From IMG/VR virus record IMGVR_UViG_2541047715_000004: a DNA stretch of 64,000 bases; one strand, written 5' to 3'. The position numbers were made by a program, and so were the translations under genes. The notes under the pieces are model-generated. The model saw only the letters and a list, made by a program, of their open reading frames with translations, had not been told where the DNA came from and ran no database searches. Source of the DNA: a virus (Duplodnaviria > Heunggongvirae > Uroviricota > Caudoviricetes). This document shows positions 1 through 64,000 of this stretch, in pieces (position 1 is the stretch's first letter; each line of letters opens with the position of its first letter).

Positions 1-1050
1 CAAAAATACCGTGATTTTGAAAAGTTGATTGAACGTCAATTGTCTTTCTTCTGGCGGCCGGAAGAAGTTGATATTTCGAGTGATCGTATCGACTTCAACA
101 CGAAGCTGCGGGACCACGAACGTCACATTTTTCTGAGCAATCTCCGTTATCAAACGTTACTCGATTCAGTTCAGGGACGTAGCCCAAATGCAACGCTTCT
201 GCCGCTTATCTCTATTCCTGAACTGGAAACGTGGGTTGAAACATGGTCTTTCTCTGAGACTATCCATAGCCGCAGCTACACCCACATTATTCGTGGCATG
301 GTGGACGATCCGAGTATTGTTTTTGACGGTATTGTTACGGATGAAGAAATCATCAACCGAGCGATCAGTATCTCTGCTGAATATGACAGGCTTTATGGGA
401 TGACCTGCGAGCGCCAGTCGTTAGGTGAGAAAGAGTTTGAACGTCTGTACGTAAATGAATATGGCTGGGAGCCATACCCTTTGCACCGTCAGCTTTTCCG
501 CACGTTGGTGTCCATTAATGCGCTTGAGGCGATCCGTTTCTATGTAAGTTTTGCATGTACGTTTGCCTTTGGCGAACGGAAGTTGCTTGAGGGTAACACC
601 AAAATTATGCGCTTTATTGCCCGTGATGAAGCTCTGCATTGCGAAGGAACTGAACGCATGATCCGCTTCATGCGTACCGGTCGCGAAGGCTTATTGTGGA
701 AAGAGATTGCTGCTGATGAAGAAAACGTCATTTACGACACCATGAAATCAGTCGCCGAACAAGAAATGAACTGGGCAGACTATCTCTTCAAAGACGGTTC
801 GATGATTGGTTTAAACGCGGATATTCTGAAGACCTATGTAAAATACCGCACCAATCTGGCTATGAATCGTCTTGGCCTGAAGGCTTTATTTCCAGAAGTT
901 ACCACAGATCCGCTGGTCTGGATGAACAAGTGGTTGTTAACCGACACACTGCAAATTGCACCACAAGAGGCAGAGCAAAGCACATATCTGGTAGGTCAGA
1001 TCGATTCTACCGTGGATAAGGCTTCTCTAAGCCAGTTTGCAGACCTGTAA
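1..1050 (+). CDS. nrdB: ribonucleotide reductase class Ia beta subunit, 5' end cut by window edge
   Basis: Frame open from nt 1; motifs [44 protein letters not shown] match NrdB along whole length. Confidence 0.9.
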
Positions 1051-1127
1051 ACCGATACAAAGCATTATGTGGCCTGGCAACGCTGGGCCACAATGGATCA
1101 CAAGAATTAAGAAGGAACAAAACTAGT

Positions 1128-1997
1128 ATGAACTTTACCAAACTGACTGACCACCTGAAACTTGCCACCGATCGACTCATTGGATTTAAGCCAGAACCAT
1201 ATGAGTTGCATGAAGGCCATGGTGTAGCCACTGAAAGTATTTACAAGATGGTCGATCAGTTTCATGAACTCTTCCAGCATCCGAGACGCGTTATGCCGAC
1301 ACCAGAGCTGCTTCGTCTCCGTGCAAGCCTGATTCATGAAGAAGCTGTAGTGGAAGGTATTCCAGCCGCAATGAATGGGGATATTGAGCAACTGCTGGAT
1401 GCAATGGCCGACTTTTTATACGTTGGTGTTGGTACGATGGTCGCCATCAAAGGTGGTATTTCTACCGGCATGACCTATTACACGCAGGAACAGAGCATTG
1501 ATCGCTTTATGCAGACAATTTTTGTGCCCGGTAACACTGTTTTCGATGATATGGCAATGCCATTTCAGGAAGCTCGTGAGGCGTCATGTATGCTCGAAGA
1601 GCTGGCAGATAAACTTGAGAACAAGACTGTTAAGGATTCTGAGCTGATTCAGGAACTGCGCCGTGTCATGAACAAAATCTATGTGGCGTGCATGATGACC
1701 TATCGACTGGCTGATTTCCTCGGTATCAATGTAGTCGAGCTGGTTGGCGAAATTCATCGGTCTAACATGACAAAATTATGGCCTGCTGATGTAGAGGAAC
1801 GTCGCCAGGCTGTGGCCAACTGCAAATACGACTCTTCAGACCTGGGATTTCGCCATGCTGATGGTACCGATAAGATGATCGGTTTTCGAATTTCCGATGG
1901 AAAGATTCTGAAGTCTCCAACCTATAGTGATGTCGATTTATCCTCCTTTGTTGAGCAAGCTAAAGCCTCAGCAATGTACGGAATGATCAAAAAATAA
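1128..1997 (+). CDS. hypothetical protein; possibly an all-alpha nucleotide pyrophosphohydrolase (MazG/HisE-like), uncertain
   Basis: 289-aa ORF with RBS; acidic helical EExxE-type segments; sits between nrdB and thyA. Confidence 0.45.
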   Translation: MNFTKLTDHLKLATDRLIGFKPEPYELHEGHGVATESIYKMVDQFHELFQHPRRVMPTPELLRLRASLIHEEAVVEGIPAAMNGDIEQLLDAMADFLYVGVGTMVAIKGGISTGMTYYTQEQSIDRFMQTIFVPGNTVFDDMAMPFQEAREASCMLEELADKLENKTVKDSELIQELRRVMNKIYVACMMTYRLADFLGINVVELVGEIHRSNMTKLWPADVEERRQAVANCKYDSSDLGFRHADGTDKMIGFRISDGKILKSPTYSDVDLSSFVEQAKASAMYGMIKK

Positions 1998-2167
1998 TTG
2001 TAGGTAGTTATCTATCTGTGTATATTTAACATGCGTAATAAAACTCTGGAATGACTATTCGTTTTGGTGGCCTATGGCCACCATTTTTTTATCTGTCTGG
2101 TCTTGTTCTCTCAATGAATGTAAACTCACACGATGAATAAGTAATTACTTATATTTGTGAGGTTTTT

Positions 2168-3271
2168 GTGTCACTCCTTTTGAATCGAGAGCATACGAAC
2201 GGTCAGGTAACAAACGCATCGTATGCAAAAGTTATTGAGACGGTGCTTAAAAGCGGCGTGCAGGCTGATGATCGCACAGGCACTGGTACTTTAAGCACCT
2301 GCTACGTTCCCTCTTACTACATGCTTACTGGTGGGACTGTGCCGCTTATTTCTGGAAAGGCGGTAAATCTTAAGCCACTACTTGTCGAACTTGAGTGGTA
2401 TCTGAAAGGCACGGGCAACATCCAATTTCTCAAGGATAACGGCGTTAAGATTTGGGATGCATGGGCCGATGAGAATGGCGATTTGGGGCCGGTTTACGGT
2501 AAGCAGTGGCGTCGATGGGAAGATACCCGCATCGTGAGCCATAGTGAATATCTGAGCAAGATCGCTACTTTCCGTGAACGCGGGTACAAAGTCGAGGGAT
2601 ACCTGGGTATCAGTGAAGATCGCGTAGTGCTGTCCCGTGAAATCGATCAGCTACAGCGTATTGTCGATACACTGCGCACGAACCCTACCGATCGTCGCAT
2701 CATGCTTAACGCATGGAACGTAGGCGAGCTTGAGGATATGAAACTGCCACCTTGCCACTTTGTCTTCTCTTTGTGGAGTCGTGAGCTGGATTTTGAAACC
2801 CGTTTAACGATGGCAACTGACATTGGTCTTCAACACAGTCGCCTCGGTTACGAGTCTATCTACACCAAGATGCTATACGATCTGGAGATGGACGGCAGTG
2901 TTACTGAAGCTGAACTGGATGAACTTGGAATCCCCAAACGCATCCTCAACTCCTGCCTCGTACAGCGTAGCGTAGACACTTTTGTTGGTATGCCATTCAA
3001 TATTGCTGGCTATGGCATTCTCACTCATTTTCTCGCGAAGATTACGGGTCACATGGCCGGTGCATTTGTGCATTTTGGCTTTGACGTGCATTTGTACAAC
3101 AACCACATGGAAGGTGTGTGTGAGCTAATGAAACGACAGGCTCCAGAGCATTCAGATCCGGTCGTTATTTTCCCTCATGAATGGTCAGAGTTGGATGATT
3201 TCAAATGGGACGAGGTTTTAATTCTTGGCTATGACCCTCTACCGTGGATCAAGGTTCCAGTGGCGGTGTGA
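2168..3271 (+). CDS. thyA: thymidylate synthase with two in-frame insertions
   Basis: GTG start with upstream GAGG; motifs DRTGTGT, GDLGPVYGKQWR, catalytic PPCHFVF, GMPFNIAGY, GYDPLPWIKVPVAV; 367 aa versus about 264 aa for E. coli ThyA. Confidence 0.9.
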   Translation: MSLLLNREHTNGQVTNASYAKVIETVLKSGVQADDRTGTGTLSTCYVPSYYMLTGGTVPLISGKAVNLKPLLVELEWYLKGTGNIQFLKDNGVKIWDAWADENGDLGPVYGKQWRRWEDTRIVSHSEYLSKIATFRERGYKVEGYLGISEDRVVLSREIDQLQRIVDTLRTNPTDRRIMLNAWNVGELEDMKLPPCHFVFSLWSRELDFETRLTMATDIGLQHSRLGYESIYTKMLYDLEMDGSVTEAELDELGIPKRILNSCLVQRSVDTFVGMPFNIAGYGILTHFLAKITGHMAGAFVHFGFDVHLYNNHMEGVCELMKRQAPEHSDPVVIFPHEWSELDDFKWDEVLILGYDPLPWIKVPVAV

Positions 3272-3272
3272 T

Positions 3273-3686
3273 ATGGCAAGAGGTATGTATGTCTTATGCG
3301 AAATTGAAGGTGTGCTGGCAAATGCCAGCCATCGTAAATCAGTATCTGACGCGGATGCAGGCCAGCTCATTGCCGGTGATGAACTCATTTTCCCCACCAG
3401 CCGTATGTTGCGTGGTTTTGCTCGCTCAGGGGCTGAAGTGGTGCTTATCAGTAGCCGCTCTGAAACTCTTGAAGCGCCAACTAAACGATGGCTGAAAGAT
3501 TTTGGCGTTGATTATGACTGGCTTCATCTTGTACCGAATGGCACCAGTTATGAGAAGCATATTAAGCGCACATTAGCGGAGCATAAAGGCGATCTGCTTA
3601 TCGCTGCGCTGGTGCACGATCCTCGACTCCGTGCCGCTTTAGCCGACTCTCACCATCGACCGGTCATCTATGAGGTGAGCAAATGA
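3273..3686 (+). CDS. hypothetical protein
   Basis: ATG 1 nt after thyA stop; ends overlapping DHFR start. Confidence 0.45.
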   Translation: MARGMYVLCEIEGVLANASHRKSVSDADAGQLIAGDELIFPTSRMLRGFARSGAEVVLISSRSETLEAPTKRWLKDFGVDYDWLHLVPNGTSYEKHIKRTLAEHKGDLLIAALVHDPRLRAALADSHHRPVIYEVSK

Positions 3687-4159
3687 AGATGATCGCTGCT
3701 GTTGGCCGTAACTATGAGATCGGCATAGCGAATGAACTCCCCTGGCGTTGTTCTACCGATCTGAAGCTATTTAAGAGACTCACCAAAAACGCCACTGTCG
3801 TTATGGGGCGTAAAACGATGGAAAGTCTCAAACGCCCTCTTCCAGAGCGTCATAACCTCGTTTTGACGCGCTCTCATGGCTTTGTACCAAATGGATTCTA
3901 CCCTGCTGGTGTGGATGATGTGTTGCGATTACCAGAGCCTGTGTGGGTGATTGGCGGGGAACAAATTTACTCGCTATTCATGCCGCATGTTGAAGAGATT
4001 TGGCTCTCCCACATCGGCGTTGATGTACCAAACGCCGATGCATTCTTCCCGGCAAGCATGATGCGTAACTTAGGCTTTGTGCCTGTTGAAACAGCTTATA
4101 CCCAACGAGCCAGCGAGGAAGAGCCTGGCTTTTCGCAGATCGTATACAGAAGGTCGTAA
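3683..4159 (+). CDS. folA: dihydrofolate reductase
   Basis: MIAAVGRNYEIGIANELPW, VVMGRKTMESL, VIGGEQIY typical of DHFR; 158 aa. Confidence 0.85.
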   Translation: MKMIAAVGRNYEIGIANELPWRCSTDLKLFKRLTKNATVVMGRKTMESLKRPLPERHNLVLTRSHGFVPNGFYPAGVDDVLRLPEPVWVIGGEQIYSLFMPHVEEIWLSHIGVDVPNADAFFPASMMRNLGFVPVETAYTQRASEEEPGFSQIVYRRS

Positions 4160-4803
4160 TGGATTACCGGATTGGGATCACTGGTGCTCAGGGCAGTGGG
4201 AAAACAACCCTGGCAAAATATATCGACAAACATTACGGAATCCCTTACGTGGATGCTGGTGTCGGAAGTTTGATGAGCCGCCTCGGTGTTCGAGTAGGTG
4301 AGTCTATGCCTCTATATGAGCGGCTTCAGATTCAAATGGAAATAGCAAAGCATATAGAGCTACTTACGCGTGGTGTTGAAGGCTTTGTTATCGATCGCAC
4401 ACCTGCTGATGTTATGGCCTACACGTTGGATTTGGTCGGCCATACCAATGAAGATCGATGTATTGAGTTAGCCCTCGATATCGAAAAGTTTTGCCACAAA
4501 ACTGCTATTTCAAACTTTAACGCCATTGCTGGCTTACGCCCGGGAGTCGCTCTCTCAGAGCGAGATTACTTGCGATCACAACGAGCATCATTAGACCGTC
4601 TGTATGTCGCTCGTATTGATGCGTTGATGTGCGGGGAACTGACAAAAATTCACCTGCATCCGCAAAGGGGGGATCTGCAAACCTTCGTCGTTTCCAACCG
4701 ATATCGCACGGTTGAAGCAAGAGCCAGATCAGTGATGAGAATGCTAGATAACGCTGTAGAAAAGATAGAAAACCGGTTCTGTGGCCGAGTGACCGTTCAT
4801 TAG
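4159..4803 (+). CDS. P-loop NTPase, putative nucleotide kinase
   Basis: Walker A GITGAQGSGKTT at N-terminus; ATGA overlap with DHFR stop. Confidence 0.5.
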   Translation: MDYRIGITGAQGSGKTTLAKYIDKHYGIPYVDAGVGSLMSRLGVRVGESMPLYERLQIQMEIAKHIELLTRGVEGFVIDRTPADVMAYTLDLVGHTNEDRCIELALDIEKFCHKTAISNFNAIAGLRPGVALSERDYLRSQRASLDRLYVARIDALMCGELTKIHLHPQRGDLQTFVVSNRYRTVEARARSVMRMLDNAVEKIENRFCGRVTVH

Positions 4804-4864
4804 AAATTGTTCGCCTCTTCGACATTGCGACAATAAAACTCTCAAAATGGGTTAAGGATAAAAA

Positions 4865-5284
4865 ATGTTTAGTGAAATGTTGCTTGAAGATGAACTGGAT
4901 CGGAAAACAACAGAGGCTTTGATTCGTGTAGCGGACGAACATTCCCGGTCGCTTATGAGCGATCGAGAGGCTCGTCTGGCTATTCGTGCCATATTCGAAA
5001 CTGCGCAGGGGCTTGTTGGCGCACAAGTAGGTGAAGCCATTAACATCGCCATGTCTCAGTTCAGTGAAGACAGTAAAAAGCCTCTGTTTCCTATGCATTT
5101 GATGCTGGCTGGTGGCACGGTGCTTTATATCTCTGTTTGTCTGGATAGCAACCAAATCAATATTCTCAACACTGCGTCAGGTAAGTGGAAAGATCCGATT
5201 GTCTGTGAAACCAGTGAAGAAACTTTGAAAAAAGCGGCTCAATTTGTACGTAGCGCACTACTTAAGGGCGCTAAGAAGTTGTAA
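4865..5284 (+). CDS. hypothetical protein
   Basis: 139-aa ORF with AAGGA RBS. Confidence 0.45.
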   Translation: MFSEMLLEDELDRKTTEALIRVADEHSRSLMSDREARLAIRAIFETAQGLVGAQVGEAINIAMSQFSEDSKKPLFPMHLMLAGGTVLYISVCLDSNQINILNTASGKWKDPIVCETSEETLKKAAQFVRSALLKGAKKL

Positions 5285-5293
5285 GGAGTTCTG

Positions 5294-5851
5294 ATGACAA
5301 CGATTGTTGCAGGCATCGATATCGAGTCTACGGGACTGGATTTCCTTGCTGGTCATAAAATTATTGAAATCGCAATTACCCGCTATGAACTGGAGACACA
5401 GAGACATATTGATAGTCTGGAGATGCGTTTTAACCCTCGCAGAAACATAGATCCGAAAGCTCAAGCCGTTCATGGCATTTCATTAGAACAGCTCGCAGCT
5501 GAACCTTTGTTGTCAAATCATGCCAGCGAAATTGGCGCTTATATGGGGGCATGTAGTGCGTGGATTGCTCATAACGGCGAAGCGTTTGATATACCATTTA
5601 TTCGACACGAGTTTTCAGGGTATGGAGTAAGACTGCCAGACGTTCCCGTTATAGATACTATGTTATCGGGATTGTGGGCCACAGAAGACGGTAAACGTCC
5701 TCGCCTTGAAGAGTTGGCCTTCTCTCTTGGCTTTATATACGATCATGCCAAAGCACATAGTGCCTTATATGACACAAACTTAATGATGCAATGCTTCTTT
5801 AAGGCACGTAATAAGTACGGATTTTTTAAATTACCCTCTGAAATTGTGTAA
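5294..5851 (+). CDS. DnaQ-like (DEDDh) 3'-5' exonuclease
   Basis: Exo I motif GIDIESTG, Exo III motif HSALYD; 185 aa. Confidence 0.7.
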   Translation: MTTIVAGIDIESTGLDFLAGHKIIEIAITRYELETQRHIDSLEMRFNPRRNIDPKAQAVHGISLEQLAAEPLLSNHASEIGAYMGACSAWIAHNGEAFDIPFIRHEFSGYGVRLPDVPVIDTMLSGLWATEDGKRPRLEELAFSLGFIYDHAKAHSALYDTNLMMQCFFKARNKYGFFKLPSEIV

Positions 5852-6011
5852 AACAAAAGCCTACTTTAAAGAGAGTTTAAAGTAGGCTTTCTTTTAAAGA
5901 ACAGCCGCCTTTCAATCATTTCCTGCCTGTATTTAATACTTTTCCGCCTGATAGGTTTAGTCAAAATGTAGCTATCGAAACGCAAATGTAACCAAGCAGA
6001 AGGAGACTTAC

Positions 6012-6821
6012 ATGAGTTCGGTTGAAAATGTAATGACAAATGATGATCTGGACGAGCTGACAGCCATGTTGCAATCACTTGATGAACCAGTAAAAAAAGC
6101 CGCACAGGTTGAAAATACTGATGATATTGACGATCTGCTGCTCGGCCTCGATGCTGGCGTAGCCATGAGTTCTGATGATGTTGCCGAAGAACTGTTCAAT
6201 GAAGAAAAAGCAGGTGATTTCAGCTCTGCTTTAAATGAGTTGGAGTTAGCGCATGAGCCTATAAACGTAATTAACGCTGAAAGTGTTGAATCTGCCGAAA
6301 ACGAGCCAGAACAATTGGGATTGATTGAGGTTGAAGAGTGTGTTGATGTTAATGATGAATTAAAAGTTCAACAGTCAAATGATAGCAACACAAATAAAAA
6401 AGCGCGTACTGCAAGAGGTCCTCGTTTTACTTTAAGTGATAAAGATGATTCGTTTTTCAATAAAGCAGGCTTAGAAACAGATATTTTCTTAGACGCTTAC
6501 GAAAACGCGCCTGTCAAAGCAAAGGATAAGATATTAAACCTTCTTAATTGGTTTAGCGGAGGTCCAGATATTAGTGTTTACACGGTAATTTCCATGAGAC
6601 ACCTTCTCACAGAAAAGAAGGCTACAAGTAATAGTATTAAGATTGCTTTAATGAGCAATCCAGAAAAACCGTATCCGCTTAACACTGCGTCAACTCAGGC
6701 TGGGCAAATGATGGCTGTATTTCCAGCGACAGGAATTGCCGTTAGAGACGGTGGAAATCTAACATTGAACGAAGAATCACCGATCGTTAAGAAGTTTGTA
6801 GCGGAGTACACTATTGGATGA
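6012..6821 (+). CDS. hypothetical protein with strongly acidic N-terminal half
   Basis: 269-aa ORF; first ~110 aa are D/E-rich. Confidence 0.5.
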   Translation: MSSVENVMTNDDLDELTAMLQSLDEPVKKAAQVENTDDIDDLLLGLDAGVAMSSDDVAEELFNEEKAGDFSSALNELELAHEPINVINAESVESAENEPEQLGLIEVEECVDVNDELKVQQSNDSNTNKKARTARGPRFTLSDKDDSFFNKAGLETDIFLDAYENAPVKAKDKILNLLNWFSGGPDISVYTVISMRHLLTEKKATSNSIKIALMSNPEKPYPLNTASTQAGQMMAVFPATGIAVRDGGNLTLNEESPIVKKFVAEYTIG

Positions 6822-7004
6822 CGTCCCCCTACTGAAAATAAAGCCCATAGAGAGCTTTATAGTGCTGGGTAAGCCAATCACATATCCAGCACCACAAAAA
6901 CGCGCCAGAGAGCTTCTCGTTTGCATTTCTGGCGCGTTTTATTTGATTGCCAGACATAAAATCAAATGCAAAAATAGGTAATCACTTACCTATCGAGAAA
7001 GACG

Positions 7005-7598
7005 ATGATTGCAGCCGAAAAAATCAAACAGCGAAAGCGCGACAACTCTCTTCGTGACCTCTGGAGAACACCTGACTGGCTGTTTTCTGCCATTCAACGT
7101 TATCTTGGAGTGACATTTGATGTTGACGTTGCCTGCAACAAGGACAATGCGAAGCTGCCTAATTTCATAGGCGTTGAGCGTGATGCTTTGAAATCTGAAT
7201 GGGGACAGCCAGGTACAATTGCCTTCCTCAATCCACCCTACTCCAAAATCTCCCCCTGGATTGATGCGGCTATACGTGAGCAGGCTCGCGGAGTTACAAC
7301 AGTGATGCTAATTCCTCAATCCCTCGATACAAAGTGGTATGAGCGTGCAACAGAGTGTGCGAATGAGACGATTATTCTGTCTGGTGGCCGCGTAGCGTTT
7401 GTCGAGCCTGACGTCAATTTGGGTCAGGTAGAAGTAAACATCAACCCCGGTGGCAGTATGCTCGTTGTTTTTCGAGGATTCTGTCAGGACGCTGGGCACT
7501 CTATAAGCAAGATCCCTTTGGACGTCATGAAAAGTCTGGGAGGGTATGATCCTGCGAATGTGATCAGGAAAAAAAGACAATCAAAGAAGGCTGCTTAG
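7005..7598 (+). CDS. dam: phage-type DNA N6-adenine methyltransferase
   Basis: FLNPPYS motif IV; ~200-aa size typical of small phage Dam enzymes. Confidence 0.7.
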   Translation: MIAAEKIKQRKRDNSLRDLWRTPDWLFSAIQRYLGVTFDVDVACNKDNAKLPNFIGVERDALKSEWGQPGTIAFLNPPYSKISPWIDAAIREQARGVTTVMLIPQSLDTKWYERATECANETIILSGGRVAFVEPDVNLGQVEVNINPGGSMLVVFRGFCQDAGHSISKIPLDVMKSLGGYDPANVIRKKRQSKKAA

Positions 7599-7619
7599 TT
7601 TGTTCTGGCGTCTGTAATT

Positions 7620-7685
7620 AGCCTGCTTCTGTATATATAAATAACTACATATTAATTATTAATATACGGAAGCAGGCTGTTTTAT
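7620..7685 (+). terminator. long hairpin (17-bp arms) followed by T-rich tract
   Basis: AGCCTGCTTCTGTATAT ... ATATACGGAAGCAGGCT then GTTTTAT; a second copy with the same arms is at 37341-37393. Confidence 0.5.
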
Positions 7686-7784
7686 ATCAGAGACTCCCAG
7701 ACCTGAACACCACTACAGAATCCACTAGAACCCCTTCCCAGACGCTTTAAAATCGATTTTATGAACCACTTTAAGGAAACCAAC

Positions 7785-8015
7785 ATGTCATACCCGACTA
7801 ATGTCGTTGCGCTCGTAGAGAGCGATTTTCTGGCCCAGGCTCGTGAAATGATGAAAGATCGTGAGCAGGCTTTCAACTTGTACGAATGGGCAATTAAGTG
7901 CTTGCATCTTGGGGAGCATCGCGAACTTGTTGAACAGCTTTTAGGTGAGTTGATCAACGAGGTGTTTGCCTTGAATGTTCAACTACATGGTCGAAAAAAT
8001 AATCAATCGAAATGA
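7785..8015 (+). CDS. hypothetical protein
   Basis: ATG at 7785 preceded by AAGGAAACC. Confidence 0.4.
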   Translation: MSYPTNVVALVESDFLAQAREMMKDREQAFNLYEWAIKCLHLGEHRELVEQLLGELINEVFALNVQLHGRKNNQSK

Positions 8016-8601
8016 TAGATAAGTACAAACTATTCATAAAGTGAATTGTAAGTGCTAAGATCTGATAGTTTCCAGTCGTAGACTGGAGGCTCGACCTGAT
8101 GGGTGGGGGTAAGCGTCACTGGCGTCAGGTTTAAAAAAGCTCACTACCAGCGTAGAACCGGCACCGTTTAGGGGTTGGGGAAGGGGGAACCAAAGTGAGC
8201 AGAGACAAGGGTCACTTTATGATTGTCGAGTCTGGGGTGTTTCGAGAGGTTGAATCCAGTACTCCCCTTCATAAAGTGTGGGAAGATCTCGGTTCTGGGG
8301 TGCTGTCATCCATAACTTCCCAAGCCTAAGCTGGCAGTAGACTTAGGTCATAACTTTTCAGGTTATGAAACGACCAGGTTGGTGAGGAAATTTTGTACTC
8401 ACCTCCCTGGGAGAGTATTACCTGAAAAGACAACCTCTCACTTCGTTCGAGGTGAACTTCACTCACTTCGTTCGTTCAGTTCAGGTTTATAAAAACCTGT
8501 TCTGGGAAGTAATTTGTTTATTTTAATAATTATTAACACGCACGCGTGTGCGCACGCGCGAGGAAAAAAAAATCGGCGCGGCGCTTGATTCAGGAGTTTA
8601 T

Positions 8602-9192
8602 ATGACGACGAAGACACCAGCCCGATCGCAAGCAAAAACTCGCAAAAATGACAAAAACAAAAATTCTCCCCGCACCAATTCCACAACGCCTGTCGTAGAG
8701 TTCAATCCCCAGCTTAAAACCGTGAAAATCTTCAGTGATGGCTCTTGCCTTAAAAATCCGGGTGGCCCGGGCGGTTACGGTATAGTTCTCCAGTATGGTG
8801 GTGAGGAACGCGAGTTCTCAGATGGTTTTCATAGCACCACCAATAACCGCATGGAGATGATGGGGGCACTTATCGGGCTGGAGCGTTTGAAATATCCATG
8901 CAACGTTATTTTGTACTCTGATAGCCAGTATCTGAAAAACGGCATGACACAGTGGATGAAATGGTGGAAACGCAATGGATGGATGACTTCTGACAAAAAA
9001 CCGGTAAAGAATGTTGATCTGTGGAAGCGTCTGGATGAGGCCGCAAGTCGACATAATGTTCGCTGGAAGTGGGTTAAAGGTCACGCCGGGCATCGTGAAA
9101 ATGAAATATGTGATCGACTCGCGAAGATCGCAGCTTTTTCAGCAGCAGATATGCCTCACAAGAAAGATATTGGTTTTGTTTATAACAAGTAG
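8602..9192 (+). CDS. rnhA: ribonuclease HI with basic N-terminal extension
   Basis: [21 protein letters not shown], catalytic core and [11 protein letters not shown]; AGGAG RBS before ATG 8602. Confidence 0.85.
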
Positions 9193-9340
9193 TAAGTAAG
9201 TGTTTACCTATCATTTTAAATCATGTATCTTATCAGCGTCAGGATGACAATGTGTCGGTAAGACACAGTTCCAGGATGGAACGAGAAAGGCGGCTGGCGA
9301 TCGCCAGCCGCAACTCTTTCTGACACTGGATGGAGTCCAC

Positions 9341-9835
9341 ATGGCACGTCAAACCTATTTCACTTCTGCAACTAAACGTCCTCGTTCTTTACGTCAAATT
9401 TTGGCCGAATTGTTTAGCGGTCGTGTTATGTCACGTCTTGATGAACTAGAGACTACCGTTCGGTTGCTGAATGAACGTTTAGATAATCAAGCGTCAGTTG
9501 TTGCGAACGTGGGGGCGATTGTTGCCTCTGGTTCTTCACGCGAAGCGAAAAGTACACGGCCTTTAGTGAAGGAGAAAAACAACAAGGACAGTTCGAATGG
9601 AAAATTTTCAAAGAAAGAGGCTGAAACCAATGGCCTACGTTCTCATTATAGTTTCACTGGCGACGGTAGCCGTTCCAGCCGGCCAGAGCCTTTTGATGCC
9701 GGGTTCATCCATCACCACACCTCCGTCGACGACAATTACCACCACTCCAGTAGAGCGTCCTGTCACTCTGGATGGGATGACGGTGGATGCGATACCTCAA
9801 GTTCATCCAGTTACTCAGGATCATGTTGTGACTAA
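9341..9835 (+). CDS. hypothetical protein (coiled-coil N-terminus; C-terminal part may be out-of-frame read-through)
   Basis: ORF overlaps 9630-9848 in another frame. Confidence 0.3.
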   Translation: MARQTYFTSATKRPRSLRQILAELFSGRVMSRLDELETTVRLLNERLDNQASVVANVGAIVASGSSREAKSTRPLVKEKNNKDSSNGKFSKKEAETNGLRSHYSFTGDGSRSSRPEPFDAGFIHHHTSVDDNYHHSSRASCHSGWDDGGCDTSSSSSYSGSCCD

Positions 9836-9848
9836 GGTGGTTGTATGA
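9630..9848 (+). CDS. hypothetical small membrane/secreted protein
   Basis: Hydrophobic N-terminus MAYVLIIVSLATVAVPA; ATGA overlap with next ORF. Confidence 0.35.
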   Translation: MAYVLIIVSLATVAVPAGQSLLMPGSSITTPPSTTITTTPVERPVTLDGMTVDAIPQVHPVTQDHVVTKVVV

Positions 9849-10033
9849 ACTGGCTTTCAAATCACTTTGGGAAAATTTGGCTGGCAATTCTGGCTCTCAT
9901 GGCCGCCGGTTGGGTATCCAACATTATAAAACTCGTTTGCTCAGGTGATCTCCAGTTTCAGGCTGGCATGACCTTGGCTCGTGTAGTTGGGATTTTTATT
10001 TTTCCAGTCGGTTCGGTACTTGGTTATTTCTGA
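9845..10033 (+). CDS. small membrane protein
   Basis: 62 aa with two hydrophobic helices; translationally coupled to upstream ORF. Confidence 0.4.
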   Translation: MNWLSNHFGKIWLAILALMAAGWVSNIIKLVCSGDLQFQAGMTLARVVGIFIFPVGSVLGYF

Positions 10034-10087
10034 CGGTTGTTAGTGCATATGCATTGACCGTCTTTGCGTAAGCAATTTATGTAACCA

Positions 10088-10104
10088 GAAAACAATTTGT
10101 TTTG
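10088..10104 (+). promoter_or_regulatory. conserved palindrome GAAAACAA-N-TTGTTTT (family 1)
   Basis: About 23-39 bp upstream of ATG 10127; recurs at 10817, 23557, 23608, 26416, 26900, 27804, 28568, 37428, 37455. Confidence 0.5.
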
Positions 10105-10126
10105 ACAAATAGCAAAAGGAAAACAC

Positions 10127-10552
10127 ATGTTAGGTTTCTTCAAAAAGAAAACTCGTAAAGCTGTTATCGAAGTCAAAAAAATGGAGAACCGTGATGCGGT
10201 TGAAGCCACCGTGTGGGGCGGGTACATGATCTCCTATGCCAACGGTACATGCGATGCAAAAGAAATTTCCATTCTTGAGAAAACAATTGCAGCTCTGCCT
10301 GCATTTTCTCCTTTTGCTGGTGAGATTGCCCAGATGAGCGCCAATATCCGCGCTCAATACGAAGCCTCACCGCGCCGTGCTAATGCCCAGGCTTTACGTG
10401 AGCTGGCGGATGTGGCCGGGACTGATGATGCAGTAGATGTACTGTGTCTGTGCCTTGATATTGCCGACCAGGACGGCATTGATGAACCAGAAGAGCAGGC
10501 GCTGAAAAAGATCGCCCAGGCGCTTCAGTTGTCACTGGATGCTTATCTCTAA
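10127..10552 (+). CDS. TerB-like domain protein
   Basis: Pattern resembles tellurite-resistance TerB; C-terminal DQDGIDEPEEQALKKIAQALQLS. Confidence 0.5.
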   Translation: MLGFFKKKTRKAVIEVKKMENRDAVEATVWGGYMISYANGTCDAKEISILEKTIAALPAFSPFAGEIAQMSANIRAQYEASPRRANAQALRELADVAGTDDAVDVLCLCLDIADQDGIDEPEEQALKKIAQALQLSLDAYL

Positions 10553-10710
10553 TGCTTGAGAGATTCCGGCTTGTGACCGTCATTGCTCTTCTGGTGATAG
10601 CGGTGTTGGTGGATTTTACGGGAAAGATGATGTCTGTCATTTCTGATGGCGTCCTCATTGGTCTGGCGATCTACTTCGCTTATCCGCTAGTCCGTAAAGC
10701 AACGTGTTAA
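10552..10710 (+). CDS. small hydrophobic protein (52 aa), coupled to TerB-like gene
   Basis: TAATG stop/start overlap; not in ORF track because shorter than 60 aa. Confidence 0.35.
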   Translation: MLERFRLVTVIALLVIAVLVDFTGKMMSVISDGVLIGLAIYFAYPLVRKATC

Positions 10711-10711
10711 T

Positions 10712-10745
10712 GACAAGGGCCAAATGGCCCTTGTGTTTCGTTGAC
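10712..10745 (+). terminator. rho-independent terminator
   Basis: CAAGGGCCAAATGGCCCTTG followed by TGTTTCGTT. Confidence 0.55.
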
Positions 10746-10816
10746 CGAAATAGAGAGTTTGCACCTTTACGTTTAGCTTGCTCCCCTTTTATGCCACATC
10801 ACAATAAAGCCAATAA

Positions 10817-10833
10817 GAAAACAACTTGTTTAA
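10817..10833 (+). promoter_or_regulatory. family 1 palindrome (GAAAACAACTTGTTTA)
   Basis: 17-33 bp upstream of ATG 10850. Confidence 0.45.
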
Positions 10834-10849
10834 GCATTAGGAAAAACAC

Positions 10850-11419
10850 ATGTGCAAGAAATGCAAAGCGATAGCTGATGAACAAAACGCCTTATTCGAA
10901 GAAATGGATGCTAATGAACTGGTCAAAATGTTAGCCATTCTTCGAGGAATAGAAGACGTTTCCATATTTGAGAGAGTGGTTACAGCACTTAATTTTGAGT
11001 CCACCTTTGAAGAGCCAACTCAGGTTGTAGCTTTAGCACATCATTTCGGTGTTCATTATCTTGCTGAAAAAGAGCGCGCTGATAAGTTGCAGGCGACTTT
11101 GGATATGGTGAGCGAGACTCAACGAACTGATGACACTAACAAGAGTGAGGCGATTATTGCCAGCAAAGATCGTGAAATTGCTGGGCTTAAATCCTCTCTA
11201 ACGATGTTGATGTCTGCGTTCAATCTTATGTCTTCTCAGGCGGGTTATAAAATGCCATCACTAAACAGCGATGATCCGATGGCCGTTCGTCAGCTTTTGG
11301 GAGCAATGGCCGACCAACTCGACGACACAAAGAGTCGCCTTGAAGACATGATGCGTGAGTTAAGCCATCGACATAACCTCGCAACACAACCACACAAAGT
11401 CTTTCAAAGCTCTAATTGA
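10850..11419 (+). CDS. hypothetical protein
   Basis: 189-aa ORF preceded by family 1 palindrome and AGGAAA RBS. Confidence 0.5.
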   Translation: MCKKCKAIADEQNALFEEMDANELVKMLAILRGIEDVSIFERVVTALNFESTFEEPTQVVALAHHFGVHYLAEKERADKLQATLDMVSETQRTDDTNKSEAIIASKDREIAGLKSSLTMLMSAFNLMSSQAGYKMPSLNSDDPMAVRQLLGAMADQLDDTKSRLEDMMRELSHRHNLATQPHKVFQSSN

Positions 11420-11473
11420 TCTGATATGGCCGCATGATCGGCCATATTGTGTTGATAAAAACAAGGGTGAAAA

Positions 11474-11755
11474 ATGGCATACGGTACAGGGATTTACAAC
11501 AATAAAGGAATTAACGTTACTGGCTTCCTTACACCTATTTTTTTTCTTGATCGATTTACGGCGTCATCAGGCTCTAAGACGTACTCTAATCCGCCACCGG
11601 GTAAATCACTACATGCCGTGTGGTCATTAATGCCTCTTAACAACGACAACTACATCAATTTACCTGTTCCAAATGTTACTATTAATGGAAATACGGTTAG
11701 TTGGTCAAATTTATATACGGGGCTTGGTTCTTACATATACACATACTGGGGATAA
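11474..11755 (+). CDS. hypothetical protein (N/G/T/Y-rich)
   Basis: AT-rich ORF. Confidence 0.35.
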   Translation: MAYGTGIYNNKGINVTGFLTPIFFLDRFTASSGSKTYSNPPPGKSLHAVWSLMPLNNDNYINLPVPNVTINGNTVSWSNLYTGLGSYIYTYWG

Positions 11756-11757
11756 TT

Positions 11758-12372
11758 ATGTTCGGGATGTCAATTACTCAATCAGATGGAAGTTTGTGGA
11801 TGAGTCCTGAATTTACTCCGCAAAATCTGATTAATAAAGGGACAATGTCTACATCTAAAGGTTCTGTTTTTCAAACATCAATCCCATCAAACAAATCATG
11901 CTTTTTCTTCATAAAAAGCAGCAATAAGGCGAACATGATGTTTATTCATGAACATAGTAACGGATACAATGCTCTCAGATTGCATCAGGTAAATGGTAGC
12001 CCCGGAACAATAACAGTTTATGCTTTTTCTGATATGGTGTTACCACATTCTGGCTATGGCATTGCCATGTATAACAGCGCAGGCGCAATGGTGTATCACG
12101 GTGAGATGATGCCCCTTGATGCAAAACTTATCACTATTACTGACCCACAATTTACAATAGATATGGGGTATCCGTGCGCAGTAATGCCTGCTATGGTTGG
12201 GGTTTATAACTATAGACGAACCGATTACGACAGACCTGTCTATGTAACTATGACCGGTGCAACTGGAAACCAAGTATATAACGGTCAATGGTATTCCGGT
12301 AATGTCACATGGGATATTAAGAAGATTTATACAAACAAAATCCTGGTTATAAATACCTCAAAGTATGATTAG
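11758..12372 (+). CDS. hypothetical protein (beta-rich, N/Y/G/T-rich)
   Basis: ATG 11758 directly after previous stop; AT-rich. Confidence 0.4.
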   Translation: MFGMSITQSDGSLWMSPEFTPQNLINKGTMSTSKGSVFQTSIPSNKSCFFFIKSSNKANMMFIHEHSNGYNALRLHQVNGSPGTITVYAFSDMVLPHSGYGIAMYNSAGAMVYHGEMMPLDAKLITITDPQFTIDMGYPCAVMPAMVGVYNYRRTDYDRPVYVTMTGATGNQVYNGQWYSGNVTWDIKKIYTNKILVINTSKYD

Positions 12373-12475
12373 CAAATACCTTTATTTAAAGGATTGCCTG
12401 TTAATTTCTATTTAGCACCTTTTCATTTTTGAAATAATTGCACTATTAAACAAATCTTTTCTTAATGGTGCAATT

Positions 12476-12952
12476 ATGAATACAGCTCTTTCCATCATCG
12501 ACGATACCAACTCAAACACTGCTATCGATTATCGTCAGGAAATGAACGTCATCCACGAAATCGTAGCCGAGTGCGAGAAAGAGATCGCCTTCATGTATCA
12601 GGTTCACGACTTCGTTTATGGCGACGAACGCCACAACATGATTAATCGCCTGCTGCAACTGAACCATCGACCAGATGAAGAACGCTCACGTTTGAATCGA
12701 GCTTGGCTGGATAAAGTCGATCTGGAATGGGTGAAACAGAATATTTGGGCCGAGTACTGGAGGAAGGTCACGGATATGACTAACGTTTTGCTGATCATGC
12801 CAGCTTCCCGTCGCGACGAGTGGCGTGAGCAGTTTATAGAGGGCAAACAGGAAGTCATCAAAACTGACAGAACCGGCTACCAGATGAAGGTTAAAGAGTT
12901 CGTTGGTGTACCTGAGTTCAAAGTGGATACAAACATCCCTACGATGGTTTGA
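12476..12952 (+). CDS. hypothetical protein
   Basis: 158-aa ORF convergent with hsdR. Confidence 0.45.
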   Translation: MNTALSIIDDTNSNTAIDYRQEMNVIHEIVAECEKEIAFMYQVHDFVYGDERHNMINRLLQLNHRPDEERSRLNRAWLDKVDLEWVKQNIWAEYWRKVTDMTNVLLIMPASRRDEWREQFIEGKQEVIKTDRTGYQMKVKEFVGVPEFKVDTNIPTMV

Positions 12953-13010
12953 TCTGACAGCTATCTGCAATTTGCACAGATGTCTGCCAGATCTGGTTCA
13001 GATTAATACA

Positions 13011-16000
13011 CTATATCTGCCCACCTACTCCTTTGAACTTTTCAATAAACGTGACGATTTTCTGGAAAACGGTCTGTTTTTTCGTTTTATATTGCGGGTT
13101 TAACGGACTAAGTTTTGGTAATGTCTCGTTTAATTCTGTGCCATTTTCGGTGGCGTATTCGCGTTTTAAAGACGTGCGAATATAGCGTTTCGCCGCCTCT
13201 TCATTGAGATTTTCTTCTTTTATCAATGCTTCTGCTTCACGTTGCTGTTCGCGTTGAGCAAACGTAAAGAATGCCTCAATGATACTGGCTTTGTCTGGTA
13301 AATCATCCAGGTTCGTTTGCTGAATAAAATCGACCACCAGGCCCTCTTTCGCCCGGTTCCCCAGGCTTGAACGAATTAAGCGTTTGACCTCTTCGATCAT
13401 TTCGCCCTTGCCTTTATTTTGTCTGTTGTGTTCGAAAATCAGTCCAAGGATATAATCCAGGTTTATTTCCTGAGACTTCAGCAAATCGACCTCAAAAACT
13501 ACGTCATCCCAGTCAGTGGTTGATTTCTCTTTTTTCTCAGCTTCTTTCTCACGGCGCTGCCAGTCGCGAATATCGTTATAGGCAGAACGATAATCCTGAA
13601 TCTTGCGTTCAGCAGGGAGACGAATTGTTTGCAATTCAGCGAACTTTTCATCATCCACATAATGTTCTGCTTTGAATTTTTCTACCGCAACAGGATCGCT
13701 AAGATCGATTTGTTGCAGGGCTTTCAGCGTGGCAAATTCATCATAGTTTTGCAGGATGTTCTCGGCACGCAGGTATTCACCAAACAGTTTTACGAAGTCT
13801 TTCTTCTCTTTTTCACTTTCAATACTGGCAGGGTCAGGGAACCGTTGTTCCAGTTCTGAAACTACTGCCATAAAGCCGCGTTTAGCTTCACCAGTGGCAG
13901 CATCTGTAAAGCCTTCCATATACTCAGCATAACTCTTTTCTAACACCACATTTTTAGTATTTTTATCACCAAACAGCGTTATGGCATCAATGGTTGAGCG
14001 TTCCAGATCCCGAAAAGTGACGATGTTACCGAAGGTTTTAGTAGCGTCATAAATGCGGTTGGTACGGGAGAATGCCTGCATCAGGCCGTGAAAACGCAAG
14101 TTTTTATCGACGAATAGCGTGTTCAATGTTGGAGCGTCGAAGCCGGTTAAAAACATCCCAACGACAATTAACAGATCGATATCCTGATTTTTAACCCGTT
14201 GGGCTAAATCACGATAGTAGTTCTGAAAACCGTTACTGTCGGTGCTGAAGTTAGTTTTAAAATAGCTGTTATACTCACGAATTGCAGCGTCAAGAAACTC
14301 TTTAGCACTGCTGTCCATTGCGCTGGTATCAAAAGTTTCATCGGAAATTTCACCAATGGCATTTTGTTCTTCATTGGCGGCAAAGGAGAAGATTGTTGCA
14401 ACACGCAGCGGTTTATAGGTAGCCGATTTATTAGCTGCTTCCTCTTGTAACCGTTTAAACGTCGCGTAATAGGCTTTCGCGGCATCCACGCTACTCACTG
14501 CCAGCATGGCATTAAAGCCTTTGGAACCTGGGAAAGTACGGTGGGTCTTCTGGCGGAAGTTATTCAGAATATATTGCGTAATTTCCTGTATACGCATGGG
14601 ATGAAGAAATGCCTGCTGATTTTCAGCCGCACTCAGTTTTTTCTCGTCGGTTTCTGTCTCTAAAGATTTAAACTGTGGCCGCACATCGTTGTAGTCCACC
14701 TTGAATTTGAGCACTTTTTCATCACGAATCGCATCGGTAATTACATACGAATGCAATTCACGACCAAATACGCTGGCGGTCGTTTCTGAGCCTAAGGCGT
14801 TTTCCGGGAAAATAGGTGTGCCGGTAAAACCAAACTGATAATAGCGTTTGAATTTCTTCTTCAGGTTTTTCTGCGCTTCTCCAAACTGGCTGCGGTGACA
14901 TTCATCAAATATAAACACCACTTGCTGATTGTATACAGGCAGGTCGCTTTCTGCTTTCATCAGGTTATTAAGTTTCTGAATAGTGGTGACGATAATTTTG
15001 TTATCGTCCTTATCCAGATTGCGTTTAAGACCTGCGGTATTTTCCGAGCCGTTGACGCTGTCTGGCGAAAAACGCTTATATTCATTCATGGTCTGGTAAT
15101 CGAGGTCTTTCCTGTCGACCACGAAGAAGACTTTATCAATAAAGTCCAGCTCTGTTGCCAGACGCGCGGCTTTAAAGCTGGTGAGGGTTTTACCTGAACC
15201 GGTAGTGTGCCAGATATACCCACCGCTTTCCGGTTTTGACCAGTTCTTCGCTGTAAAGGAACTCTTAATTTTCCACAGAATGCGCTCAGTGGCGGCAATC
15301 TGGTACGGTCGCATCACCAGTAGCGTTTGGCTAACATCGAATACGCTGTAGTTCACTAAGACATTAAGCAGGGTATGTTTCTGGAAAAAGGTGGCGGTAA
15401 AGTCTTTGAGGTCTTTAATCAGCGTGTTGTCTGATTTCGCCCAATTCATGGTGAAGTCAAAACTGTTTTTATCGCGCTTTGTCGTGTTGGCAAAGTAACG
15501 GGTATCGGTGCCGTTGGAAATGACAAACAGTTGCAGATACTTAAACAGAGAATTTTCGCTGTTAAAACTCTCTTTGCTGTAACGATGTATCTGGTTAAAG
15601 GCCTCACGAATCGCCACGCCGCGCTTTTTCAGTTCGATTTGTACCAGCGGTAAGCCATTAACCAGGATCGTGACGTCATAACGGTTAGCATGAGAACCCG
15701 TCTGTTCAAACTGCTGGATAATCTGCACCTTGTTGCGCATGAGATTCTTTTTATCTATCAAATAGATGTTCTCAAGACGCTCGTCATCAAAAATAAAGTC
15801 GCAAATATAGTCGATATGGATTTTACGGGTCTTATCCAGGATGCCATCGCTCGGGTTATCCAGATACTGCTCCGTGAAACGCCGCCATTCGCTGTCATTA
15901 AACACCACACCATTGAGGTTCTGAAGCTGTTCCCGAACGTTGGCCAGCATCGCCGACTGAGATTTTACGGAAATAAATTCATAGCCCTGATTCCGCAGAT

Positions 16001-16127
16001 CCTGAATCAGTTCACGTTCCAGGTCCGATTCGCTCTGGTAGCTGTCGCCTGTTTGCTCGGCTTTGATGTACTTATCAAGAACGATAAAGTTATTGGATTC
16101 AGCAATGGTGTGTGTCTGATGAGTCAT
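13011..16127 (-). CDS. hsdR: type I restriction enzyme R subunit, type IC (EcoR124-like)
   Basis: 1038 aa; Walker [13 protein letters not shown]-box FDECHRS, helicase motifs; N-terminus [20 protein letters not shown] matches my recollection of EcoR124 HsdR. Confidence 0.95.
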
Positions 16128-16248
16128 AGCGCATCCTTTGTGCCGTCTGGCAAGGGCCGGAAGGGCTTTAAGGGCGACTTCCGGCGTGTAAAAAATAGTC
16201 TCTATATAGACCGGATGTTAAGGTGATCCGGTCGGTAGCAATGGTCAA

Positions 16249-17496
16249 TTAGTTACTGATAGTTTCAGGTTTGGGAAAACTGAACAGTAAATCACGATAG
16301 TACTCGTATTGTTTCTGGCGCAACTCGATTTCACGCGGAAGACCTTCGGTGATGGAATTGGTCAAAGCATCAAATTTATCCAGTAATTTCACTATTTTTT
16401 GTTGTTCAACTAGCGATCTTTCAGGAGAATCAGGAAATGGTACTGGTATCATAAGTTTTCTTAAGTTATCATTATAAAGTCTTTTAATAGTTCCACCTTC
16501 AGATATTCCCCATTTTGCTATTTTATAGAAATAGAATAAATATTTATTTAAAACTATTTTTTCATTATTTTCAATCCAGACAATATTGCTATCCTGGAAA
16601 TATGATTCCCTACCATCAAATATAACAGTCCTGCCGATGGTCCCACTGGCAGAAATCAATACTTCGCCAACTTTAGGATAACTATATTTTTCTTTAAATT
16701 CATTAAATAGTTTTCTAGATATATAGGAATCGGGTTCCTTACCAAATGTCCCAATTTTATAAAATGGAATCTCTCCCTCAGAAGATGTTTGTGATTTTAG
16801 GATTCGTTTACACATACGAACTTCACCAATTTCCCCCAAAGCTTTCCACTCAACCTCACCCTCTTTAAAACTCAACAACTGGTCGCGATAGTAGTTGTAT
16901 TGTTTTTTACGCATGCTAAGCTCAGCGGTAAGCTCAGCGGTAAGTGCAGTAAATTTATCCAGAATCCTGACGATTTCAGACTGGATAGCCAGCGACTTTT
17001 CCGGGTTGTTGGGGCAAGGGATGGGGATAAGTAATTTACCTATATCTTTAGCATACAAATGATAAACAGTAGAACCTTTAACCATTTGCAATATCTTTTT
17101 TTTGTTATTTATTATGAAATTACTTAGATATCTACCATCAACACCAGAGCATCTAATAATCAAAATATCGCCGCCTAAAATAACGCCACTTTCTTGAATG
17201 CAACTAGCTGTAGCCAAACCTCTTGGTGTAACGTCTGACGTTGGCATTAGAACATCATTTTTTTCAGATAGAATTGACTCATTGATTGCTTGGTTTGTTT
17301 TTGAGCATACTTTGTCAATTATGGGACCATAATGAGTGAAAAGCTCACCGTAATGAATACAATATCTATTGCCATCTGGAGTTATTTTTTCTTTAGGTAA
17401 AGACTTCCCTTTTAAAAAAGTTGCTAATTTATTTAATGCTACCCACTCAACCTCAGCCCCATCCAGCAGTTTTTCCAGATAACTCAGCTCGCTCAT
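16249..17496 (-). CDS. hsdS: type I R-M specificity subunit, type IC with two divergent TRDs
   Basis: Conserved N-terminal, central ([29 protein letters not shown]) and C-terminal ([41 protein letters not shown]) regions; AT-rich variable TRDs. Confidence 0.95.
16918..16941 (-). repeat. 2 x 12-bp tandem repeat in hsdS central region, encoding TAEL-TAEL
   Basis: + strand AAGCTCAGCGGT twice, then a degenerate third copy. Confidence 0.85.
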
Positions 17497-19055
17497 GCCT
17501 GTACCTCGCTACCTTCAATCTCAGCAACAATCGCATCAATATCTTTACGCAACTGGTCGATTTTGCTGACCGTGGTTTTCAGCTCAGCATTCAGCTCAGC
17601 GATATCGATAATTTCGCGAGTATCTTTCGCTTCCACATAGCTGCTCACCGACAGGTTATAGTCATTCGCGACAACAGTCTCAAACGCAACAGATTTCGCC
17701 AGATGAGCAACATCTTCCTTGCTGGCAAATACCTGCATAATCTGTTCGATATGAGCATCGGTCAGAATGTTGTTGTTAGTCTCTTTTTTGAACAGTTCGC
17801 TGGCATCAATAAACTGAACTTTGGTATCCGTTTTATGTTTAGACAGCACCAGAATATTGACGGCAATAGTGGTGCCAAAGAACAGATTCGGTGCCAGTGA
17901 AATCACGGTTTCGACATAGTTATTGTCGACCAGATACTGACGGATTTTCTGCTCCGCGCCGCCACGGTAAAAAATGCCTGGGAAGCAGACAATCGCAGCG
18001 CGACCTTTGGCCGAAAGATAGTTCAGCGCATGTAATACAAACGCAAAGTCAGCTTTGGATTTGGGGGCCAGAACGCCAGCCGGGGCAAAACGTTCATCGT
18101 TAATCAGCGTCGGGTCATCGCTGCCAATCCATTTCACCGAATACGGCGGGTTAGAAACGATGGCATCAAACGGTTTTTCATCTCTGAAGTGCGGCTCAGT
18201 CAGTGTATTACCCAGCTTGATATCAAACTTGTCGTAGTTGATGTTGTGCAAAAACATGTTCATACGCGCCAGGTTATAGGTCGTATGGTTGATTTCCTGA
18301 CCAAAAAAACCTTCTTCGATGATATGGTCATCAAACTGTTTTTTCGCCTGCAACAACAGCGAACCGGAGCCTGCTGCCGGGTCGTAGATTTTGTTAACGT
18401 GGGTCTGCCCGTGCATAGCCAGTTGTGCAATCAGCTTAGAGACGTGCTGCGGTGTAAAGAACTCGCCGCCGGACTTACCGGCATTCGCCGCATAGTTAGA
18501 AATCAGGAACTCATAGGCGTCACCGAACAGGTCAATCTGATGTTCATGGAAGTCACCAAGTTTTAGCCCTTCAACCCCTTTCAGAACCGCAGCCAAGCGG
18601 GCATTTTTATCTTTAACGGTGTTACCCAGGCGGTTACTGGTGGTATCGAAATCAGCAAACAAACCTTTGATGTCAGCTTCTGAAGGATAACCGTAAGCAG
18701 AACTTTCGATAGCAACGAAGATGCTGTTTAAATCTGCATTCAGTCTGTCATTAGTATTTGCTTTCGCAGCTACGTTGCAGAAAAGCTGACTGGGGTAGAT
18801 GAAGTAGCCTTTAGTTTTGATGGCATCGTCTTTAATGTCATCAGTAATTACGCTGTCATCCAGTTTCGCATAACAGATACTGTCATCACCGGCTTCAATA
18901 TAACTGGAAAAATTTTCGCTGATAAAACGGTAAAAAAGCGCGCCCAAAACGTACTGCTTAAAATCCCATCCATCGACTGAACCCCTGACATCGTTAGCAA
19001 TTTGCCAGATCTGGCGATGAAGCTCTGCACGTTGTTGAATACTTGTCATTTTCAT
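17493..19055 (-). CDS. hsdM: type I R-M N6-adenine DNA methyltransferase subunit
   Basis: 520 aa; motif [14 protein letters not shown]; stop overlaps hsdS start (ATGA). Confidence 0.95.
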
Positions 19056-19407
19056 CCACTTATTTCAGGTTTAAGTAATTGGATGTGATTCTACAGCAAC
19101 TTGGATGCTTTAGCAGTTCGGACATTAGGTAACGAATGACCTAATTAGAGCTTTTTGGAAAAGCGGTATTGTCGGTGCGATTTTAGCTATGTCTGGGTGT
19201 GCGATGGTGCAATACAATGACGGTGAAAAGGTTAGCATCCAGTTCGATGGCTGGTATTGGCTTGGATAGCCTGCCAAAAAACGCAGATAAAGCCTGTCAG
19301 CAATACGGAAAGTCTAAAGCTGTATATCTGCATAGCGCGAACGCTAACCCTCATCTTGCGCCTGGTACGGGTGTTCAGAATACCATCTGGAAATGTGAGC
19401 CTTAAAC

Positions 19408-19659
19408 ATGAGCAACTGGAACATAGCAGCCAAAAGCCAGGAAGAAAGGAATAAAGTTAACGTTGACCTGGCTGCCAGGGGGGTTGCCTACAAAGAGCGA
19501 TTGAACATACCCGTCATAGCGGAACAGGTAGCCCGTGAGCAACCTGAGAACCTGCGCACCTATTTCATGGAACGGCTACGGCACTACCGGCAGTTAAGCC
19601 TCCTGCTGCCAAAAGGAAACGATCCGGTATATCAGAAAGAAGATATAGCCAAAAAATAA
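19408..19659 (+). CDS. hypothetical protein
   Basis: 83-aa ORF between hsdM promoter region and UmuD'-like gene. Confidence 0.4.
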
Positions 19660-19719
19660 CGCGCCACCAGACGAGCGCAAAGCATCGCGCTATTGCACAC
19701 TTCAAGCATCTTTAATGTA

Positions 19720-19739
19720 TACTGTATGGATAAACAGTA
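19720..19739 (+). promoter_or_regulatory. LexA operator (SOS box)
   Basis: TACTGTATGGATAAACAGTA fits CTGT-N8-ACAG; 19 bp upstream of ATG 19758. Confidence 0.65.
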
Positions 19740-19757
19740 CTCTGAGGTGAAAACGCT

Positions 19758-20147
19758 ATGGGCTTCCCTTCTCCTGCGGCGGATTATGCTGAGAGCCGTA
19801 TTTCTCTTGATCAGCAGATAATTAGACATCCTTCAGCGACCTACTTCATGAGGGCAGCTGATAGTCATCATCGTGAGGGAATATTACAGGGTGCATTGCT
19901 GGTGGTCGATTCCTCACTTACCCCGGTTGATGGTTCTCTGCTTGTATGCGCTCTGGATGGGGAATATCGCGTAAAAAGATACCGGAAGTACCCACGTCAG
20001 CATCTGGAGGATTTAAGAACCGGTAAGAAGGAAGCATTGCCAAAGGATGACGATGGATGCACGGGCAGCAATGCCGTGTTTGGTGTGATCACTCACATTA
20101 TCAACGACGCAAGAAGTGGCGAGTTTGATGATTGTCCCGTGATGTAG
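19758..20147 (+). CDS. UmuD'-like S24 peptidase-fold protein lacking the cleavable N-terminal arm (HumD-like)
   Basis: Starts MGFPSPAADY, equivalent to UmuD residue Gly25; Ser (ADS) and Lys (RVKRY) dyad positions conserved; GAGGTG RBS. Confidence 0.7.
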   Translation: MGFPSPAADYAESRISLDQQIIRHPSATYFMRAADSHHREGILQGALLVVDSSLTPVDGSLLVCALDGEYRVKRYRKYPRQHLEDLRTGKKEALPKDDDGCTGSNAVFGVITHIINDARSGEFDDCPVM

Positions 20148-20158
20148 GAGAACTGATT

Positions 20159-20184
20159 AGGCGGTGCAATGCACCGCCTTTTAT
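20159..20184. terminator. bidirectional terminator between convergent UmuD'-like gene and apbC
   Basis: AGGCGGTGCAATGCACCGCCT followed by TTTAT. Confidence 0.6.
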
Positions 20185-21284
20185 CACACTGCGCGGAATG
20201 CGATTTCGCCAGGTATTACTTCACCTTGCCAATACATTTGGGCGGCAACGCGATCTGCGAGGTCACGATAAATAGCCGTAAATTCGCTATCTGGACGACT
20301 AATAACGGTTGGTGTTCCGTTATCCAGATCTTCACGAAGAGAGATATGAAGTGGCATTTGGCCTAACAACTGCGTGTTGTATTTCTCGGCCAGTTTCTGT
20401 GCGCCACCGGTGCCAAAAATTGGCTCGTGATGACCGCAGTTACTGCAAATATGCACACTCATGTTTTCGACGATACCCAGTACCGGCACTTCGACTTTTT
20501 CGAACATCACAATGCCTTTCTTCGCATCGATCAGCGCGATGTCTTGCGGCGTAGTTACCACAACCGCACCAGTTACAGGAATGTTCTGCGCCAGCGTCAA
20601 CTGAATATCACCAGTGCCCGGCGGCATATCGAGAACGAGATAGTCCAGATCAGGCCATAGAGTTTCCTGCAACATCTGCATCAGCGCCTTGCTGGCCATC
20701 GGTCCACGCCACACCATTGCATTGTCGTCGGTGACCAGATAACCAATAGAGTTGGTTGCCAGGCCATGAGACATGATAGGTGCCATGTGAGTACCGTCAG
20801 GTGAGGTTGGACGTTGGTTTTCCGCGCCCAGCATGGTTGGAATTGATGGACCATAGATATCGGCATCCAAAATACCAACTTTCGCACCTTCAGCAGCCAA
20901 CGCCAGTGCCAGGTTTACCGCCGTGGAGGATTTACCCACGCCGCCCTTGCCTGAGCTGACGGCGATAATGTTCTTAACGCCATTAATGCCTGGTTGGTTT
21001 TTGACGCGCTTAAGCGTGGCAATGTTGTACGACAGCTTCCAGTCAATAGCCTTTGCGCCAGTGATACGGAGCAGATCACCACTACATTGCTCTTTCAGGT
21101 CTTCAAAAGGCTTATTCCACACGAAAGGCATGATTAGTTCGACATGCAGTGTGTCATCCATCAACGCAACATGGTGTAACGCTTTAAGCGTAGTCAGGTT
21201 GTGTTTCAGGGTTGGGTGCTGAAAATTAGCCAGCGTACCGGCTACCATTGCTCTCAGGGCATCCGGCGATTTGGACTCGCTCAT
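20184..21284 (-). CDS. apbC: Fe-S cluster carrier ATPase ApbC/Mrp
   Basis: 366 aa, GKGGVGKS P-loop; near-identical to E. coli Mrp as I recall it. Confidence 0.95.
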   Translation of the reverse strand: MSESKSPDALRAMVAGTLANFQHPTLKHNLTTLKALHHVALMDDTLHVELIMPFVWNKPFEDLKEQCSGDLLRITGAKAIDWKLSYNIATLKRVKNQPGINGVKNIIAVSSGKGGVGKSSTAVNLALALAAEGAKVGILDADIYGPSIPTMLGAENQRPTSPDGTHMAPIMSHGLATNSIGYLVTDDNAMVWRGPMASKALMQMLQETLWPDLDYLVLDMPPGTGDIQLTLAQNIPVTGAVVVTTPQDIALIDAKKGIVMFEKVEVPVLGIVENMSVHICSNCGHHEPIFGTGGAQKLAEKYNTQLLGQMPLHISLREDLDNGTPTVISRPDSEFTAIYRDLADRVAAQMYWQGEVIPGEIAFRAV

Positions 21285-21441
21285 CCCGTCTCCTTTATTT
21301 TAATTTGCGCAATTGTCGCCTTGTAGTGTACTCCAGCTACGACATTTAATCATTTATGAGAAATGCTGTTATCACATGGCAGACATAAGGCCATTTTGTT
21401 ACTATCAAGCCCCTTTTCACTACAAAGAAGTAATGCCTACT

Positions 21442-23475
21442 ATGACCCAAGTCGCGAAGAAAATTCTGGTGACGTGCGCGCTGCCGTACGCTAACGGCTC
21501 AATCCACCTCGGCCATATGCTGGAGCACATCCAGGCTGATGTCTGGGTTCGTTACCAGCGAATGCGCGGCCACGAGGTTAATTTCATCTGTGCCGACGAT
21601 GCCCACGGTACGCCGATCATGCTGAAAGCACAGCAGCTTGGTATCACACCGGAGCAGATGATTGGCGAAATGAGTCAGGAACACCAGACTGATTTCGCAG
21701 GCTTTAACATCAGCTATGACAACTATCACTCGACGCACAGCGAAGAGAACCGCCAGCTGTCTGAGCTTATCTATACTCGCCTGAAAGAGAACGGTTTTAT
21801 TAAAAACCGCACTATCTCTCAGTTGTACGACCCGGAAAAAGGCATGTTCCTGCCGGATCGTTTTGTGAAAGGCACCTGCCCGAAATGTAAAGCGCCAGAT
21901 CAATACGGCGATAACTGTGAAGTCTGCGGCGCAACATATAGCCCGACTGAATTGATCGAGCCGAAATCGGTGGTTTCTGGCGCTACCCCGGTAATGCGTG
22001 ATTCCGAACACTTCTTCTTTGATCTGCCTTCTTTCAGCGAAATGTTGCAGGCATGGACCCGCAGCGGCGCGTTGCAGGAGCAGGTGGCGAACAAAATGCA
22101 GGAATGGTTTGAATCCGGCCTGCAACAGTGGGATATCTCCCGAGATGCGCCTTACTTCGGTTTTGAAATTCCGAACGCGCCGGGCAAATATTTCTACGTC
22201 TGGCTGGACGCGCCGATTGGCTACATGGGTTCCTTCAAGAATCTGTGCGACAAACGCGGCGACACTACCAGCTTCGACGAATACTGGAAGAAAGACTCCA
22301 CCGCCGAGCTGTACCACTTCATCGGTAAAGATATCGTTTACTTCCACAGCCTGTTCTGGCCTGCCATGCTGGAAGGCAGCAACTTCCGCAAGCCGACCAA
22401 CCTGTTTGTTCACGGCTATGTGACGGTGAACGGCGCGAAGATGTCCAAGTCTCGCGGCACCTTTATTAAAGCCAGCACCTGGCTGAATCATTTTGACGCC
22501 GACAGCCTGCGTTACTACTACACTGCGAAACTCTCTTCGCGCATTGATGATATCGATCTCAACCTGGAAGATTTTGTTCAGCGCGTGAATGCCGATATCG
22601 TGAACAAAGTGGTTAACCTGGCCTCCCGTAATGCAGGTTTTATCAACAAACGTTTTGACGGCGTGCTGGCAAGCGAACTGGCTGACCCGCAACTGTACAA
22701 AACCTTCACTGATGCCGCTGAAGTGATTGGTGAAGCGTGGGAAAGCCGCGAATTTGGCAAAGCTATCCGTGAAATCATGTCACTGGCTGACCTGGCTAAC
22801 CGCTATGTTGATGAACAGGCTCCGTGGGTGGTGGCGAAGCAGGAAGGCCGCGATGCCGACCTGCAGGCGATTTGCTCTATGGGCATTAACCTGTTCCGCG
22901 TGCTGATGACGTACCTGAAACCGGTACTGCCGAAACTGACTGAACGTGCAGAAGCATTCCTGAATACAGAACTGACCTGGGATGGTATCCAGCAACCGCT
23001 GCTGGGCCATAAAGTGAATCCGTTCAAGGCACTGTATAACCGTATCGATATGAAACAGGTGGAAGCACTGGTGGAAGCATCCAAAGAAGAAGTGAAAGCC
23101 ACAGCTGCACAGGTAACTGGCCCACTGGCTGACGACCCGATTCAGGAAACCATCACCTTTGACGACTTCGCCAAAGTTGACCTGCGTGTGGCGCTGATTG
23201 AAAACGCGGAGTTTGTCGAAGGTTCTGACAAACTGCTGCGTCTGACACTGGATCTCGGTGGTGAAAAGCGTAATGTCTTCTCAGGCATCCGTTCTGCTTA
23301 TCCAGACCCACAGGCACTGATTGGTCGTCACACCATTATGGTGGCTAACCTGGCTCCGCGTAAAATGCGCTTCGGTATCTCCGAAGGCATGGTGATGGCT
23401 GCTGGCCCCGGCGGGAAAGATATCTTCCTGTTAAGCCCGGATGCTGGTGCTAAACCAGGCCACCAGGTTAAGTAA
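21442..23475 (+). CDS. metG: methionine--tRNA ligase
   Basis: 677 aa from ATG 21442; HLGH and KMSKS motifs; near-identical to E. coli MetG as I recall it; divergent from apbC as in E. coli. Confidence 0.95.
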
Positions 23476-23494
23476 TTAAACAACCTCTGTTCGC

Positions 23495-23521
23495 AATGCC
23501 CGGCAACACGCTGGGCATTTT
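23495..23521 (+). terminator. putative terminator after metG
   Basis: AATGCCC...GGGCATT hairpin followed by TTTT. Confidence 0.45.
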
Positions 23522-23556
23522 CATATAGACACAACCCCTTCTGACTTTAACAAACC

Positions 23557-23575
23557 CTAAAACAATTTGTTTTCT
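23557..23575 (+). promoter_or_regulatory. family 1 palindrome (AAAACAATTTGTTTT)
   Basis: First phage-type motif right of metG, about 80 bp after the metG stop. Confidence 0.5.
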
Positions 23576-23607
23576 ACCTTTTGTTGATTGAGATAATAAG
23601 CCACATA

Positions 23608-23626
23608 AGAAAACAAATTGTTTCGG
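23608..23626 (+). promoter_or_regulatory. family 1 palindrome (GAAAACAAATTGTTTC)
   Basis: Second copy, 11 bp before ATG 23637. Confidence 0.5.
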
Positions 23627-23636
23627 AGTTGTTGAA

Positions 23637-23936
23637 ATGTTGAACATTACCCAAGCCTACCAGGTGGCATTGATCAGTTCATCTCATACATCAGAGGAAG
23701 ATGCTCGCCGATTCATGATCGCAAGCAATGAGCTGGATTGGGTTTCACAAATTGATGGCGGTTGTATTGTCCACGCCGGGTTACAGGATGATGTCTGGAA
23801 AGATGACTTGCGTCGATATGGTATATCCGAAGGCGCGATTGCTAACATTCAGAAAGTACTTGATGTAGGCTTTGACTCTGTACATTTTGATTGTGGTGCA
23901 CCGGTCGTTGAAGGGCTAGAGTGCTGGCAATGGTAA
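23637..23936 (+). CDS. hypothetical protein
   Basis: 99-aa ORF after tandem family 1 palindromes. Confidence 0.45.
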   Translation: MLNITQAYQVALISSSHTSEEDARRFMIASNELDWVSQIDGGCIVHAGLQDDVWKDDLRRYGISEGAIANIQKVLDVGFDSVHFDCGAPVVEGLECWQW

Positions 23937-23972
23937 TCCGGCAATCGCTTCATACTAGATAACGGAGAATTT

Positions 23973-24158
23973 ATGCTTAAAGAAGACTCATATCTACTAA
24001 AGGCGCTTGAAATGCGTGGCGTTGAACCTACAGTGAAAAACGCTCACGATATCTACCTTCAGTTTTCACCGGAGCTGAAACGGCTCATAAATCAATACGG
24101 GGTTAATGACTCAAGTGTTAAAGCAATGATAGATGATGAATTAGACCATCTCATCTAA
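23973..24158 (+). CDS. hypothetical protein
   Basis: 61-aa ORF with GGAG RBS. Confidence 0.35.
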   Translation: MLKEDSYLLKALEMRGVEPTVKNAHDIYLQFSPELKRLINQYGVNDSSVKAMIDDELDHLI

Positions 24159-24310
24159 TCGTTTCCTATGATAATGGTTTTCACTTTGAGATTGTTATTT
24201 TTCATAGCTAAAGCTGATGTTTGTGGAAGGTGGATTGATAAACGGATGCGTATTTAGGTTATACAAGTGAGAAAATTGATAATATATAAACGCGATTTTT
24301 ATGTGATGGA

Positions 24311-24880
24311 ATGGATGTGATGGAAACCCAGAACCAACAAACAAAACCTCTGAATAACATTTATGCGTGGATTCTAGCGTTCATGCCTTTCTTCTTTGGA
24401 GTATCGCCGGAAGAGTATACCAATTACGCTATTATAATTGGGGGTGTAACTACCATCGGTTTGTTAGTAGCTGACAGAATGGCTCTATCGGAGTCTGGCT
24501 GTGAACCACCTTCAATTCTATGGGGGGTATTCCTCCTGCCTGTCTATCTCTGGAAGCGCGCGACTATTACAAAAGGCAGCAGAGTGCCATTTATCATAAT
24601 CGTTGCGTCGCTGGCTTGGATTATCTTCATCGGCATCCCACACAAGGACGAGGTTGCTCTTGAAGAAGCAGCCTGCCCTCTCGTGACAACTATTCTGAAA
24701 GAGAATAACGGTTCGACTGCACCAAAATGTATGAAGGTGACAATAGAGGACAAGGTGACGGATAAGTTCTATAGAGCAACGGCTACACTAGACAATGGTA
24801 ATGACATTAACATTACTCTGGAACTTACCGGCGACAGGAACTTCTACGTCCGTGTTCCAAATGTTTATCTGAACAACTAA
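24311..24880 (+). CDS. hypothetical integral membrane protein
   Basis: Several hydrophobic helices. Confidence 0.45.
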   Translation: MDVMETQNQQTKPLNNIYAWILAFMPFFFGVSPEEYTNYAIIIGGVTTIGLLVADRMALSESGCEPPSILWGVFLLPVYLWKRATITKGSRVPFIIIVASLAWIIFIGIPHKDEVALEEAACPLVTTILKENNGSTAPKCMKVTIEDKVTDKFYRATATLDNGNDINITLELTGDRNFYVRVPNVYLNN

Positions 24881-25949
24881 CGGTTGTAACTTATTGATAA
24901 TGGCGGTCACAATTTGATTCTTTTCTATAAGAATCCGTTGATCGCCACTACTCCCCTACCATGCCCGCAATCACATCCTTAAATATCAATAAGTTATAGT
25001 TGTTTATACAATCAAGAAAACAACTGAATAACAGATCAACGAAACATCAACGCTTTCACCCGATTTGGTCTAAAAAATTGACGTTTTCACACATCACTGC
25101 TTATACCCGTAATTCTACACAGCAGACAGCGCCACAGCGTCCAATTTTCACCACAGACGACCCAACACACTACCAACAAAAACACATGCTCAAAATCGTT
25201 CCCGTTGCGTTACATAACCATATAAACAACTTATTTTCAGGCATAACAAAACAACTAAATAACACATATGCCATTCCCAAAACAACCAACCTCGTTATGG
25301 CAGGCTACCGAAAAGACCCACCTCTTCTTCCCAGGCTACCGGACAACCAACCTAACTTTCACAGGCAATCCGAAAACATTCATACGCGCGATACCCACGA
25401 CACGCCATTACCCAAACAGCGAAGAAACACCAGAATCACTGAAACCCCAACGAAGCCTGTAACCGCAAGGTTTCTCTCAATCCCAAAAGACACGAAGCAT
25501 AACAATCACGGGAAACGCCATTACCCAATACACGAATAACTACAAAAGCCTTTCACACACTCCAGACAAACAACTCAAACACAATAACGAAAGGAATCGC
25601 CCACCTGCCATTACTCCATACACGGAGAAGAACAATCACCAAAACGACGAGAACACCCCATAGAAGAACCACCGCAAAACTAACGAAACCACATACACCG
25701 ACAGAGAAAACAACACACCCAATTCACCAACAGAAATAGTCGCCGTATAGAACGTTCTGGAAGGAGTGAGCATTAACGCCTATAGAGAGGTTGAGACAGA
25801 TAAAACACGAAGAAAACACAACATGTATAGCGAAGAAGCCAGGTATGTATAAGTGGGGAGGGAAGGAGGGGTGTCGCCTCCTTTTTCGTATTTATTCAAC
25901 TCCTGATTTTATCCCCCGTAAAACCCCTACGGTCAGCCTTCGGTCCATA

Positions 25950-26085
25950 CAGGGAAAAGGTTGCATCCCGCTACAGAAACGGCTGGGTTGCCTTCGGGGA
26001 ACGGCTGGAGGTTTTCAGGGAAACGGTCGAGTTGCCTGTGTGGATTTCGGGAGAAGGCTCGATGCCGGTTCAGGAACGGTGGAGT
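25950..26085 (+). repeat. iteron-like direct repeats (consensus about GGGAAACGGCTGG), 5-6 copies at about 22-bp spacing
   Basis: cagggaaaaggttgc, cagaaacggctgg, cggggaacggctgg, cagggaaacggtcga, cgggagaaggctcga, caggaacggtgga. Confidence 0.6.
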
Positions 26086-26415
26086 ACCGGTATAGCGAGA
26101 GGGAGAGTTGCGGCTATCCACCTGTAATCTGCGGGAAGAAGAGTGGCGCTCACGTGCAGGCGGACTAACTTACCGTTGGACTCCCTCTGAATGCCCAGTT
26201 ACAGCGTAATTGTGCCAGACAGCCAACGGGTCACAATCGATTTCAGTAGGTTTTCGGGGAGATGATTATTCTGCCCACCAGCCACCTTCGGCCACTAAAT
26301 CAGAATAATGTAAAAAGTGTTCTCGGTACTGAACCTGAAAACTCACTGCCAAAACCACATTCACCGGAATAAAATCCTTTTTCGCCTGTGCGTTATTGCG
26401 ATAATAACACCATCA

Positions 26416-26434
26416 AGAAAACATGTTGTTTAAG
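26416..26434 (+). promoter_or_regulatory. family 1 palindrome (GAAAACATGTTGTTT)
   Basis: Upstream of ATG 26444. Confidence 0.45.
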
Positions 26435-26443
26435 GATTGCTTT

Positions 26444-26773
26444 ATGTTTGCAAATATCGACATCAACCAAATCAAGAAATTGACTCAAAAAGAGTTTGAC
26501 CAGTTCTATGAGCTGGAAGGTTGGTCTTCCACTCTGATCAATTCGCGGTGGGTGCTTGAGCTGATGACTCGTGATGACGCACCTGCTTTGATGATTTGCG
26601 ACATGGGTGAAGATGCTGACTTTATGGATATGAGCGAATTTTGTGTGGACACATACAACCGCAGCCAGAAGTACTACTTCACATGCGATAGCGAGAATGA
26701 CGTGATTTCTAAGGTCTATCTTCACCTTGTCCAGCATTGGGACGTTCAGGAGTTTCTTGAAGTATTCGAGTAA
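26444..26773 (+). CDS. hypothetical protein
   Basis: ATG 26444 with AAGGA RBS; earlier ATG in track lies inside the palindrome. Confidence 0.45.
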   Translation: MFANIDINQIKKLTQKEFDQFYELEGWSSTLINSRWVLELMTRDDAPALMICDMGEDADFMDMSEFCVDTYNRSQKYYFTCDSENDVISKVYLHLVQHWDVQEFLEVFE

Positions 26774-26783
26774 ACCTAACCAA

Positions 26784-26806
26784 AGCCAGCATTGCTGGCT
26801 TAATTT
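26784..26806 (+). terminator. putative terminator
   Basis: AGCCAGCATTGCTGGCT followed by TAATTT. Confidence 0.4.
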
Positions 26807-26899
26807 CTCTATAGCCGCAGGGAAGAACCTGCATATCGCTCATGCACCTGATCATTATGCTTTGTAGCCGTTTTCTTACTGGTATTATTTACGCCATTG

Positions 26900-26916
26900 A
26901 GAAAACAAGTTGTTTA
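26900..26916 (+). promoter_or_regulatory. family 1 palindrome (GAAAACAAGTTGTTT)
   Basis: Upstream of ATG 26927. Confidence 0.45.
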
Positions 26917-26926
26917 CGGAGTTGTG

Positions 26927-27238
26927 ATGAAAAAATCATTGGTTCTTGGTCTGGACAAAGACCAGAAGAGAAAAGAGAAGCCTGCGCTGGTTGCTCAATT
27001 AACTTTGCTGGACATCGTTGCCAATGGAACCTCTATTCGTCTGTTCCGTGAAACAGCGGTGTCTTTCGATAAAAACACCTTTACTCGTTATGTAATGAAT
27101 GTTCGTCGCCAGCGTGGAAAAGGCTGGATGGCATTTCAAAGAATGTGGCCGGAACATCAGCTCGAACTGGCTTTGATGGAAGTTAACCGCGTGGCCCAGC
27201 AAGAAATTCAGAGAGCATCAGTGATGGCAATAGCCTGA
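26927..27238 (+). CDS. hypothetical protein
   Basis: ATG 26927; track start at 26897 is TTG inside the palindrome. Confidence 0.45.
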   Translation: MKKSLVLGLDKDQKRKEKPALVAQLTLLDIVANGTSIRLFRETAVSFDKNTFTRYVMNVRRQRGKGWMAFQRMWPEHQLELALMEVNRVAQQEIQRASVMAIA

Positions 27239-27271
27239 TAATGTGCAAGTGGTAATTAGTCGACAGTACGA

Positions 27272-27300
27272 CAGCCCCGCCATCCTTACGGGGCTTTTTT
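27272..27300 (+). terminator. rho-independent terminator
   Basis: AGCCCCGCCATCCTTACGGGGCT followed by TTTTTT. Confidence 0.65.
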
Positions 27301-27364
27301 GTATTGTAAGTACATACTTACGATCATAGAATATAAAAATAACCAATACACTACGGAGAGTGAA

Positions 27365-27760
27365 ATGACCGTTAAACGCGAAAAACTGACTGTTGATGTT
27401 TACTATGCCTCTGAAACCGCCGAAGGTAAGAATGTGGCAAAAATCACCGTTGTTACGTACAACACCGAAACTGGTGCCGAAGTACAGGCCAGTACGATCG
27501 TGCGTAAAGGTGATGCCTCCGGCGGCGAGTACGCGACTCAATACCAGTCCATTCTCGATGCAACTGACCCGCTGCTGCTGAAAATCGAGAACTACTTCCG
27601 CCAGGTTGATGAAGAGGTGTTTGAAACCATGATGAATATGGTTAACACCGTATTCGCCTCCAACCTGAATACCAACACTACCTGGATTGGTCAGTACGGC
27701 CTGCGCATTACCTCTGGCATTCCTGCCGACACCTTAATCCCTGAAAGCGTATTCGCTTAA
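27365..27760 (+). CDS. hypothetical protein
   Basis: ATG 27365 with GGAGAG RBS. Confidence 0.45.
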   Translation: MTVKREKLTVDVYYASETAEGKNVAKITVVTYNTETGAEVQASTIVRKGDASGGEYATQYQSILDATDPLLLKIENYFRQVDEEVFETMMNMVNTVFASNLNTNTTWIGQYGLRITSGIPADTLIPESVFA

Positions 27761-27769
27761 TCCTCTTTA

Positions 27770-27796
27770 AATGGCGCGTAAACCGCGCCATTTTAT
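27770..27796 (+). terminator. rho-independent terminator
   Basis: AATGGCGCGTAAACCGCGCCATT followed by TTATT. Confidence 0.6.
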
Positions 27797-27803
27797 TAAG
27801 CCC

Positions 27804-27820
27804 GATAACAATTTGTTTTC
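27804..27820 (+). promoter_or_regulatory. family 1 palindrome (AACAATTTGTTTTC)
   Basis: Upstream of ATG 27878. Confidence 0.45.
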
Positions 27821-27877
27821 TGCCTTATCTGATTTGTGAAAATGATTTCACTGAAGCAACTTAATAAGGAAACCATC

Positions 27878-28252
27878 ATGGGACTTGATATCTATATCGA
27901 GACACAGCCTAAAAACGATCTGAATAACGAGGCATCCAGAAAGCAGGTTGCTTACTTCCGTAAGTTCAATGCGCTCGTTGGGTGGATGGAGCGCAACGTA
28001 GGTGAAGTCGAAAATTGTGAGCTTTTAGAATTAACGATGAATGACATTTGTTTTCTGAAGGCTCATTTGATGCACATAAACGAAAGCAATTGCGAAGAGT
28101 ACTTGCCTACCCGGGAAGGTTTTTTCTTCGGCAGTCAGGAGTACGATGAAGGTTACTGGCATGACGTGGATAAGCTGAAAAAACTTGTGGAAGACCTGAT
28201 CAGGAACCACGACTTTCACAATAACAGACTGACCTTCTGCGCCTGGTGGTAA
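27878..28252 (+). CDS. hypothetical protein
   Basis: ATG 27878 with AAGGAAACC RBS. Confidence 0.45.
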   Translation: MGLDIYIETQPKNDLNNEASRKQVAYFRKFNALVGWMERNVGEVENCELLELTMNDICFLKAHLMHINESNCEEYLPTREGFFFGSQEYDEGYWHDVDKLKKLVEDLIRNHDFHNNRLTFCAWW

Positions 28253-28567
28253 ATATGGGCGATTTCAAGAAACGCCTGAAGGAAAGAGCCGAGATGGTCA
28301 GAAAGCAAAACGCCTCTTCTGTCATCAGATACGCAAGGCAGTTTAGTCGCAACAACAAATCAGTTGAGGAAAAGATCCTTAGCGTAATCGTGCGATAATT
28401 ATTAAGGCCATCAGCATTGGTGGCCTTAAATGACCATCTTGTTTCCCGCAGGCTAAAAACACCAACCTCTTACCTCCAGGCAACCGACAAACCCACCTGT
28501 TCCCGTCCGGCTACCGCAACTTTCCACTTTGACGCCTTATTCGTACAACGATAATTAACGCCAACAA

Positions 28568-28581
28568 GAAAACAATTTGTT
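28568..28581 (+). promoter_or_regulatory. family 1 palindrome (GAAAACAATTTGTT)
   Basis: 22 bp upstream of ATG 28603. Confidence 0.45.
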
Positions 28582-28602
28582 ATTTACGATAAGGAATTAA
28601 TC

Positions 28603-29085
28603 ATGAATTTTATCGCTACTGTAAACGCACCCGCACATGGCAATATCGCTGTAACGTTCTCTGACATTGAAAAACGAGTACTTGGTGCATGGCGCGACAA
28701 TGAGACGGTAGAACTGTCAGCACAAGAAAAATGCATTATTGCACGCGACATCATTGGCAATCGTCGTTACTCGCGGGTATTTGAGAAAGCGTATGTGGTA
28801 AATTCTGGATTCGGAACGTTCGTCTTTCCGGTGCGCTCCGGGCGATTCTGCCAGTCCAAGCTGATTGAGTTCGCTACGCAGATTTCTGTCTGGATTAAAA
28901 CTCAATCGTCGTTCAAATTTTCCGACGATGAAGCAGTATCGCAGGGGATGCGGATCGCCAACAATGCGATTAAATGCAAAAACATTACGTATACCGCTGG
29001 CGTTGATACATGGAAACTGTTTTGCGCTAACTTTATGCTGAATGTATACGCAAGCAACCGCATCCACATCCTTGATGGCGTGTAA
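28603..29085 (+). CDS. hypothetical protein
   Basis: 160-aa ORF with AAGGAA RBS. Confidence 0.5.
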   Translation: MNFIATVNAPAHGNIAVTFSDIEKRVLGAWRDNETVELSAQEKCIIARDIIGNRRYSRVFEKAYVVNSGFGTFVFPVRSGRFCQSKLIEFATQISVWIKTQSSFKFSDDEAVSQGMRIANNAIKCKNITYTAGVDTWKLFCANFMLNVYASNRIHILDGV

Positions 29086-29093
29086 CTGAGAAG

Positions 29094-29117
29094 AGGGCCA
29101 GAAACGGCCCTTTCTCT
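29094..29117 (+). terminator. putative terminator
   Basis: GGGCCAGAAACGGCCC followed by TTTCTCT. Confidence 0.5.
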
Positions 29118-29133
29118 ATAGCCACCAGCTGCC

Positions 29134-29214
29134 GCAGGGAAATTTTCAGAAACGGCGAGGAACGTATTCATGAGCCGACGGGGAACGGCCAGGATTTTTT
29201 CGGGAAACGGCTGC
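29134..29214 (+). repeat. second iteron-like cluster (GGGAAACGG family)
   Basis: cagggaaatttt, cagaaacggcgagg, gaggaacgtattc, cggggaacggccagg, cgggaaacggctgc. Confidence 0.55.
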
Positions 29215-29701
29215 ATTCGCCTTTATGTAGAAAAAACATCGGGAAGCTGGTGGAATCCAACCAGCGGTTGTCGGACAGGTGAGCGGGGAAAATTATGATG
29301 ACTTTCGTCGCCTGAGACATCCAGATTTCTTTCGTAGCGTAATCACATATGTGATTAAGTGGTGTGATTATGTGAAAAATCACGCGCACATAATACGAGA
29401 GCGGATACGGAACAAAACAAAATGCCGATCCGCGCCGACAATTAAACGCGGATCACATAGCAAGAATAAAAGCCAATGATTAACCATACACCATAACGCA
29501 ATATAACGCGATTTAAGCGCGTTAATGCGCTAAGTAATGGGTATGTACTGGTAAGGATATAAAAGCGCGTCTATGGCGTTATTTTGGCGCTTATTTTTAT
29601 GTTGTTGGTGTGAGTCAAAGACAATAAAAAAAGCGCCATCATTGGCGCGTTATGGTGGAAGTATTGGAAACGAAAAAAGCGCCCATAGTGGGCGCTCGAT
29701 T

Positions 29702-29932
29702 TTATTTATGTAAACTGATTTCAAATCCCATTTCTACAAACGCTTTTAACATTAAAAATATATCAGCGTCATTCATGTCTGCTTTTTTTCGCTCCTGGTC
29801 GCTCAATAAGTCAATTTTGCGCGTCGTTTCATCTATAAGCTCGACTGCGCGCCCAGCGTAACCAGCGATCCCAGCGATGCGATTAACAAAATATTCATTA
29901 CGTACGTTAACGCCAGCGATAAGAATAAACAT
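29702..29932 (-). CDS. hypothetical small protein
   Basis: AAGGAG RBS; minus-strand terminator GCGCCCACTATGGGCGC plus T6 right after stop. Confidence 0.45.
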   Translation of the reverse strand: MFILIAGVNVRNEYFVNRIAGIAGYAGRAVELIDETTRKIDLLSDQERKKADMNDADIFLMLKAFVEMGFEISLHK

Positions 29933-29979
29933 GATTAAGCTCCTTAAAAGCGCCCATAGTGGGCGCAAGATTCCATTAA

Positions 29980-30630
29980 TTACGCTTTGAAAGCATCAGC
30001 CAGATAGTTATAGAAATCATTTTTAATGAAGCGATATTGCTGCGTACCAGCTTTTGCGCTTCCCATTCCTTTGACTTTCTCAACAAGTCCAAGACGTTCG
30101 CAAAGATTGATCAACTGGTTGGCTTGAGTATAGCCAGCGTCCAATTTAATTTCGCACGCTTTTTTAGCTTCATTCATTAAATCGAAAACAGCGCCATTGG
30201 TGAACGTGTCGATCTCGTCGTTAATCATATCGATTAAAGCGAATACACGAGATCCTGACATATCAGCGATGGAATAAACGCATTTACCAGCTTTAATTGA
30301 TTTAACCAGATAGACCAGTTTTTCCAGTGAATAACTATTAGTCATTGCATCACGGAAAAATACTTCTGGCGCTTGTTTACTTGCTTTGATCGCATAGTAG
30401 AAAACAGAGCATAATTTTTCGTCTTCTACTGCGTTCACAACGTTGTTGATGAAGTAAGCAAGTTTAGTGGTCGCAGCTTGCATGTTTGCTTTGTCTGCTT
30501 TTGTGTGCGTACCATTTTTATAATGTTCGTTATATGTTTGAGTTGCCAGATCTGCTTTTTCGCGCAGCTCGTCGGATACAATGGCAGCAGCTTCAATGAT
30601 GGATTTTTTAGAAATGATAATGTTAGCCAT
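29980..30630 (-). CDS. hypothetical protein
   Basis: 216-aa ORF followed by the same GCGCCCACTATGGGCGC hairpin. Confidence 0.5.
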   Translation of the reverse strand: MANIIISKKSIIEAAAIVSDELREKADLATQTYNEHYKNGTHTKADKANMQAATTKLAYFINNVVNAVEDEKLCSVFYYAIKASKQAPEVFFRDAMTNSYSLEKLVYLVKSIKAGKCVYSIADMSGSRVFALIDMINDEIDTFTNGAVFDLMNEAKKACEIKLDAGYTQANQLINLCERLGLVEKVKGMGSAKAGTQQYRFIKNDFYNYLADAFKA

Positions 30631-30927
30631 GATTTTATTCCTTAGTATAAATATTAAAATTTAACTCAAGAAAGAAAGTGTTTTGCACTCGTTCCTGATG
30701 CGTTCAATTATCGATACGCGAAAAAAGATTGCAAGTGTTTTTTTAAGTTTTTTTGCAGGGATGAAAGTCTTAGAAATAAAAGCGAGATCGTCGAAGGTGT
30801 TCCCTAAATAAATAATAAATTCCGGCTTTTGACCTTATATATTTATACGGGGGAGAATTGAATGAGTGTTAAACGAATGGCATGTAAAATAATAACCGGA
30901 CTTAGCCGGTTATTACCCTTATAGAAA

Positions 30928-31449
30928 TTAAAACGGAAGGATTCGTTCAACCCAATCGAAGAAAATAAGTATTTTTCTACCGTCTTCCAACTTAAGTGTG
31001 ACTAGACAGGCGTCAACGCCATCTGACGTTCCCTCAATTTCGCGACCGTCTGCCATGTAGACCCTTATAGATTTGCCGTTTTGGTAAGCCTGACGACATA
31101 TCTTAAAAAAGTCACGACGTGATGGCTGATTAACCATCTGTTCATTGTTTAGCGTTAGTCGACCTGTGAATGAAGTGTCAACCTCTTCTATGCCCGACTC
31201 AATTGTGCTAATGCGCTCAAGAGGGAGCCTTATACGATTTGTGTTGCTAAGCGGATCTGGTGTGAGGTTCAGCTTATTTCTTGCGCTCAATAGCCCGTAG
31301 ACATACATGCAAAACACTTGGCCGTCTTCGAGAGTGACTCTTACAGGAAATTTTGCACTCCGCCAGAAGAGCAAGGTGCGCTCAGCATGTTCGTAGTCTC
31401 GCGGCCAGACTTCAGCCGGTATGCCGTAGGTGATGTCCAATGTTCTCAT
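30928..31449 (-). CDS. hypothetical protein
   Basis: 173-aa ORF, overlaps upstream gene by 4 nt. Confidence 0.45.
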   Translation of the reverse strand: MRTLDITYGIPAEVWPRDYEHAERTLLFWRSAKFPVRVTLEDGQVFCMYVYGLLSARNKLNLTPDPLSNTNRIRLPLERISTIESGIEEVDTSFTGRLTLNNEQMVNQPSRRDFFKICRQAYQNGKSIRVYMADGREIEGTSDGVDACLVTLKLEDGRKILIFFDWVERILPF

Positions 31450-32039
31450 TCTGATACTCTTAGAGGTGTTTTCAGCAACCCAAATTTAAATTCTTTGTTA
31501 CCAACGACAAAGAAGGGAACCTCAACATAGATTTTTTTATCGACGGATTTAGAGTTAGCTGTTTTATGTATGTCACGAACGATACGTTTTGAGATATTTT
31601 CATCGATAAACAATACCTTTCCACTTGTATTCCCTTCAGCCTTGGCGTAAGTAACGATAGGCTCTTCATTGCCAACCCTAATGTTTACTTGGCAACCTGT
31701 TGTAGCCATTTCATCACAGTAAAGTGTGCCGTCTTGAACTTCCAAAACAATTCCAGATGGCTTCATGGCTTCGTCAGAGCTTACATTAACGTTTTCTGGT
31801 ACAGCGGTCCCGTTAATTTGCAACCGTAATCTTTCTTTTCCTGCATTAAGTATTGTTTCTTCTGCGTTATCTGAGAATCTGAACCAGACTGGTTGAATCA
31901 GACCTCGTGATTCGTATTTTAGTACGTCTTCAGAAGTATACATGCTGTACGTTTTTTGCATGTCGGAGACGATATCTGACAACGCATTTGCGGAAAATGA
32001 CGAGAGGTATATACAAGCAAGAAGTAACGAACGTTTCAT
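31446..32039 (-). CDS. hypothetical secreted protein
   Basis: N-terminal signal-peptide-like MKRSLLLACIYLSSFSANA. Confidence 0.5.
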   Translation of the reverse strand: MKRSLLLACIYLSSFSANALSDIVSDMQKTYSMYTSEDVLKYESRGLIQPVWFRFSDNAEETILNAGKERLRLQINGTAVPENVNVSSDEAMKPSGIVLEVQDGTLYCDEMATTGCQVNIRVGNEEPIVTYAKAEGNTSGKVLFIDENISKRIVRDIHKTANSKSVDKKIYVEVPFFVVGNKEFKFGLLKTPLRVSE

Positions 32040-32219
32040 TTTTATACAGCGATTATTGCAAAGTAGAATTATAAATATCCAATAGTCTCAAACGATAAGT
32101 TTTCAACTGTAAATAGCAGACGTGTTTCTCTAAAAGCTGTGCGGCAAAGGCGTTGTTGCCGCACTCTGTCTATTAGCTCTTCAAGTCTGGCAATTCTGAA
32201 ATTGACTAAGAATCCAATA

Positions 32220-32498
32220 TTACGGCAGTTTGCTTAGAATTTGCTCTAAATCTTCCTTTGTCATATTAGAGTTCTCATAGATGCGCATGATTTTCTCACG
32301 AGCCTTAGCAGAGACTCCAACGGCAGATGAAACTTTGTCAAATTCAGCCATTGTCATCGCTTCCAGAATGGTATTGATAACTTCAGCCTTAGACATTTTG
32401 ATGTTTTTTTCTTTTAGTTTCATTTGAAACTTTCCAAGTTTGTCATTGGCCTTATCGGACAATGCCACCTGACAATAAGTTGTTTTCTTTTCGCTCAT
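32220..32498 (-). CDS. hypothetical protein
   Basis: 92-aa ORF immediately downstream of helicase. Confidence 0.4.
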   Translation of the reverse strand: MSEKKTTYCQVALSDKANDKLGKFQMKLKEKNIKMSKAEVINTILEAMTMAEFDKVSSAVGVSAKAREKIMRIYENSNMTKEDLEQILSKLP

Positions 32499-32500
32499 AA

Positions 32501-34060
32501 CTAATCTCGTTTCAGAACTCCAAAATCGAATGCGCCATCAATAGGCAATACACCTTCTGCAAAGCCAGGTGTGGTGTCGATGATGTGTTTTCGCTCATAA
32601 GAGTGAGACAACAGGTATTTGTTGCTAATGTCAATGAAATCAGTGATAAAACACACGTTTGCCTGATTTTTTTTGGCTCGTAAGCCACGACCGACACGCT
32701 GTCTCATTTCAACTTCTGCTTTCCCACCACCAGCAAGAATGACCGCACCAACGCTTGGCACATCAACACCGACATCCAGAATAGTCGAGCCTATTAAAAC
32801 ATCTATTTCTCCAGACGCTAAACTGTTCAGCTTTGCTTGCCTTGTCGCCTGGTTAGATTCCCCATAGATGAAGTCAACTCTAAGGCCGGACTCTTTCATC
32901 ATTTCCATCAGGATTTGCCCGTGGCGTTTAAGACGAACCAGAGTCATACAATTGAGAGAATGTTGCTTATAGAGCAATGCTTCGCGAACAATGGCCTCGT
33001 TACGTCCCAAATTATACACGATCCCCAACTGATAAGCCTTTTGGTAGGCGGTGCTCATACCAACTCTAAAATTGAGGTGTTTGTTGGCAAGTTCGGCCTT
33101 GATTCTGGCCTCGTCTGGCTTGTAGGCAACTTTATGATAAAGGAAGTACGGCTTTGCCAGAATGCCTCGATCAATCAGGTACTTTTCTGTGACTTTAATT
33201 TCAATTCGCCCGGCCACCGCCATCAGGCGCATGTTGGCTTCCGTCGAATCCTTCATGAACGGCGTGGCTGTAAGCGCCAGACGATAGTCTGCGTTCACAC
33301 ATAATCTGGCGATGTCATAGAAATTTGAGCCTGAAGACTCATGCGCCTCTTCCAGAATAAGAAGAGAGACACTTGAAAGGAAGCGTTTCACCAACTCCCG
33401 ACGTTTGAGGTGGTAGCTCTTTTTATCTGGTGTTGCATCGCGTGGTGGTTCTTCGAGGAAACTTGCAAGAGTTTGAACTGTAGCGACGTTGATATGTCGT
33501 GATACCTGGAACTCACCCGAGCCAATGACTCCAACCTTTTGGTCTTTTAACCACGGTTCGCCATTTTCGGCGCGGTAGTCGATGGATCTCTGGAAGTTTT
33601 CGGCCATTTGAAACATCAGAACAGAGCGGGTTGTTAAAAATAATGTCATTCGACCGATACGTGCAGCTGCTTTGCAGGCAACATTAGATTTCCCGCCACC
33701 AGTAGCGATCTGCGCAATCATCATTCCCTCTCGAACCAGTGTTTCCACAGTCTGATCCTGATACGCATAATCAGGATTGTATGGGAATGGGTTAACCGCC
33801 GGATTTGGTTTTCCAAGCGCCGGGGCTTTGTCTTTGCGGATATGAACACATTTGATGCCCGCCTTGTTCAAGTTCGCCGCTACAGGCTTGGCAAAGCCAG
33901 CAGGGAACGAGTTTTTACTCCAGTTGAACATCGTGCTTGTGCCCTTCCAGTCGCCAGTCTCGACTTCGTAGCTCAACATTTGCTGCACCAGTTGCTTTAC
34001 CTTGTCATCTGCGCCAGAAATAAGCGCATTTACTGCGTTAGATACAATCCGAACAGTCAT
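32501..34060 (-). CDS. superfamily 2 (DEAD/DEAH-like) helicase
   Basis: Walker A ATGGGKS, motif II LEEAH, motif III TATP, motif VI QRVGRGLR. Confidence 0.75.
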   Translation of the reverse strand: MTVRIVSNAVNALISGADDKVKQLVQQMLSYEVETGDWKGTSTMFNWSKNSFPAGFAKPVAANLNKAGIKCVHIRKDKAPALGKPNPAVNPFPYNPDYAYQDQTVETLVREGMMIAQIATGGGKSNVACKAAARIGRMTLFLTTRSVLMFQMAENFQRSIDYRAENGEPWLKDQKVGVIGSGEFQVSRHINVATVQTLASFLEEPPRDATPDKKSYHLKRRELVKRFLSSVSLLILEEAHESSGSNFYDIARLCVNADYRLALTATPFMKDSTEANMRLMAVAGRIEIKVTEKYLIDRGILAKPYFLYHKVAYKPDEARIKAELANKHLNFRVGMSTAYQKAYQLGIVYNLGRNEAIVREALLYKQHSLNCMTLVRLKRHGQILMEMMKESGLRVDFIYGESNQATRQAKLNSLASGEIDVLIGSTILDVGVDVPSVGAVILAGGGKAEVEMRQRVGRGLRAKKNQANVCFITDFIDISNKYLLSHSYERKHIIDTTPGFAEGVLPIDGAFDFGVLKRD

Positions 34061-34142
34061 AAACCTCTTTCCTTAGTGCCTTTTGTATGTTATTTGGCTA
34101 TTATAATAAGTAAGTGATTACTTAGTGGATTGTAGCAATAAA

Positions 34143-34823
34143 ATGGATGTAAAAATCACGATTTTGCAGGTTGATGTTGCCAACCTTCGCCCGAATACCT
34201 GGAACACCAATTCGGTTGGTGCGCAGAATTTTGAAAAACTGAAAGGTTCTATCGAAAAATTGGGCTTTTTTAAGCCAATTTTGGCTCGTGAACTTGAAGA
34301 TGGATTTTTTGAAATCCTAGGCGGCGAACATCGCTGGCGTGCTGCTATTGAGCAAGGAATTTCAACGGTTCCGGTGCTTTCTGTGGGCAAAATTAGCGAT
34401 GTCGTAGCTAAACAGATGTCACTGGTGGACAACGAGCGATACGGTGAAGACGACCAAATCGCATTGCAACGCTTCATTGAAGAAATTCAGTCAGAACTTG
34501 ACTATCAACTGTCTGAAATCGCCCCGTATGACGACGAAATCTCGATGGTTTTAGCAAAAGAGGCGGCAATCGACCTTGAAGCACTGGAGGCGTTGTCTCG
34601 TGGTAGTGATGAGCCTGTCGATACCGACAAACGAGAGAAAACCGAACGTGTGGGGGCGGAACATCAGACCATGCGCTTCAAAGTAACTTTCGATGCGTCA
34701 GATCGTGTTGCAGAAACCATAAAAAACATCATCAAAGAGCAGGCTATTAACACCGGTAATGAAATGGAGAACGCTGGTGAGGCTCTGGTGTGGCTGGTCG
34801 ACTACTACAAGGAGCGTATGTAA
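34143..34823 (+). CDS. ParB/Srx-like N-terminal domain protein
   Basis: ILGGEHRWRAA box; start set to ATG 34143 (track start is GTG 34125). Confidence 0.6.
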   Translation: MDVKITILQVDVANLRPNTWNTNSVGAQNFEKLKGSIEKLGFFKPILARELEDGFFEILGGEHRWRAAIEQGISTVPVLSVGKISDVVAKQMSLVDNERYGEDDQIALQRFIEEIQSELDYQLSEIAPYDDEISMVLAKEAAIDLEALEALSRGSDEPVDTDKREKTERVGAEHQTMRFKVTFDASDRVAETIKNIIKEQAINTGNEMENAGEALVWLVDYYKERM

Positions 34824-35491
34824 TGACCAAAAAGTTTGAAATCGTATATCGCGACCCGGCAGATCTTATTCCCTATGAGATGAATGCCAAAAAGCATGAT
34901 GAACAGCAGATCCGAGATCTGGCCGCAGCCATTAAAAAGCGCGGATTTGACCAGCCAATTACGGTCGATAAGAACGACGTAATTATTACTGGCCACGGCC
35001 GCCGTGAGGCTGCAATTTTTGCTGGACTTGAGCGCGTGCCGGTTATTGTTCGCGATGATCTGAGTGATGACGAGGTACGTGCAAAGCGCCTTGAAGATAA
35101 CCGACTTGCCAGCATTGATTACGATGCAATTAAGCTACAGAAAGAGCTTGAGTCGCTTGTTCTGGACGATATCGAGGTTTTCGGCTTCGAAGAGCGTGAG
35201 TTGAATGTTCTCGTTGGCAGTATGACAGAAGAAATGGACACCGACTCGCTAGTTATCGATCTTGGCGAAGAAACTAAACGACAGAAGGATGAACACACCG
35301 AGATCAGTCGTGAAGTTGCAGCGGAAGAAGTACGTGTTGTCGACGTATTGGGCTTTAAAACGCTCCCTGCTGGCTCTGCCATTGTTGTTGGTGATTTGCT
35401 TGCCCATATGGAAGAAATGACGGGAGAAAGCGGGGTAGACGCATTTGTGGCATATGCGGAGAAGATCTCTTCCGGGGAGATGGCTGCATGA
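34823..35491 (+). CDS. ParB/Srx-like N-terminal domain protein (second copy)
   Basis: ITGHGRREAA box; TAATG overlap with upstream gene. Confidence 0.6.
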   Translation: MTKKFEIVYRDPADLIPYEMNAKKHDEQQIRDLAAAIKKRGFDQPITVDKNDVIITGHGRREAAIFAGLERVPVIVRDDLSDDEVRAKRLEDNRLASIDYDAIKLQKELESLVLDDIEVFGFEERELNVLVGSMTEEMDTDSLVIDLGEETKRQKDEHTEISREVAAEEVRVVDVLGFKTLPAGSAIVVGDLLAHMEEMTGESGVDAFVAYAEKISSGEMAA

Positions 35492-36153
35492 GCAAATACA
35501 TCATCAACGTATCGTTTCAGACACGCGTAAATAAAACCACGCGCACGTTGGAAATCGCTGAGTCGTTCGGGCTTGGCCTGGACGAAAAAGAGTGGACGCT
35601 TTACGACAATCTGGAGCTGGAAGTGAAGCAGGGCGATGTGGTGTACATCACCGGCCAATCCGGTTCCGGCAAATCCGTTGTGCTGCGCGAGTTGCAACGA
35701 CAGATGAAGGATGAAGGGCTGTCTGTAGCCTCCATCGATGATTTTACCTTCGATAATGAGGTTAACGTCATCGATCAGTTGGGCAAAACGACCAGTGATG
35801 CGCTTGGGTTGTTATCTATGGCTGGTCTGAACGATGCATATCTGTTTGTTCGCAAGCCTTCTGAAATGTCAGACGGCCAGAAATATCGTCTCAAGATTGC
35901 CAAACTGATTGAGTCAGGCGCTAAAGTATGGGCTGCTGACGAGTTCGGCGCTGTTCTCGACCGTGTAACCGCTCAGGTTGTGGCGTCTAACCTCCAGCGT
36001 GCCGCTCGAAAGGTTGGTGCGACGGTAATGGTGGCGACGACTCACGAAGACCTGAAGAACGCGCTGCGCCCTGATATGCAGATCACCAAGCACTACAAAG
36101 AACGCGTGAAGGTGGAATATCACAATGGTAGTCATGATGAGGTCCATTCATGA
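35488..36153 (+). CDS. ABC-type ATPase without transmembrane domain
   Basis: Walker A GQSGSGKS, signature-like SDGQKYRL, Walker B VWAADEFGAVLD; ATGA overlap. Confidence 0.6.
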   Translation: MSKYIINVSFQTRVNKTTRTLEIAESFGLGLDEKEWTLYDNLELEVKQGDVVYITGQSGSGKSVVLRELQRQMKDEGLSVASIDDFTFDNEVNVIDQLGKTTSDALGLLSMAGLNDAYLFVRKPSEMSDGQKYRLKIAKLIESGAKVWAADEFGAVLDRVTAQVVASNLQRAARKVGATVMVATTHEDLKNALRPDMQITKHYKERVKVEYHNGSHDEVHS

Positions 36154-37040
36154 CGGACATCATCATTAAACGCTACCGCCCTGAAGAGTTTCCGCGTCAT
36201 CTGGACTTTCTGGAGCGAATGACTGTTACAAAGGGAACTGTAGAGGACTGGCACGCTCTTAAATCGCTTCACTACAAAACAGACGGCAAACCTTTCGCGC
36301 CAACATACTATCGCTGCGAACTGGATGACCGTCTGGTGGGCGTCGTGGTTATGGCTTACCCGAAACTTCTGCTGGCACCTCGCCATCGCATGTTTCCTAA
36401 GTTGAAACCAACTACCAATACCACCGTGGCTAACCAGTACTGGGGTCGGTACGTGAATAACAACTTTGCGGTGATCAGCCGCTCAGTTGTGGATACTCAG
36501 TACCGTGGCGTAGGCGTCTCTTATCGAATGATTAACCTGGTTAGCAGGATGCATGACCGGCCAATCATTGAGATCCAGTCATCGATGAGCAAATACAATC
36601 CCTTCGCCATGAAAGCAGGGTTTAAGTTCATCCGCCCTGAGCGACCGAAGAGCTATGAAAGTGCACTGCGTGTATTCCAGCGCCATTTCCGTTCCGACCC
36701 GGGTGATAACGAGGCGATCGTCAAAGAGTTGTTCGCAATGAGCGAGTCTCGTCGTCGCCGTGCACTGCGTGATCTGGTGGCGGACTACCACAAGAACAGT
36801 TCCCTGGCAAAAGCTGGGCGGAATCGTGGCACGACGATTCAGGACATTGCCGACAGTCTGGTGGACGAGGCCAGCATTGTGAAGCTGCTCAAGGACATTC
36901 ACAACCTGAGCTTTACGTCTCCGTTGTATGGTGTGTACCGAAACCCTGACTTTGGCCGTCGACTGCCTGACACGCTGCCACTGCTGGCATTCGACAAACA
37001 ACCTTTGGATAAACCGTTAGAAATTGCTTTACCGGCATAA
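36150..37040 (+). CDS. hypothetical protein with possible GNAT acyltransferase motif
   Basis: VISRSVVDTQYRGVGVSYRMINLV resembles GNAT motif A; ATGA overlap with ATPase gene. Confidence 0.4.
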   Translation: MTDIIIKRYRPEEFPRHLDFLERMTVTKGTVEDWHALKSLHYKTDGKPFAPTYYRCELDDRLVGVVVMAYPKLLLAPRHRMFPKLKPTTNTTVANQYWGRYVNNNFAVISRSVVDTQYRGVGVSYRMINLVSRMHDRPIIEIQSSMSKYNPFAMKAGFKFIRPERPKSYESALRVFQRHFRSDPGDNEAIVKELFAMSESRRRRALRDLVADYHKNSSLAKAGRNRGTTIQDIADSLVDEASIVKLLKDIHNLSFTSPLYGVYRNPDFGRRLPDTLPLLAFDKQPLDKPLEIALPA

Positions 37041-37049
37041 GGATTTGCC

Positions 37050-37316
37050 ATGACGTTAACCGATAAACAAAAGGACATCATCAAAACGCTCAATCTCGGT
37101 TATGAGCGAGGTCATCTACTTGACCTGGACGAATTGCTTGAAGTTTTGCCGTACAAGACAACCAAGCAAAGTATCCAGTTCTCAATTCGCGCTCTGATAA
37201 AAAAGGGGCTGGTGGAGAAAGGGCATACGCGCCAACGCAGTGACAATCGCTATCACCGCCGGACTCTTGGGTTAACCACTTTAGGTCGAGCCAAAGCGAA
37301 GTTACTGGTGATGTAA
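37050..37316 (+). CDS. small basic protein, putative DNA-binding
   Basis: 88 aa, basic C-terminus. Confidence 0.4.
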   Translation: MTLTDKQKDIIKTLNLGYERGHLLDLDELLEVLPYKTTKQSIQFSIRALIKKGLVEKGHTRQRSDNRYHRRTLGLTTLGRAKAKLLVM

Positions 37317-37340
37317 TCGGTCTGGGAGCTTATTTAAAGA

Positions 37341-37393
37341 CCTGCTTCTGTATATAAATAATAAGTAACTTATTAAATATATACGGAAGCAGG
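37341..37393 (+). repeat. second copy of long hairpin with same 16-17-bp arms as 7620-7678
   Basis: CCTGCTTCTGTATATA ... TATATACGGAAGCAGG, same arm mismatch as copy 1. Confidence 0.6.
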
Positions 37394-37454
37394 CTTCGTA
37401 AGACATGCCAGACCTAATTAAACACCCCAGAAAACAAGTTGGTTAGCAGATGCA

Positions 37455-37473
37455 GTAAACAAGTTGTTTTAGA
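37455..37473 (+). promoter_or_regulatory. family 1 palindrome (GTAAACAAGTTGTTTTA), plus half-site at 37428-37445
   Basis: Upstream of ATG 37510. Confidence 0.4.
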
Positions 37474-37509
37474 GCGCATGGACGCGCTCTGTGTGTTTTA
37501 GAGGGATCT

Positions 37510-38142
37510 ATGACGGTCGAAAAAGACGAGGTAAAAACTCGCCTGACACCAGCGGAGTGGGCCGAAGCTGAAGCCAAATGGACGTCAGGCGAATATACAC
37601 TCTCAAAGCTGGAGGAAGAGTACGGCATTCGTCGTGAAACACTCTCCAGACATTTCAAAAAGCGAGGATTAGAGAAAGGCGCGGACTCTGTTGGGAAGAT
37701 GGTTCGTGAGTCTCTTAAATCTGACGCAGAGCTTCGCGCTAAAGCCCGTGCGGAAAAGATAGAAGAACGTCGTACACGTTATGACGGCTGGGCGTATGCG
37801 TTGGGGCAGATGGTGATGGTCGAAGTCACTACGGCCAAACGTGAGGGTAAGCCTTTAGGGGCGATTGAGGATTCTCTCAAGAGCTTACAGAGAGCCAGTA
37901 ATACCCTTGCAAAATGCTTTGAAGTTTCGTCCAAAGCATTGGGCATGGATCATGCGGAAAATGACGAGGAAGAAATTCCGAACCTGGTATTTGGTGAGCT
38001 TACGCCTTCCCAGGTGGCGAAATTACGTCAGGAAGACGACGAGCCTGAAATCATCGATGACGAATTGCTTGAGACGTTGGAAGAAGAAGCTCTAAGCGAA
38101 TTTGATGCGACAGATGATGGAATTGAAGGGGAGGACGAATAA
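37510..38142 (+). CDS. putative terminase small subunit
   Basis: Directly upstream of and overlapping TerL (TAATG); helical N-terminus, acidic C-terminus. Confidence 0.5.
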   Translation: MTVEKDEVKTRLTPAEWAEAEAKWTSGEYTLSKLEEEYGIRRETLSRHFKKRGLEKGADSVGKMVRESLKSDAELRAKARAEKIEERRTRYDGWAYALGQMVMVEVTTAKREGKPLGAIEDSLKSLQRASNTLAKCFEVSSKALGMDHAENDEEEIPNLVFGELTPSQVAKLRQEDDEPEIIDDELLETLEEEALSEFDATDDGIEGEDE

Positions 38143-39398
38143 TGGCAATCCCGTCCTCGCTCAGTCTTGTGCAACTGCATTCTGGACAGATGAAAGTCTT
38201 CCAGTCTCCGCATCGATTTAAAGTTGTTTGTGCTGGTCGACGCTGGGGAAAATCCCGGTTGTCGATCTCCACTATTATTCGTGCGGCGGCAAAGGAAAAA
38301 AAGCAAAGAGTCTGGTATGTCGCTCCTACTTACCAGATGGCTCGCCAGATTTTGTGGGACGATCTACAGGAAGTTCTGCCTCGTAAGTGGGTTAGGAAAA
38401 AGAACGACACCACGATGACAATCGTGTTGAAGAACGGTTCGGAGATCGCCCTCAAAGGTGCTGATAAGCCTGACACTCTGCGCGGCGTAGCGTTGCATTT
38501 TGTAGTGCTTGATGAATTTCAGGATATGAAGGCTGACACCTGGTACAAGGTGTTACGACCTACTCTTTCATCGACACGCGGCGGTGCACTGATCATTGGT
38601 ACGCCAAAAGGCTTCTCGGAATTTCACAAACTGTGGACTATAGGCCAGAACGTAGAGCTGCAAAGAAAGGGACAGTGGAAGAGCTGGCAGTTTGTAACTG
38701 CCGATTCTCCGTTTGTACCTACGGCGGAAATTGAAGCTGCTAAGAACGATATGGACCCGAAATCGTTCGCTCAGGAGTACCTGGCGAGCTTTGAGAACAT
38801 GTCCGGGCGCGTTTACTACCCGTTCGATCGTAACGTGCATGTAAAACCGCTTCAGTTCAACCCTCGGTTGCCTATATGGGTAGGGCAGGACTTCAACATT
38901 GACCCGATGTCTTCAGTAATTTTGCAACCTCAGCCAAATGGTGAGCTATGGGCAATTGATGAATTGGTGCTCTTTTCCTCTAACACGGCAGAGGTTTGTG
39001 ATGAGCTTGAGAGACGCTTCTGGCGCTGGAAATCACAGATAACGGTATTTCCAGATCCGGCAGGTGCTTATCGCCAACATGCTCGCGGGGAGTCTGACGT
39101 CGACATATTCAAAGAGAAGGGATTCTTACGTGTCGATTATTCGAAAAAGCACCCGCCAATTGCGGATCGTGTTAATGCTGTTAACCGAATGCTGATGTCC
39201 GCATCTGGAGATATCCGGCTGTATATCGATCCGAAGTGCAAGCATTTGATTGATTCACTGGAAAAAGTCATCTACAAGCCTGGAACACGAGATATGGATA
39301 AGACAGGTGGCATTGAGCATAGTGCAGACGCATTGGGCTATCCAGTACATCGTAGGTATCCAGTCAAAAACCGTGTTATTCTTGGTGGTTCTCGATAG
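38142..39398 (+). CDS. terminase large subunit
   Basis: ATPase motif VCAGRRWGKS, Walker B VVLDEF, followed by nuclease-like region; precedes portal. Confidence 0.8.
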   Translation: MAIPSSLSLVQLHSGQMKVFQSPHRFKVVCAGRRWGKSRLSISTIIRAAAKEKKQRVWYVAPTYQMARQILWDDLQEVLPRKWVRKKNDTTMTIVLKNGSEIALKGADKPDTLRGVALHFVVLDEFQDMKADTWYKVLRPTLSSTRGGALIIGTPKGFSEFHKLWTIGQNVELQRKGQWKSWQFVTADSPFVPTAEIEAAKNDMDPKSFAQEYLASFENMSGRVYYPFDRNVHVKPLQFNPRLPIWVGQDFNIDPMSSVILQPQPNGELWAIDELVLFSSNTAEVCDELERRFWRWKSQITVFPDPAGAYRQHARGESDVDIFKEKGFLRVDYSKKHPPIADRVNAVNRMLMSASGDIRLYIDPKCKHLIDSLEKVIYKPGTRDMDKTGGIEHSADALGYPVHRRYPVKNRVILGGSR

Positions 39399-39424
39399 GT
39401 AAGTAATTATCTAAGGTTATTCAA

Positions 39425-40999
39425 ATGGAATTGAACGACAAACAAATTAAGGATCTGGTGGCGCGACGCCACCCGGAATACGAAAAGAAAAAAGAACATT
39501 GGGACTTCCTCGCCAGCACTTACGCTGGCGGGCGTGGTTGGTTTACAGACAATATCTTTCGTTACTTTAAAGAGGGAGATCAGGAGTTTAAGGAGCGAGT
39601 TGAACGTGCTTATCGCTTCAACCACACTCGTGAGGTGGTAAACCTCATCAACAAATATCTCTTTAAAGAAGACATTCATAGAAATATCGAAGAGGCACCA
39701 GAGCAGATCCGCAATTTCTGGAAACGTGCGACTCGCCAGAATGCCTCTATTGACTCATTTATGGCCGCTATTGATTTGCAGTCGTCTATTTACGGTCGCA
39801 TATGGGTTGTTGTCGATAGCACGATGAGTGGTGATGTTGAGTCAGTAGCTGACGAGAAAAAGAAAGATGCTCGCGCCTACGCCTACTGGATTTCACCTCA
39901 GCAAATGCTGGATGTGGCATGGGACGACGACGGGAATATGTTGTGGGCGTTAATTGTGGAAGTCGCTCGTGATGACGCAGATCCTTTTACTTCTACAGGT
40001 CAGGAATACCAACGTTATCGTCTGTGGACACAAAACGAGTGGTATCTGTTCCGTGAGGAAGTGAAGAAGGGCGCTGGTGGAGCAGGTCGCCGTCAGGCAA
40101 AAGTTATTTTAGAGGATAGCGGTGAGCATAATCTCGGCGTAGTTCCTGTGTTTCCTGTTGATTGTATTGGAGAAAGTGAATCACCGTATTTCAGCCCATC
40201 GTTGATCGATGATATCGCTTATCTTGATCGTGCGGTTGCAAACTATCTGTCAAACCTTGATGCCATTATTCAGGATCAGACATTTAGCCAGTTGGCTATA
40301 CCGGTACAGTCGCTTTTACCTGGTGATGAAAACCACACTAAAGTGCTTGAAATGGGCACAAAGCGAGTCTTCACCTACGATTCTGAAGGTGGAAACCAGC
40401 CGTTTTATCTGTCACCAGACCCGAAACAAGCTCAGATGATCATCACTACGATTAAGACGGTGATTAACGAAATCTACCATTCAGTTGGTGTAGCTGGTGA
40501 GCGAACGAAGCAGGACAACGCACAGGGAATCGATAACTCATCTGGTGCCGCAAAAATGTATGACTTCCAGCGTGTAAATAGCTTGCTTGTCACAAAAGCA
40601 GAGCGTCTGGAAAGGGCTGAACGCCAAATCATGCTACTGGTTGCGAAATGGATGGGGGTAGATCTGGACGAAGACCACTCATTAATTGCGTATCCAGAAA
40701 GTTTCGATATTCGTGGCCTTACTGATGAATTTTCTGTTGCCGAGAAACTGTCGTTACTTCAGGCACCGGACTCTGTACGTCGTCACCAGATGGAAATGCT
40801 GATTGAGAAGATTTTCCCGAACATCACTGAGGCGATGAAGAAGGAATTTGATAAAGATCTCTTGAATTTTCCGCCAAAAAATGATCTAAATACTCTTGAA
40901 AATAAGTCAGTACTTACTTATGATCAAGGCGCAGCCCAAGAAAGCGGGCAAGATCAACCCCGAGGGAATGGGGACTCATCTACTCAAGAGAACGAGTGA
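39425..40999 (+). CDS. portal protein
   Basis: 524 aa directly after TerL. Confidence 0.7.
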   Translation: MELNDKQIKDLVARRHPEYEKKKEHWDFLASTYAGGRGWFTDNIFRYFKEGDQEFKERVERAYRFNHTREVVNLINKYLFKEDIHRNIEEAPEQIRNFWKRATRQNASIDSFMAAIDLQSSIYGRIWVVVDSTMSGDVESVADEKKKDARAYAYWISPQQMLDVAWDDDGNMLWALIVEVARDDADPFTSTGQEYQRYRLWTQNEWYLFREEVKKGAGGAGRRQAKVILEDSGEHNLGVVPVFPVDCIGESESPYFSPSLIDDIAYLDRAVANYLSNLDAIIQDQTFSQLAIPVQSLLPGDENHTKVLEMGTKRVFTYDSEGGNQPFYLSPDPKQAQMIITTIKTVINEIYHSVGVAGERTKQDNAQGIDNSSGAAKMYDFQRVNSLLVTKAERLERAERQIMLLVAKWMGVDLDEDHSLIAYPESFDIRGLTDEFSVAEKLSLLQAPDSVRRHQMEMLIEKIFPNITEAMKKEFDKDLLNFPPKNDLNTLENKSVLTYDQGAAQESGQDQPRGNGDSSTQENE

Positions 41000-41020
41000 T
41001 AAGTAACAAAGGGAATTTTT

Positions 41021-41908
41021 ATGCAACTGTGGCAAATGCTTTTGGCCCGTCGTGGTCTGATGGGTGTTGCTGAAGCGCATGAGCGTGGAGGCGCTGGCGG
41101 TGTAGCTGCTGATAATGAGCAGAGTACACAAGATCCTGACAAACAGGGTGAACAAAAAGAGCAGCCGAAGGGCGATGACGAATACGCTGGCATGACTCAG
41201 GAAGAGTTACTGGCCGAACTTCGTAAAACCAAGAAAGCTGGTGCTGAACTGCTGAAGGAGAACATGAAGCGCAAAGAGAAAGAGCGCACATTGGCCGATC
41301 AGCTTGCTCAGTACGGTGATATCGATCCGGCTCGTGCTCGCCAGCTTTTAGAAGCTGAACAGGCCGCAGAAAACGCACGTCGTGAGGCGGAGCAAGCTGA
41401 ACTGGAGCGTCGTGGTGAGTTCGATGCTGTTAAAAAACAGATGATCGAAGCACACCAGGCAGAGCTGGCACAGCGTGACGAACGTTATGCAGCACTGGAA
41501 AGTGAAAACGCATCACTGAAATCTCAATTAGTCGAGATGACCGTGGGCGCTTCCTTCAGTAACTCTCTCTTCCTACGTGACAAAGTTCTGATGACCCCGG
41601 CAAAAGCCCGCGTGATCTACGGTTCTCATTTTGAAGTGGGTGAAGACGGTAGCGTAGTGGGTTATGACAAACCGGCAGGTCACAAAGAACGAGCTGTTCT
41701 GGTTGACGGTGAAGGTAAGCCGTTGCCGTTTGAATCCGCGATTGAACGCATTGTGCGGGCAGATCCGGAAGCTGACGCATTGATGCGTAGCGAAGCCAAG
41801 CAGGGTGTAGGCTCACATTCCAAATCGACCTACACAATATCCCAACCGAAGAACAAGTCGACTATGGATAAGTTGGCCTCCGGTCTGGGGAAAATTGGAC
41901 TTAAGTAA
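41021..41908 (+). CDS. putative scaffolding protein
   Basis: Charged coiled-coil-rich protein between portal and capsid genes. Confidence 0.45.
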   Translation: MQLWQMLLARRGLMGVAEAHERGGAGGVAADNEQSTQDPDKQGEQKEQPKGDDEYAGMTQEELLAELRKTKKAGAELLKENMKRKEKERTLADQLAQYGDIDPARARQLLEAEQAAENARREAEQAELERRGEFDAVKKQMIEAHQAELAQRDERYAALESENASLKSQLVEMTVGASFSNSLFLRDKVLMTPAKARVIYGSHFEVGEDGSVVGYDKPAGHKERAVLVDGEGKPLPFESAIERIVRADPEADALMRSEAKQGVGSHSKSTYTISQPKNKSTMDKLASGLGKIGLK

Positions 41909-41933
41909 CATCTAAATCAAAGGGAATTGATAG

Positions 41934-42809
41934 ATGCCATTACTGCGTGAAGAAGCTGAAAAGCTGTCTAACAACGAACTTGAACAGGGTGTGATCGAAA
42001 CTATCATCGATCGCGATGACCTGTTTGCCATCCTGCCTTTTATGAAAATTAATTCAAAGGCATATCTGTACAACCGTGAAAAAACGCTGAGTGAAGCTAC
42101 CTTCATCGACGTTAACGACACCATCCCTGAAGGTGCAGCAACCTTCGAAGAATGCGTTGCGAAACTGCGTATTCTGGCTGGTGACGTAGACGTTGATAAA
42201 TTCCTGGCGACCACTATGGCCGACACCAACAACCAGTTGGCTATTCAGGTTCGTCAGAAAGTTAAAGGTCTGGCTCGTGCGTTCCGTCGCAACCTGATTT
42301 TGGGTGACTCCAGCTCCAACAACAAGGCGTTTGACGGCATTCCACGCCTGATGCACGCAGATCAGAAGATCGATATCGCCGGTGCATCTATGACTTTCTC
42401 TATGTTCGACGAACTGGTCGATGCGGTGAAAGATCTTGGTGCTGACTGCATCATGATGCGTTCAGAGCACCTGCGTGCTTACCGTGCGCTGCTGCGTACA
42501 GTAAACGTAGGCCCGTCTGAAATCATGATGGAGAACTTCGGTCGTCCGATGCTGTGTCATAACGGCGTTCCGTTCATCATCAACGACTTCATCCCGACCG
42601 ATTCTGGCAAAGCAAGCATCTACTGCCTGCATCTGTCAGAAGAGAACGGCGTTACTGGTCTGTATGGCGGCGACAACGCAGGTATCGTTGTTGAAAACAT
42701 TGGCACTGTACAGAACAAAGACGCAGTACGTACCCGTGTGAAGTGGTACTGCTCTCTGGCGAATAAGCACGATAAGGCTATCGCTGCACTGACCAATGTA
42801 AAAATTTAA
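41934..42809 (+). CDS. putative major capsid protein
   Basis: Position after scaffold; followed by strong terminator. Confidence 0.55.
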   Translation: MPLLREEAEKLSNNELEQGVIETIIDRDDLFAILPFMKINSKAYLYNREKTLSEATFIDVNDTIPEGAATFEECVAKLRILAGDVDVDKFLATTMADTNNQLAIQVRQKVKGLARAFRRNLILGDSSSNNKAFDGIPRLMHADQKIDIAGASMTFSMFDELVDAVKDLGADCIMMRSEHLRAYRALLRTVNVGPSEIMMENFGRPMLCHNGVPFIINDFIPTDSGKASIYCLHLSEENGVTGLYGGDNAGIVVENIGTVQNKDAVRTRVKWYCSLANKHDKAIAALTNVKI

Positions 42810-42841
42810 TCAGTGCAGTAGATAAGTAATTATCTATGTTA

Positions 42842-42870
42842 AAGGGTGGGCTATACGCCCACCCTTTTTG
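42842..42870 (+). terminator. rho-independent terminator after capsid gene
   Basis: AGGGTGGGCTATACGCCCACCCT followed by TTTTTG. Confidence 0.7.
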
Positions 42871-42882
42871 TAGGAGCAAGAA

Positions 42883-43803
42883 ATGCCAGAACAAAAGATG
42901 AAGATTACGGAAGAAGCATTTTCGGATTTTACGGGGCATATGTGCCGCGCCGGATTTACCAATTCTATCTCCGATGAACCTTTAACCGAGCGGCAACAAA
43001 GTCAGCTATCTGCTTGTTTGCAGGCGGTTCCCCTCTCCCAATCCGTAAACATAACCCCGGCTTCACCGTCAGTTTTGGTTGGGAAAACTGTTCAACTTAG
43101 TGCAGGTATTAGTATGGGTAAGAGTGCCAGTTCATTCACCTGGAAGTCAGCGAATGATCAAATTGCAACCGTTAACGGCACTGGATTAGTAACTGGTGTA
43201 GCACCAGGCAAAGTAAAAATTACTGCAACTGATCAGGAAACCCAGCTTTCCGCGTCAGTGGAAGTCACCGTAAATCCGGTAGCCGTTCAATCCGTAACGG
43301 TAACGCCAGACTCAACCTCTGTTGAGAAAGGGAAATCAGTCAGTCTGAAAGCGAATGTTCAGCCGTCAAATGCGACGAATAAGGCTGTTACCTGGTCTTC
43401 AAAAAATGAAGATAAGGCAACGGTAGACCAGAGCGGGAACGTTACTGGTGTAGAAGTTGGCACTGCGACGATTGAGATCGTTTCCCAAGATGGCAGCAAA
43501 AAGGCAACTGCAACGGTGGAAGTAACTGCGCCTGTTGTGGCTGTTACCGCCGTCGAAATCGACCCAAATAGCACAACCGTTGAGGCAAACAAAACTGTTC
43601 AGCTGACCGCAAATGTCGAGCCGGCAGGAGCCACAAATAAAACCGTTACTTGGGAATCCAAAAATACCGAGTTTGCAACGGTTGACAGCGAAACCGGTGT
43701 TGTAACTGGTGTTGCGGCTGGTACTGCCACAATCGAGGTTACTACCCAAGATGGTAGCCACAAAGCGACAGCAACTGTAGAAGTTACTGCCGCACAGGAA
43801 TAA
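42883..43803 (+). CDS. Ig-like (Big_2-type) repeat protein, probable virion decoration
   Basis: Three repeats of the VTVTP...ATV(D/N)...G.VTGV..GTATI...DG..KATATVEVT pattern. Confidence 0.6.
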   Translation: MPEQKMKITEEAFSDFTGHMCRAGFTNSISDEPLTERQQSQLSACLQAVPLSQSVNITPASPSVLVGKTVQLSAGISMGKSASSFTWKSANDQIATVNGTGLVTGVAPGKVKITATDQETQLSASVEVTVNPVAVQSVTVTPDSTSVEKGKSVSLKANVQPSNATNKAVTWSSKNEDKATVDQSGNVTGVEVGTATIEIVSQDGSKKATATVEVTAPVVAVTAVEIDPNSTTVEANKTVQLTANVEPAGATNKTVTWESKNTEFATVDSETGVVTGVAAGTATIEVTTQDGSHKATATVEVTAAQE

Positions 43804-43847
43804 CCGATATTGGGCGGCTTTCGCCGCCAAAGTGGAGAGAAAGCGTT

Positions 43848-44282
43848 ATGAAACCAGCAAAAATTGTTTTATTAGAACCGCAATTTTCCGGTTATTCGGG
43901 AATGTTGTGCGGCGTTCAGTTCGAGAACGGGGTGTCCGTAGCGGAGTTGCCTTTTATCGATCAGCAAAGGATTTGTGCCTCAATGCGAGCATCAACAGTA
44001 GAGGGCAAAAATGTTTCTCCGTCTGCCGCATACAGTGATCGTGGTGGATTGACAGCAGACCTGATTACCGAGCCAGCAGCGCCTGACATTGTGCCAATGA
44101 AACGTGGGACACCAGATGAACCGGCCAAACAGATCCAGACTTTCACACGAGAAGAACTGGAGTCAATTGCAGACAACGAAGGTATTGCCGGTCTACGAGT
44201 TATTGGTAATCAGGTTGGTGTCAAAGCGAAAGGAATTGTCGAAATGATTGACGGCATCCTGAAAGCACAAGGTGGTGAGTAA
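43848..44282 (+). CDS. hypothetical virion-module protein
   Basis: 144-aa ORF. Confidence 0.45.
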   Translation: MKPAKIVLLEPQFSGYSGMLCGVQFENGVSVAELPFIDQQRICASMRASTVEGKNVSPSAAYSDRGGLTADLITEPAAPDIVPMKRGTPDEPAKQIQTFTREELESIADNEGIAGLRVIGNQVGVKAKGIVEMIDGILKAQGGE

Positions 44283-45115
44283 TGGCGCAGATCGACTCGT
44301 ATCGTAGCGGTGAAGCTGTTTCCCTTTCATTTGCCTTCAACGTGCTGGATATCGAATCTGCTACCTACACAGTAAAGGACAGCACCGGGGCTATTCTCGT
44401 TGATGGCGAGCCGCTAGAAATTACCAGCGGTCAAATGTCGATTCCGGTTGTCGTGTCGGCTGAATATAACCAGCTCTCTGAGAAAGAGCGAGATCTGCGG
44501 TACGTCATTGTGAAGGCTGTTGCATCGGGTCTGACGCATGAAGAGCGGCAAATGTATGTTCTGCTGAATAGTTTTGAACTGTCGATACCAGAACAGTCGT
44601 TTGCAACTGTCGCTGATGCTCAAATGCAGGCGATCGATATGCTGAATGGGGACACTTTGCTGTCGGATGGTGAAGGCTTAATGCGCAAGCGTCTCATTGA
44701 GGCTACCAGACGAATTAAAACTTTACCGTTCTCAATCCGCAAAATTCTACGTATCGACTTTGACCGATACGATCGCCCTCAAAATATGCTGAATGTGTAT
44801 GATATTCCGTGGGGAGCAGATGGAGCGTACCGGCATGATTTAGTCGATTGGGAAAAGATGACGCAGGAGAAGTTTGAAGAGTTCCCTGACTACTTCAAAG
44901 AAGCGTTGATGCTTGCCGTTGTCAACGAAGCGTGTGAGATCGCAAATGGCAATGATGTAGCCGCAGCACGAGAGGATGGCATTTTGTCAGAGTCCATCGG
45001 TGAAACAACCAACATGTACCGTACCGGTAAAGCTGCAAACGTGCATGTGGCTCGTAGCACCTGGCGCTTGCTGGTCAGTTACATCAACAACCGTATGATT
45101 GTTCGCCGTGCGTAA
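44282..45115 (+). CDS. hypothetical virion-module protein
   Basis: ATGA overlap with upstream gene. Confidence 0.45.
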   Translation: MAQIDSYRSGEAVSLSFAFNVLDIESATYTVKDSTGAILVDGEPLEITSGQMSIPVVVSAEYNQLSEKERDLRYVIVKAVASGLTHEERQMYVLLNSFELSIPEQSFATVADAQMQAIDMLNGDTLLSDGEGLMRKRLIEATRRIKTLPFSIRKILRIDFDRYDRPQNMLNVYDIPWGADGAYRHDLVDWEKMTQEKFEEFPDYFKEALMLAVVNEACEIANGNDVAAAREDGILSESIGETTNMYRTGKAANVHVARSTWRLLVSYINNRMIVRRA

Positions 45116-45194
45116 CGCCAGTCGCATTATTTACTTTTGGTCTAAAGGGTTTTTGGCCAGTAATGAGAGCGACCGACAACAACAGGGAGAGAGC

Positions 45195-45539
45195 ATGAAT
45201 ATTTCATGGCAAACAGAAATTGCGATCTACCGCTTTGGCGCAAAGAACGTTTACGGTGAGGCGCAATTACAATTCGTCAGGAAGACGAATGTCGGCGTGG
45301 TTAAGTTCGAACAGAGTAATGAGAAATCGTCAGTTCGTGCTGATAGCTCTGGTAGTCGTGGTAAGGCGAGTCTGGAGCTGTTTGATGCTGTGTTAGTTGT
45401 CCCTTTAGAAGCGGCTGTACAACTTGATGATGTACTGATCCTTGAAGGTCAAAAATTAAAGGTGTCCAGTGTTCATCGCCGCTGGGGGCTACGAGGAAGA
45501 CCTGGGCATCTTGAAGTAGGGGCGAATATATGGGTCTGA
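45195..45539 (+). CDS. hypothetical head-tail joining protein
   Basis: ATG 45195 with GGGAGAGAG RBS. Confidence 0.4.
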   Translation: MNISWQTEIAIYRFGAKNVYGEAQLQFVRKTNVGVVKFEQSNEKSSVRADSSGSRGKASLELFDAVLVVPLEAAVQLDDVLILEGQKLKVSSVHRRWGLRGRPGHLEVGANIWV

Positions 45540-46003
45540 AATACGATGCGCATCAGTTCAAACGTGCGGGGAATAGACTCAACAACAGCCAGAAAGCATT
45601 TAAGCGATATCTTATTCGGGACATGGAAAAGCTGGCGCGTTTGGTTGAGCGCCTCAGCCGTGCAATGGCCCCGCTGGAAACCGGATCTCTGGAGACAGCT
45701 ATCTTTGCCAGGGTGATTAAAGAAGGTTATTCAGGGCTGCGCATTGAGCTTTCTGTGTCTGGAGCAAAACCACGTCAGGGGCATCCGGGTGTAGAAGTAG
45801 GTGACTATGCTAAGTACATGGAGCTGGGTAAATACCGACTCGGTTATCTTTCTCGAATGAAGAACGTGACAAACCCACCAATTGCCGGTGTTAAACCCCG
45901 TGTTGGGCCACACTTTCTGGAAAGAGCGGTGGAAATTAGCGAGAAGCAGTTCTCAGAAGCGATTCTTGAGGCTGCCAGAAAAGCCGGATTTACGAGAGGT
46001 TAA
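45530..46003 (+). CDS. hypothetical head-tail joining / tail completion protein
   Basis: Overlaps upstream stop. Confidence 0.4.
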   Translation: MGLKYDAHQFKRAGNRLNNSQKAFKRYLIRDMEKLARLVERLSRAMAPLETGSLETAIFARVIKEGYSGLRIELSVSGAKPRQGHPGVEVGDYAKYMELGKYRLGYLSRMKNVTNPPIAGVKPRVGPHFLERAVEISEKQFSEAILEAARKAGFTRG

Positions 46004-46004
46004 T

Positions 46005-46388
46005 GTGTTTATTGAAGCGTTTGCAAGTTTGATGCAGAAGGCAAAGATTGGCACGGTCGGGACTGACATTTTCTGTCACTACTTGCCTGCCAATGTGAAA
46101 TCTGGCGTCCTGCTTATTAATCCAAATACCGGCATCAGCATCGATCATGAGCTACAGGGCTTTTATCACGAATCATTCACAATCATTGTGCGTGGTTCGT
46201 CAATTACTACGACGGTTGAGAAAGCCAATAAAATCATTGAGATGTTTCCAGTAGAGGAAACGGAATCTGGTGGTGTGTATTTTCGACTTGTACGACCGAT
46301 GGCGATGCCAATCATTTATCCCAAAAATGATGGGGCATTAATAGAAGCAGGCATTCCTGTTGAATTTGCTGGCTATTTATTGAATTAA
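46005..46388 (+). CDS. hypothetical tail completion protein
   Basis: GTG 46005 after GAGAGG RBS (ATG 46032 is alternative). Confidence 0.35.
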   Translation: MFIEAFASLMQKAKIGTVGTDIFCHYLPANVKSGVLLINPNTGISIDHELQGFYHESFTIIVRGSSITTTVEKANKIIEMFPVEETESGGVYFRLVRPMAMPIIYPKNDGALIEAGIPVEFAGYLLN

Positions 46389-46462
46389 CTCAATTGGTAA
46401 GTATATACTTACTATTAGCGCAATGAATGCGTAGAATTAACGGAAAAAGGAGTTTTCCATCA

Positions 46463-47209
46463 ATGTCTAATACCCATGTAAAAAACATCAAACTTGGTGC
46501 CTGTAAGGTGTCGTTTGGTGGTGTGGATTTGGGTTACACCAAAGGTGGTGTTCAGGTTGAAATCGCAACCGAAACGCTGAAAGTGACCGTAGACCAGCTG
46601 GGCCAGACCACGATCTCCGAGCTGATCCAGGGCCGCAACATCACCATTACTGCGCCGCTGGCTGAATCCGTGTTGAAAAACATGGTCGATCTGATGCCAG
46701 GTTCCACGCTGAGTTCTGGCGAAGATACCGTAACCATCACGTCTGCGCAGGGAGTGAACCTGATCGACGTTGCGAAAGAGTTGGTGCTGACCCCGCAGGA
46801 TGCGACGGATTATGTTCTGACCATCCCTAAAGCAGCAACCGCGGGTAACTTCACCATGACCTACCAGTCTGACGACGTTCGCGTGTTCTCAGTTGAGTTT
46901 TCCGCTTACCCGGACGACGCTGGCGTGTTGGGGAAAATGAGCCTCCCAAAGCCGGTTGAGAGCGTCACGCTGACCCCGTCTTCACCGACCGTAAAAGTGG
47001 GCACTAAAGTTCAATTGAGCGCAACCTTCACCCCGGCCGATGCAACCAATAAGACTGGCGTGTGGAGCTCTGATGCGACTGATAAAGCGACCGTAGATCA
47101 GAACGGACTGGTAACTGGTAAAGCTGTCGGTTCAGCCAATATCACCTTCACAACTAATGACGGTGCCAAGAAGGCGACCAAAGCCGTCTCTGTAACTGCC
47201 GCAAGCTAA
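46463..47209 (+). CDS. major tail tube protein with C-terminal Ig-like domain
   Basis: AAGGAG RBS; C-terminal Big_2-like VTLTPSSPTVKVGTKVQLSATFTPADATNK...; position before G/GT and tape measure. Confidence 0.7.
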   Translation: MSNTHVKNIKLGACKVSFGGVDLGYTKGGVQVEIATETLKVTVDQLGQTTISELIQGRNITITAPLAESVLKNMVDLMPGSTLSSGEDTVTITSAQGVNLIDVAKELVLTPQDATDYVLTIPKAATAGNFTMTYQSDDVRVFSVEFSAYPDDAGVLGKMSLPKPVESVTLTPSSPTVKVGTKVQLSATFTPADATNKTGVWSSDATDKATVDQNGLVTGKAVGSANITFTTNDGAKKATKAVSVTAAS

Positions 47210-47270
47210 ATTGTGATAACCCAAGAGGCCCATGGATGGGCCTCTGTATGAGTTTAAAAGGATTTAAACC

Positions 47271-47588
47271 ATGACCAAATTACTCGATCTCGACTCCATT
47301 CTGCCGCCGAAAAAAAGCATCAAATTTGGTGGCAAAGAATATCCCATCGTTGAAATGACCGTCGGCCTCTTTGTTTCCATCAAGCAGATGGAAGGCAAAG
47401 ATCTCATGAACATGTCTCCTGTTGAGCAAGTGACAGCTTATGCAGATCTGGTTCGTAAGGTTATCCCTTCAGTACCTGACGAAGTTCTTGAAAAACTGAC
47501 TGTTCCGCAACTCCAGCAGATCTTCACCTTCGCTATGGAAGTGATTGATGAAGAAAACGAAAAAGCGGCTGGCGAAGGGGCAAAGTAA
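47271..47588 (+). CDS. tail assembly chaperone (gpG-like)
   Basis: 105-aa acidic protein immediately upstream of tape measure, with overlapping -1 frame ORF. Confidence 0.6.
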   Translation: MTKLLDLDSILPPKKSIKFGGKEYPIVEMTVGLFVSIKQMEGKDLMNMSPVEQVTAYADLVRKVIPSVPDEVLEKLTVPQLQQIFTFAMEVIDEENEKAAGEGAK

Positions 47589-47938
47589 TTTCCCGCGATG
47601 AATCCGGGACAAGGACCGTCTCAATAGATCTCGGATTCTATTTCAGTCGTGTAGTTGCTCACTACGCCGTGTCGCCATTAGAGCTACTGAACGTTCCTCT
47701 CACGATGTTCTGGATGCTCAGTCGCAATATAGACCGTCTGCGTGCGGAAGAGGATGTCCGCAACTTACAAGTCGCTCGTGCGTCCCAGGCGGATGGCGAG
47801 GCTGTGAAGGCGTTCATGGAGGGTTTGCAACTCAGGATTGGAAGACCAGTCGTAACAGATAAAGTCTACGATCCAAGCCAGGATAAGGCAGACCCTGACG
47901 CCAAAGAGCAACTGATGCAAATATTTGGCAGAGGATGA
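47552..47938 (+). CDS. -1 frame extension (gpT-like part of putative G-T frameshift product)
   Basis: -1 frame open from 47552 to 47938, overlaps last 12 codons of G and start of tape measure; A-rich GAAAAAG at 47559-47565. Confidence 0.45.
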   Translation, partial: RKRKSGWRRGKVISRDESGTRTVSIDLGFYFSRVVAHYAVSPLELLNVPLTMFWMLSRNIDRLRAEEDVRNLQVARASQADGEAVKAFMEGLQLRIGRPVVTDKVYDPSQDKADPDAKEQLMQIFGRG

Positions 47939-50900
47939 CAAGGGAATGTCACAAAACGTAGAGTTTATCCTGTCGCTGGAAGACAAACAGTTTACAGCGT
48001 CAATCGATCGTGCGGGGAAACTGCTTACTCGATTTGGTGAGCAGGTAACAAAGCCTGCTCAAAAAATCCAAACCTTTGAACGCTCTTTGGGTTCGGTCGC
48101 CCGTATCATTGGCGTTCTGGAAAGCAAGCTCGATTCTACGGCAGATAAACTACAGGATGTAGCTGCCGGTTTTGAGCTTGCTTCAGATGCTACGCGTAAA
48201 ATGCGTGGCAACATCACCAGCCTCAATTCTGGTCTTAAAGCCCTGATTGAGCGCGTCGATACGACAGCTTCTTCAGTAGATAAACTCACCGCGTCATTAC
48301 GTAAAGTGCAATCAGAGCTAAATGATTTCTCTGATTGGGCGACCTATGCAAGCAAAAGCGCAAGCCGCTTTGGTACGGAGGTCAAAGAAGCCTCTGCGTC
48401 CGTGAGTGGCATGAATACGCGCCTTAATACCACGACGAAGCGACTCAGTAATTGGGGTGTCACAACGAGTCAGGCTGCCGAGGGACTGAAAAAGGTTCGT
48501 GAGCAGATGGACGAAGTTATCGGACGTCAGCAACTGATTAGCAAGCCGGTACGCGTTCGTACATCTGGAAGTGGCGATGGTGGTAGCGGGCGGCGTAGCG
48601 GCGCTTCTGGCCATAGCGGTAAAAGTAACGAAGGAGGTATGTTCTCTGGCCTTCGTGGCAACATTTTCCTGCTTGGCGAGATCGGAGATGCAGCCAGAAC
48701 GGTTACTGACATCATGTTTGGGTGGCAGAAGCCTATTGTTGAAGCTGCGGCCGAAATGGAACGTATGCGGGTGATGCTTCGAGGGTTGAATAAGGAGAAG
48801 TCCAACCCGGGCCAGGCTGCCGCTGATGATATGAAGTACATCGTAGACATGGCGCAAAATGCGCCGTTCGCGATGCAGGCGTTAACAGATTCCTTCGTGA
48901 AGTTTCGTTCTGCTGGCTTAGATCCAACCGATGGTTCTCTGAAGGCGCTGGTGGACTCCGTTGCTCGTTTTGGTGGTGATAGTGAGCTGTTGAAACGTGC
49001 GGCTGTGGCCGTTCAGCAGATGTCCGGTAAGGGCGTTGTGTCAATGGAAGAGCTACGTCAGCAATTAGGTGAAGCCGTTCCTAACGCGATGCAGGCAATG
49101 GCAGACGCCGCAGGCATCACTATGGGGGAACTGACTAAAGCCGTTGCCAGCGGTACGGTTGAGGCAAAACAGGCGTTGTCTCTGATGTTTGTTGGTCTGC
49201 GTGCGGAGAATGAGAACGCAGCGAAAGACATGATGCAAACCTACACAGGTGCGCTGGCGCAACTTCAGACGTCATTCACGTTATTTGCTGATCGGGTTGG
49301 TCAGGCCGGATATCTGGATTCTCTATCGAAGGGGATGAAAGAACTGGCTTCAATCATGAATAGCGCCGAAGGGATTTCGTTTGCCAATTCTTTAGGCTCG
49401 GGGTTAACGACGGCAATCGATGGGTTGCGTCAGCTTGCTCAATGGTTAGCAAAGAACCAAGAGCTGGTAATTAATCTCGGTAAGGTCGTGGCCGCGATGG
49501 TTGCGTTCAAACTGATGCGAGCAGGGATCATGGGGGTAGTTGGCGCAGGCAGCCAGATGGTTAGCACCTTTGCCACGATGGCGACCGCCATACAGACTCC
49601 ATTTAACCTCGGCGCTACAGCAGTAACCCGATTCAATCGTGCGGCACGTATGGGGCTGGCTCCGATCCCCTCTCTTATTTTCGCCATCCGTGGGGCGATT
49701 ACGGGGCTTAAAGGCGCTTTTGCTGGATTAACGGCGTTCATTGCAGCAAACCCTATAGGGGCAGCATTTACAGTTGCCACTGTAGCTGTTGCTGGCCTAA
49801 TCACGTACATGACCATGCTCCGCAGCGAAACTTCAAAGGTCGTTGACGAGATTAGGAAAATACCAGAAGCGATGACAGCGGCCAAACGTGCACAAATGGC
49901 CGACCGCGCAGAAAAGCTCGAAAAGCAGATTCTTGCTGATCAACGAGCATTAAAAACTGGTGAGGGTGTTAATTACGTATCTAACTCTGCCGGTGTTATT
50001 ACTCACAAAGAGTCGAAGGCTGACATCGAAGCACGCCTGAAAAAAAATCAGGAAGAGTATCAAAAGATAACCGGCACGATAGCTCTTGGTGACGGCGCTG
50101 TAGCAAAGCGTTTGGCTAAAGAGGCTGCCGAATCTCAGATTGAGAAAATTCGAGCGGAAAACCAGATTTTTGCGGCAACATTCGTGAAAGCCCGGCAGGA
50201 GGCTCTGGACAAGATCCAGAAAATCAATGATGACGGTTCACTTTCAGATGACGAAAAGAACAAGCTATTGGCACCGTTACGTGAAACGGTAAACAAAAGC
50301 TATCTGGAGCCTGCGCAAAAACTGGTTGATTCACTTTCTTCTCGTAAGAATGCGACCGAGAAGCAAATTGCGACTCTTAATGATCAGCTTGAAAAAGCCA
50401 AAAAGGATGGAAATACCGAGCAAATCCAGAAACTGCAAGGCAGTATCCGTGGTTATCAGGAGCATTTGGAAGCCGTTGCTCAGGAGCTGACTCAGGCAGA
50501 GTTCGAGAGAGATAACGCGGCCAAAACTGGTAAGGGCGTAATGTCAAACCAGGGGACTGTTCTTGGGTTAGGTACAACTGATAAAGCTGCTCAGAAGGCG
50601 CTGGCGCAATATATGCGAAACCAGATGGATTCTGCGACTTATCAACGTACTTTGCCTGACGGCACTCCGATGATGGACTTCGAAGGTAAGCCGATTATTG
50701 GGCCTAAACAACTCAAGACGCAGCTTAATTTGCAGAAAGCATCCAGCGCCAGCTCTCTGGAGAAAATGAGCGATGAAGAGCGTGCCGCAGCCATTGCTGC
50801 ACTGACTAAAGCTCGTGAACAGGATGCAGCAGCTGCCGAGAAAGCAGCCCAACGATCAGCTAACGCCTCGCAGCGTGCGGCAAAGAAGGAACAGGCAGCG

Positions 50901-52517
50901 CAACAGAAACTGGCAGCCGGATACCAGAAGGCTCTGGACAAAGCTGATCAGCTTATGGGGCAAATGGGTGAAAGCTCTAAGGCTACGGTATCGTTTGATC
51001 AGTCTCTTCGCGATACAACGAAATCGCTGACAGATTTGGCTAATGCGGTTCCTAACGAGTTCATCACTCAAGAGATGATCGACAAGGCGAAAAAACGTCT
51101 TGAAGACCTAAAAAATGCGACACCTGAATATCGCGAGATGTTTAATCGCCGCAATGTTGAGCAGATGATCTCCACTTGGGCACCGGAATCAGATTCCATT
51201 ATCAGTGCTGGCTATACGCCGTCTCGTGAAGAGAAAGTTGCTGATTTCGAAGACACCTACAACCGCAATCTCAAAGCGTTGATAGAACTTCGTGATAAGG
51301 CGTCTGATCCTAAAGTTGTGGCGCTTTATACAAAGAAAATCAATCAACTGATTGCTGCTGGCAATACCGCGCTTATTAAAGAGACGGGGACTGCGACGCA
51401 GAAGTTGGCACTGGAATACGAAAACTTGGCAGAGCAGATCGAAAGCACCTGGACTGATTTGTTTAGTGGCTTAACTGATGTCCTGACTGATTTCGTTATT
51501 AACGGGAAGATGAGCTTCTCCAGCCTATCTCAGTCCATTTTGAAAGATATCACCAATATGGTCGTGAAGTCGCAAATCACGCTGCCTCTAATGAACATGT
51601 TGGGGATGGGAACCACCGCAGCTGGTAGTTCACAGAGTGGCAATTTGCTCACTGGAGTTGCTTCTGCCGTTGCCAATCAAGGTGTACGAATGGGCAACAC
51701 TGTTAATGGCGACAAGTCGGTAGGAGAAGCCACGAAGGAGACGTCCAGTTCGGTAACTGGATTGGGGCAAACAACACAGCAGACCACCAGCGCAATTGGC
51801 ACTGCAACAAATGCGATTGGTAGCTGGGTATCAGGGCTATTTGATAGCACTGAAGCCAAAGATGCCGAGACAAAAGCCGTGAAGGACTCCATCTTCTCGA
51901 TGCAGAACCTCAGCTCTGTTACCGGCGCTCTGTCTGCCGCGTTTGCAATGCTTGGAGCTAATGCTTCCGGCTATGGTAATAAGTGGTTGAATTTCGGCGC
52001 GACAGTTGCATCTGGTTTGGTTTCAGTATGGGCTGGTGGTGGATTCGATGGATTGATGTCCGGTTCTTCTGGCTCAACTTCCGGGTTCAACAATCTGACC
52101 AGTTCTGCTGCCGATGGCACGAATGGTATTCCTGCAATTCCGAAGTTTGCAAATGGTGGCATATTCGGAAAAGACGGCGTGATCCCGCTCCGGGCATACC
52201 AGAAAGGCGGTATCGCCAACTCACCTCAATTGGCGTTGTTTGGGGAAGGCGATATGAATGAGGCGTATGTTCCATTGCCTGATGGTCGAACAATCCCTGT
52301 AACGCTCAGTACCGATGGTATGAGTGGAGGAGGAAATGTTCTTTCTCCGGTATCAATTGAGATCAACGTCCATAGTGACGGTAGCACAACTGAATCCGGC
52401 GATACAGAAAGCATATGGAACAATGCCGCTCAACGGATGAAAGCAATCGCGCTTGAGACTATCGCTCAAGAGAAACGCCCTGGCGGATCACTCAACCCAA
52501 ACACTCAACGTAACTAA
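47925..52517 (+). CDS. tail tape measure protein
   Basis: 1530 aa, coiled-coil-rich, Gly-rich hydrophobic central segment. Confidence 0.85.
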   Translation: MAEDDKGMSQNVEFILSLEDKQFTASIDRAGKLLTRFGEQVTKPAQKIQTFERSLGSVARIIGVLESKLDSTADKLQDVAAGFELASDATRKMRGNITSLNSGLKALIERVDTTASSVDKLTASLRKVQSELNDFSDWATYASKSASRFGTEVKEASASVSGMNTRLNTTTKRLSNWGVTTSQAAEGLKKVREQMDEVIGRQQLISKPVRVRTSGSGDGGSGRRSGASGHSGKSNEGGMFSGLRGNIFLLGEIGDAARTVTDIMFGWQKPIVEAAAEMERMRVMLRGLNKEKSNPGQAAADDMKYIVDMAQNAPFAMQALTDSFVKFRSAGLDPTDGSLKALVDSVARFGGDSELLKRAAVAVQQMSGKGVVSMEELRQQLGEAVPNAMQAMADAAGITMGELTKAVASGTVEAKQALSLMFVGLRAENENAAKDMMQTYTGALAQLQTSFTLFADRVGQAGYLDSLSKGMKELASIMNSAEGISFANSLGSGLTTAIDGLRQLAQWLAKNQELVINLGKVVAAMVAFKLMRAGIMGVVGAGSQMVSTFATMATAIQTPFNLGATAVTRFNRAARMGLAPIPSLIFAIRGAITGLKGAFAGLTAFIAANPIGAAFTVATVAVAGLITYMTMLRSETSKVVDEIRKIPEAMTAAKRAQMADRAEKLEKQILADQRALKTGEGVNYVSNSAGVITHKESKADIEARLKKNQEEYQKITGTIALGDGAVAKRLAKEAAESQIEKIRAENQIFAATFVKARQEALDKIQKINDDGSLSDDEKNKLLAPLRETVNKSYLEPAQKLVDSLSSRKNATEKQIATLNDQLEKAKKDGNTEQIQKLQGSIRGYQEHLEAVAQELTQAEFERDNAAKTGKGVMSNQGTVLGLGTTDKAAQKALAQYMRNQMDSATYQRTLPDGTPMMDFEGKPIIGPKQLKTQLNLQKASSASSLEKMSDEERAAAIAALTKAREQDAAAAEKAAQRSANASQRAAKKEQAAQQKLAAGYQKALDKADQLMGQMGESSKATVSFDQSLRDTTKSLTDLANAVPNEFITQEMIDKAKKRLEDLKNATPEYREMFNRRNVEQMISTWAPESDSIISAGYTPSREEKVADFEDTYNRNLKALIELRDKASDPKVVALYTKKINQLIAAGNTALIKETGTATQKLALEYENLAEQIESTWTDLFSGLTDVLTDFVINGKMSFSSLSQSILKDITNMVVKSQITLPLMNMLGMGTTAAGSSQSGNLLTGVASAVANQGVRMGNTVNGDKSVGEATKETSSSVTGLGQTTQQTTSAIGTATNAIGSWVSGLFDSTEAKDAETKAVKDSIFSMQNLSSVTGALSAAFAMLGANASGYGNKWLNFGATVASGLVSVWAGGGFDGLMSGSSGSTSGFNNLTSSAADGTNGIPAIPKFANGGIFGKDGVIPLRAYQKGGIANSPQLALFGEGDMNEAYVPLPDGRTIPVTLSTDGMSGGGNVLSPVSIEINVHSDGSTTESGDTESIWNNAAQRMKAIALETIAQEKRPGGSLNPNTQRN

Positions 52518-52559
52518 CTATCGACTGCCCCGACCGGGGCAGTCTCACAAGGATGTGAG

Positions 52560-52895
52560 ATGGAAAGACAAACGTTTAATTGGTATCCAGATTACGAATC
52601 TGAAAAGAGCGTAAAACCGAATGTAACGGTACTTAATTTTGGTGATGACTACGAGCAGAGACAGGCTCAAGGTCTTAATCGTATTAAAGAAGAATGGTCG
52701 TTAACCTTTACCAGATCATACAACGAAATTAATGCAATCGATGACTTCCTGACTGAGCGAGCAGGCGTTGAGTCGTTCTATTGGGTTAATCCAAGAGGAA
52801 AACGGATTGTAGTTGTATGTGACAGTCATACGGTCAAGCGATATCAGGGGTACTGTGTCTTAACTGCTACATTCAGACAAGTATTTGAGGCTTAA
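52560..52895 (+). CDS. minor tail protein (lambda gpM-like)
   Basis: 111 aa after tape measure. Confidence 0.6.
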   Translation: MERQTFNWYPDYESEKSVKPNVTVLNFGDDYEQRQAQGLNRIKEEWSLTFTRSYNEINAIDDFLTERAGVESFYWVNPRGKRIVVVCDSHTVKRYQGYCVLTATFRQVFEA

Positions 52896-52977
52896 GTATC
52901 TGGATAAGTAAGTACTAATTTACTATCATTGTGGCGCTGACAGGATGTTAGCGCCTACTTATTTTAAGGATGAAACA

Positions 52978-53676
52978 ATGGGAATTAAAGCTGATATTCA
53001 GAGCTTATCTCCCTCTGCACTCATTGAGTTGTTCGTATTGGATATGTCGAACACAACTTCAGGGGGGAAGCTATTCTTCCACGCCGGAACAAACGAACTG
53101 ATGCAACCGGTCGTCTGGCAAGGAGTGACATACGAGCCGTGGCCAATCAAAGCATCAGGCTTTGACAAAACTGGCCAGGGAACGTTGCCACGTCCAAAAA
53201 TTCAGGTATCGAACTTTGCCGGAACCGTCTCTGCGGAAGTTCAGGCGAACGACGATCTTGTTGGCTGCCGCATTATTCGCAAGATGACGCTGGCTCGCTT
53301 CCTCGATGCCGTTAATTTTAAAGACGGCAACCCAACAGCAGATCCAAACCAACATTTCCCGGATGAAATGTGGTTTATCGAACAGAAAACTCTCGAAACT
53401 CATCAGGTTGTCGAGTTTGAATTGTCCAGTGTGTTCGATTTGATGGGGGTGCAACTGCCGTATCGTCAGATCATTAAAAACACCTGCCCGTGGAAATACC
53501 GAGGGCCAGAATGCGGCTATACCGGTCCATATTTCGACAAAAATAACCAGCAGACGTCTATGTCTGGTGCGGATTACTGCACAAAACGTTATGACGCCTG
53601 TAATGCGCGTCGGAATTATTTTGCCGACGGTGTGATCCATTTTGGCGGATTTATTGGAGCTACGCGGTATGGGTAA
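52978..53676 (+). CDS. minor tail protein (lambda gpL-like)
   Basis: 232 aa from ATG 52978; CPWKYRGPECGY matches gpL Cys motif. Confidence 0.7.
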   Translation: MGIKADIQSLSPSALIELFVLDMSNTTSGGKLFFHAGTNELMQPVVWQGVTYEPWPIKASGFDKTGQGTLPRPKIQVSNFAGTVSAEVQANDDLVGCRIIRKMTLARFLDAVNFKDGNPTADPNQHFPDEMWFIEQKTLETHQVVEFELSSVFDLMGVQLPYRQIIKNTCPWKYRGPECGYTGPYFDKNNQQTSMSGADYCTKRYDACNARRNYFADGVIHFGGFIGATRYG

Positions 53677-54466
53677 TAAAGCAATCCCTGAGCTTGGCTC
53701 TGACGTTATGCAGCAAATCTATCTCTGCGCCATAAATCGCTACCCTAATGAAGCGTGTGGCTTTCTGGTTAGAACTAATGGCGACAAATATCGCTTTATG
53801 GAAGCGCGGAATGTTTCGGAGAACCCGCAGAACACTTTTGTAATGCACGTTGACGACATTATGGCGGCAGAGGATGCGGGTGATGTTATCGCAATCTGGC
53901 ATTCACATACTGATGAATCAGCAGAAGCATCTGATGCCGATCGTGCAGGCTGCGAAGCGACGGAAGTTCCGTGGATGATTCTGGCTATTCGCAAGAATGT
54001 TGAGGGAGATGCCCCTTTCCATTTTAGCGAGATGAATGTGATCACACCTGATGGTTTCGAAATGCCATACCTGGGCAGACCGTATGTATTTGGCGTATTC
54101 GATTGCTGGATGTTGTGTCGGGACTATTTGAAGCGTGAGTTTAACGTCGAACTAAACCCGAACGCACACCTGCATATTCCATCGTGGTACACCGGCGATA
54201 ACGACATTCTCGATCAGAACTACCGTAACGAGGGATTGGTGCGTCTTGCGCCCGGAACAGAGCCTCAACGTGGGGACATCTTCTTTATCCAATACGGGAA
54301 AATGCCTGACCACTGCGCGGTTTATATCGGCGATGGAATGATTCTTCATCACCAGATCGACCGCCTTAGTTGTCGTGCTTATTACGGCGGAATGTATCAG
54401 AAACATACGACGCATCACTTGCGTCACAGAGACTTGCTCAAGGGAGATGAGACGTGTCTGAGTTAG
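53669..54466 (+). CDS. tail tip protein (lambda gpK-like) with MPN/JAMM and NlpC/P60 domains
   Basis: JAMM motif HSHTDESAEASDAD; C-terminal Cys...His...His (FDCWMLCRDY, DHCAVYIG, ILHH). Confidence 0.8.
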   Translation: MGNKAIPELGSDVMQQIYLCAINRYPNEACGFLVRTNGDKYRFMEARNVSENPQNTFVMHVDDIMAAEDAGDVIAIWHSHTDESAEASDADRAGCEATEVPWMILAIRKNVEGDAPFHFSEMNVITPDGFEMPYLGRPYVFGVFDCWMLCRDYLKREFNVELNPNAHLHIPSWYTGDNDILDQNYRNEGLVRLAPGTEPQRGDIFFIQYGKMPDHCAVYIGDGMILHHQIDRLSCRAYYGGMYQKHTTHHLRHRDLLKGDETCLS

Positions 54467-55047
54467 TTCATGTGCAGCTTGGCGGCCCTATGGCCAAACA
54501 TTTTGGCCGCCACTGGCATCTAAAGGTGCGCAATACAAAACAGGCTCTGGATTTAATTGAGGCCAACAAGCCTGGGTTTAAAGCATGGATGAAGCGCAAT
54601 ATCAAAACCTATGACCGTTACCACATCCAGATCACCAATAAACAGGGCCACAAGTGGTCTGTTGACGAAAGTGAATATCAGATGATGGGGCAGTCTGACA
54701 ACATTGCCAAAATCCGCATTACACCTGTTCCGCGAGGAAGCGGTGGATCTGCTTTTGGGTGGTTTCAGACGGTAGTAGGGGCCGCTTTGTTGGTTGTATC
54801 GGCGGTAGTGATGCCTGCTTTAGCACCTCTCGGTTTGTCACTGATGATGGGCGGCATATCACAAATCATATCGCCGCAAGCCACTAACGAAAGTGTGAGA
54901 CAGGCAGATAACTCGAACTCTTATTATTTCGACGGCCCTCAAAATACAGAAAACCAGGGCAACCCAGTACAACTTATCTATGGCGAGGAAATTCTGGTTG
55001 GCTCACAGGTTGTGAGTTCTTCAATCACGATTGACCAGCTAATGTAA
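54454..55047 (+). CDS. tail assembly protein (lambda gpI-like)
   Basis: GTG start after GGAGA; hydrophobic C-terminal region. Confidence 0.65.
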   Translation: MSELVHVQLGGPMAKHFGRHWHLKVRNTKQALDLIEANKPGFKAWMKRNIKTYDRYHIQITNKQGHKWSVDESEYQMMGQSDNIAKIRITPVPRGSGGSAFGWFQTVVGAALLVVSAVVMPALAPLGLSLMMGGISQIISPQATNESVRQADNSNSYYFDGPQNTENQGNPVQLIYGEEILVGSQVVSSSITIDQLM

Positions 55048-55065
55048 ACAAGGATTTTTTTGAAC

Positions 55066-58000
55066 ATGGAACAGTTCAAGAAGAAAAAGTTACCGCTGTT
55101 TATTGCAGGTGCGGGTGGTAAAAAAAGCAGCAAAAGCTCTAGCCGTACACCGGTTGAAGCCGACGATACCGTAAATTCTCGTGCAATGGCCGCTATCCTC
55201 GATCTTCTTGGGGAAGGGGTAATTGGCGGCTTGGTAAATGGCGCAAGATCTATTTTTGTCGACGATCTGCCGATTGTAAATGAAGACGGTTCCTCCAACT
55301 TCAGCGGAATCACATGGGATTTTCGCGACGGTTCGCAAGACCAGACTCCAATGTCTGGCTTTGATTTCGTTGAAACGCCTAAATCCGTCAATATCCAGTT
55401 AAAAAAAACACATTATGTAACGGTTTCAATCGATAACGATGAAGCTGATCGGGTTCGTGTCATCATGAAGTTTCCTTCTTTGCGAAGCATAGATAAAAAA
55501 ACTGGTGACACGAACGGTACAACCGTTGAGTACAAGTTCCAGATAGCAAATGGCGACTCAACATTTGTAGATGTGGTCGCAGAAGGTGAAAAAAGCGTTG
55601 GCATTAAGCTAACAGCAAAGAAGACAGGTGTTTATTACCGTAGCTATGAGCTGAAGCTGCCTAAGCCTGGACGCGCGTACAAGGTTCGTGTAGTCCGTAT
55701 TACCGATGATAACAGCAGCCAGTATCTCTATAACGATACATGGGTGGACTCAATAGGTGAGATTGTAGATACACCGATGAACTACCCAAACTCTGTGCTG
55801 GTGGGTCTGAAGGTTAATTCTGAGCAGTTTGGTAGCACCATGCCATCTCGTTCGTATTTGGTACGTGGATTAAAAATTCGCGTGCCGTCAAACTACAACG
55901 AGGCCAGCAACACTTATGATGGTGTATGGGATGGCACTTTTAAGCTGTTGTCTTCTTCAAACCCCGCGTGGATTCTCTTTGATTTGCTTACCAATGCTCG
56001 ATATGGCCTTGGTCAGTATGTGTCGGAATCTATGATTGACCTCGGCCAGCTATACCAGATCGGTCGATATTGTGACGAAGAGGTTGATGATGGCTTTGGT
56101 GGTAAAGAGAAACGCTTTGCAATCAATACGCAGATCACCAGTCGACAGGACGCATACCGATTAATTCAGGATATTGCCGGTGCATTCCGCGGTATGGTGT
56201 TTTGGGCTGGTGGCATGGTTAACATCATGCAGGATAGCCCATCAGATCCGGTAATGATGTTTACCAACTCTAACGTCAAAGATGGATTGTTTACCTATAA
56301 AGGTTCTGCGCGTAAAGATCGCCCATCCGTTGCGCTCGTAACCTACAACAACAAGGAGGACGGTTATAAGCAAAACATCGAGTACGTTGAAGATCAGGAC
56401 GCAATGCGCCGTTATGGTGAGCGTAAGACAGAAGTCGTAGCATTTGGCTGTACAAGCCGAGGGCAGGCTCACCGAGTTGGTTTGTGGCTTTTATATACCG
56501 CCAGAATGGAGTCGGATGTAATTACATTTACTGCCGGCTTAGACGCGTCATTTCTGATGCCTGGTGAAACCGTTCTGATTCAGAACAAATATCGCGCAGG
56601 CAAACGTAACTCAGGTCGAATTGTGGCGTTTACCAAAAACAGCGTCACACTCGATGCGCCGGTGTCGTTAGCCAAAGGCGGCTGCTTTATTCGAATACTG
56701 AATCATGAAGGCAAAATCGTTGAACGCGATGTTCTTGAAACTGGCGAAAATATAACAAAAGTTACGTTTTCAAAATCCCTGTCTTCGGCTGAAACGCCTG
56801 TTTTGAACGGCGTCTGGACTATTACAGAACCAGACCTCGAACCTATGCGCGTTCGCATCGTTAACATCGCGCAGGGGGAAACGCCGGGTAGCTTTGACAT
56901 CACCGCTGTTGAGAACAATCCGTCTAAATATGAGGCGATCGACAATGGTGCAACGCTTATCCCGCAGAATACGACGGTATTGGACCCGACTTACTCCAAG
57001 CCGTCTAATTTGCAAATCACTGAAGGAACTTACCTCTCAAGCCCGGGCAACCTGTCAGTAAAACTGACTGCAACATGGGAAGGGAAATCTCCAGAGTATT
57101 GGATCAGTTGGCGACGTTCTGATGAAAACAATGTATCGAACTGGCAATCGGCGCGTGTAACCGAAGAGCAATACGAAATCGTTAATGTCGCGGAGAATGG
57201 ACGCTACGACTTCCAACTGTATGCGGTTTCATTCAACGGTAAAAAAACAGAGATTATCAGTGCCGTTTATCAGGTGTTGGGCACAATGACACCGCCGGAT
57301 TCCCCAACGTCATTAACGGCCGTTGGAGACTATCGTAATGTAATACTGAATTGGGTTAATCCAGATTCGGTAGACCTTGATCACATTAATGTTTACGCAT
57401 CCCAGACCAACAATCTGGATACGGCGAAACTGATCGCAGAGTCTGCAAGCACCACCTTTACACATGCTGGTCTTGGGGATAGCGAAACGTGGTATTACTG
57501 GGTTCGAGCATCGAACAAGCGAGGTATGTTAAGTCCTCCGAACTCAAACTTGGGTACAGAGGCGACAACTCGCGATGTACTGTCGTTCCTGACTGGCAAA
57601 ATTACATCTTCCGAGCTTGGTCAGGCTCTGCTTGAGGACATCAACAGCAAAGCCTCTCAAGAAGCAGTTGACGAGTTAAATGAGCATATCAACCAGAGCG
57701 TCGAATCTTTGGAGGGGGCGGTAAACGACGTTAAGGAAGATATAGCTGAATTAGATAAGCAGTTCAGCGATAACCTCGCGGATTTTGAAATAAAATTCAA
57801 CGAGCGTAGCGATGCTTTGGAGAACGCACAAACCGAGCTTAAAGGTGAGGTTTCGGCAACGATTGACAAGGTCAATGAAGCGTTTGAAAAAATTGATGCT
57901 ACTGATGCTGCAATTGTTGAAATCGAAAACACCGTATCTGAACACGATAAAGCTCTCGCTAATACAGTCGAGGCAATAAAGGCTGCAAGAGATGAAGCGG

Positions 58001-59793
58001 CGGCTCTTATTGCTAAGGAAAGCGAGGCTCGTGTTGAAGGCGATGCTGCAAACGCTAAACAACTGGAAGTGTTGCAGTCAACGGTAGAGGAAAGCTCCGC
58101 TGCCGTTGAAGAAATGAAAAAGACGGTTGCAGAGGTCGATCGTGCCAGTGCAGAACTGACTACGAACATTGAGGCGTTAGCCAAAACAAATATTGACCTG
58201 GCTCTTCGTCAAGATGAAGACCAGCACAAGCAGATGGTCAATAACGCGAAGATCGCAACAACACAGAAAACCTTTGCTGATGATATGTCTGCAATGGCCA
58301 CGAAGGTTGAGGAAATTCGCGTAGAAATTGGCGAAGACATTAAGGCCAGTATTCTGGAAGAGTCCACCGCGCGTGCCGATGGCGATGAAGCGTTGGCAAA
58401 GCGTGTCACTCAGCTGCAATCTAAGTTTGAAGGAGATATCAGCGCGGCGATTAGTACAGAGCAGGAGGCTCGTACATCTGCCGATGAAGCTCTGACGACA
58501 CAGATCACTCAGCTTGAGTCGAAAGTAAGCAACGATATCGTCGCAGCTATTAAGGAAGAGCAAGAAGCCCGAGCAACGGAAGATTCGGCTCTGGCAAGCC
58601 AGATCACCCAACTTCAGGCAAAGGTTGATGATGATATTTCTGCTGCAATACGTAGTGAGCAGGAGGCTCGAGCAAGCGGGGACTCTGCGTTAGCCAAACA
58701 AATAAACCAGCTTCAGTCAAAGGTTGACGGTGATATATCCGCTGCCATCACTCAGGAGCAGGAGGCCAGGGCAAGTGCTGACCAGGCGCTCTCACGAGAA
58801 ATTAACAGCCTGCGAGCACAAACCGGAACTGATATTGCCGCAGCGGTTGCTGTAGAGACAAAAGCAAGGACTGATGCCGATAGTGCATTGTCTACCCAGA
58901 TTACGTCTCTTACAGCAAAAGCTAATGATCTCGAGGCGTCTCTTGCCAGAGAAACAACGGCTCGTGCAGATGGTGATACCGCTTTAACAAAAGAGGTTTC
59001 AAGTTTAAAAGCACAGACAGCGAAAGATATTAGTGCGGCCGTTGCAGTTGAAACGCAGGCTCGAACTGATGCTGACTCGGCGTTGTCGTCTCAGATCACC
59101 AAGCTGACCTCTCAATACAAAGAGGATATTAAAGCGGCTGTAGCAACCGAAACGAAAACGCGTACAGAGCAAGATGCTGCATTGGCGACTCAAATCACAA
59201 ACTTAGAGTCTCAAACGGCAGCCAACATTTCCGCGGCGGTAACAACTGAAACGACAGCGAGAATGCAGGCAGATAATGCTCTGAGTGGGCGAATCGATAC
59301 TCTGAAAGCAGAGGTGGATGGAAATACCGCGACAATTCAACAGCAGGCAACAGCTATTGCTGATACCAACAAAAAAGTGTCAACCGCGTGGACGTTGAAA
59401 ATGGAAACTTCAACGAGCGGAGGGCAGAAGTATGTTGCTGGTATTGCGCTTGGTATCGACACCACTGGCCTTTCTCAGTTTTTGGTGCAGGCTGACAGGT
59501 TTGGTTTGGTCAACTCTGTTAACGGGAAGATCACAACGCCATTTGTTATCGAAAACAGTATCGCCTATATGAATGGAGCGTATATCAAGGATGGCACAAT
59601 CACCAATGCAAAAGTAGGCGATCTGCAATCTACCAATTTTGTTAGCGGTAGATCTGGATGGCGATTCGGCAAAAATGGAACGCTTGAGATCAACGGTAAT
59701 AGCGGCGGCAATGGGCGATTGGTTATAAATGGTCAGCGGATTGACGTTTATGACGATAACAACGTCTTACGAGTAAGAATTGGCCGTCTGTGA
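55066..59793 (+). CDS. central tail fiber / host specificity protein (lambda gpJ-like) with C-terminal coiled-coil repeats
   Basis: 1575 aa after K/I; about 10 tandem 33-aa repeats near C-terminus. Confidence 0.85.
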   Translation: MEQFKKKKLPLFIAGAGGKKSSKSSSRTPVEADDTVNSRAMAAILDLLGEGVIGGLVNGARSIFVDDLPIVNEDGSSNFSGITWDFRDGSQDQTPMSGFDFVETPKSVNIQLKKTHYVTVSIDNDEADRVRVIMKFPSLRSIDKKTGDTNGTTVEYKFQIANGDSTFVDVVAEGEKSVGIKLTAKKTGVYYRSYELKLPKPGRAYKVRVVRITDDNSSQYLYNDTWVDSIGEIVDTPMNYPNSVLVGLKVNSEQFGSTMPSRSYLVRGLKIRVPSNYNEASNTYDGVWDGTFKLLSSSNPAWILFDLLTNARYGLGQYVSESMIDLGQLYQIGRYCDEEVDDGFGGKEKRFAINTQITSRQDAYRLIQDIAGAFRGMVFWAGGMVNIMQDSPSDPVMMFTNSNVKDGLFTYKGSARKDRPSVALVTYNNKEDGYKQNIEYVEDQDAMRRYGERKTEVVAFGCTSRGQAHRVGLWLLYTARMESDVITFTAGLDASFLMPGETVLIQNKYRAGKRNSGRIVAFTKNSVTLDAPVSLAKGGCFIRILNHEGKIVERDVLETGENITKVTFSKSLSSAETPVLNGVWTITEPDLEPMRVRIVNIAQGETPGSFDITAVENNPSKYEAIDNGATLIPQNTTVLDPTYSKPSNLQITEGTYLSSPGNLSVKLTATWEGKSPEYWISWRRSDENNVSNWQSARVTEEQYEIVNVAENGRYDFQLYAVSFNGKKTEIISAVYQVLGTMTPPDSPTSLTAVGDYRNVILNWVNPDSVDLDHINVYASQTNNLDTAKLIAESASTTFTHAGLGDSETWYYWVRASNKRGMLSPPNSNLGTEATTRDVLSFLTGKITSSELGQALLEDINSKASQEAVDELNEHINQSVESLEGAVNDVKEDIAELDKQFSDNLADFEIKFNERSDALENAQTELKGEVSATIDKVNEAFEKIDATDAAIVEIENTVSEHDKALANTVEAIKAARDEAAALIAKESEARVEGDAANAKQLEVLQSTVEESSAAVEEMKKTVAEVDRASAELTTNIEALAKTNIDLALRQDEDQHKQMVNNAKIATTQKTFADDMSAMATKVEEIRVEIGEDIKASILEESTARADGDEALAKRVTQLQSKFEGDISAAISTEQEARTSADEALTTQITQLESKVSNDIVAAIKEEQEARATEDSALASQITQLQAKVDDDISAAIRSEQEARASGDSALAKQINQLQSKVDGDISAAITQEQEARASADQALSREINSLRAQTGTDIAAAVAVETKARTDADSALSTQITSLTAKANDLEASLARETTARADGDTALTKEVSSLKAQTAKDISAAVAVETQARTDADSALSSQITKLTSQYKEDIKAAVATETKTRTEQDAALATQITNLESQTAANISAAVTTETTARMQADNALSGRIDTLKAEVDGNTATIQQQATAIADTNKKVSTAWTLKMETSTSGGQKYVAGIALGIDTTGLSQFLVQADRFGLVNSVNGKITTPFVIENSIAYMNGAYIKDGTITNAKVGDLQSTNFVSGRSGWRFGKNGTLEINGNSGGNGRLVINGQRIDVYDDNNVLRVRIGRL

Positions 59794-59886
59794 TGGTGGA
59801 AAAAAATTTTTATATCGGTAAAAATAGGTGAGTATCTACTTAATGGCGGGCAAGGATAGCCCGCCAAATCAAGGAGCATATTCAAC

Positions 59887-62800
59887 ATGTGGTACAGGGA
59901 AGGTACTATCACATTTACACAGGGCAGCAATACTCTGGTTGGGGCAGGGACAGCCTGGAACGTAACAGCTAATGGTGTGTTGCCGGGGATGATCGTCATT
60001 GGCCCCGACAATAAGCTGTATGAGATCAAGCGCGTAACCAGTGATACGAACATTGTTCTCTCAGAACCTTATACCGGCGAAACTCAGTCTGAAGTTCCGT
60101 GCCGAATCATTACGACCTATGAAGGCGACTTAACACAGTTTAGCGCGCGCTTTACTGCGCTAATGTCGCGTATGTCGGCTGATTCCAAGTCCATACGCAG
60201 TTGGTTGACTGCGCTGGATGAGGTGACAATCGAGCGTGAAGACGGTACAGAAGTGACCGTTAAGCCGCTAATGCAGATCGTCAACGAGCACAACGAAAAC
60301 GTTGAGTGGTATAAAAATAACACTGACGCGATTGATGCTGCTGGCGACAAAGCTCGTGAGGCGGCGGCCAGTGCTGCCGCAGCAGCAAAAAGCGCCAATG
60401 CCGCTGGAGAAAAAGCCTCTCAAGCGTCTCAAAGTGCATCCGCTGCGGCATCCTCACAAAGTGCCGCAAGTGCGAGTGCAACTGCTGCGAAAAAATCTGA
60501 AACGAATGCTGCAGCGTCACAAAAATCTGCAGCCACTTCTGCATCCACCGCGACCACGAAGGCGTCAGAAGCTGCCACCTCAGCCCGGGATGCGGCGGCC
60601 TCAAAAGAGGCAGCGAAATCATCAGAAACGAGCGCAGCCTCGAGCGCCAGTAATGCCGCTTCCTCGGCAACGGCGGCAGGAAATTCCGCGAAGGCGGCAA
60701 AAACGTCCGAGACGAACGCCAGGTCTTCTGAAACGGCAGCGGGACAGAGCGCCTCGGCTGCGGCAGGCTCAAAAACAGCGGCTGCGTCGTCTGCCAGTGC
60801 CGCGTCAACAAGTGCCGGGCAGGCCTCAGCCAGTGCCACCGCCGCCGGAAAATCGGCAGAAAGTGCCGCATCGTCTGCTTCAACTGCCACAACGAAGGCT
60901 GGCCAAGCCACTGAACAGGCCAGCGCAGCAGCGAGGTCTGCTTCCGCAGCGAAGACATCCGAAACGAACGCGAAAGCGTCGGAAACCCGTGCAGAATCCT
61001 CAAAAACGGCAGCCGCATCGTCCGCCAGTTCGGCGGCGTCATCGGCATCATCGGCGTCTGCTTCAAAAGATGAGGCGACCAGACAGGCGTCAGCAGCGAA
61101 GGGCAGCGCCACGACGGCATCCACGAAAGCAACAGAGGCGGCAGGCAGTGCGACGGCAGCATCTCAGAGCAAAACTGCTGCTGAATCCGCTGCGACCCGT
61201 GCGGAAGCTGCTGCTGATCGTGCTGAAGAGATTGCCGGTGCAGTTGCGATGGAAGACGCAAGCCTTACAACTAAAGGTGTTGTGAAACTTAGCAGTGCTG
61301 TCGACAGCACCAGTGAATCGCTGGCCGCAACGCCAAAAGCAGTTAAAGCAGCCAATGACAATGCGAATAGCAGGGTGCCATCTAACCGAAAAGTTAACGG
61401 TAAAGCACTGACTGCGGATATCAAATTAACGCCGAAAGATATTGGTACTTTAAATTCAGTAACGATGTCTTTCTCTGGCGGGGCAGGGTGGTTCAAACTG
61501 GCTACGGTTACCATGCCACAAGCGAGTTCCATCGTTTACATCGCATTGATTGGTGGCGCTGGTTACAACGTCGGCTCCCCACATCAGGCAGGCATTTCAG
61601 AACTGGTTCTACGAGCAGGCAATGGAAACCCCAAAGGGATTACAGGTGCTTTGTGGAAGCGTACAGCTGTCGGATTAACGAATTTCGCCTGGATCAACAC
61701 ATCCGGCGATACATATGATATTTACGTTGAGATTGGCAATTATGCGACTCGTGTAAATATCCATTGGGATTGTACTGCAAATGCGACAGTTTCTATTTAT
61801 ACCTCGCCAACATATTCAGCGAGTAAGCCTTCCAGCGTTACCGATGGTGTTGTTTATACGATGTATAGCACACATCAGAAACCGACGCCGTTAGATATTG
61901 GAGCACTGCCAACAACCGGAGGAACAGTTTCAGGTCCGTTGTCTGTTACAGGTGGATTAACTGGTTCATTGAATGGTAATGCAAGTACAGCCACGAAATT
62001 GCAGACGGCAAGATCTATCGGTGGAGTTGTTTTCGACGGTTCTGCAAATATTAACCTTCCAGGTGTAAACACTACGGGTAATCAGAACACCACTGGTAAT
62101 GCTGCAACTGCTACAAAACTTCAGACTGCAAGAAAAATATCCGGTGTTCCATTTGATGGTTCTACTGATATCACTTTAACCGCTGCGCATGTTGCCGCTT
62201 TCGCAAGAAGGGCAACAGGGTCATATGCGGATGCTGATGGTGGCGTGCCGTGGAATGCTGAATCTGGTGCTTACAATGTAACTAGAACAGGCGACAGTTA
62301 TATTCTTGCCAACTTTTATACCGGTGTAGGTAGTTGCCGGACCCTGCAGATGAAGGCGCATTACAGAAATGGAGGTCTGTTCTACCGTTCCTCAAGAGAT
62401 GGCTATGGTTTTGAAAGTGGTTGGGAGCAGGTTTACACGACTGGATTTATGCCTCAGCCGGCTGATATAAACGCGCCAACCGCTGCCGCTGGATGGTTAA
62501 ATAGTGGTAACGGAACGGCATTTACGACTGCTCAATTTATAACTTGGCTAAATAATCAGGGGGCATTTACAAACAAACATTGGATCGCACGGTGCTCATG
62601 GGCTTACGCCAACAATAATTATATAGACGACACTGGTTGCGGTAGGATCGATCTATCTGGTTCCGTGATTGAGGTGTTTAGTAATAAGGCAACAAGCCAC
62701 TACACTATTCGTGTTACAACGACAACAACATCGGGTCATGGTGGTGTTAACAATGCGGAATTTATTTATGTGTACAATGGAAGTGATTATGCACCAGGCT

Positions 62801-64000
62801 GGCGTCGTTCTTATAACACTAGAAACAAACCAACAGCTTCTGATGTAGGAGCATTATCGCTTTCTGGAGGAGCGTTAACTGGCGGATTAACTGCTGCTGG
62901 CGAGATTATTTCAAAATCGGCGAATGGTCTGCGCATTGCCTACGGAAACTACGGATTCTTTATCCGAAACGATGGTTCAAGCACATACTTCATGTTGACC
63001 GATTCGGGTAACAGCCTGGGAACCTATAATAGGTTAAGGCCGCTTATCATTAACAATGCCAATGGTGCTGTTACGATCGGTAATGGACTCAATGTTACTG
63101 GCGGCATCAATGGTAGTTTGAACGGTAATGCTGCAACTGCAACAAAACTGCAAACAGCACGCACAATAGGCGGCGTGTCATTCGATGGCTCCGCCAATAT
63201 CAACCTGCCGGGTGTAAACATTGCTGGTAACCAGAACACAACCGGTAATGCAGCGACAGCGACCAAGTTGCAGACAGCATGTACTATCAACGGCGTCTCG
63301 TTTGATGGTTCTAAAAATATTGAGCTAACGGCGGAAGATTTAAATCTACAGGAATTTATTAATAAAGCAAATAATGCCGTTCAGCGTTCAGGCGATATCT
63401 TGTCCGGCGGACTTACTTTTGAAAACGACTCAATCCTTGCCTGGATTCGAAATACTGACTGGGCAAAGATTGGATTTAAAAATGATGCCGATGGTGACAC
63501 TGATTCATACATGTGGTTTGAAACAGGCGACAACGGCAATGAATATTTCAAATGGAGAAGCCGCCGGAGCACCACAACAAAAGACCTGATGACGCTGAAA
63601 TGGGATGCGCTAAATATTCTGGTAAATGCCGTCATTAATGGCAGTCTTGGAGTTGGTACGACGAATGCGTTAGGTGGTAGCTCTATTGTTCTTGGTGATA
63701 ATGACACCGGATTCAAACAGAATGGTGATGGTATTCTGGATGTTTACGCTAATAGTCAGCGAGTATTCCGCTTTCAGAATGGAGTTGCTATTGCTTTTAA
63801 AAACATTCAGGCTGGTGATAGTAAAAAGTTCTCGCTATCCAGCTCCAACACCTCCACAAAGAATGCAACGTTTAATTTATGGGGTGCTTCAACCCGTCCA
63901 GTAGTTGCAGAGTTAGGCGATGAGGCAGGATGGCATTTCTATAGCCAGCGAAATACAGATAACTCGGTAATATTTTCTGTTAACGGTCAGATACAGCCCA
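59887..64000 (+). CDS. side tail fiber protein, 3' end beyond window
   Basis: ATG 59887 after AAGGAG; frame appears open to window end; Ala/Ser-rich segment then repeated GNAATATKLQTAR...FDGS fibre motifs. Confidence 0.75.
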   Translation, partial: MWYREGTITFTQGSNTLVGAGTAWNVTANGVLPGMIVIGPDNKLYEIKRVTSDTNIVLSEPYTGETQSEVPCRIITTYEGDLTQFSARFTALMSRMSADSKSIRSWLTALDEVTIEREDGTEVTVKPLMQIVNEHNENVEWYKNNTDAIDAAGDKAREAAASAAAAAKSANAAGEKASQASQSASAAASSQSAASASATAAKKSETNAAASQKSAATSASTATTKASEAATSARDAAASKEAAKSSETSAASSASNAASSATAAGNSAKAAKTSETNARSSETAAGQSASAAAGSKTAAASSASAASTSAGQASASATAAGKSAESAASSASTATTKAGQATEQASAAARSASAAKTSETNAKASETRAESSKTAAASSASSAASSASSASASKDEATRQASAAKGSATTASTKATEAAGSATAASQSKTAAESAATRAEAAADRAEEIAGAVAMEDASLTTKGVVKLSSAVDSTSESLAATPKAVKAANDNANSRVPSNRKVNGKALTADIKLTPKDIGTLNSVTMSFSGGAGWFKLATVTMPQASSIVYIALIGGAGYNVGSPHQAGISELVLRAGNGNPKGITGALWKRTAVGLTNFAWINTSGDTYDIYVEIGNYATRVNIHWDCTANATVSIYTSPTYSASKPSSVTDGVVYTMYSTHQKPTPLDIGALPTTGGTVSGPLSVTGGLTGSLNGNASTATKLQTARSIGGVVFDGSANINLPGVNTTGNQNTTGNAATATKLQTARKISGVPFDGSTDITLTAAHVAAFARRATGSYADADGGVPWNAESGAYNVTRTGDSYILANFYTGVGSCRTLQMKAHYRNGGLFYRSSRDGYGFESGWEQVYTTGFMPQPADINAPTAAAGWLNSGNGTAFTTAQFITWLNNQGAFTNKHWIARCSWAYANNNYIDDTGCGRIDLSGSVIEVFSNKATSHYTIRVTTTTTSGHGGVNNAEFIYVYNGSDYAPGWRRSYNTRNKPTASDVGALSLSGGALTGGLTAAGEIISKSANGLRIAYGNYGFFIRNDGSSTYFMLTDSGNSLGTYNRLRPLIINNANGAVTIGNGLNVTGGINGSLNGNAATATKLQTARTIGGVSFDGSANINLPGVNIAGNQNTTGNAATATKLQTACTINGVSFDGSKNIELTAEDLNLQEFINKANNAVQRSGDILSGGLTFENDSILAWIRNTDWAKIGFKNDADGDTDSYMWFETGDNGNEYFKWRSRRSTTTKDLMTLKWDALNILVNAVINGSLGVGTTNALGGSSIVLGDNDTGFKQNGDGILDVYANSQRVFRFQNGVAIAFKNIQAGDSKKFSLSSSNTSTKNATFNLWGASTRPVVAELGDEAGWHFYSQRNTDNSVIFSVNGQIQP

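Follow-up and report, generated by a model that had tools for sequence, protein, structure and literature searches.

Assignment of type I restriction-modification (R-M) systems to families relies on complementation, antibody cross-reaction and sequence. [quoted passage not shown] In these enzymes the number of TAEL repeats in the specificity subunit, HsdS, sets the spacer of the target, and EcoR124I and EcoR124II can be converted into one another under laboratory conditions (PMC3874165). EcoDXXI, EcoprrI and the laboratory hybrids EcoDR2/RD2 likewise combine a constant scaffold with exchangeable target recognition domains (TRDs) and a TAEL number that determines spacing, where hybrid TRDs give rise to hybrid specificities (PMC3874165). 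Restriction alleviation in type IC systems is assembly-based, with no preference for hemimethylated DNA (PMC12707154), and control on entering a naive host is both assembly-based and ClpXP-independent (PMC3874165, PMC12707154). Phage-plasmids exchange R-M systems with plasmids (PMC10879196).

Here we present a type IC operon at positions 13011-19055 of a 64,000-nucleotide stretch of viral DNA (IMGVR_UViG_2541047715_000004), referred to throughout as the window. The operon is very probably complete, functional by every sequence criterion and carried as accessory cargo of an SSU5-like E. coli phage-plasmid, with an hsdS allele belonging to a wider pool of TRDs.

Results

An intact operon closely related to EcoR124

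The ORF map of the window reveals three intact minus-strand ORFs in the order hsdM-hsdS-hsdR. hsdM (17493..19055) encodes a 520-residue type IC m6A methyltransferase subunit (518 residues, with a start at 19049, in the RefSeq version), hsdS (16249..17496) encodes a 415-residue specificity subunit identical to WP_001293038.1 with two Methylase_S domains (Pfam), and hsdR (13011..16127) encodes a 1038-residue translocase/endonuclease subunit. The hsdM and hsdS genes are coupled, with coding regions that overlap by 4 nt, and hsdR is set apart by a gap of just 121 bp (16128..16248, minus strand); no prrC-like gene lies inside the operon. The ORF check of the window found no frameshift in hsdM, hsdS or hsdR, such that the disruption of hsdM or hsdR allowed for in the original prediction is absent and the ORFs are full length.

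All expected Pfam and PADLOC domains were found for the operon. HsdM contains HsdM_N and N6_Mtase domains with the DPAAGSG (225) and NPPY (302) motifs in place, and HsdR contains HSDR_N, SWI2_SNF2, T1R_D3-like and EcoR124_C domains. The HsdR nuclease motif PD-(D/E)xK (D151/E165/K167) and the motor motifs TGSGKT (309) and DECH (408) are also in place, where we take the residue numbering to follow EcoR124I.

Alignment to EcoR124 HsdR (2w00) extends end-to-end and gap-free over residues 1-1038 (2274 bits), with 15 substitutions counted in the first 1010 aligned residues (~98.5% identity), none of them within a known motif of the crystallized protein. HsdM differs from EcoR124 HsdM (7bst_D) by 5 substitutions over residues 1-519 (1151 bits; ~99% identity). 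Near-identity of both subunits to the R124 enzymes had been proposed, and these counts bear it out; at such identity, subunit complementation and antibody cross-reactivity with EcoR124I would be expected.

Inspection of the non-coding stretches yields candidate regulatory regions. The hsdS-hsdR gap contains a weak sigma-70-like match (16221 to 16192) that is a putative hsdR promoter, although sigma-70-like matches in this region are to consensus only and are no commoner than in shuffled sequence; by analogy with EcoR124I, hsdR presumably has a promoter of its own. The stretch upstream of hsdM (19056..19154, minus strand) is the presumed hsdM-hsdS promoter region. Part of it accompanies the operon in other genomic contexts, with homology ending at 19154 in an IncFIA/IncR plasmid (L005) and at ~19061-19072 in a chromosomal island (L006).

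The weakness of these promoter-like matches is compatible with an operon that is silent or acts as a methylase only, being either a decaying passenger or a system in which missense changes or a lack of hsdR expression have inactivated the restriction arm. HsdR also contains a mosaic divergent patch (~14700-15919) relative to a sibling plasmid, and decayed copies exist elsewhere: the hsdS of CP059946.1 is 4 nt shorter and its S gene is unannotated, and ET729 and HCP6S3_I1 have split S genes. We nevertheless regard inactivity as very improbable. The three ORFs extend over their full length and retain intact catalytic motifs, and identical proteins occur on at least 1000 contigs and in several replicon types, which is unexpected for a decaying gene set. 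That the exact HsdS, HsdM and HsdR are each found on at least 1000 public contigs argues for maintained function.

HsdS joins a conserved scaffold to two TRDs unlike those of EcoR124I

HsdS has the type IC layout, in that both termini fall within the second conserved helix and a central conserved helix with TAEL repeats separates two variable TRDs; internal DNA repeats connect the conserved parts of the gene. Its match to the EcoR124 S subunit (7bst_A) is limited to residues 1-28, ~154-224 and ~351-415, corresponding to the conserved N-terminal, central and C-terminal segments. The central coiled-coil region (16825..17037, minus strand; residues 154-224) is near-identical to EcoR124 HsdS residues 140-210. 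In contrast, TRD1 (17038..17430, minus strand; residues 23-153), the predicted reader of the 5' half-site, and TRD2 (16447..16824, minus strand; residues 225-350), the predicted reader of the 3' half-site, align poorly to 7bst_A and are unrelated in sequence to the EcoR124I TRDs. Both are AT-rich, with a GC content of 32.3% for TRD1 and 29.6% for TRD2; the central conserved part of hsdS has 45.1%, hsdM 45.8% and hsdR 44.0%. The protein is also longer than EcoR124I HsdS (415 versus 404 residues) and has a 7-residue addition, FPDSPER, where TRD2 meets the C-terminal helix. HsdM/HsdR identity, gene order, HsdS layout and motifs all agree with the proposed assignment to the EcoR124 family of type IC systems, as they do with the division of HsdS into conserved and divergent AT-rich parts.

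As both TRDs differ from those of EcoR124I, the specificity predicted for this allele must differ from GAA-N6-RTCG. This much of the earlier claim of a new recognition sequence on a conserved scaffold stands; the implied novelty of the TRDs themselves does not, given their presence on at least 1000 contigs and in many combinations.

The TRDs are common modules that are widely reshuffled

The exact HsdS is a RefSeq entry; of 5426 complete E. coli genomes, 39 encode it, as do 31 plasmid records. Among the records listed, at least 30 from E. coli genomes and 24 from plasmids share the hsdS gene at 100% nucleotide identity. The replicons that carry it comprise SSU5-like and P1-like phage-plasmids, IncFIA/IncR plasmids and chromosomal islands. 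TRD1 is present in 45 and TRD2 in 59 of the 5426 E. coli genomes. Outside E. coli, the closest relatives of TRD1 among the matches listed share 50-63% identity, with a Methylophaga protein at 69%, and TRD2 has homologs of 76-84% identity across many taxa. Among the best 120 relatives of each, TRD1 is joined with ~12 C-terminal TRD classes and TRD2 with ~22 different N-terminal TRD classes. Natural reassortants pair the TRD1 or the TRD2 of this allele with another partner, a field counterpart of the engineered hybrids EcoDR2/RD2, and the allele in the window is one of the combinations that a large set of exchangeable TRD modules provides.

These distributions bear directly on whether the TRDs are new to science and would specify a previously unseen recognition sequence. 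Beyond their dissimilarity to the EcoR124I TRDs, no solved structure matches either TRD at E <= 0.001, and no named characterized enzyme appeared among the best 120 relatives listed, where names are sparse. Likewise, no searchable paper reports a motif for WP_001293038.1 or WP_094310829.1, and EcoST101IX (pIP1206, CCAG-N6-RTTG; family unconfirmed), the one type I system from an E. coli plasmid that was compared here and for which a motif has been published, shares neither TRD at megablast level. We consider such novelty unlikely, as the exact HsdS is already widespread in RefSeq and its carriers include strain series with long-read methylomes that routinely enter REBASE (e.g., AR_0137, with the precedent of Eco067II from AR_0067). 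The number of partner classes observed for each TRD further implies that available methylome data would very likely already suffice to assign the half-sites. That is to say, the system is an ordinary EcoR124-type operon of a known kind, whose TRDs are common and widely reshuffled in public E. coli genomes.

The operon occupies a variable block of an SSU5-like phage-plasmid

The regions to either side of the operon are collinear with the phages Cyrano, CMS-2020a and PhiR41_1, across replication/nucleotide-metabolism and structural modules, with 96.7-98.4% identity over 99% of positions 1-13000 and 95.5-97.5% identity over 64-89% of positions 19056-44000. SSU5 itself shares ~77-82% identity with the window, and 110-kb IncFIB plasmids share ~99%, across the hsd block as well. 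By these identities, the window is assigned to an SSU5-like phage-plasmid of E. coli.

The operon lies in a variable accessory block of ~6.7 kb (12953..19717) that replaces backbone genes and contains hsdR-hsdS-hsdM, a small frameshifted ORF and hot. Homology with Cyrano and PhiR41_1 breaks at 12923 and returns at 19718 or 19706; at this position those phages have a DUF4942 gene and Ea22/Eaa/Eae-like genes. A truncated DUF4942 remnant (12476..12952, plus strand) is cut at the left junction of the block, its 158 residues being 97% identical to the first 158 residues of the 561-residue Cyrano protein CYRAN_90, and its equivalent in pCP53-113k is a partial pseudogene in RefSeq. A search for inverted or direct repeats flanking the block found none. 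The hot-like gene (19408..19659, plus strand), a DNA polymerase III theta homolog (Pfam DNA_pol3_theta, E = 2e-31), is divergent from hsdM. P1 matches to the hot-humD stretch (~19417-19760) average 89% identity, and hot alone (19402-19648) matches its counterpart in a P1-like plasmid at 94.7% identity.

The same operon and neighbor occur in P1-like elements

Type IC systems are also carried by P1/P7-like elements, including pRHB27-C18_2, pC21-4, pWP5-S18-ESBL-08_2 and pMCR_SCKP-LL83, and P1-like phage records (phi456 and vB_EcoM-673R5) bear type IC hsdS genes as well; some of these relatives have other TRDs or three TAEL repeats. An EcoR124-like system has been described at this P1 slot in a P7-like plasmid (PMC5786510). 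The P1-like IncY plasmid pRHB27-C18_2 has an identical hsdS and the same divergent hot neighbor, and is collinear with and 98.8% identical to positions 13011-19405 of the window. The settings differ: the backbone is P1-like IncY rather than SSU5-like IncFIB, and P1-like elements hold the operon between a 3'-phosphatase gene and hot-lxr-humD-phd-doc, whereas in the window it stands in place of part of the DUF4942 gene and the Ea22-like genes, with hot adjoining a humD-like gene. Most likely, the hsd-plus-hot block was exchanged, in one direction or the other, between P1-like and SSU5-like phage-plasmids.

Across four backbones, hsdS is 100% identical while hsdM differs by at most 2.4% and hsdR by at most 4.2%. 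Identical tracts around hsdS have differing end-points (18153-16207, 18210-14070 and 18489-13944). Homologous recombination in the conserved hsdM and hsdR flanks has probably carried the hsdS allele from one resident type IC operon to another.

Sibling elements differ in TAEL repeat number

The 12-bp repeat ACCGCTGAGCTT occurs twice at 16918..16941 (minus strand) and encodes TAEL-TAEL at HsdS residues 186-193, matching the two repeats of EcoR124I, whereas EcoDXXI and EcoprrI have three; its role in spacing is known from EcoR124I/II (PMC3874165). Two repeats are predicted to place the methylated adenines 7 bp apart, as in EcoR124I, and three-repeat siblings would recognize the same half-sites one bp further apart (8 bp). 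The predicted 7-bp spacing extrapolates from EcoR124I, EcoR124II, EcoDXXI and EcoprrI to different TRDs, and the 7 extra residues at the TRD2/C-terminal helix junction could affect it.

Two- and three-repeat siblings occur in three unrelated plasmid backbones, where they are 99.8-99.9% identical with 1-3 mismatches over 9-17 kb, and constitute a recurrent natural, putative spacer switch of the EcoR124I/II type. Three repeats are found in ~4-5 of 31 full-length plasmid copies. In related cluster representatives, 114 of 120 have two repeats and none has three, where clustering at 90% identity would hide three-repeat forms. Tentatively, the repeat may be a naturally recurrent specificity switch (spacer N versus N+1) that was flipped independently in at least three plasmid/phage-plasmid lineages.

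A stronger reading holds that the repeat is a selected contingency locus, flipping frequently between two and three units as a specificity or epigenetic switch such that siblings restrict each other, rather than undergoing occasional neutral slippage. The near-identity of siblings in three independent backbones, the share of three-repeat plasmid copies and the laboratory interconversion of EcoR124I and EcoR124II favor selection, but an array of just two or three 12-bp units is expected to switch at a low rate, and the cluster representatives are overwhelmingly of the two-repeat form, with the reservation given above; we judge selection of this kind quite unlikely. It is compatible with, rather than opposed to, the account of the operon as intact phage-plasmid cargo.

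Discussion

By homology with EcoR124I, hsdM and hsdS would be co-translated to form an M2S1 methylase that modifies one adenine per strand of an asymmetric bipartite target, whose 5' half-site is read by TRD1 and whose 3' half-site is read by TRD2. Addition of HsdR, for which a separate promoter is probable, would yield R2M2S1, which would translocate and cut DNA with unmodified targets. Cognate methylation would protect both the lysogen and the element itself, and establishment in a new host would be tolerated through efficient methylation of unmodified DNA together with a cleavage-incompetent R1M2S1 intermediate.

The original prediction noted a Dam-type methylase near the operon and asked how the element protects its own DNA. 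Such a gene is indeed present (PF05869, 7005-7598), ~5.4 kb from hsdR, and is an unrelated backbone gene. The puzzle itself dissolves, in that the cognate M2S would modify element and host alike, and type IC enzymes establish in naive hosts by assembly control (PMC3874165, PMC12707154).

Should the TAEL repeat prove to be a recurrent specificity switch, and should its two forms not cross-protect, each phage-plasmid would restrict the DNA of its near-identical sibling, a case from nature in which R-M makes clonemate mobile elements incompatible. The siblings would also then supply a natural two- and three-repeat pair with non-EcoR124 TRDs for testing how coiled-coil length relates to type I target geometry.

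The hsd operon and its three subunits

Inspection of the operon at 13011-19055 reveals three minus-strand open reading frames with exactly the outer ends originally assigned to it: hsdM (17493-19055, 520 aa), hsdS (16249-17496, 415 aa), which overlaps hsdM by 4 nt, and hsdR (13011-16127, 1038 aa), which follows hsdS after a gap of 121 bp. Pfam and PADLOC recover the complete set of expected domains, including EcoR124_C in HsdR and two copies of Methylase_S in HsdS. In a comparison with solved structures, HsdR residues 1-1038 align with EcoR124 HsdR (2w00) without a gap (2274 bits), with 15 substitutions counted over the first 1010 residues of the alignment, and HsdM residues 1-519 differ from the EcoR124 M protein (7bst_D) by 5 substitutions. 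The original prediction that both proteins are near-identical to the R124 enzymes is confirmed by these figures, and the same alignments rule out the hidden frameshifts in hsdM or hsdR that it had considered; none is present. The catalytic motifs are intact in both HsdM (DPAAGSG at 225, NPPY at 302) and HsdR (D151/E165/K167, TGSGKT at 309, DECH at 408).

Similarity of HsdS to the EcoR124 S subunit (7bst_A) is limited to three conserved segments, residues 1-28, ~154-224 and ~351-415. The two stretches between them, which correspond to the target-recognition domains TRD1 (residues 23-153) and TRD2 (residues 225-350), align poorly, and their GC contents are 32.3% and 29.6%, respectively, versus 44-46% in the central conserved region of hsdS and in the other two genes. 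The expectation that both TRDs are AT-rich and differ from those of EcoR124 therefore holds. Judged by sequence, the operon is intact and belongs to the EcoR124 family of type IC systems, with a specificity predicted to differ from that of EcoR124I.

Distribution of the allele and its TRDs

The TRDs had also been proposed to be novel, and this part of the original prediction is contradicted by their distribution. The HsdS protein is an exact match to RefSeq WP_001293038.1, and exact copies of HsdS, HsdM and HsdR are each found on at least 1000 public contigs. The type IC hsdS scaffold is present in 1268 of 5426 complete E. coli genomes, TRD1 in 45 of them and TRD2 in 59, while 39 genomes carry the full allele. 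The gene is identical at 1248/1248 nt in SSU5-like plasmids, in IncFIA/IncR plasmids of 64-68 kb (next to phd/doc), in a chromosomal island next to Ag43, and in P1-like IncY phage-plasmids. In the F/R-type plasmid and in the chromosomal island, what is homologous to the window is the operon alone, bounded by the stop codon of hsdR (13011) and a point 6-100 bp upstream of hsdM.

Each TRD also recurs in other combinations. TRD1 is joined to two other C-terminal TRDs, one in pCP53-113k, which has an SSU5-like backbone too, and one in the chromosome of a chicken isolate, and TRD2 is joined to another N-terminal TRD in the P1-like pC21-4. Among the best 120 cluster representatives of a full-length search, the TRD2 class of the window has ~22 N-terminal TRD classes as partners and its TRD1 class ~12 C-terminal ones. 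Two proteins among the best 120 (P0289 and one other) hold a TRD2-type module in the N-terminal position, indicating movement of modules between the N- and C-terminal positions of HsdS. Relatives outside the enterobacteria share 76-84% identity in TRD2, across many taxa, and 50-63% in TRD1; an HsdS from Methylophaga sp. (P0287) has 78% identity across the whole protein, with 69% in TRD1 and 83% in TRD2. The allele is common, already annotated and assembled from widely spread TRD modules.

The reassortant HsdS proteins of pCP53-113k (locus L007, 5935-7254) and E. coli Z1323CEC0001 (locus L009, 5935-7191) carry a 14-residue central insert that duplicates an N-terminal conserved motif, as if the C-terminal half had brought its own 'N-terminal' linker along when it was grafted.

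Mosaic structure around hsdS

Relative to the window, hsdS has no mismatches in the four backbones, with divergence of up to 2.4% in hsdM and up to 4.2% in hsdR. The mismatch-free tract around hsdS extends from 18153 to 16207 in the IncFIA/IncR plasmid, from 18210 to 14070 in the chromosomal island and from 18489 to 13944 in the P1-like plasmid. Such a mosaic is what would arise if the allele were replaced by homologous recombination across its conserved flanks in hsdM and hsdR, and it parallels in nature the hybrids engineered from EcoR124I and EcoDXXI (PMC3874165). In the sibling SSU5-like plasmid NZ_OW849379.1, all 52 mismatches to the window operon fall within ~1.2 kb (~14700-15919) of the N-terminal half of hsdR, a patch that indicates a separate short recombination tract within this gene.

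Copy number of the HsdS spacer repeat

The 12-bp repeat ACCGCTGAGCTT is present in two copies at 16918-16941 and encodes TAEL-TAEL in the central helix of HsdS. A variant with three copies (WP_094310829.1) is found in three backbones, each of which also has an otherwise near-identical two-copy sibling: SSU5-like (locus L004 versus L003, 1 mismatch over 17.3 kb compared), IncFIA/IncR (L012 versus L013, 3 mismatches over 13.3 kb) and P1-like IncY (L014 versus L011, 3 mismatches over 8.9 kb). Because such pairs occur in three backbones, either the copy number has changed independently at least three times, or very short conversion tracts have moved the variant. Carriers of the two-copy allele include E. 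coli AR_0137, MRSN346595 and isolate 162 (NZ_OW849379.1); EC17GD31 (pGD31-F25) and SH21PTE31 (pYUSHP31-2) carry three copies.

A change from two to three copies converts EcoR124I into EcoR124II, and GAA-N6-RTCG into GAA-N7-RTCG (PMC3874165). By inference, the methylated adenines would lie 7 bp apart for the window enzyme and 8 bp apart for its three-copy siblings. It is conceivable, if rather doubtful, that the recurrent polymorphism works as a functional switch of specificity, turning near-identical elements against one another, a reading of moderate interest if true. No survey of natural TAEL variation was found in the literature, and a study of repeats in type I genes gives the idea of repeat variation as a hypothesis only (PMC7383803). 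The polymorphism is the sole mildly new point of this analysis, and the two-copy allele with its three-copy twin offers a natural pair for checking the type IC spacer rule with new TRDs.

The phage-plasmid backbone and its accessory slot

The operon lies in a variable block (~12953-19717) in which the three hsd genes are accompanied by a small frameshifted ORF and a gene for a theta subunit. The window sequence outside this block matches the E. coli phages Cyrano, CMS-2020a and PhiR41_1 at 96.7-98.4% identity and Salmonella phage SSU5 at 77-82%; across the block, identity is ~99% to non-mobilisable 110-kb IncFIB plasmids such as NZ_OW849379.1. These identities mark the window as an SSU5-like phage-plasmid. 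Homology to Cyrano and PhiR41_1 ends at 12923 and restarts at 19718 or 19706, and the corresponding slot in these phages holds the gene for a DUF4942 protein of 561 aa and, after it, Ea22/Eaa/Eae-like genes. Of this DUF4942 gene, which is intact in Cyrano and PhiR41_1, only codons 1-158 survive in the window (12476-12952, plus strand; 97% identical), and in a sibling plasmid the corresponding remnant is marked by RefSeq as a partial pseudogene. No inverted or direct repeats above chance flank the 6.7-kb block, for which reason an IS or transposon origin was rejected in favor of recombination. In SSU5-like phage-plasmids, the DUF4942/Ea22-like slot thus looks like a place where accessory genes are swapped.

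Further genes of note lie outside the block. As annotated in near-identical plasmids and in Cyrano, the backbone has an ApbC/Mrp-like (MinD-like) ATPase gene (20184-21284, minus strand) and a full-length methionyl-tRNA synthetase gene, metG (21313-23475, plus strand); a tRNA synthetase is unusual cargo for a temperate phage. An ORF at 30928-31449 (minus strand) gives a strong full-length match to Pfam Flag1_repress (E = 1e-68; phase-1 flagellin repressor, FljA-like), a predicted regulator of host motility that is unexpected in a phage-plasmid. Among the early-region genes of the backbone, a protein with a TerB-like (tellurite resistance) domain is encoded at 10127-10552 (plus strand) and is annotated as a tellurite/colicin resistance protein in sibling plasmids.

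Links to P1-like elements

The hot-like gene for a DNA polymerase III theta homolog (19408-19659, plus strand; Pfam DNA_pol3_theta) is divergent from the adjoining hsdM and is part of the variable block rather than of the SSU5-like backbone, since it is absent at this position in Cyrano and PhiR41_1. P1 matches the hot-humD stretch with 89% identity on average. The P1-like IncY plasmid pRHB27-C18_2 has the same gene arrangement as the window, with hot divergent from hsdM, and is 98.8% identical over 13011-19405, 94.7% over hot (19402-19648) and 87% over the humD-like gene (19709-20146). A near-consensus LexA box, TACTGTATGGATAAACAGTA (19720-19739), lies upstream of the S24-peptidase/HumD (UmuD')-like ORF (19758-20147, plus strand). 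Because backbone homology to Cyrano restarts exactly at the LexA box and humD-like gene, this region may be a recombination joint in common with P1-like elements.

Most simply, the hsd-plus-hot block would have passed between phage-plasmids of the P1-like and SSU5-like groups in an exchange with one end in their common LexA-box/humD region and an illegitimate junction within the DUF4942 gene at the other. Such an exchange agrees with the finding that, among defence genes, R-M systems especially are exchanged between phage-plasmids and plasmids (PMC10879196), with an unnamed type I system containing an 'EcoR124II R protein' that a P7-like mcr-1 plasmid carries in the same slot (PMC5786510), and with a P1-like element on record as having acquired a type I system (PMC6906374).

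The small ORF upstream of hot (19189-19405, plus strand) is split by a frameshift into 26 aa ending in DGWYWLG and a 68-aa frame ending in NTIWKCEP. Its N-terminal piece has a lipoprotein-like signal (…ILAMSGC), and pRHB27-C18_2 carries an intact version of 74 aa (L011, 6093-6317).

Mechanism and self-protection

By homology, the mechanism is expected to show no departure from that of EcoR124I. M2S1 would methylate a bipartite target, and R2M2S1 would translocate and cut DNA with unmodified targets. Type IC cleavage requires a second HsdR to join the cleavage-incompetent R1M2S1 and is ClpXP-independent; these systems establish efficiently in a naive host, and their methylase has no preference for hemimethylated DNA (PMC3874165, PMC12707154). 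How the element protects its own DNA had been posed as a puzzle, and homology to EcoR124I would dissolve it: the cognate methylase should modify phage-plasmid and host alike, and virion DNA from a carrier cell should be modified already. The Dam-type methylase (7005-7598; PF05869) was rejected as a component of the system, as it is a backbone gene 5.4 kb from the operon and relatives lacking the R-M block likewise have a methylase gene in the same part of their backbone. No connection between it and the type IC system is evident.

Recognition sequence and significance

No motif is assigned to this HsdS in the searchable literature on type IC enzymes, E. coli methylomes and SSU5, pHCM2, P1 or IncY phage-plasmids, and neither WP_001293038.1 nor WP_094310829.1 is named in any paper of the searchable literature. 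Among solved structures, EcoR124 alone was returned in the search for TRD relatives of known specificity, and searches for homologs of full HsdS, TRD1 and TRD2 gave generic names only among the matches listed, none of which identified the HsdS of EcoDXXI or EcoprrI. The one published plasmid-borne E. coli type I motif that was compared, that of EcoST101IX/Eco067II (pIP1206, CCAG-N6-RTTG), belongs to a system with neither TRD, pIP1206 being absent from the match lists of both. The motif is likely already on record, because several carriers of the allele are long-read-sequenced reference strains. In strains with the common 110-kb phage-plasmids, the system is a likely restriction barrier to transformation or infection.

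As a discovery, the system carries little weight, belonging to a thoroughly studied family, and public databases already hold many annotated copies of identical genes. It adds one more example of a well-known kind, situated in a swap site of a common phage-plasmid. The data illustrate how hsdS alleles and single TRDs reassort by homologous recombination within a constant hsdM/hsdR scaffold, how one cassette circulates among P1-like and SSU5-like phage-plasmids, F-type plasmids and chromosomal islands, and how one slot in the SSU5-like backbone serves as an accessory-gene swap site.

Follow-up and report, generated by a model that had tools for sequence, protein, structure and literature searches.

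Two- and three-copy forms of a TAEL repeat in a type IC hsdS gene of Escherichia coli phage-plasmids and plasmids

Introduction

Does the short tandem repeat in the hsdS gene of this viral DNA change its number of units in nature, and would such a change alter the sequence that the enzyme recognises? The question is raised by a 12-bp repeat coding for the tetrapeptide TAEL in the window, by which is meant here the whole analysed stretch of 64,000 nucleotides. The switch between two and three copies of this repeat reportedly goes back to Price et al. 1989 and has since entered the textbooks, and constructs with four copies reportedly have relaxed, promiscuous spacing.

According to the account of Loenen et al. 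2014 (PMC3874165), EcoR124I has two 12-bp TAEL units and recognises GAA N6 RTCG, EcoR124II has three units and recognises GAA N7 RTCG, and the change in copy number is attributed to unequal crossing-over. The same account gives three TAEL copies for EcoDXXI and EcoPrrI, regards three as the apparent optimum, and states that, in hybrids of EcoR124I and EcoDXXI, altering the repeat number by engineering shifted the recognition sequence in the predicted way (PMC3874165). Such a tetra-amino-acid tandem repeat in the central region is described as a feature of the type IC HsdS (PMC3874165, PMC10030836), and the rule that two copies give N6 and three give N7 has been repeated later (PMC7383803, PMC12707154, PMC10030836, PMC6789123).

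The initial annotation of the window had stated that the repeat number, two versus three, shifts the spacer of the EcoR124-family target through unequal crossing-over, which is the account given in PMC3874165, and had described the locus as poised for the same switch. The copy-number switch is already known, and the interpretation of the annotation is supported as the established one; the TAEL finding opens no new question. The new content presented here is limited to population evidence, namely that several backgrounds, phage-plasmids and plasmids, carry the allele with two as well as with three copies, and that the natural range of the repeat extends from one to eight copies.

Results

The hsd operon and its relation to EcoR124

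The type IC family has classically been defined by subunit complementation and cross-hybridisation. In the window, three genes lie on the minus strand in the order hsdM–hsdS–hsdR, and they show the order and the hsdM–hsdS coupling of type IC operons: the stop codon of hsdM and the start codon of hsdS overlap by 4 nt (ATGA), and hsdR is located 121 nt downstream of hsdS. The genes and the conserved regions of HsdS are as follows.

17493..19055, minus strand: hsdM, ORF of 520 aa; Pfam N6_Mtase and HsdM_N
16249..17496, minus strand: hsdS, 415 aa; Pfam Methylase_S (1.8e-39); same protein as RefSeq WP_001293038.1
16843..17028, minus strand: central conserved region of HsdS, residues 157-218; long helix spacing the two TRDs, near-identical to the EcoR124 HsdS 7bst_A
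16252..16425, minus strand: C-terminal conserved region of HsdS, residues 358-415; partner helix
13011..16127, minus strand: hsdR, 1038 aa; Pfam EcoR124_C, T1R_D3-like, SWI2_SNF2 and HSDR_N

HsdM and HsdR of the window are about 99% identical to the EcoR124 proteins with solved structures, the former differing from the EcoR124 HsdM (7bst_D) at 5 of the 519 aligned residues and the latter matching the EcoR124 HsdR (2w00_A) from end to end with 2274 bits. HsdS consists of an N-terminal conserved segment, TRD1, the central conserved region, TRD2 and the C-terminal conserved region, so that two variable TRDs are placed between conserved regions and the TAEL repeat is central, as in a type IC specificity subunit. 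In comparison to 7bst_A it is near-identical at residues 1-18, at about 156-218 and at about 364-415, with divergent stretches between these, TRD1 showing no alignment to the EcoR124 HsdS and TRD2 aligning only weakly. Homology to the central region of the EcoR124 hsdS, which had been named beforehand as a check on the proposed relationship, was found as a nearly residue-for-residue alignment with 7bst_A. Also at the DNA level, the repeat unit ACCGCTGAGCTT and the upstream flank ending in CTGCACTT match the published mutagenesis primers for the EcoR124II hsdS, accgctgagcttaacatgcg and ctgcacttaccgctgagctt (PMC10644984).

Because HsdM, HsdR and the conserved regions of HsdS are near-identical to those of EcoR124 and the DNA of the repeat unit is shared, the system belongs, by its sequence, to the EcoR124 family (type IC) and has new TRDs. 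The likeness to EcoR124I/II (EcoR124/3, plasmid R124) covers the gene order, HsdM, HsdR, the conserved regions of HsdS, the unit ACCGCTGAGCTT and the TAL lead-in preceding it. The differences are that both TRDs of the window differ in sequence, for which reason the half-sites should not be GAA and RTCG, that the residue after the repeat is Ser in the window and Asn in EcoR124 (a single A-to-G change), and that the carrier is an SSU5-type phage-plasmid and not R124.

The carrier element

The window is 99.2% identical to NZ_CP103659.1 over 25 kb and, as judged from this similarity, comes from an SSU5-supergroup phage-plasmid of E. coli measuring about 110 kb. In the annotation of NZ_CP103659.1, genes for tail, tape-measure, capsid, portal, terminase and ParB proteins adjoin metG, apbC and the hsd operon. 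The window (cf. positions 37000-86900 of NZ_CP103659.1) also includes a homologue of the theta subunit of pol III, a HumD/S24 peptidase, thymidylate synthase and nrdB. The two- and three-copy forms of the allele are found on elements of several kinds: IncFIB elements of the SSU5 type (about 110 kb), IncY-typed plasmids with phd/doc (about 95 kb) and an IS-rich plasmid of 64 kb.

The repeat tract

The plus strand at 16918-16941 reads AAGCTCAGCGGT twice, and the reverse complement, ACCGCTGAGCTT twice, is in frame in the minus-strand hsdS ORF (16249-17496) and codes for TAEL-TAEL. The tract and its flank are described by three features.

16941-16930 and 16929-16918, minus strand: two perfect 12-bp units ACCGCTGAGCTT, coding for TAEL-TAEL, HsdS residues 186-193; the element varying in number
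16917-16944, no strand: full perfect period-12 tract of 28 nt, 2.3 copies (Tandem Repeats Finder)
16950-16942, minus strand: ACTGCACTT, coding for TAL, a 9-nt relic of the unit that matches it at 7/9 positions and has no Glu codon (GAG)

Tandem Repeats Finder detected the tract at 16917-16944 with a period of 12, 2.3 copies, 100% matches and a score of 56, the highest of only three arrays found in the 64 kb of the window. The chance expectation of a perfect 28-nt tract of period 12 is about 1.7e-5 per 64 kb, and none of 300 first-order Markov simulations produced a tract of 28 nt, the longest being 24 nt. The hsdS repeat is real and far beyond chance. A further array, a 13-bp tandem repeat TGTGATTAAGTGG, is located at 29350-29374 of the window (1.9 copies, 91% matches, Tandem Repeats Finder score 43).

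The annotated 12-bp tandem repeat, TAEL twice, in the central spacer of hsdS was confirmed, the coding strand, which had been left unstated, being the minus strand. The annotation had further counted two copies and a degenerate third. Two perfect units are present, but the supposed third copy, ACTGCACTT, was found also in the EcoR124 HsdS and in every allele of the family read here as DNA, and it is therefore a fixed flank matching the unit at 7/9 positions and not a countable copy.

Two- and three-copy forms of the allele

The exact two-copy hsdS was present in 36 of the 39 full-length matches in complete E. coli genomes, one copy with an unrelated frameshift being counted, and the exact two-copy HsdS protein was found on at least 1000 contigs. 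Four records, NZ_CP031294.1, NZ_AP022163.1, NZ_CP097183.1 and NZ_MG904996.1, included an hsdS with three copies, 1260 nt in length as compared to 1248, and all four are annotated as WP_094310829.1. When one unit was removed from each of the four genes, 0 differences from the window remained over 1248 nt; these are otherwise identical hsdS genes differing by the number of 12-bp units alone, as in the switch between EcoR124I and EcoR124II. The comparison with related hsdS alleles, which the initial annotation had proposed, thus recovered natural two- and three-copy versions of the exact gene. An exact look-up of the one-, three-, four- and five-copy versions in a collection of 15 billion proteins found only the two-copy protein; as the collection missed also the existing RefSeq protein WP_094310829.1 (three-copy), its negatives are weak evidence.

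The 6-kb hsdM–hsdS–hsdR region was aligned from nine sequences, that is, the four three-copy records, four two-copy records and the window. The nine operons divided into four haplotypes separated by 46-173 substitutions, and each haplotype included a two-copy/three-copy pair.

Window and pYLMB53a (two-copy), p15ODDR (three-copy): 0 substitutions over the 6-kb operon
Isolate-162 plasmid P2 (two-copy), pGD31-F25 (three-copy): 1 substitution over the 6-kb operon, 1 over 8-11 kb including flanks
pYUSHP6-3 (two-copy), pYUSHP31-2 (three-copy): 0 substitutions over the 6-kb operon, 3 over 8-11 kb including flanks
pRHB34-C14_2 (two-copy), pWP5-S18-ESBL-08_2 (three-copy): 2 substitutions over the 6-kb operon, 3 over 8-11 kb including flanks

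No SNPs were present in hsdS and the 3' part of hsdM in the nine sequences, every variable site falling within hsdR or the 5' part of hsdM. The SNP-free block extends over about 16130-18150 (hsdS and the 3' 660 nt of hsdM), and it is surrounded by 5' hsdM and hsdR sequences that differ by 46-173 substitutions. This pattern suggests a mosaic, in which the hsdS allele would have moved recently between operon backgrounds via homologous recombination.

The near-identical pairs on four backgrounds point to recurrent switching, and the simplest reading of the alignment is that at least three or four independent changes from two to three copies have taken place in the window allele. As hsdS and the 3' part of hsdM are free of SNPs, a transferred three-copy patch would be indistinguishable from four de novo events. 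The proposal that the locus is poised for the EcoR124-type switch is supported directly by the four records with the same hsdS and exactly one additional unit, found on four backgrounds that occur also with two copies.

Many plasmids (H72-H80; L032, L040) share the central region, TRD2 and the C-terminus of the gene (nt 472-1248, 98.6% identity) and have a different TRD1, a pattern read here as modular TRD exchange at the conserved regions. A repeat-linked frameshift was considered for two records with matches of 1244 nt and was ruled out, neither change involving the repeat: one has a 4-nt deletion in TRD1, the other scattered 1-nt indels typical of assembly noise. The 4-nt deletion, of GTGT at hsdS nt 353-356 in NZ_JBWDPT010000001.1, leaves a C-terminal pseudogene and an N-terminal ORF of 122 aa. 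In type IC systems, truncated HsdS proteins are known to form dimers with palindromic specificities.

Copy number in related genes

Matches to the 189-bp central region were found in 1233 E. coli records. Sixty of these, sampled at even steps, differed in length from the window by 0 (32 records), +12 (23), +24 (two), +72 (one) and +1 (two). Three of the sampled alleles were read: the two with +24 have four TAEL copies and intact genes, and the one with +72 has eight TAEL copies and an IS1 near the 5' end of hsdS.

The scan of IMG/VR for the TAL-TAEL 21-mer detected 36 loci, 25 of them with two copies and 11 with three. When metagenomes were scanned for four or more copies, four loci were found, with 4, 5, 6 and 6 copies; the four-copy gene is intact and both six-copy genes look truncated. 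Among representative genomes, one for each species, six genes were hit, in Enterobacter (two species), Shigella, Kluyvera, Mixta and Shewanella. Each has one or two exact units, followed in the Shigella gene by two further TAEL units with ACA as the Thr codon. Family-wide, the number of TAEL copies ranges from 1 to 8, mostly being 2 or 3, and many unrelated TRD combinations carry 2, 3 or 4 copies. A search with the 71-aa central region of the protein returned 117 hits, nearly all of them short partial sequences (47-125 aa) and biased to the two-copy query, for which reason the copy-number distribution was taken from the DNA length differences and the pattern scans instead.

Gene integrity was compared between L005 (NZ_CP050036.1), L061 and L063 on the one side and L006, L007 and L062 on the other, the four-copy genes being intact and the six- and eight-copy genes appearing disrupted. 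The apparent damage is an IS1 insertion at the 5' end, loss of the N-terminus or truncation of TRD2. On this small sample of three long-tract genes, long tracts may be confined to dead genes.

A second 12-bp duplication, present in hsdM, served as a control.

17578-17600, minus strand: GCTGAGCTGAAT GCTGAGCTGAA, coding for AELN-AELK, HsdM residues about 486-493, in the C-terminal helical part

This duplication was present in two copies in 38 of the 38 related loci, its units having drifted synonymously in diverged alleles, and it occurs also in the EcoR124 HsdM. Since it is fixed in all 38 loci, the variability in copy number is specific to the hsdS tract.

Discussion

The locus is very probably a TAEL repeat of variable copy number, situated in the central helix of a type IC specificity subunit and carried by an SSU5-type phage-plasmid of E. 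coli. The compared sequences indicate that the switch known from EcoR124 has taken place, probably repeatedly, in a widespread present-day hsdS allele on E. coli phage-plasmids. In the proposed mechanism, the central helix holds the two TRDs at a fixed distance, and identical units could mispair, either through replication slippage or through unequal exchange between sister or plasmid copies, so that one unit would be gained or lost with the reading frame kept. The change of one unit would then give a different specificity with both half-sites unchanged.

For the window allele, two copies should place the methylated adenines 7 nt apart (N6-type) and three copies 8 nt apart (N7-type), a prediction drawn from the data tabulated for EcoR124I/II and EcoDXXI in PMC12707154. 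The segment from DKF to R(K/Q)KQY has 13 residues in the two-copy central helix as against 17 in the C-terminal partner helix, and with three copies the central linker has 17 residues, equal to the partner helix. When misaligned by one unit, the two-copy tract still pairs over 16 nt and the three-copy tract over 28 nt, and losing a unit should therefore be easier than gaining one. A switch would leave the host genome without the new methylation; type IC enzymes are reported to be tolerated on entering an unmodified cell, owing to control at the level of assembly (PMC12707154), and such control would make the switches survivable. What speaks against this explanation is that a fast contingency locus would be expected to have more than two copies, and that the two-copy form dominates the allele.

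The pathway of the change may equally well be RecA-independent replication slippage or misalignment of sister strands as RecA-mediated unequal crossing-over. Efficient RecA-dependent exchange in E. coli is usually cited as needing roughly 20-30 nt, and changes in short tandem duplications are typically due to RecA-independent slippage; only 16 nt pair in the two-copy tract when it is misaligned by one unit. On the other side, the sequence holds nothing that discriminates between the pathways, multicopy or replicating phage-plasmid DNA supplies partners for exchange, and the classical literature, as presented in PMC3874165, credits unequal crossing-over. Slippage is considered at least as plausible as the classical pathway.

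It is unlikely that the repeat is instead a static structural spacer, changed by a single rare event from two to three copies and spread thereafter as a three-copy patch by homologous recombination, with no recurrent switching. The absence of SNPs from hsdS and the 3' part of hsdM across four diverged operon backgrounds would fit this, the block clearly having been moved by recombination recently, as would the mosaicism at the level of TRDs, some records sharing nt 472-1248 with a different TRD1, and the rarity of the three-copy form of the window allele. However, at least three additional recombinations would be needed, each with a recipient within 0-3 substitutions of its two-copy twin over 8-11 kb, and the members of one pair were sampled two years apart in a single city and from a single type of host. 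Also the occurrence of 2, 3 or 4 copies in many unrelated TRD combinations fits recurrent change at the repeat itself. Assemblers can miscount tandem repeats, and the related record CP059946.1 has 1-nt indels scattered through it, as is typical of noisy long-read assemblies, but it is extremely improbable that the three-copy records are assembly or consensus artefacts with no real polymorphism behind them, given four independent submissions (Viet Nam, Japan, China, Switzerland) each with exactly +12 nt in frame and otherwise identical, a tract of 28-40 nt, far below any read length, and a 2/3 polymorphism described in PMC3874165 as experimentally established in EcoR124I/II.

Recurrent switching, the preferred reading, could be extended to the view that the TAEL tract of SSU5- and P1-group phage-plasmids is a real contingency locus that keeps mixed subpopulations of N6 and N7, occasionally N8, specificity, the four-copy form being functional with altered or relaxed spacing and genes with six to eight copies being dead. 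This wider view is tentative and on balance doubtful. It draws on the four events apparent in a set of about 45 records that are nearly identical, and on the intact four-copy and seemingly disrupted six- and eight-copy genes. If it were true, the contingency locus would diversify the host defence spectrum and the methylation signature that the phage-plasmid carries into new hosts.

The window locus itself is not classed here as a contingency locus of the phase-variable SSR kind, the tract being short (2.3 copies) and the two-copy form dominant. Phase-variable SSR-containing hsdS and hsdM genes (phasevarions) are similar in that the repeat number in a type I gene changes the methylation output (PMC7383803). 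They differ in that their tracts are long, are made of units of 1-7 nt and shift the frame, turning expression on or off, whereas the 12-nt unit of the window is in frame, is present in 2-3 copies only and would change specificity rather than expression.

Closer counterparts are found within type IC. The natural two- and three-copy pair of otherwise identical genes corresponds to that of R124 and R124/3 as described in PMC3874165. EcoDXXI and EcoPrrI, compared here by their published description, have the same architecture, with three TAEL copies and 8 nt between the methylated adenines (PMC3874165, PMC12707154); the window allele has two copies, and its three-copy variant would match their state. 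In the type IC system NgoAV of Neisseria gonorrhoeae, the number of LEAT/EATL repeats in the centre of HsdS sets N6 versus N7 in natural isolates (PMC6789123, PMC10030836). NgoAV differs from the window in the repeat sequence and the organism, and its specificity depends also on a downstream frameshift truncating HsdS.

One small in-frame slip would be enough to give a new restriction target, and would re-arm the system against phages and plasmids already bearing the old methylation. The result is useful for annotation and for the interpretation of methylomes, because the two- and three-copy variants should be given different recognition sequences. In this connection, the PDB entry 7bst_A is labelled 'EcoR124II specificity protein' yet has two TAEL copies (404 aa), which in the literature corresponds to EcoR124I, and the label is a trap in annotation transfer.

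Follow-up and report, generated by a model that had tools for sequence, protein, structure and literature searches.

The DNA between positions 19,720 and 20,147 raises the question of whether a mutagenesis accessory of the UmuD type can be carried by a mobile element in an already processed form, under SOS control and separated from any umuC partner. The window, as the whole analysed stretch of 64 kb is called here, was first read from its letters, and this initial annotation proposed an SOS-controlled analogue of UmuD', parallel to HumD of phage P1. The results presented here indicate that the gene is very probably humD, an orthologue of P1 humD residing on an SSU5-like Escherichia coli phage-plasmid and acting by a UmuD'-like mechanism.

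Identity, start and distribution of the gene

The encoded protein matches the NCBIfam HumD equivalog NF051876 over its full length (1-129/129) with 219.8 bits against a cutoff of 120, and P1 HumD (AAQ14181) itself scores 221.5 bits on the same model. Identity to P1 HumD is 91%, with differences at 11 residues, and lies between 91 and 93% for the HumD proteins of P1 and P1-like phages. Phage Cyrano encodes a fully identical protein, CYRAN_98 (100%), and 66-71% of the residues are shared with N15 gp26, phiKO2 gp23 and HK140 gp28. Plasmids from E. coli of about 110 kb are 100% identical over the 1.1-kb humD region, and the matching plasmid locus is named "S24 family peptidase" or "HumD family translesion DNA polymerase" in RefSeq. 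The parallel with P1 HumD had therefore been drawn too cautiously, since identity, equivalog profile and a LexA site at the same place make the arm-less protein an orthologue. This is an already known gene, described since 1999, annotated in P1 together with its LexA site and provided with its own NCBIfam model; the main value of the analysis is that it confirms the accuracy of a reading made from the sequence alone. P1 HumD has been described as a shorter, already activated UmuD (PMC7092418).

The initial annotation had named a lack of similarity to S24 peptidases as a finding that would refute it. This similarity is significant, with a Pfam Peptidase_S24 (PF00717) match of E 1.6e-9 (37.9 bits versus 23.3). 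Among solved structures in the PDB, UmuD' and UmuD are the closest by sequence (E 6.7e-23). AlphaFold on a shallow alignment, in which all sequences were at least 67% identical, gave a pLDDT of 54.5, and a diverse alignment was used instead. The resulting AF2 model has a pLDDT of 72, and its best Foldseek matches are UmuD and UmuD' (TM 0.75-0.76), followed by the C-terminal domains of LexA and lambda cI. The protein does not belong to UmuD proper: the model for the autoproteolytic subunit of Pol V (NF007621) gives 87 bits, under its cutoff of 110, and both the arm and the Cys/Ala-Gly cleavage site are absent.

Gly25 of UmuD is the residue directly after the RecA-mediated cleavage site. The N-terminus of the new protein reads M-G-F-P-S-P-A-A-D-Y, and in the alignment to E. 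coli UmuD its Gly2 corresponds to Gly25 and its Met1 to Cys24. A tblastn search with E. coli UmuD aligned UmuD residues 25-139 only. Both the start at the equivalent of Gly25 and the missing N-terminal arm were therefore correctly recognized from the sequence. A longer frame that would restore the arm was sought by three-frame translation of the 98 nt before humD. The frame is closed by a TGA (Table 1), and no in-frame ATG, GTG or TTG occurs between this stop and the humD ATG; consequently, no upstream start can restore the arm, and a longer open reading frame, including one with a non-ATG start, is excluded. The M-G-F-P-S-P start recurs in 106 of the 120 close HumD family clusters.

Table 1. 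Features at and around the humD locus; positions refer to the window unless stated otherwise
Feature	Position	Strand	Basis or remark
Dihydrofolate reductase gene	3683-4159	+	named dfrA51 (trimethoprim resistance) in the annotation of the collinear plasmid
RNase_T/DnaQ-like 3'-5' exonuclease	5294-5851		
Type I restriction-modification genes hsdR/S/M	about 13011-19142; hsdM 17493-19055	- (hsdM)	
hot, DNA polymerase III theta homologue	19408-19659	+	upstream of humD; Pfam DNA_pol3_theta 2.1e-31
Candidate sigma-70 promoter of humD	19694-19723	+	consensus scan, 9/12 matches
LexA (SOS) box TACTGTATGGATAAACAGTA	19720-19739	.	17/20 matches to the 20-mer consensus
In-frame stop TGA	19743-19745	+	four codons before the humD ATG, overlaps the ribosome-binding site; sequence reading, ORF listing
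Ribosome-binding site GAGGTG	19745-19750	+	7 nt before the humD ATG; sequence reading
humD CDS, 129 aa	19758-20147	+	ATG start; ORF listing, profile and alignment matches
Ser36 codon	19863-19865	+	humD CDS
Lys73 codon	19974-19976	+	humD CDS
Acidic C-terminal tail ARSGEFDDCPVM, residues 118-129	20109-20144	+	family-specific 12-residue extension, lacking in UmuD
Intrinsic terminator, stem GGCGGTGC/GCACCGCC (20160-20178) followed by TTTTAT	20160-20184	+	RNA folding
apbC/mrp, Fe-S cluster carrier ATPase	20184-21284	-	full-length, host-type
metG, methionyl-tRNA synthetase	about 21439-23475	+	full-length, host-type
dnaE, alpha subunit	11555-15073 of pMB5646_2		outside the window

Between this humD and that of P1, dS is 0.80 and dN/dS is 0.05, values which indicate strong purifying selection and an old split instead of a recent transfer. 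DNA resembling humD was found in 772 of 5426 complete E. coli genomes (about 1 in 7), and 700 of the 813 places were on plasmids. One identity class consists of SSU5-like plasmids of about 106-114 kb, with a humD identity of at least 95%, and a second of P1-like plasmids of about 90-100 kb, with 80-90%. Unannotated pieces in Stx2-converting phages, mEp234 and Sf101 match HumD residues 45-128 only, at about 54% identity. Some of them are split in two, and all seem to be what is left of truncated humD copies close to prophage ends.

Control region and the surrounding element

humD has been reported to be LexA-regulated (PMC9603915). The box upstream of the gene is the sole site in the 64-kb window within three mismatches of the LexA 20-mer consensus; the second-best CTG-N10-CAG site has eight mismatches, and no match arose in 100 dinucleotide-preserving shuffles of the window. 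A near-consensus box 19 bp upstream had been claimed. The box itself stands, and the spacing has to be corrected, as 18 nt separate it from the ATG here, versus 19 nt in P1. The P1 record AF234173 carries the feature "LexA binding site in the regulatory region of lxr and humD" 19 nt before humD, and in the alignment this annotated site and the present box are homologous. The record of phiKO2 likewise annotates a LexA site for its humD homologue. The box is kept in P1 and Cyrano, in alignments where the promoter sequence on either side has drifted apart, in Cyrano completely. Eight arm-less humD-type genes were examined, from the window, P1, Cyrano, N15, phiKO2, HK140, Aeromonas pAEv1818 and Hafnia yong1, and in all eight a CTG-N10-CAG box precedes the gene or the short operon to which it belongs. 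As far as the sequence can tell, the predicted LexA box would place humD under SOS control.

The candidate promoter is composed of a -35-like TGCACA (19694-19699), an 18-nt spacer and a -10-like TATACT (19718-19723). The promoter scan is not significant alone, with one site found and 1.5 expected from shuffles. This site is the only promoter-like one in the humD region, and the candidate carries weight because of its position, its -10 hexamer overlapping the LexA box. TTGCAC and TATACT/TGTACT are in part conserved in P1 and Cyrano. Behind the gene, the consensus scan for promoters and terminators gave no terminator, and the structure was revealed by RNA folding as a 9-pair hairpin with a G+C-rich stem (dG -18.9 kcal/mol, z -3.67, none of 200 shuffles as stable). 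It sits between the convergent genes humD and apbC, and in the records of N15 and phiKO2 a terminator is annotated in the corresponding position behind the humD homologue. Another terminator-like hairpin was observed on the minus strand at 19660-19679, where its T-run is the complement of the last hot codons. It may serve to end divergent transcripts that leave the humD control region, where lxr is found in P1, or it may be due to chance.

The window is collinear with the plasmid pMB5646_2 (NZ_CP103659, 109.6 kb) at 97-99% identity and largely collinear with phage Cyrano, and its relationship to Salmonella phage SSU5 is more remote. The element is therefore an SSU5-like phage-plasmid and not P1. 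The hot gene upstream of humD passes the NCBIfam theta model narrowly (97.6 bits versus a cutoff of 97) and is 90% identical to P1 hot at the DNA level. In the gap between hot and humD (19645-19708), 64 nt stand for 718 nt of P1, and lxr is missing. Hot, the DnaQ-like exonuclease and DnaE together look like a Pol III core-like set of the element's own. The genes apbC and metG directly follow humD, the same pair being present in Cyrano, and represent unusual housekeeping cargo for a phage-plasmid. The hsdR/S/M genes match those of P1-like phages at about 95% and are missing from the Cyrano and SSU5 backbones. As both the hsd genes and the hot-humD pair match P1, they appear to be cargo that has passed between these two groups of phage-plasmids. 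Genes of the dfrA51 type were recently reported from SSU5-like phage-plasmids (PMC12217456). On pMB5646_2, a further good LexA box, CACTGTATAAGTAAACAGTA, occupies positions 20767-20786, about 27 nt upstream of a tyrosine recombinase gene, and the recombinase may therefore be SOS-controlled as well.

The SOS-controlled hot-humD module is common to P1-like and SSU5-like elements, which are two of the main groups among resistance-carrying phage-plasmids. A damage-inducible mutagenesis helper therefore appears to be frequent cargo on such elements.

Possible functions of HumD

The initial annotation had noted that the window contains no umuC-like partner, and tblastn agrees, with a best E of 0.94 for UmuC in the 64-kb window. 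The search for a Pol V catalytic subunit, which had been recommended beyond the window, found no UmuC homologue on the collinear plasmid pMB5646_2 (best tblastn E 0.46), and no Y-family polymerase is listed in the annotation of the whole plasmid. In the window and on the collinear plasmid, the gene is an orphan, as is characteristic of the HumD family, and umuC lies beside none of the eight arm-less genes named above. A host umuC is present in 5423 of the 5426 complete E. coli genomes.

According to the proposed mechanism, host LexA would repress humD in the undamaged cell by occupying the 20-bp box, which reaches into the -10 region. Once DNA is damaged, cleavage of LexA induced by RecA* would derepress a monocistronic humD transcript ending at the hairpin terminator. 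Its product would be a look-alike of UmuD' made without the 24-residue arm, so that RecA-mediated self-cleavage would not be needed. A HumD dimer could then join the host's own UmuC and RecA-ATP in a Pol V-like translesion polymerase. By skipping the slow RecA-dependent processing of UmuD, lesion bypass and mutagenesis would become available to element and host earlier in the SOS response. McLenigan et al. reportedly found in 1999 that P1 HumD can stand in for UmuD' in both mutagenesis and survival after UV, that it forms dimers, and that UmuC and RecA filaments are among its binding partners. With 91% identity to that protein, the present HumD may be expected to replace UmuD' and to bind the same two partners.

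In the same study, P1 HumD is said to have been poorly expressed and to have complemented well only from high-copy plasmids. Mutagenesis may therefore not be the main natural role of the protein. HumD could mainly be a modulator instead of a mutagenesis subunit, acting through heterodimers with the full-length UmuD of the host or through binding to Pol III subunits or RecA filaments. It would then cancel the replication-slowing UmuD2C checkpoint or re-tune the SOS replisome for the element, possibly together with Hot. Both UmuD and its processed form contact three subunits of Pol III (alpha, beta and epsilon), and UmuD' pairs preferentially with UmuD. The position of hot next to humD both in P1 and in the unrelated phage-plasmid backbone studied here also speaks for such a role, as do the element's own dnaE and DnaQ-like exonuclease genes and the homologue of phiKO2 and HK140, which has one LexA box in common with the divergent dinI, the gene of a RecA-filament modulator. 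The association of humD with hot, and on this element with dnaE and the exonuclease gene, hints at a replisome-directed function. The linkage with hot is not obligatory, however, because Cyrano has humD without hot, and the published work on P1 reportedly describes true UmuD'-like complementation. A role mainly as modulator is accordingly considered unlikely.

The proposed UmuD'-like mechanism leaves one feature aside. HumD ends in ...N-D-A-R-S-G-E-F-D-D-C-P-V-M-COOH, and this acidic tail is nearly invariant among close relatives (120 family clusters) and discernible down to about 40% identity in forms such as EWDDLPVI, EFDDTPF and EFDEIPCI. The conserved tail has no part in the UmuD'-like mechanism, which counts against it as the best explanation, and current HumD models do not explain it; it is the one point here that merits a specialist's attention. 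A HMMER scan of 1.84 billion representatives yielded 3416 HumD homologues. Arm, tail and dyad were counted in near-full-length representatives at 50% identity among the best 150 of these 3416, arm-bearing proteins being those whose arm is 8 residues or longer. Within these best 150, the tail occurs in 13 of 29 arm-less representatives versus 1 of 58 arm-bearing ones. In the AF2 model, the tail is predicted with low confidence to have no secondary structure, with a pLDDT below 50 for residues 125-129, and it is probably flexible.

[quoted passage not shown] The HumD tail resembles this C-terminal tip, and one relative ends in ...EFDDTPF; the likeness is a lead at the level of sequence. A paper on the RecA C-terminal tail was also checked and held nothing relevant to the HumD tail. 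The arm-less HumD clade might have traded arm and dyad for a new interaction module, with the C-terminal tip N-D-x-R-x-x-E-F-D-D-C-P-V-M-COOH docking or competing at the partners of the SSB tip. The tip could dock HumD2-UmuC onto proteins that read the SSB tip (chi of the clamp loader, RecO, PriA and others), or it could compete with SSB for the proteins that recognise this tip. The tail would then be a phage-specific means of steering translesion synthesis or the replisome. This proposal is regarded as speculative and improbable.

Ser36 and Lys73 of HumD align with Ser60 and Lys97 of UmuD, and the Lys of this pair is present in 117 of the 120 close relatives. UmuD cleavage can be intermolecular. 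HumD might on these grounds be an active S24 serine peptidase that uses Ser36/Lys73 to cleave another protein in trans, such as host UmuD, LexA or a phage repressor. The GDSM motif, however, reads ADSH in this HumD, and position 36 is occupied by Ser in 75 of the 120 close family clusters, by Thr in 43 and by Ala in 2. In the best 150 of the 3416 homologues, both Ser and Lys are found in 2 of 29 arm-less versus 45 of 58 arm-bearing representatives (Fisher p 1.8e-10, not corrected for phylogeny). The comparison indicates that, in the wider family, proteins lacking the substrate arm tend also to have a decayed catalytic pair, the pattern expected if catalysis becomes dispensable once the arm is lost. 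The initial annotation had stated that the Ser-Lys dyad is kept; both residues are there, and the degenerate ADSH motif does not sustain the dyad as a sign of activity. As the arm-less relatives largely lack the dyad, its presence is not evidence of peptidase activity, and in the HumD studied here the pair is probably a vestigial relic. Cleavage in trans is accordingly judged very improbable, and the decay of the dyad in arm-less members adds a comparative result of modest value.

That the frame is a functionless, decaying remnant of a umuDC operon, as the missing arm and umuC partner and the truncated pieces of the same gene in Stx2 and lambdoid phages might suggest, is hardly credible and effectively refuted by the low dN/dS at a dS of 0.80, the exact M-G-F-P-S-P start in most close clusters, the conserved LexA box, ribosome-binding site and terminator, and the occurrence of humD-like DNA in hundreds of genomes.

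Comparison with known systems

The closest described system is HumD of P1, which has the same length of 129 residues, the same M-G-F-P-S-P start and the same tail; in both, the LexA box precedes the ATG by 18-19 nt, hot is the upstream neighbour and umuC is absent. It differs in its setting. The element studied here is a siphovirus-type phage-plasmid of the SSU5 kind without lxr, its downstream genes are apbC and metG whereas those of P1 are phd and doc, and the two genes are separated by the high dS given above.

The orphan UmuD'-like phage proteins N15 gp26, phiKO2 gp23, HK140 gp28 and their relatives (PHROG 811) resemble HumD in their arm-less start, acidic tail and LexA box, in a monocistronic or moron-like position with a downstream terminator, and in an identity of 66-71%. 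Their catalytic Ser is replaced by Thr, and a divergent dinI is often found instead of hot. In phiKO2 (stretch 1181-1884) and HK140 (910-1890), dinI, encoding the RecA-filament modulator, is paired with the gene of the pre-cleaved UmuD'.

The plasmid and ICE homologues MucA, RumA, ImpA and SamA, as well as the full-length UmuD proteins of phages Oslo and ENT39118, are likewise mobile, LexA-controlled mutagenesis accessories of the S24 family. In contrast to HumD, they retain an arm that can be cleaved as well as the GDSM/Lys dyad, and their genes share an operon with a umuC homologue; in the distant homologues of Oslo and ENT39118, the arm is kept or umuC adjoins.

E. coli UmuD' (PDB 1UMU, 1AY9, 1I4V) shares with HumD its fold, the post-cleavage N-terminus at Gly25 and 42-44% identity over 115 residues, and the same partner, UmuC, is presumed for both. 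UmuD' arises post-translationally from a 139-residue precursor encoded in the umuC operon, whereas HumD is genetically truncated and an orphan. HumD is also extended at its C-terminus by an acidic stretch of 12 residues, and its loop at residues 96-105 is longer.

Follow-up and report, generated by a model that had tools for sequence, protein, structure and literature searches.

What is the function of a long stretch of DNA in which one strand has lost much of its G and in which no gene has been annotated? The window analysed in this study, 64,000 nucleotides in all, is an SSU5/pHCM2-type E. coli phage-plasmid with phage Cyrano as a near relative. Composition, the C>G bubble, an RNA-fold scan and homologues define in it an A+C-rich, G-poor tract on the + strand at 24871-25790, within a 1.5-kb gap without annotation. 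The base content of 24900-25790 was A 38.3%, C 29.9%, G 13.4% and T 18.5% (A+C 68%). A+C peaked at 70.5% in the 800-nt window from 24951 (z=+7.0 against all 800-nt windows of the 64 kb); the runner-up reached z=3.1, which makes 24871-25790 the top strand-composition outlier of the 64 kb. The GC skew of the tract was -0.32 to -0.53, and the AT skew climbed from +0.08 to +0.59 along it; both ended abruptly near 25790. The G+C content was 37-50%, the sole AT-rich patch was at 24970-25020, and the A+C bias was uniform across about 750 nt of the tract body. The first-pass annotation had described a G-depleted, A+C-rich tract of about 900 bp with extreme strand asymmetry, and sliding-window skew and composition bore this out. 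Its phrase "almost devoid of G" was correct as to depletion but too strong, because G is halved and not absent (12-13.4%, with 12% the lowest value, against a window mean of 24.4%). Chi sites numbered 14 in the 64 kb, and the tract was unremarkable in this respect.

The tract is non-coding. The ORF at 25000-25539 (179 aa, TTG start) is unique to this sequence, the open frames of the tract disagree among close relatives, and frameshifting indels of 1 nt and 31 nt are common among relatives. The 83 variable sites were distributed 31/25/27 by codon position, without codon periodicity. Of the 14 RefSeq/PLSDB records examined, 13 had no PGAP gene at the tract, and the other, from C. freundii, had a 153-nt minus-strand ORF. 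A protein-coding gene is therefore excluded by the unconserved frame, the frameshifting indels and the lack of codon-position substitution bias. These results agree with the earlier view that the region has no credible coding capacity, and the comparison with relatives that had been proposed as a check showed that the homologous regions encode no conserved protein.

The tract was found in 836 PLSDB plasmids plus related phages, and its length, position, composition and many sequence blocks are kept across at least 8 genera and the 836 plasmids. The A+C bias was present in all homologues checked (>80), down to about 59-60% sequence identity. About 46% of the tract positions are invariant across clades, and the divergence of the tract is comparable to that of the neighbouring genes. 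A UvsW-based search for remoter relatives gave six loci, four of them with the tract; in Y. pestis pMT1 and one MAG there was no tract within reach. When polymorphisms in the tract were polarised, 32 led away from A/C and 11 toward A/C. Since new mutations erode the bias at 32:11, selection appears to maintain it, and a mutational origin of the skew, as in mtDNA, is contradicted by the same asymmetry. The genes upstream of the tract vary between relatives, and the conserved 5' block of the tract is the left edge of synteny; in Klebsiella-type relatives the neighbouring upstream gene is transcribed away from the tract. The tract is a precise boundary between a hyper-variable cargo region and a conserved early-gene block. 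Together with a G-cluster hairpin and 22-bp repeats downstream, it is a conserved, unannotated non-coding module of 1.5 kb, of which we found no description in the literature on SSU5, pHCM2, phage-plasmid origins, ncRNAs and transcriptomes.

Alignments of 15 and 54 homologues revealed a conserved 5' regulatory block on the + strand (24885-25110). It contains the invariant sequence TTTCTATAAGA...CGTTGATCGCC, AAGAAAACAA at 25014, and five CGTTGAY/RTCAACG motifs (about 24890, degenerate in the window; 24936-24942; 25035-25041; 25046-25052; 25078-25083). Downstream of an A-tract, the block carries a promoter-like + strand arrangement of TTGACG (25078-25083), 18 nt and TATACC (25102-25107), with a PWM score of about 8 in all clades and a -10 element without the final T. 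A copy of the promoter/palindrome cassette of this phage lies further inside, at 25200-25255 on the + strand, and is kept in all four clades. It consists of the conserved TCCCGTTGCGTTAyAT followed by TAAACAAsTTrTTTTC at 25223-25238, with no ORF behind it, and is likely the start of a predicted + strand non-coding transcript. The cassette palindrome motif had 15 matches in the window against 0.9 expected; in Cyrano there were 19 sites against 0.65 expected, nearly all of them 10-40 nt upstream of start codons. The palindrome is also given as AAAACAAnTTGTTTT. Cassette-leader-like sites were not enriched in the tract body, and the possibility that the body is an array of degenerate cassette leaders was rejected.

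Two repeat families follow on the + strand. Three tandem 31-nt repeats, ACCCACCTCTTnnnCCCAGGCTACCGAAAAG, at 25277-25368 had been missed by the first-pass annotation and are conserved in all clades; their copy number differs among close relatives, with 31 nt gained at 25304 (L017, L043) or lost at 25285 (L048). The repeat search and the conservation profile also identified same-orientation repeats at 25403-25635 with the core cGCCATTACyCcAtACACGGAGAAgAAC. CGCCATTACCCAA is exact at 25403 and 25516; the copy at 25606 is a variant, and that at 25269 is weaker. Beyond these repeats, the two strands of the 64 kb together contain just two more copies of GCCATTAC. The GCCATTAC repeats are present in 3-6 copies of the same orientation, with six in SSU5-type relatives. 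Degenerate repeats of about 100 bp had been proposed here; the recurring copies (25403, 25516, 25606) are real, but they are cores of about 30 nt, 113 and 90 nt apart, and not 100-bp units. TRF found no tandem array for these cores. A second motif reported as recurrent, AACAATCAC, does recur, at two sites (25501, 25631), but is not significant alone. The best-conserved core of the tract is 25598-25652, which is also the sole part that megablast finds in SSU5, and a conserved 3' box, AATAGTCGCCGTATAGArCG (25735-25760, + strand), lies at the end of the G-poor body.

Downstream of the body, a terminator scan and alignments located a GTATAAG box, a G-cluster and a hairpin at 25846-25887 on the + strand. 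The box (about 25846) repeats CTTATAC of 25100-25106 in inverted orientation. The G-cluster GGGGAGGGAAGGAGGGG at 25855-25871 was conserved in 5 of the 6 representatives scanned. The purine/pyrimidine hairpin at 25860-25886 is conserved and, with a U-rich tail in the E. coli and Klebsiella clades, is terminator-like; its alignment of 31 distinct sequences contained one compensatory exchange between A-U and G-C and several G-C to G-U exchanges. Next comes cluster A (25952-26095, + strand), made of G-rich, iteron-like direct repeats GGGAAAmGGCTGG spaced 22, 22, 22 and 31 bp apart, with a G content of 35-39% and conserved in SSU5-type loci. The iteron cluster that the first reading had placed downstream of the tract is therefore real, with five GGGAAACGGCTGG-like units at 25952, 25974, 25996, 26018 and 26049, mostly 22 bp apart. 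Cluster B (29100-29215, + strand), 3.1 kb downstream, has the same repeats; it is present in Y. pestis pMT1, from which the tract and cluster A are absent. Direct repeats of iteron type (about 17-22 bp, helical-phase spacing) were thus found at 25952-26095 and 29100-29215, beside the tract and not inside it. Clusters A and B bracket five small early genes (26423-29085), all five in PHROG families of "unknown function". The first of them has its own cassette promoter on the + strand at 26385-26433, with GATAAT, AACACCATCAAG and the palindrome GAAAACATGTTGTTTAA, which shows that the early genes are independent of transcription through the tract. In LF82, CYRAN_105 reached up to log2 FPKM 7.5-7.8, and CYRAN_103 and CYRAN_104 were at or below 4.7.

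A structured non-coding RNA had been suggested for the tract, and the folding results argue against it. The + strand RNA folded no better than shuffles (z=-0.2; - strand z=+2.1), and the minimum free energy of its 781 nt was -0.153 kcal/mol per nt. Among 850 windows of 300 nt from both strands, the four least structured were all from the tract + strand, with energies of -34 to -38 kcal/mol where the mean was -80 +/- 13. No tract match was obtained at the Rfam gathering thresholds, a check named in the first-pass annotation; the single match at E<=5 was DUF3800-VIII (E=0.75, - strand, outside the tract), which is at chance level. No tRNA or tmRNA was found. Covariation was limited to the terminal hairpin, with its one compensatory pair. 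For CTTATAC (25100) and GTATAAG (25847), the Klebsiella clade alters both sides jointly (TTATAT/ATATAA); L016 departs from the paired pattern, and extension of this helix is weak. The long-range pairings examined in the tract were no better than shuffles. Pairing of the G-cluster with the 31-nt repeats was also rejected: the best site was often there, yet its energy was no better than that of shuffles.

As the best of the explanations considered, we tentatively read the tract as an oversized Rho-loading and termination zone, in which a rightward, untranslated and unstructured transcript with C>G would insulate the early genes. This account is possible, with less than even confidence on our part. 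Three of its elements, rightward transcription of the body, the action of Rho and the insulator role, are what we infer. Selection appears to keep the + strand rich in A/C and poor in G/T, so that its RNA cannot fold on itself and forms one uninterrupted C>G bubble of about 0.9 kb. Transcripts might arrive from the variable cargo genes at the left or start at the cassette-type promoter of the tract near 25200-25238. Rho would catch them, and their ends would fall within the tract or at the G-cluster hairpin (25855-25887), which would insulate the array of G-rich repeats and, beyond it, the early genes with their own promoter at about 26385-26433.

Several observations are consistent with this reading. 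Using the method of Nadiras et al. 2018 (PMC6144790), we computed a C>G bubble (78-nt window, + strand) at 24871-25790 with 842 window starts, an area of 15229 and a mean C-G of 18%. No other bubble in the 64 kb, whichever the strand, is as large; the second on the + strand has an area of 3310 (4.6x smaller), and the top one on the - strand 5535 (2.75x). AAC, ACA, CAC and CA were enriched 2-4 fold in the tract, and GG, GT, GTG and GGT were depleted. These motifs, bubble length and area, and weak RNA folding are among the best descriptors of in vitro Rho-termination strength, the sign of a descriptor being stated for G-rich motifs only (Nadiras et al. 2018, PMC6144790). The tract shares with rut sites an uninterrupted C>G bubble, no translation and little RNA structure; with no conserved ORF and with frameshifting indels, there would be no translation to block Rho. 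Nearly all genes, including those flanking the tract, are on the + strand, as are its promoter-like and cassette elements and its terminator-like hairpin. In RNA-seq of LF82/Cyrano, the upstream CYRAN_102 had a log2 FPKM of 5.6-9.2, and CYRAN_103 ranged from the 2.32 floor to 4.27, in an expression table whose coverage of the tract ends after about 360 nt and which is perhaps not strand-specific. CYRAN_103 begins 111 nt past CYRAN_102, inside the tract, and the terminator scan found no intrinsic terminator between them.

Other observations speak against Rho. Spaced YC dimers were not enriched; the longest (YC)N9-13 chain was 4, below the mean of 5.3 for random windows, and the YC density of 0.106 was ordinary (window strands, 0.094 and 0.116). 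T is depleted beside G, which Rho loading does not need. A rut site needs about 80 nt, and 0.9 kb with about 46% invariant positions far exceeds this. Compact intrinsic terminators are used elsewhere in the phage, and the proposed -10 elements are weak. Because the Klebsiella-type upstream gene points away from the tract, protection from read-through can be only part of the explanation. Rho loading does not account for the GCCATTAC and 31-nt repeats, which probably bind some factor, such as a termination modulator.

The same features were weighed under other explanations. The promoter/hairpin cassette without an ORF and the conserved terminal hairpin resemble a defined transcription unit, from which an early trans-acting ncRNA of roughly 650 nt could run from the cassette promoter (about 25200-25238) to the hairpin and act as an unfolded decoy or scaffold. 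Such an RNA might expose the repeated GCCAUUAC... and 31-nt motifs, or else the whole of its A/C-rich single strand, to Rho, ribosomal protein S1, an endoribonuclease or a phage protein. We regard both the RNA and this mode of action as rather unlikely, although the RNA would be extremely unfolded, carries 3-6 conserved repeats in one orientation, and has a single-strand property maintained by selection. In LF82 lysogens, reads over the first about 130 nt of the proposed RNA ranged from none to very few in the five conditions sampled. An unprotected RNA that is sensitive to Rho would not last long, and every specific partner tried failed (GcvB, Hfq, CsrA, the cassette-leader motif and the fliC leader). 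For a GcvB sponge, complementary 7-/8-mers were neither enriched nor conserved; for an Hfq sponge, (ARN)n runs were not enriched in the tract; for a CsrA sponge, GGA occurred 6 times against 5.9 expected and AGGA twice against 2.4. As a target of the FljA-like protein (30928-31449), the ACCCAATAC shared with the E. coli fliC leader was at chance level. In its strongest form, this proposal would make the tract a dedicated gene of the SSU5 family for a structure-free, A/C-rich lncRNA of 0.65-0.9 kb, made upon induction from the early cassette promoter. The lncRNA would act through its single-strandedness, GCCAUUAC and the 31-nt repeats, for instance by sequestering Rho, or a different host factor that binds single-stranded RNA or cleaves RNA, so that long one-directional operons are read through, or would feed a G-cluster R-loop that primes lytic replication; we consider this form equally doubtful. 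Priming could also make the tract part of a lytic origin, in which a rightward transcript through the G-poor tract would form an R-loop at the G-cluster (25855-25871) and 22-bp repeats and serve as primer. An origin-associated priming or unwinding region had been among the suggestions of the first-pass annotation, and such a primer would have parallels in ColE1 RNA II, T4 oriF/oriG and mitochondrial LSP-CSB II. We consider it improbable, and likewise the variant in which the tract separates the leading-strand start from the site where the lagging strand is first primed. A G-cluster of R-loop-initiating type, conserved in nearly all clades, lies immediately downstream of the 750 G-poor nt; the G content beyond it is 35-39%, just under the usual 40% for R-loops, and the promoter ahead of it is predicted only. 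Iteron-like repeats with 22-bp spacing form two clusters 3.1 kb apart, the AT skew increases toward the right end of the tract, and the phage encodes T4-like UvsW, UvsY, a gp32-like SSB and RNase H, along with a RecA/UvsX-like protein, a helicase, a primase and Pol III alpha. Y. pestis pMT1 has no tract and yet replicates as a plasmid, so that the tract is dispensable for plasmid maintenance, and RNA-based prophage origins are known in (cluster A) mycobacteriophages, with an RNA expressed in lysogeny (PMC7157519). Against an origin, we found no A+T-rich unwinding element, no DnaA boxes in 24800-26450 and no replication-related switch at the tract in the cumulative GC skew, which has G>C on the + strand along nearly the whole genome. 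The neighbours are all in PHROG families of "unknown function", and Pfam, PHROGs, a PDB sequence search and one AlphaFold/Foldseek run identified no initiator gene among them; the model of a basic 103-aa neighbour protein was not Rep-like (pLDDT 77.6, best Foldseek E=0.12). R-loop models account for the G-rich part but not for the 750 nt of G-poor sequence upstream, and a purely mutational skew is contradicted by the 32:11 asymmetry. The plasmid RepA origin was also rejected as an explanation, being >30 kb from the tract with different iterons, CTCTCTATAGTGGATA.

The repeats would also be compatible with a regulatory array on double-stranded DNA, in which CGTTGAY, the palindrome, the 31-bp units and GCCATTAC are putative operators or titration sites for phage regulators. 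Such an array might be a sink or looping partner for the early region, with the strand bias a by-product of asymmetric sites in the same orientation; neither the array nor this role seems probable. Several distinct conserved and oriented repeat families, a 31-bp unit of three helical turns with varying copy number, a palindrome that is a genome-wide regulatory motif and five CGTTGAY motifs within 200 bp favour it. The repeats, however, make up less than 1/3 of the body, whereas the A+C bias runs evenly through about 750 nt and is maintained by selection; an array on double-stranded DNA would not explain such a strand bias. Neither curved DNA nor 10.5-bp phasing was detected in the tract, and the lack of phasing and of enriched cassette-leader-like sites in the body also argues against an array. 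A protein-binding array, which the first-pass annotation had also suggested, is plausible for the repeats alone. We give very little credence to the view that the tract is a decayed, functionless remnant of cassette recombination or a dead gene, with its composition set by mutation bias. A degenerate cassette without a gene lies in the tract, the tract borders the hyper-variable cargo region, and one clade (L005, L022, L069) switches from the SSU5-type consensus at the left end of the tract body to the E. coli type further right, which suggests recombination within the tract. Length, position, composition and blocks are nevertheless conserved (at least 8 genera, 836 plasmids), divergence is similar to that of neighbouring genes with no coding signature left, and new mutations oppose the bias, so that the tract is not at mutational equilibrium.

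SSU5/pHCM2-type phage-plasmids are common in clinical Enterobacteriaceae and move resistance and other cargo genes. If the tract is a Rho-dependent insulator, this would account for the tolerance of these elements for arbitrary, actively transcribed cargo while the lytic genes stay off, and the tract would be an unusually long natural example of selection for unstructured RNA. A decoy RNA or priming zone would instead represent an element of a new type in phage regulation or replication. Should the lncRNA gene or the R-loop feeder be true, hundreds of clinical Klebsiella, E. coli, Enterobacter and Salmonella plasmids would carry a new kind of phage RNA element.

Known systems share some features with the tract. 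In T4-type phages, PeSL (promoter-early stem-loop) cassettes place a short promoter and hairpin before many small genes in plastic regions. The cassette of this phage is alike, with one copy inside the tract; the likeness concerns the cassette and not the tract, whose body is no cassette array. CsrB/CsrC and AgvB are protein or sRNA sponges with many exposed copies of a short motif. The putative tract RNA would likewise expose many copies of a short motif, as CsrB/CsrC and prophage AgvB do, but it is several times longer, GGA, ARN and GcvB-target motifs are not enriched, and it was not abundant in lysogens (LF82, first part of the tract). The untranslated immunity leaders of P4 (seqA/seqB/seqC, CI RNA) and P1/P7 (c4-ant) silence lytic genes by premature, partly Rho-dependent termination. 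They work by complementary RNA-RNA pairing between repeats and have no such composition bias. Those leaders are borne by a phage-plasmid or satellite; the tract, in a phage-plasmid, is similarly long, non-coding, equipped with short direct repeats and located upstream of lytic genes, but neither a conserved complementary partner (the 8-nt match at 24897-24904 is confined to the E. coli clade) nor a small processed RNA was found for it. In vertebrate mitochondria, the L strand is A+C-rich and the H strand G+T-rich, owing to deamination of a long-exposed single strand. The tract shares the rise of A/C and fall of G/T on one strand and the AT-skew gradient, but its mutations oppose the bias (32:11), which points to selection. 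As in ColE1 RNA II, T4 oriF/oriG, mitochondrial LSP-CSB II and the RNA origins of mycobacteriophages (PMC7157519), a predicted promoter, several hundred non-coding nt and a G-cluster on the non-template strand are found here, and this element likewise encodes RNase H and UvsW. In contrast to those origins, the plasmid has its RepA/iteron origin elsewhere and the tract RNA does not have the fold of RNA II; lysogens express the mycobacteriophage RNA (PMC7157519), whereas the tract RNA is at or near the detection floor in lysogens. Compared with Rho terminators and rut C>G bubbles (lambda tR1, trp t', Rho silencing of prophage and foreign DNA), the tract is about 10x the length of a rut site, A-rich and T-poor rather than pyrimidine-rich, without enriched spaced YC dimers, and with conserved repeat families and promoter-like elements of its own. 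It resembles them in its richness in CA, AAC, ACA and CAC and its poverty in GG and GT, and it too is followed by a pause or hairpin region.

The tract, at window 24871-25790 on the + strand, lies in a 1.5-kb gap between the ORFs at 24311-24880 and 26423-26773 that contains no PGAP-annotated gene. The + strand base content of 24900-25790 was A 38%, C 30%, G 13%, and T 19%. The best 800-nt window reached 70.5% A+C, 7 SD over the window mean, and G fell to 12% against a mean of 24%. These results indicate that the G-depleted, A+C-rich tract described in the first-pass annotation is real and extreme. Identity across 24800-26400 was 99.3% to E. coli plasmid NZ_CP062914.1 and 97.6% to Escherichia phage Cyrano. 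Of 5426 complete E. coli genomes, 243 contained a match, on plasmids every time and never on a chromosome. The source element is an SSU5/pHCM2-type phage-plasmid. Its genes, almost all on the same strand, include a plasmid RepA (which has iterons of its own), ParA, siphovirus structural genes, and a T4-like set for replication and recombination (helicase, primase, Pol III alpha, UvsY, a gp32-like SSB, a RecA/UvsX-like protein, RNase H, and UvsW). Besides Type I restriction-modification genes (hsdR, hsdS, and hsdM; hsdS is frameshifted in the near-identical RefSeq plasmid), the cargo region at 13011-23475 encodes an S24 (LexA-like) peptidase and a homologue of DNA Pol III theta, and it duplicates the chromosomal apbC-metG gene pair. 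FljA is the phase-1 flagellin repressor, and a full-length homologue at 30928-31449 on the - strand (Pfam PF03614, E=1.4e-68) may confer lysogenic conversion of host flagellin expression; no significant connection between it and the tract was found.

The homologous gap was present in 836 PLSDB plasmids (Klebsiella 428, Escherichia 224, Enterobacter 90, Salmonella 49, and also Citrobacter, Cronobacter, and others) and in SSU5 and Klebsiella phages. For comparison, 14 annotated, 67 IMG/VR, and 6 GTDB loci were fetched. Tract homologues beyond the E. coli clade were 67-72% identical, about 46% of positions were invariant across four clade consensus sequences, and every homologue among the fetched loci had 63-78% A+C on the same strand. 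The left-hand neighbour genes differed among relatives, with at least six different neighbours, and the conserved 5' block of the tract therefore marks where a variable cargo region borders on the conserved block of early genes. The tract region of the 'mid' clade (loci L005, L022, and L069) was about 75% identical to the window, with SSU5-type consensus at about 25100-25290, the left end of the body, and E. coli-type consensus at about 25300-25650; this mosaic suggests past recombination within the tract. Large hybrid IncFIB/IncU-type Klebsiella plasmids (L011, K. pneumoniae p3IncF, 190 kb; hits H86-H92 and H96) held only the first ~450 bp, cut by rearrangement. No description of the region was found in the literature searched.

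The claim that the tract lacks credible coding capacity was borne out by the related genomes, in which the A+C bias was kept and the open frames were not, even among 95%-identical relatives. A 1-nt insertion at 25275 in most relatives destroyed the 179-aa ORF, other 1-2-nt indels were frequent, and a 31-nt unit was gained or lost whole. The 83 variable sites in this ORF fell 31/25/27 by codon position (p=0.71), and no 3-nt periodicity was detected in the tract. The + strand RNA of 781 nt folded at -119.6 kcal/mol (z=-0.2 against shuffles); the - strand gave z=+2.1. Of 850 300-nt windows taken from the two strands of the 64 kb, the four that folded most weakly were all on the tract + strand, at -34 to -38 kcal/mol compared to -80 ± 13 overall. 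An Rfam search gave no credible match. The + strand z-score, the weak windows, and the Rfam result argue against the structured non-coding RNA that had been proposed.

Deamination of an exposed opposite strand, as in mitochondrial DNA, likewise lowers G and T and raises A and C, and the tract shows a similar pattern. Polymorphisms in the E. coli clade were polarised using the other clades; 32 were away from A/C and 11 toward. This is close to the ratio that a sequence with 70% A+C would show if mutation were unbiased, whereas mutational equilibrium would give 1:1. Because the bias persists in clades just 59-68% identical, selection would be restoring it. On these sequence comparisons, the A+C strand bias appears to be kept by selection and not by mutation bias. 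Such a bias is invisible in duplex DNA yet is kept over 750 nt, which points to a single-stranded product, most simply a transcript.

A conserved regulatory block at 24885-25110 (+) contained five CGTTGAY motifs, the invariant TTTCTATAAGA...CGTTGATCGCC, and, behind an A-tract, a promoter-like TTGACG-18-TATACC found in all clades, with a weak -10. Sequences of the E. coli clade also have a 13-nt inverted repeat without mismatches (TAACTTATTGATA at 24887-24899 and TATCAATAAGTTA at 24984-24996, 84 nt between), and both of its arms fit the IHF consensus WATCAANNNNTTR; the arms were not kept in SSU5- and Klebsiella-type sequences. At 25200-25238 (+) lies a conserved copy, with no gene behind it, of a phage cassette that combines a -10-like GATAAT with an A/C-rich start 'TAACACCAACAAG' and a palindrome of 15 nt, AAAACAAnTTGTTTT. 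Cassette sites numbered 19 in Cyrano (L083/L084/L002; 0.65 expected) and 15 in the window (0.9 expected), mostly 10-40 nt ahead of the start codons of many phage genes; + strand sites in the window were at 10088, 10817, 23558, 23609, 25223, 26417, 26901, 28566, 37430, and 37456. A second palindrome often occurred ~50 bp upstream, directly past an intrinsic terminator. This candidate genome-wide regulatory cassette is similar to the PeSL promoter/stem-loop cassettes known from T4-type phages. The first-pass annotation did not mention a 31-nt tandem triplet at 25277-25368 (+), which is followed by 3-6 copies of GCCATTAC... repeats in a single orientation. The degenerate repeats reported there were recovered as CGCCATTACCCAA, exact at 25403 and 25516 with a variant at 25606; its 8-mer core occurs just twice more in 64 kb.

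Toward its right end, the tract has a conserved box at 25735-25760 (+) in the homologue alignments. The inverted pair CTTATAC (25100-25106)/GTATAAG (25847-25853) flanks the G-poor body. Both sides are changed in the Klebsiella clade (TTATAT/ATATAA), with L016 alone breaking the pattern, and a third TATAAG box lies at 24926-24931 within TTTCTATAAGA. These boxes may act as -10-like elements or as sites for a protein, or they may pair in a long-range helix. After GTATAAG come the G-cluster GGGGAGGGAAGGAGGGG (+) and, at 25860-25886 (+), a conserved hairpin that contains a single compensatory pair (A-U<->G-C) and looks like a terminator in the E. coli and Klebsiella clades. KOPS is the FtsK-orienting motif, and GGGGAGGG at 25855-25862 in the G-cluster fits its form GGGNAGGG, as does GGGAAGGG in the SSU5 clade but not the Klebsiella clade; the fit is probably a coincidence. 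The iteron cluster previously noted downstream was confirmed as cluster A, GGGAAACGGCTGG-like, G-rich GGGAAAmGGCTGG repeats at 25952-26095 (+), mostly 22 bp apart in one orientation. The same repeats form cluster B at 29100-29215 (+), also in one orientation, and both are unlike the RepA iterons (CTCTCTATAGTGGATA). Between the two clusters lie five small early genes (26423-29085) that have no assigned function, the first with its own cassette promoter at 26385-26433 (+). SSU5-type relatives keep both clusters; Y. pestis pMT1 has cluster B only, lacks the tract, and still replicates as a plasmid. The clusters might serve as looping operators or, like P4 ori/crr, as a second, lytic origin and its cis partner. 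The early genes and the leftward regulator genes are separated by 0.9 kb of intergenic sequence, in which TGTGAT/ATCACA palindromes such as ATCACATATGTGAT are densely packed at 29300-29400, followed by three intrinsic-terminator-like hairpins with the common core GCGCCCATAGTGGGCGC.

With a 78-nt method, the tract was a single unbroken C>G bubble (24871-25790, area 15229); its area is 4.6 times that of the next bubble on its own strand, and the largest bubble on the opposite strand is smaller by a factor of 2.75. CA, AAC, ACA, and CAC were up 2-4 fold, and GG, GT, GTG, and GGT were down. Such motifs, a C>G bubble, and weak folding are among the best separators of Rho-termination strength in vitro (PMC6144790). 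Because no translation shields the tract RNA, Rho would be expected to load on any rightward transcript and to terminate it either within the tract or at the hairpin of the G-cluster. Given the bubble, motif bias, weak folding, and lack of translation, we ranked a Rho-dependent attenuator or insulator ahead of the G-rich repeats and early genes as the best-supported mechanism, a tentative reading that may well be wrong. In the LF82/Cyrano RNA-seq table (PMC9928086), whose counts are of unstated strandedness and whose annotated features leave the tract body at 25357-25845 uncovered, CYRAN_102, directly upstream of the tract, had a log2 FPKM of 5.6-9.2. CYRAN_103 (about 25000-25356) had 2.32-4.27 in all ten samples, where 2.32, the lowest value among the rows retrieved, was taken as the table floor. 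CYRAN_104 (about 25846-26250) had 2.6-4.7, and CYRAN_105, the first early gene, reached 7.5-7.8. Since no intrinsic terminator was found between CYRAN_102 and the tract, the drop at CYRAN_103 suggests that read-through stops or decays at the tract start. Together, these levels suggest that tract RNA is not abundant in lysogens and that the early genes are driven independently.

An unfolded early RNA acting in trans as a decoy or scaffold would fit the cassette-to-hairpin unit, but every partner motif tried was negative (GcvB, Hfq, CsrA, the cassette leader, and the fliC/FljA target), and we consider it unlikely. The features that fit a lytic-origin R-loop or priming zone are the G-cluster, a stretch with 35-39% G, the two repeat clusters, and the presence of genes for UvsW and RNase H; no A+T-rich element, DnaA box, or recognisable initiator was found, and this reading has a low probability. 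Equally low is that of a double-stranded-DNA binding array, which is plausible for the repeats but leaves the uniform, selected strand bias unexplained. Conservation and the polymorphism test speak against a decayed remnant, which is very improbable. It is doubtful, though conceivable, that the tract is something new, either a gene for an ncRNA free of structure or a module for an RNA-primed lytic origin.

The Rho reading also meets objections. Spaced YC dimers were not enriched, A enrichment and T depletion are unnecessary for Rho, and the length and conserved repeats exceed the needs of termination. The phage uses compact intrinsic terminators elsewhere, and the upstream neighbour gene is divergent in some relatives. 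Among known systems, the tract is best filed as an unusually long, repeat-bearing variant of the C>G, unstructured, Rho-type untranslated region.
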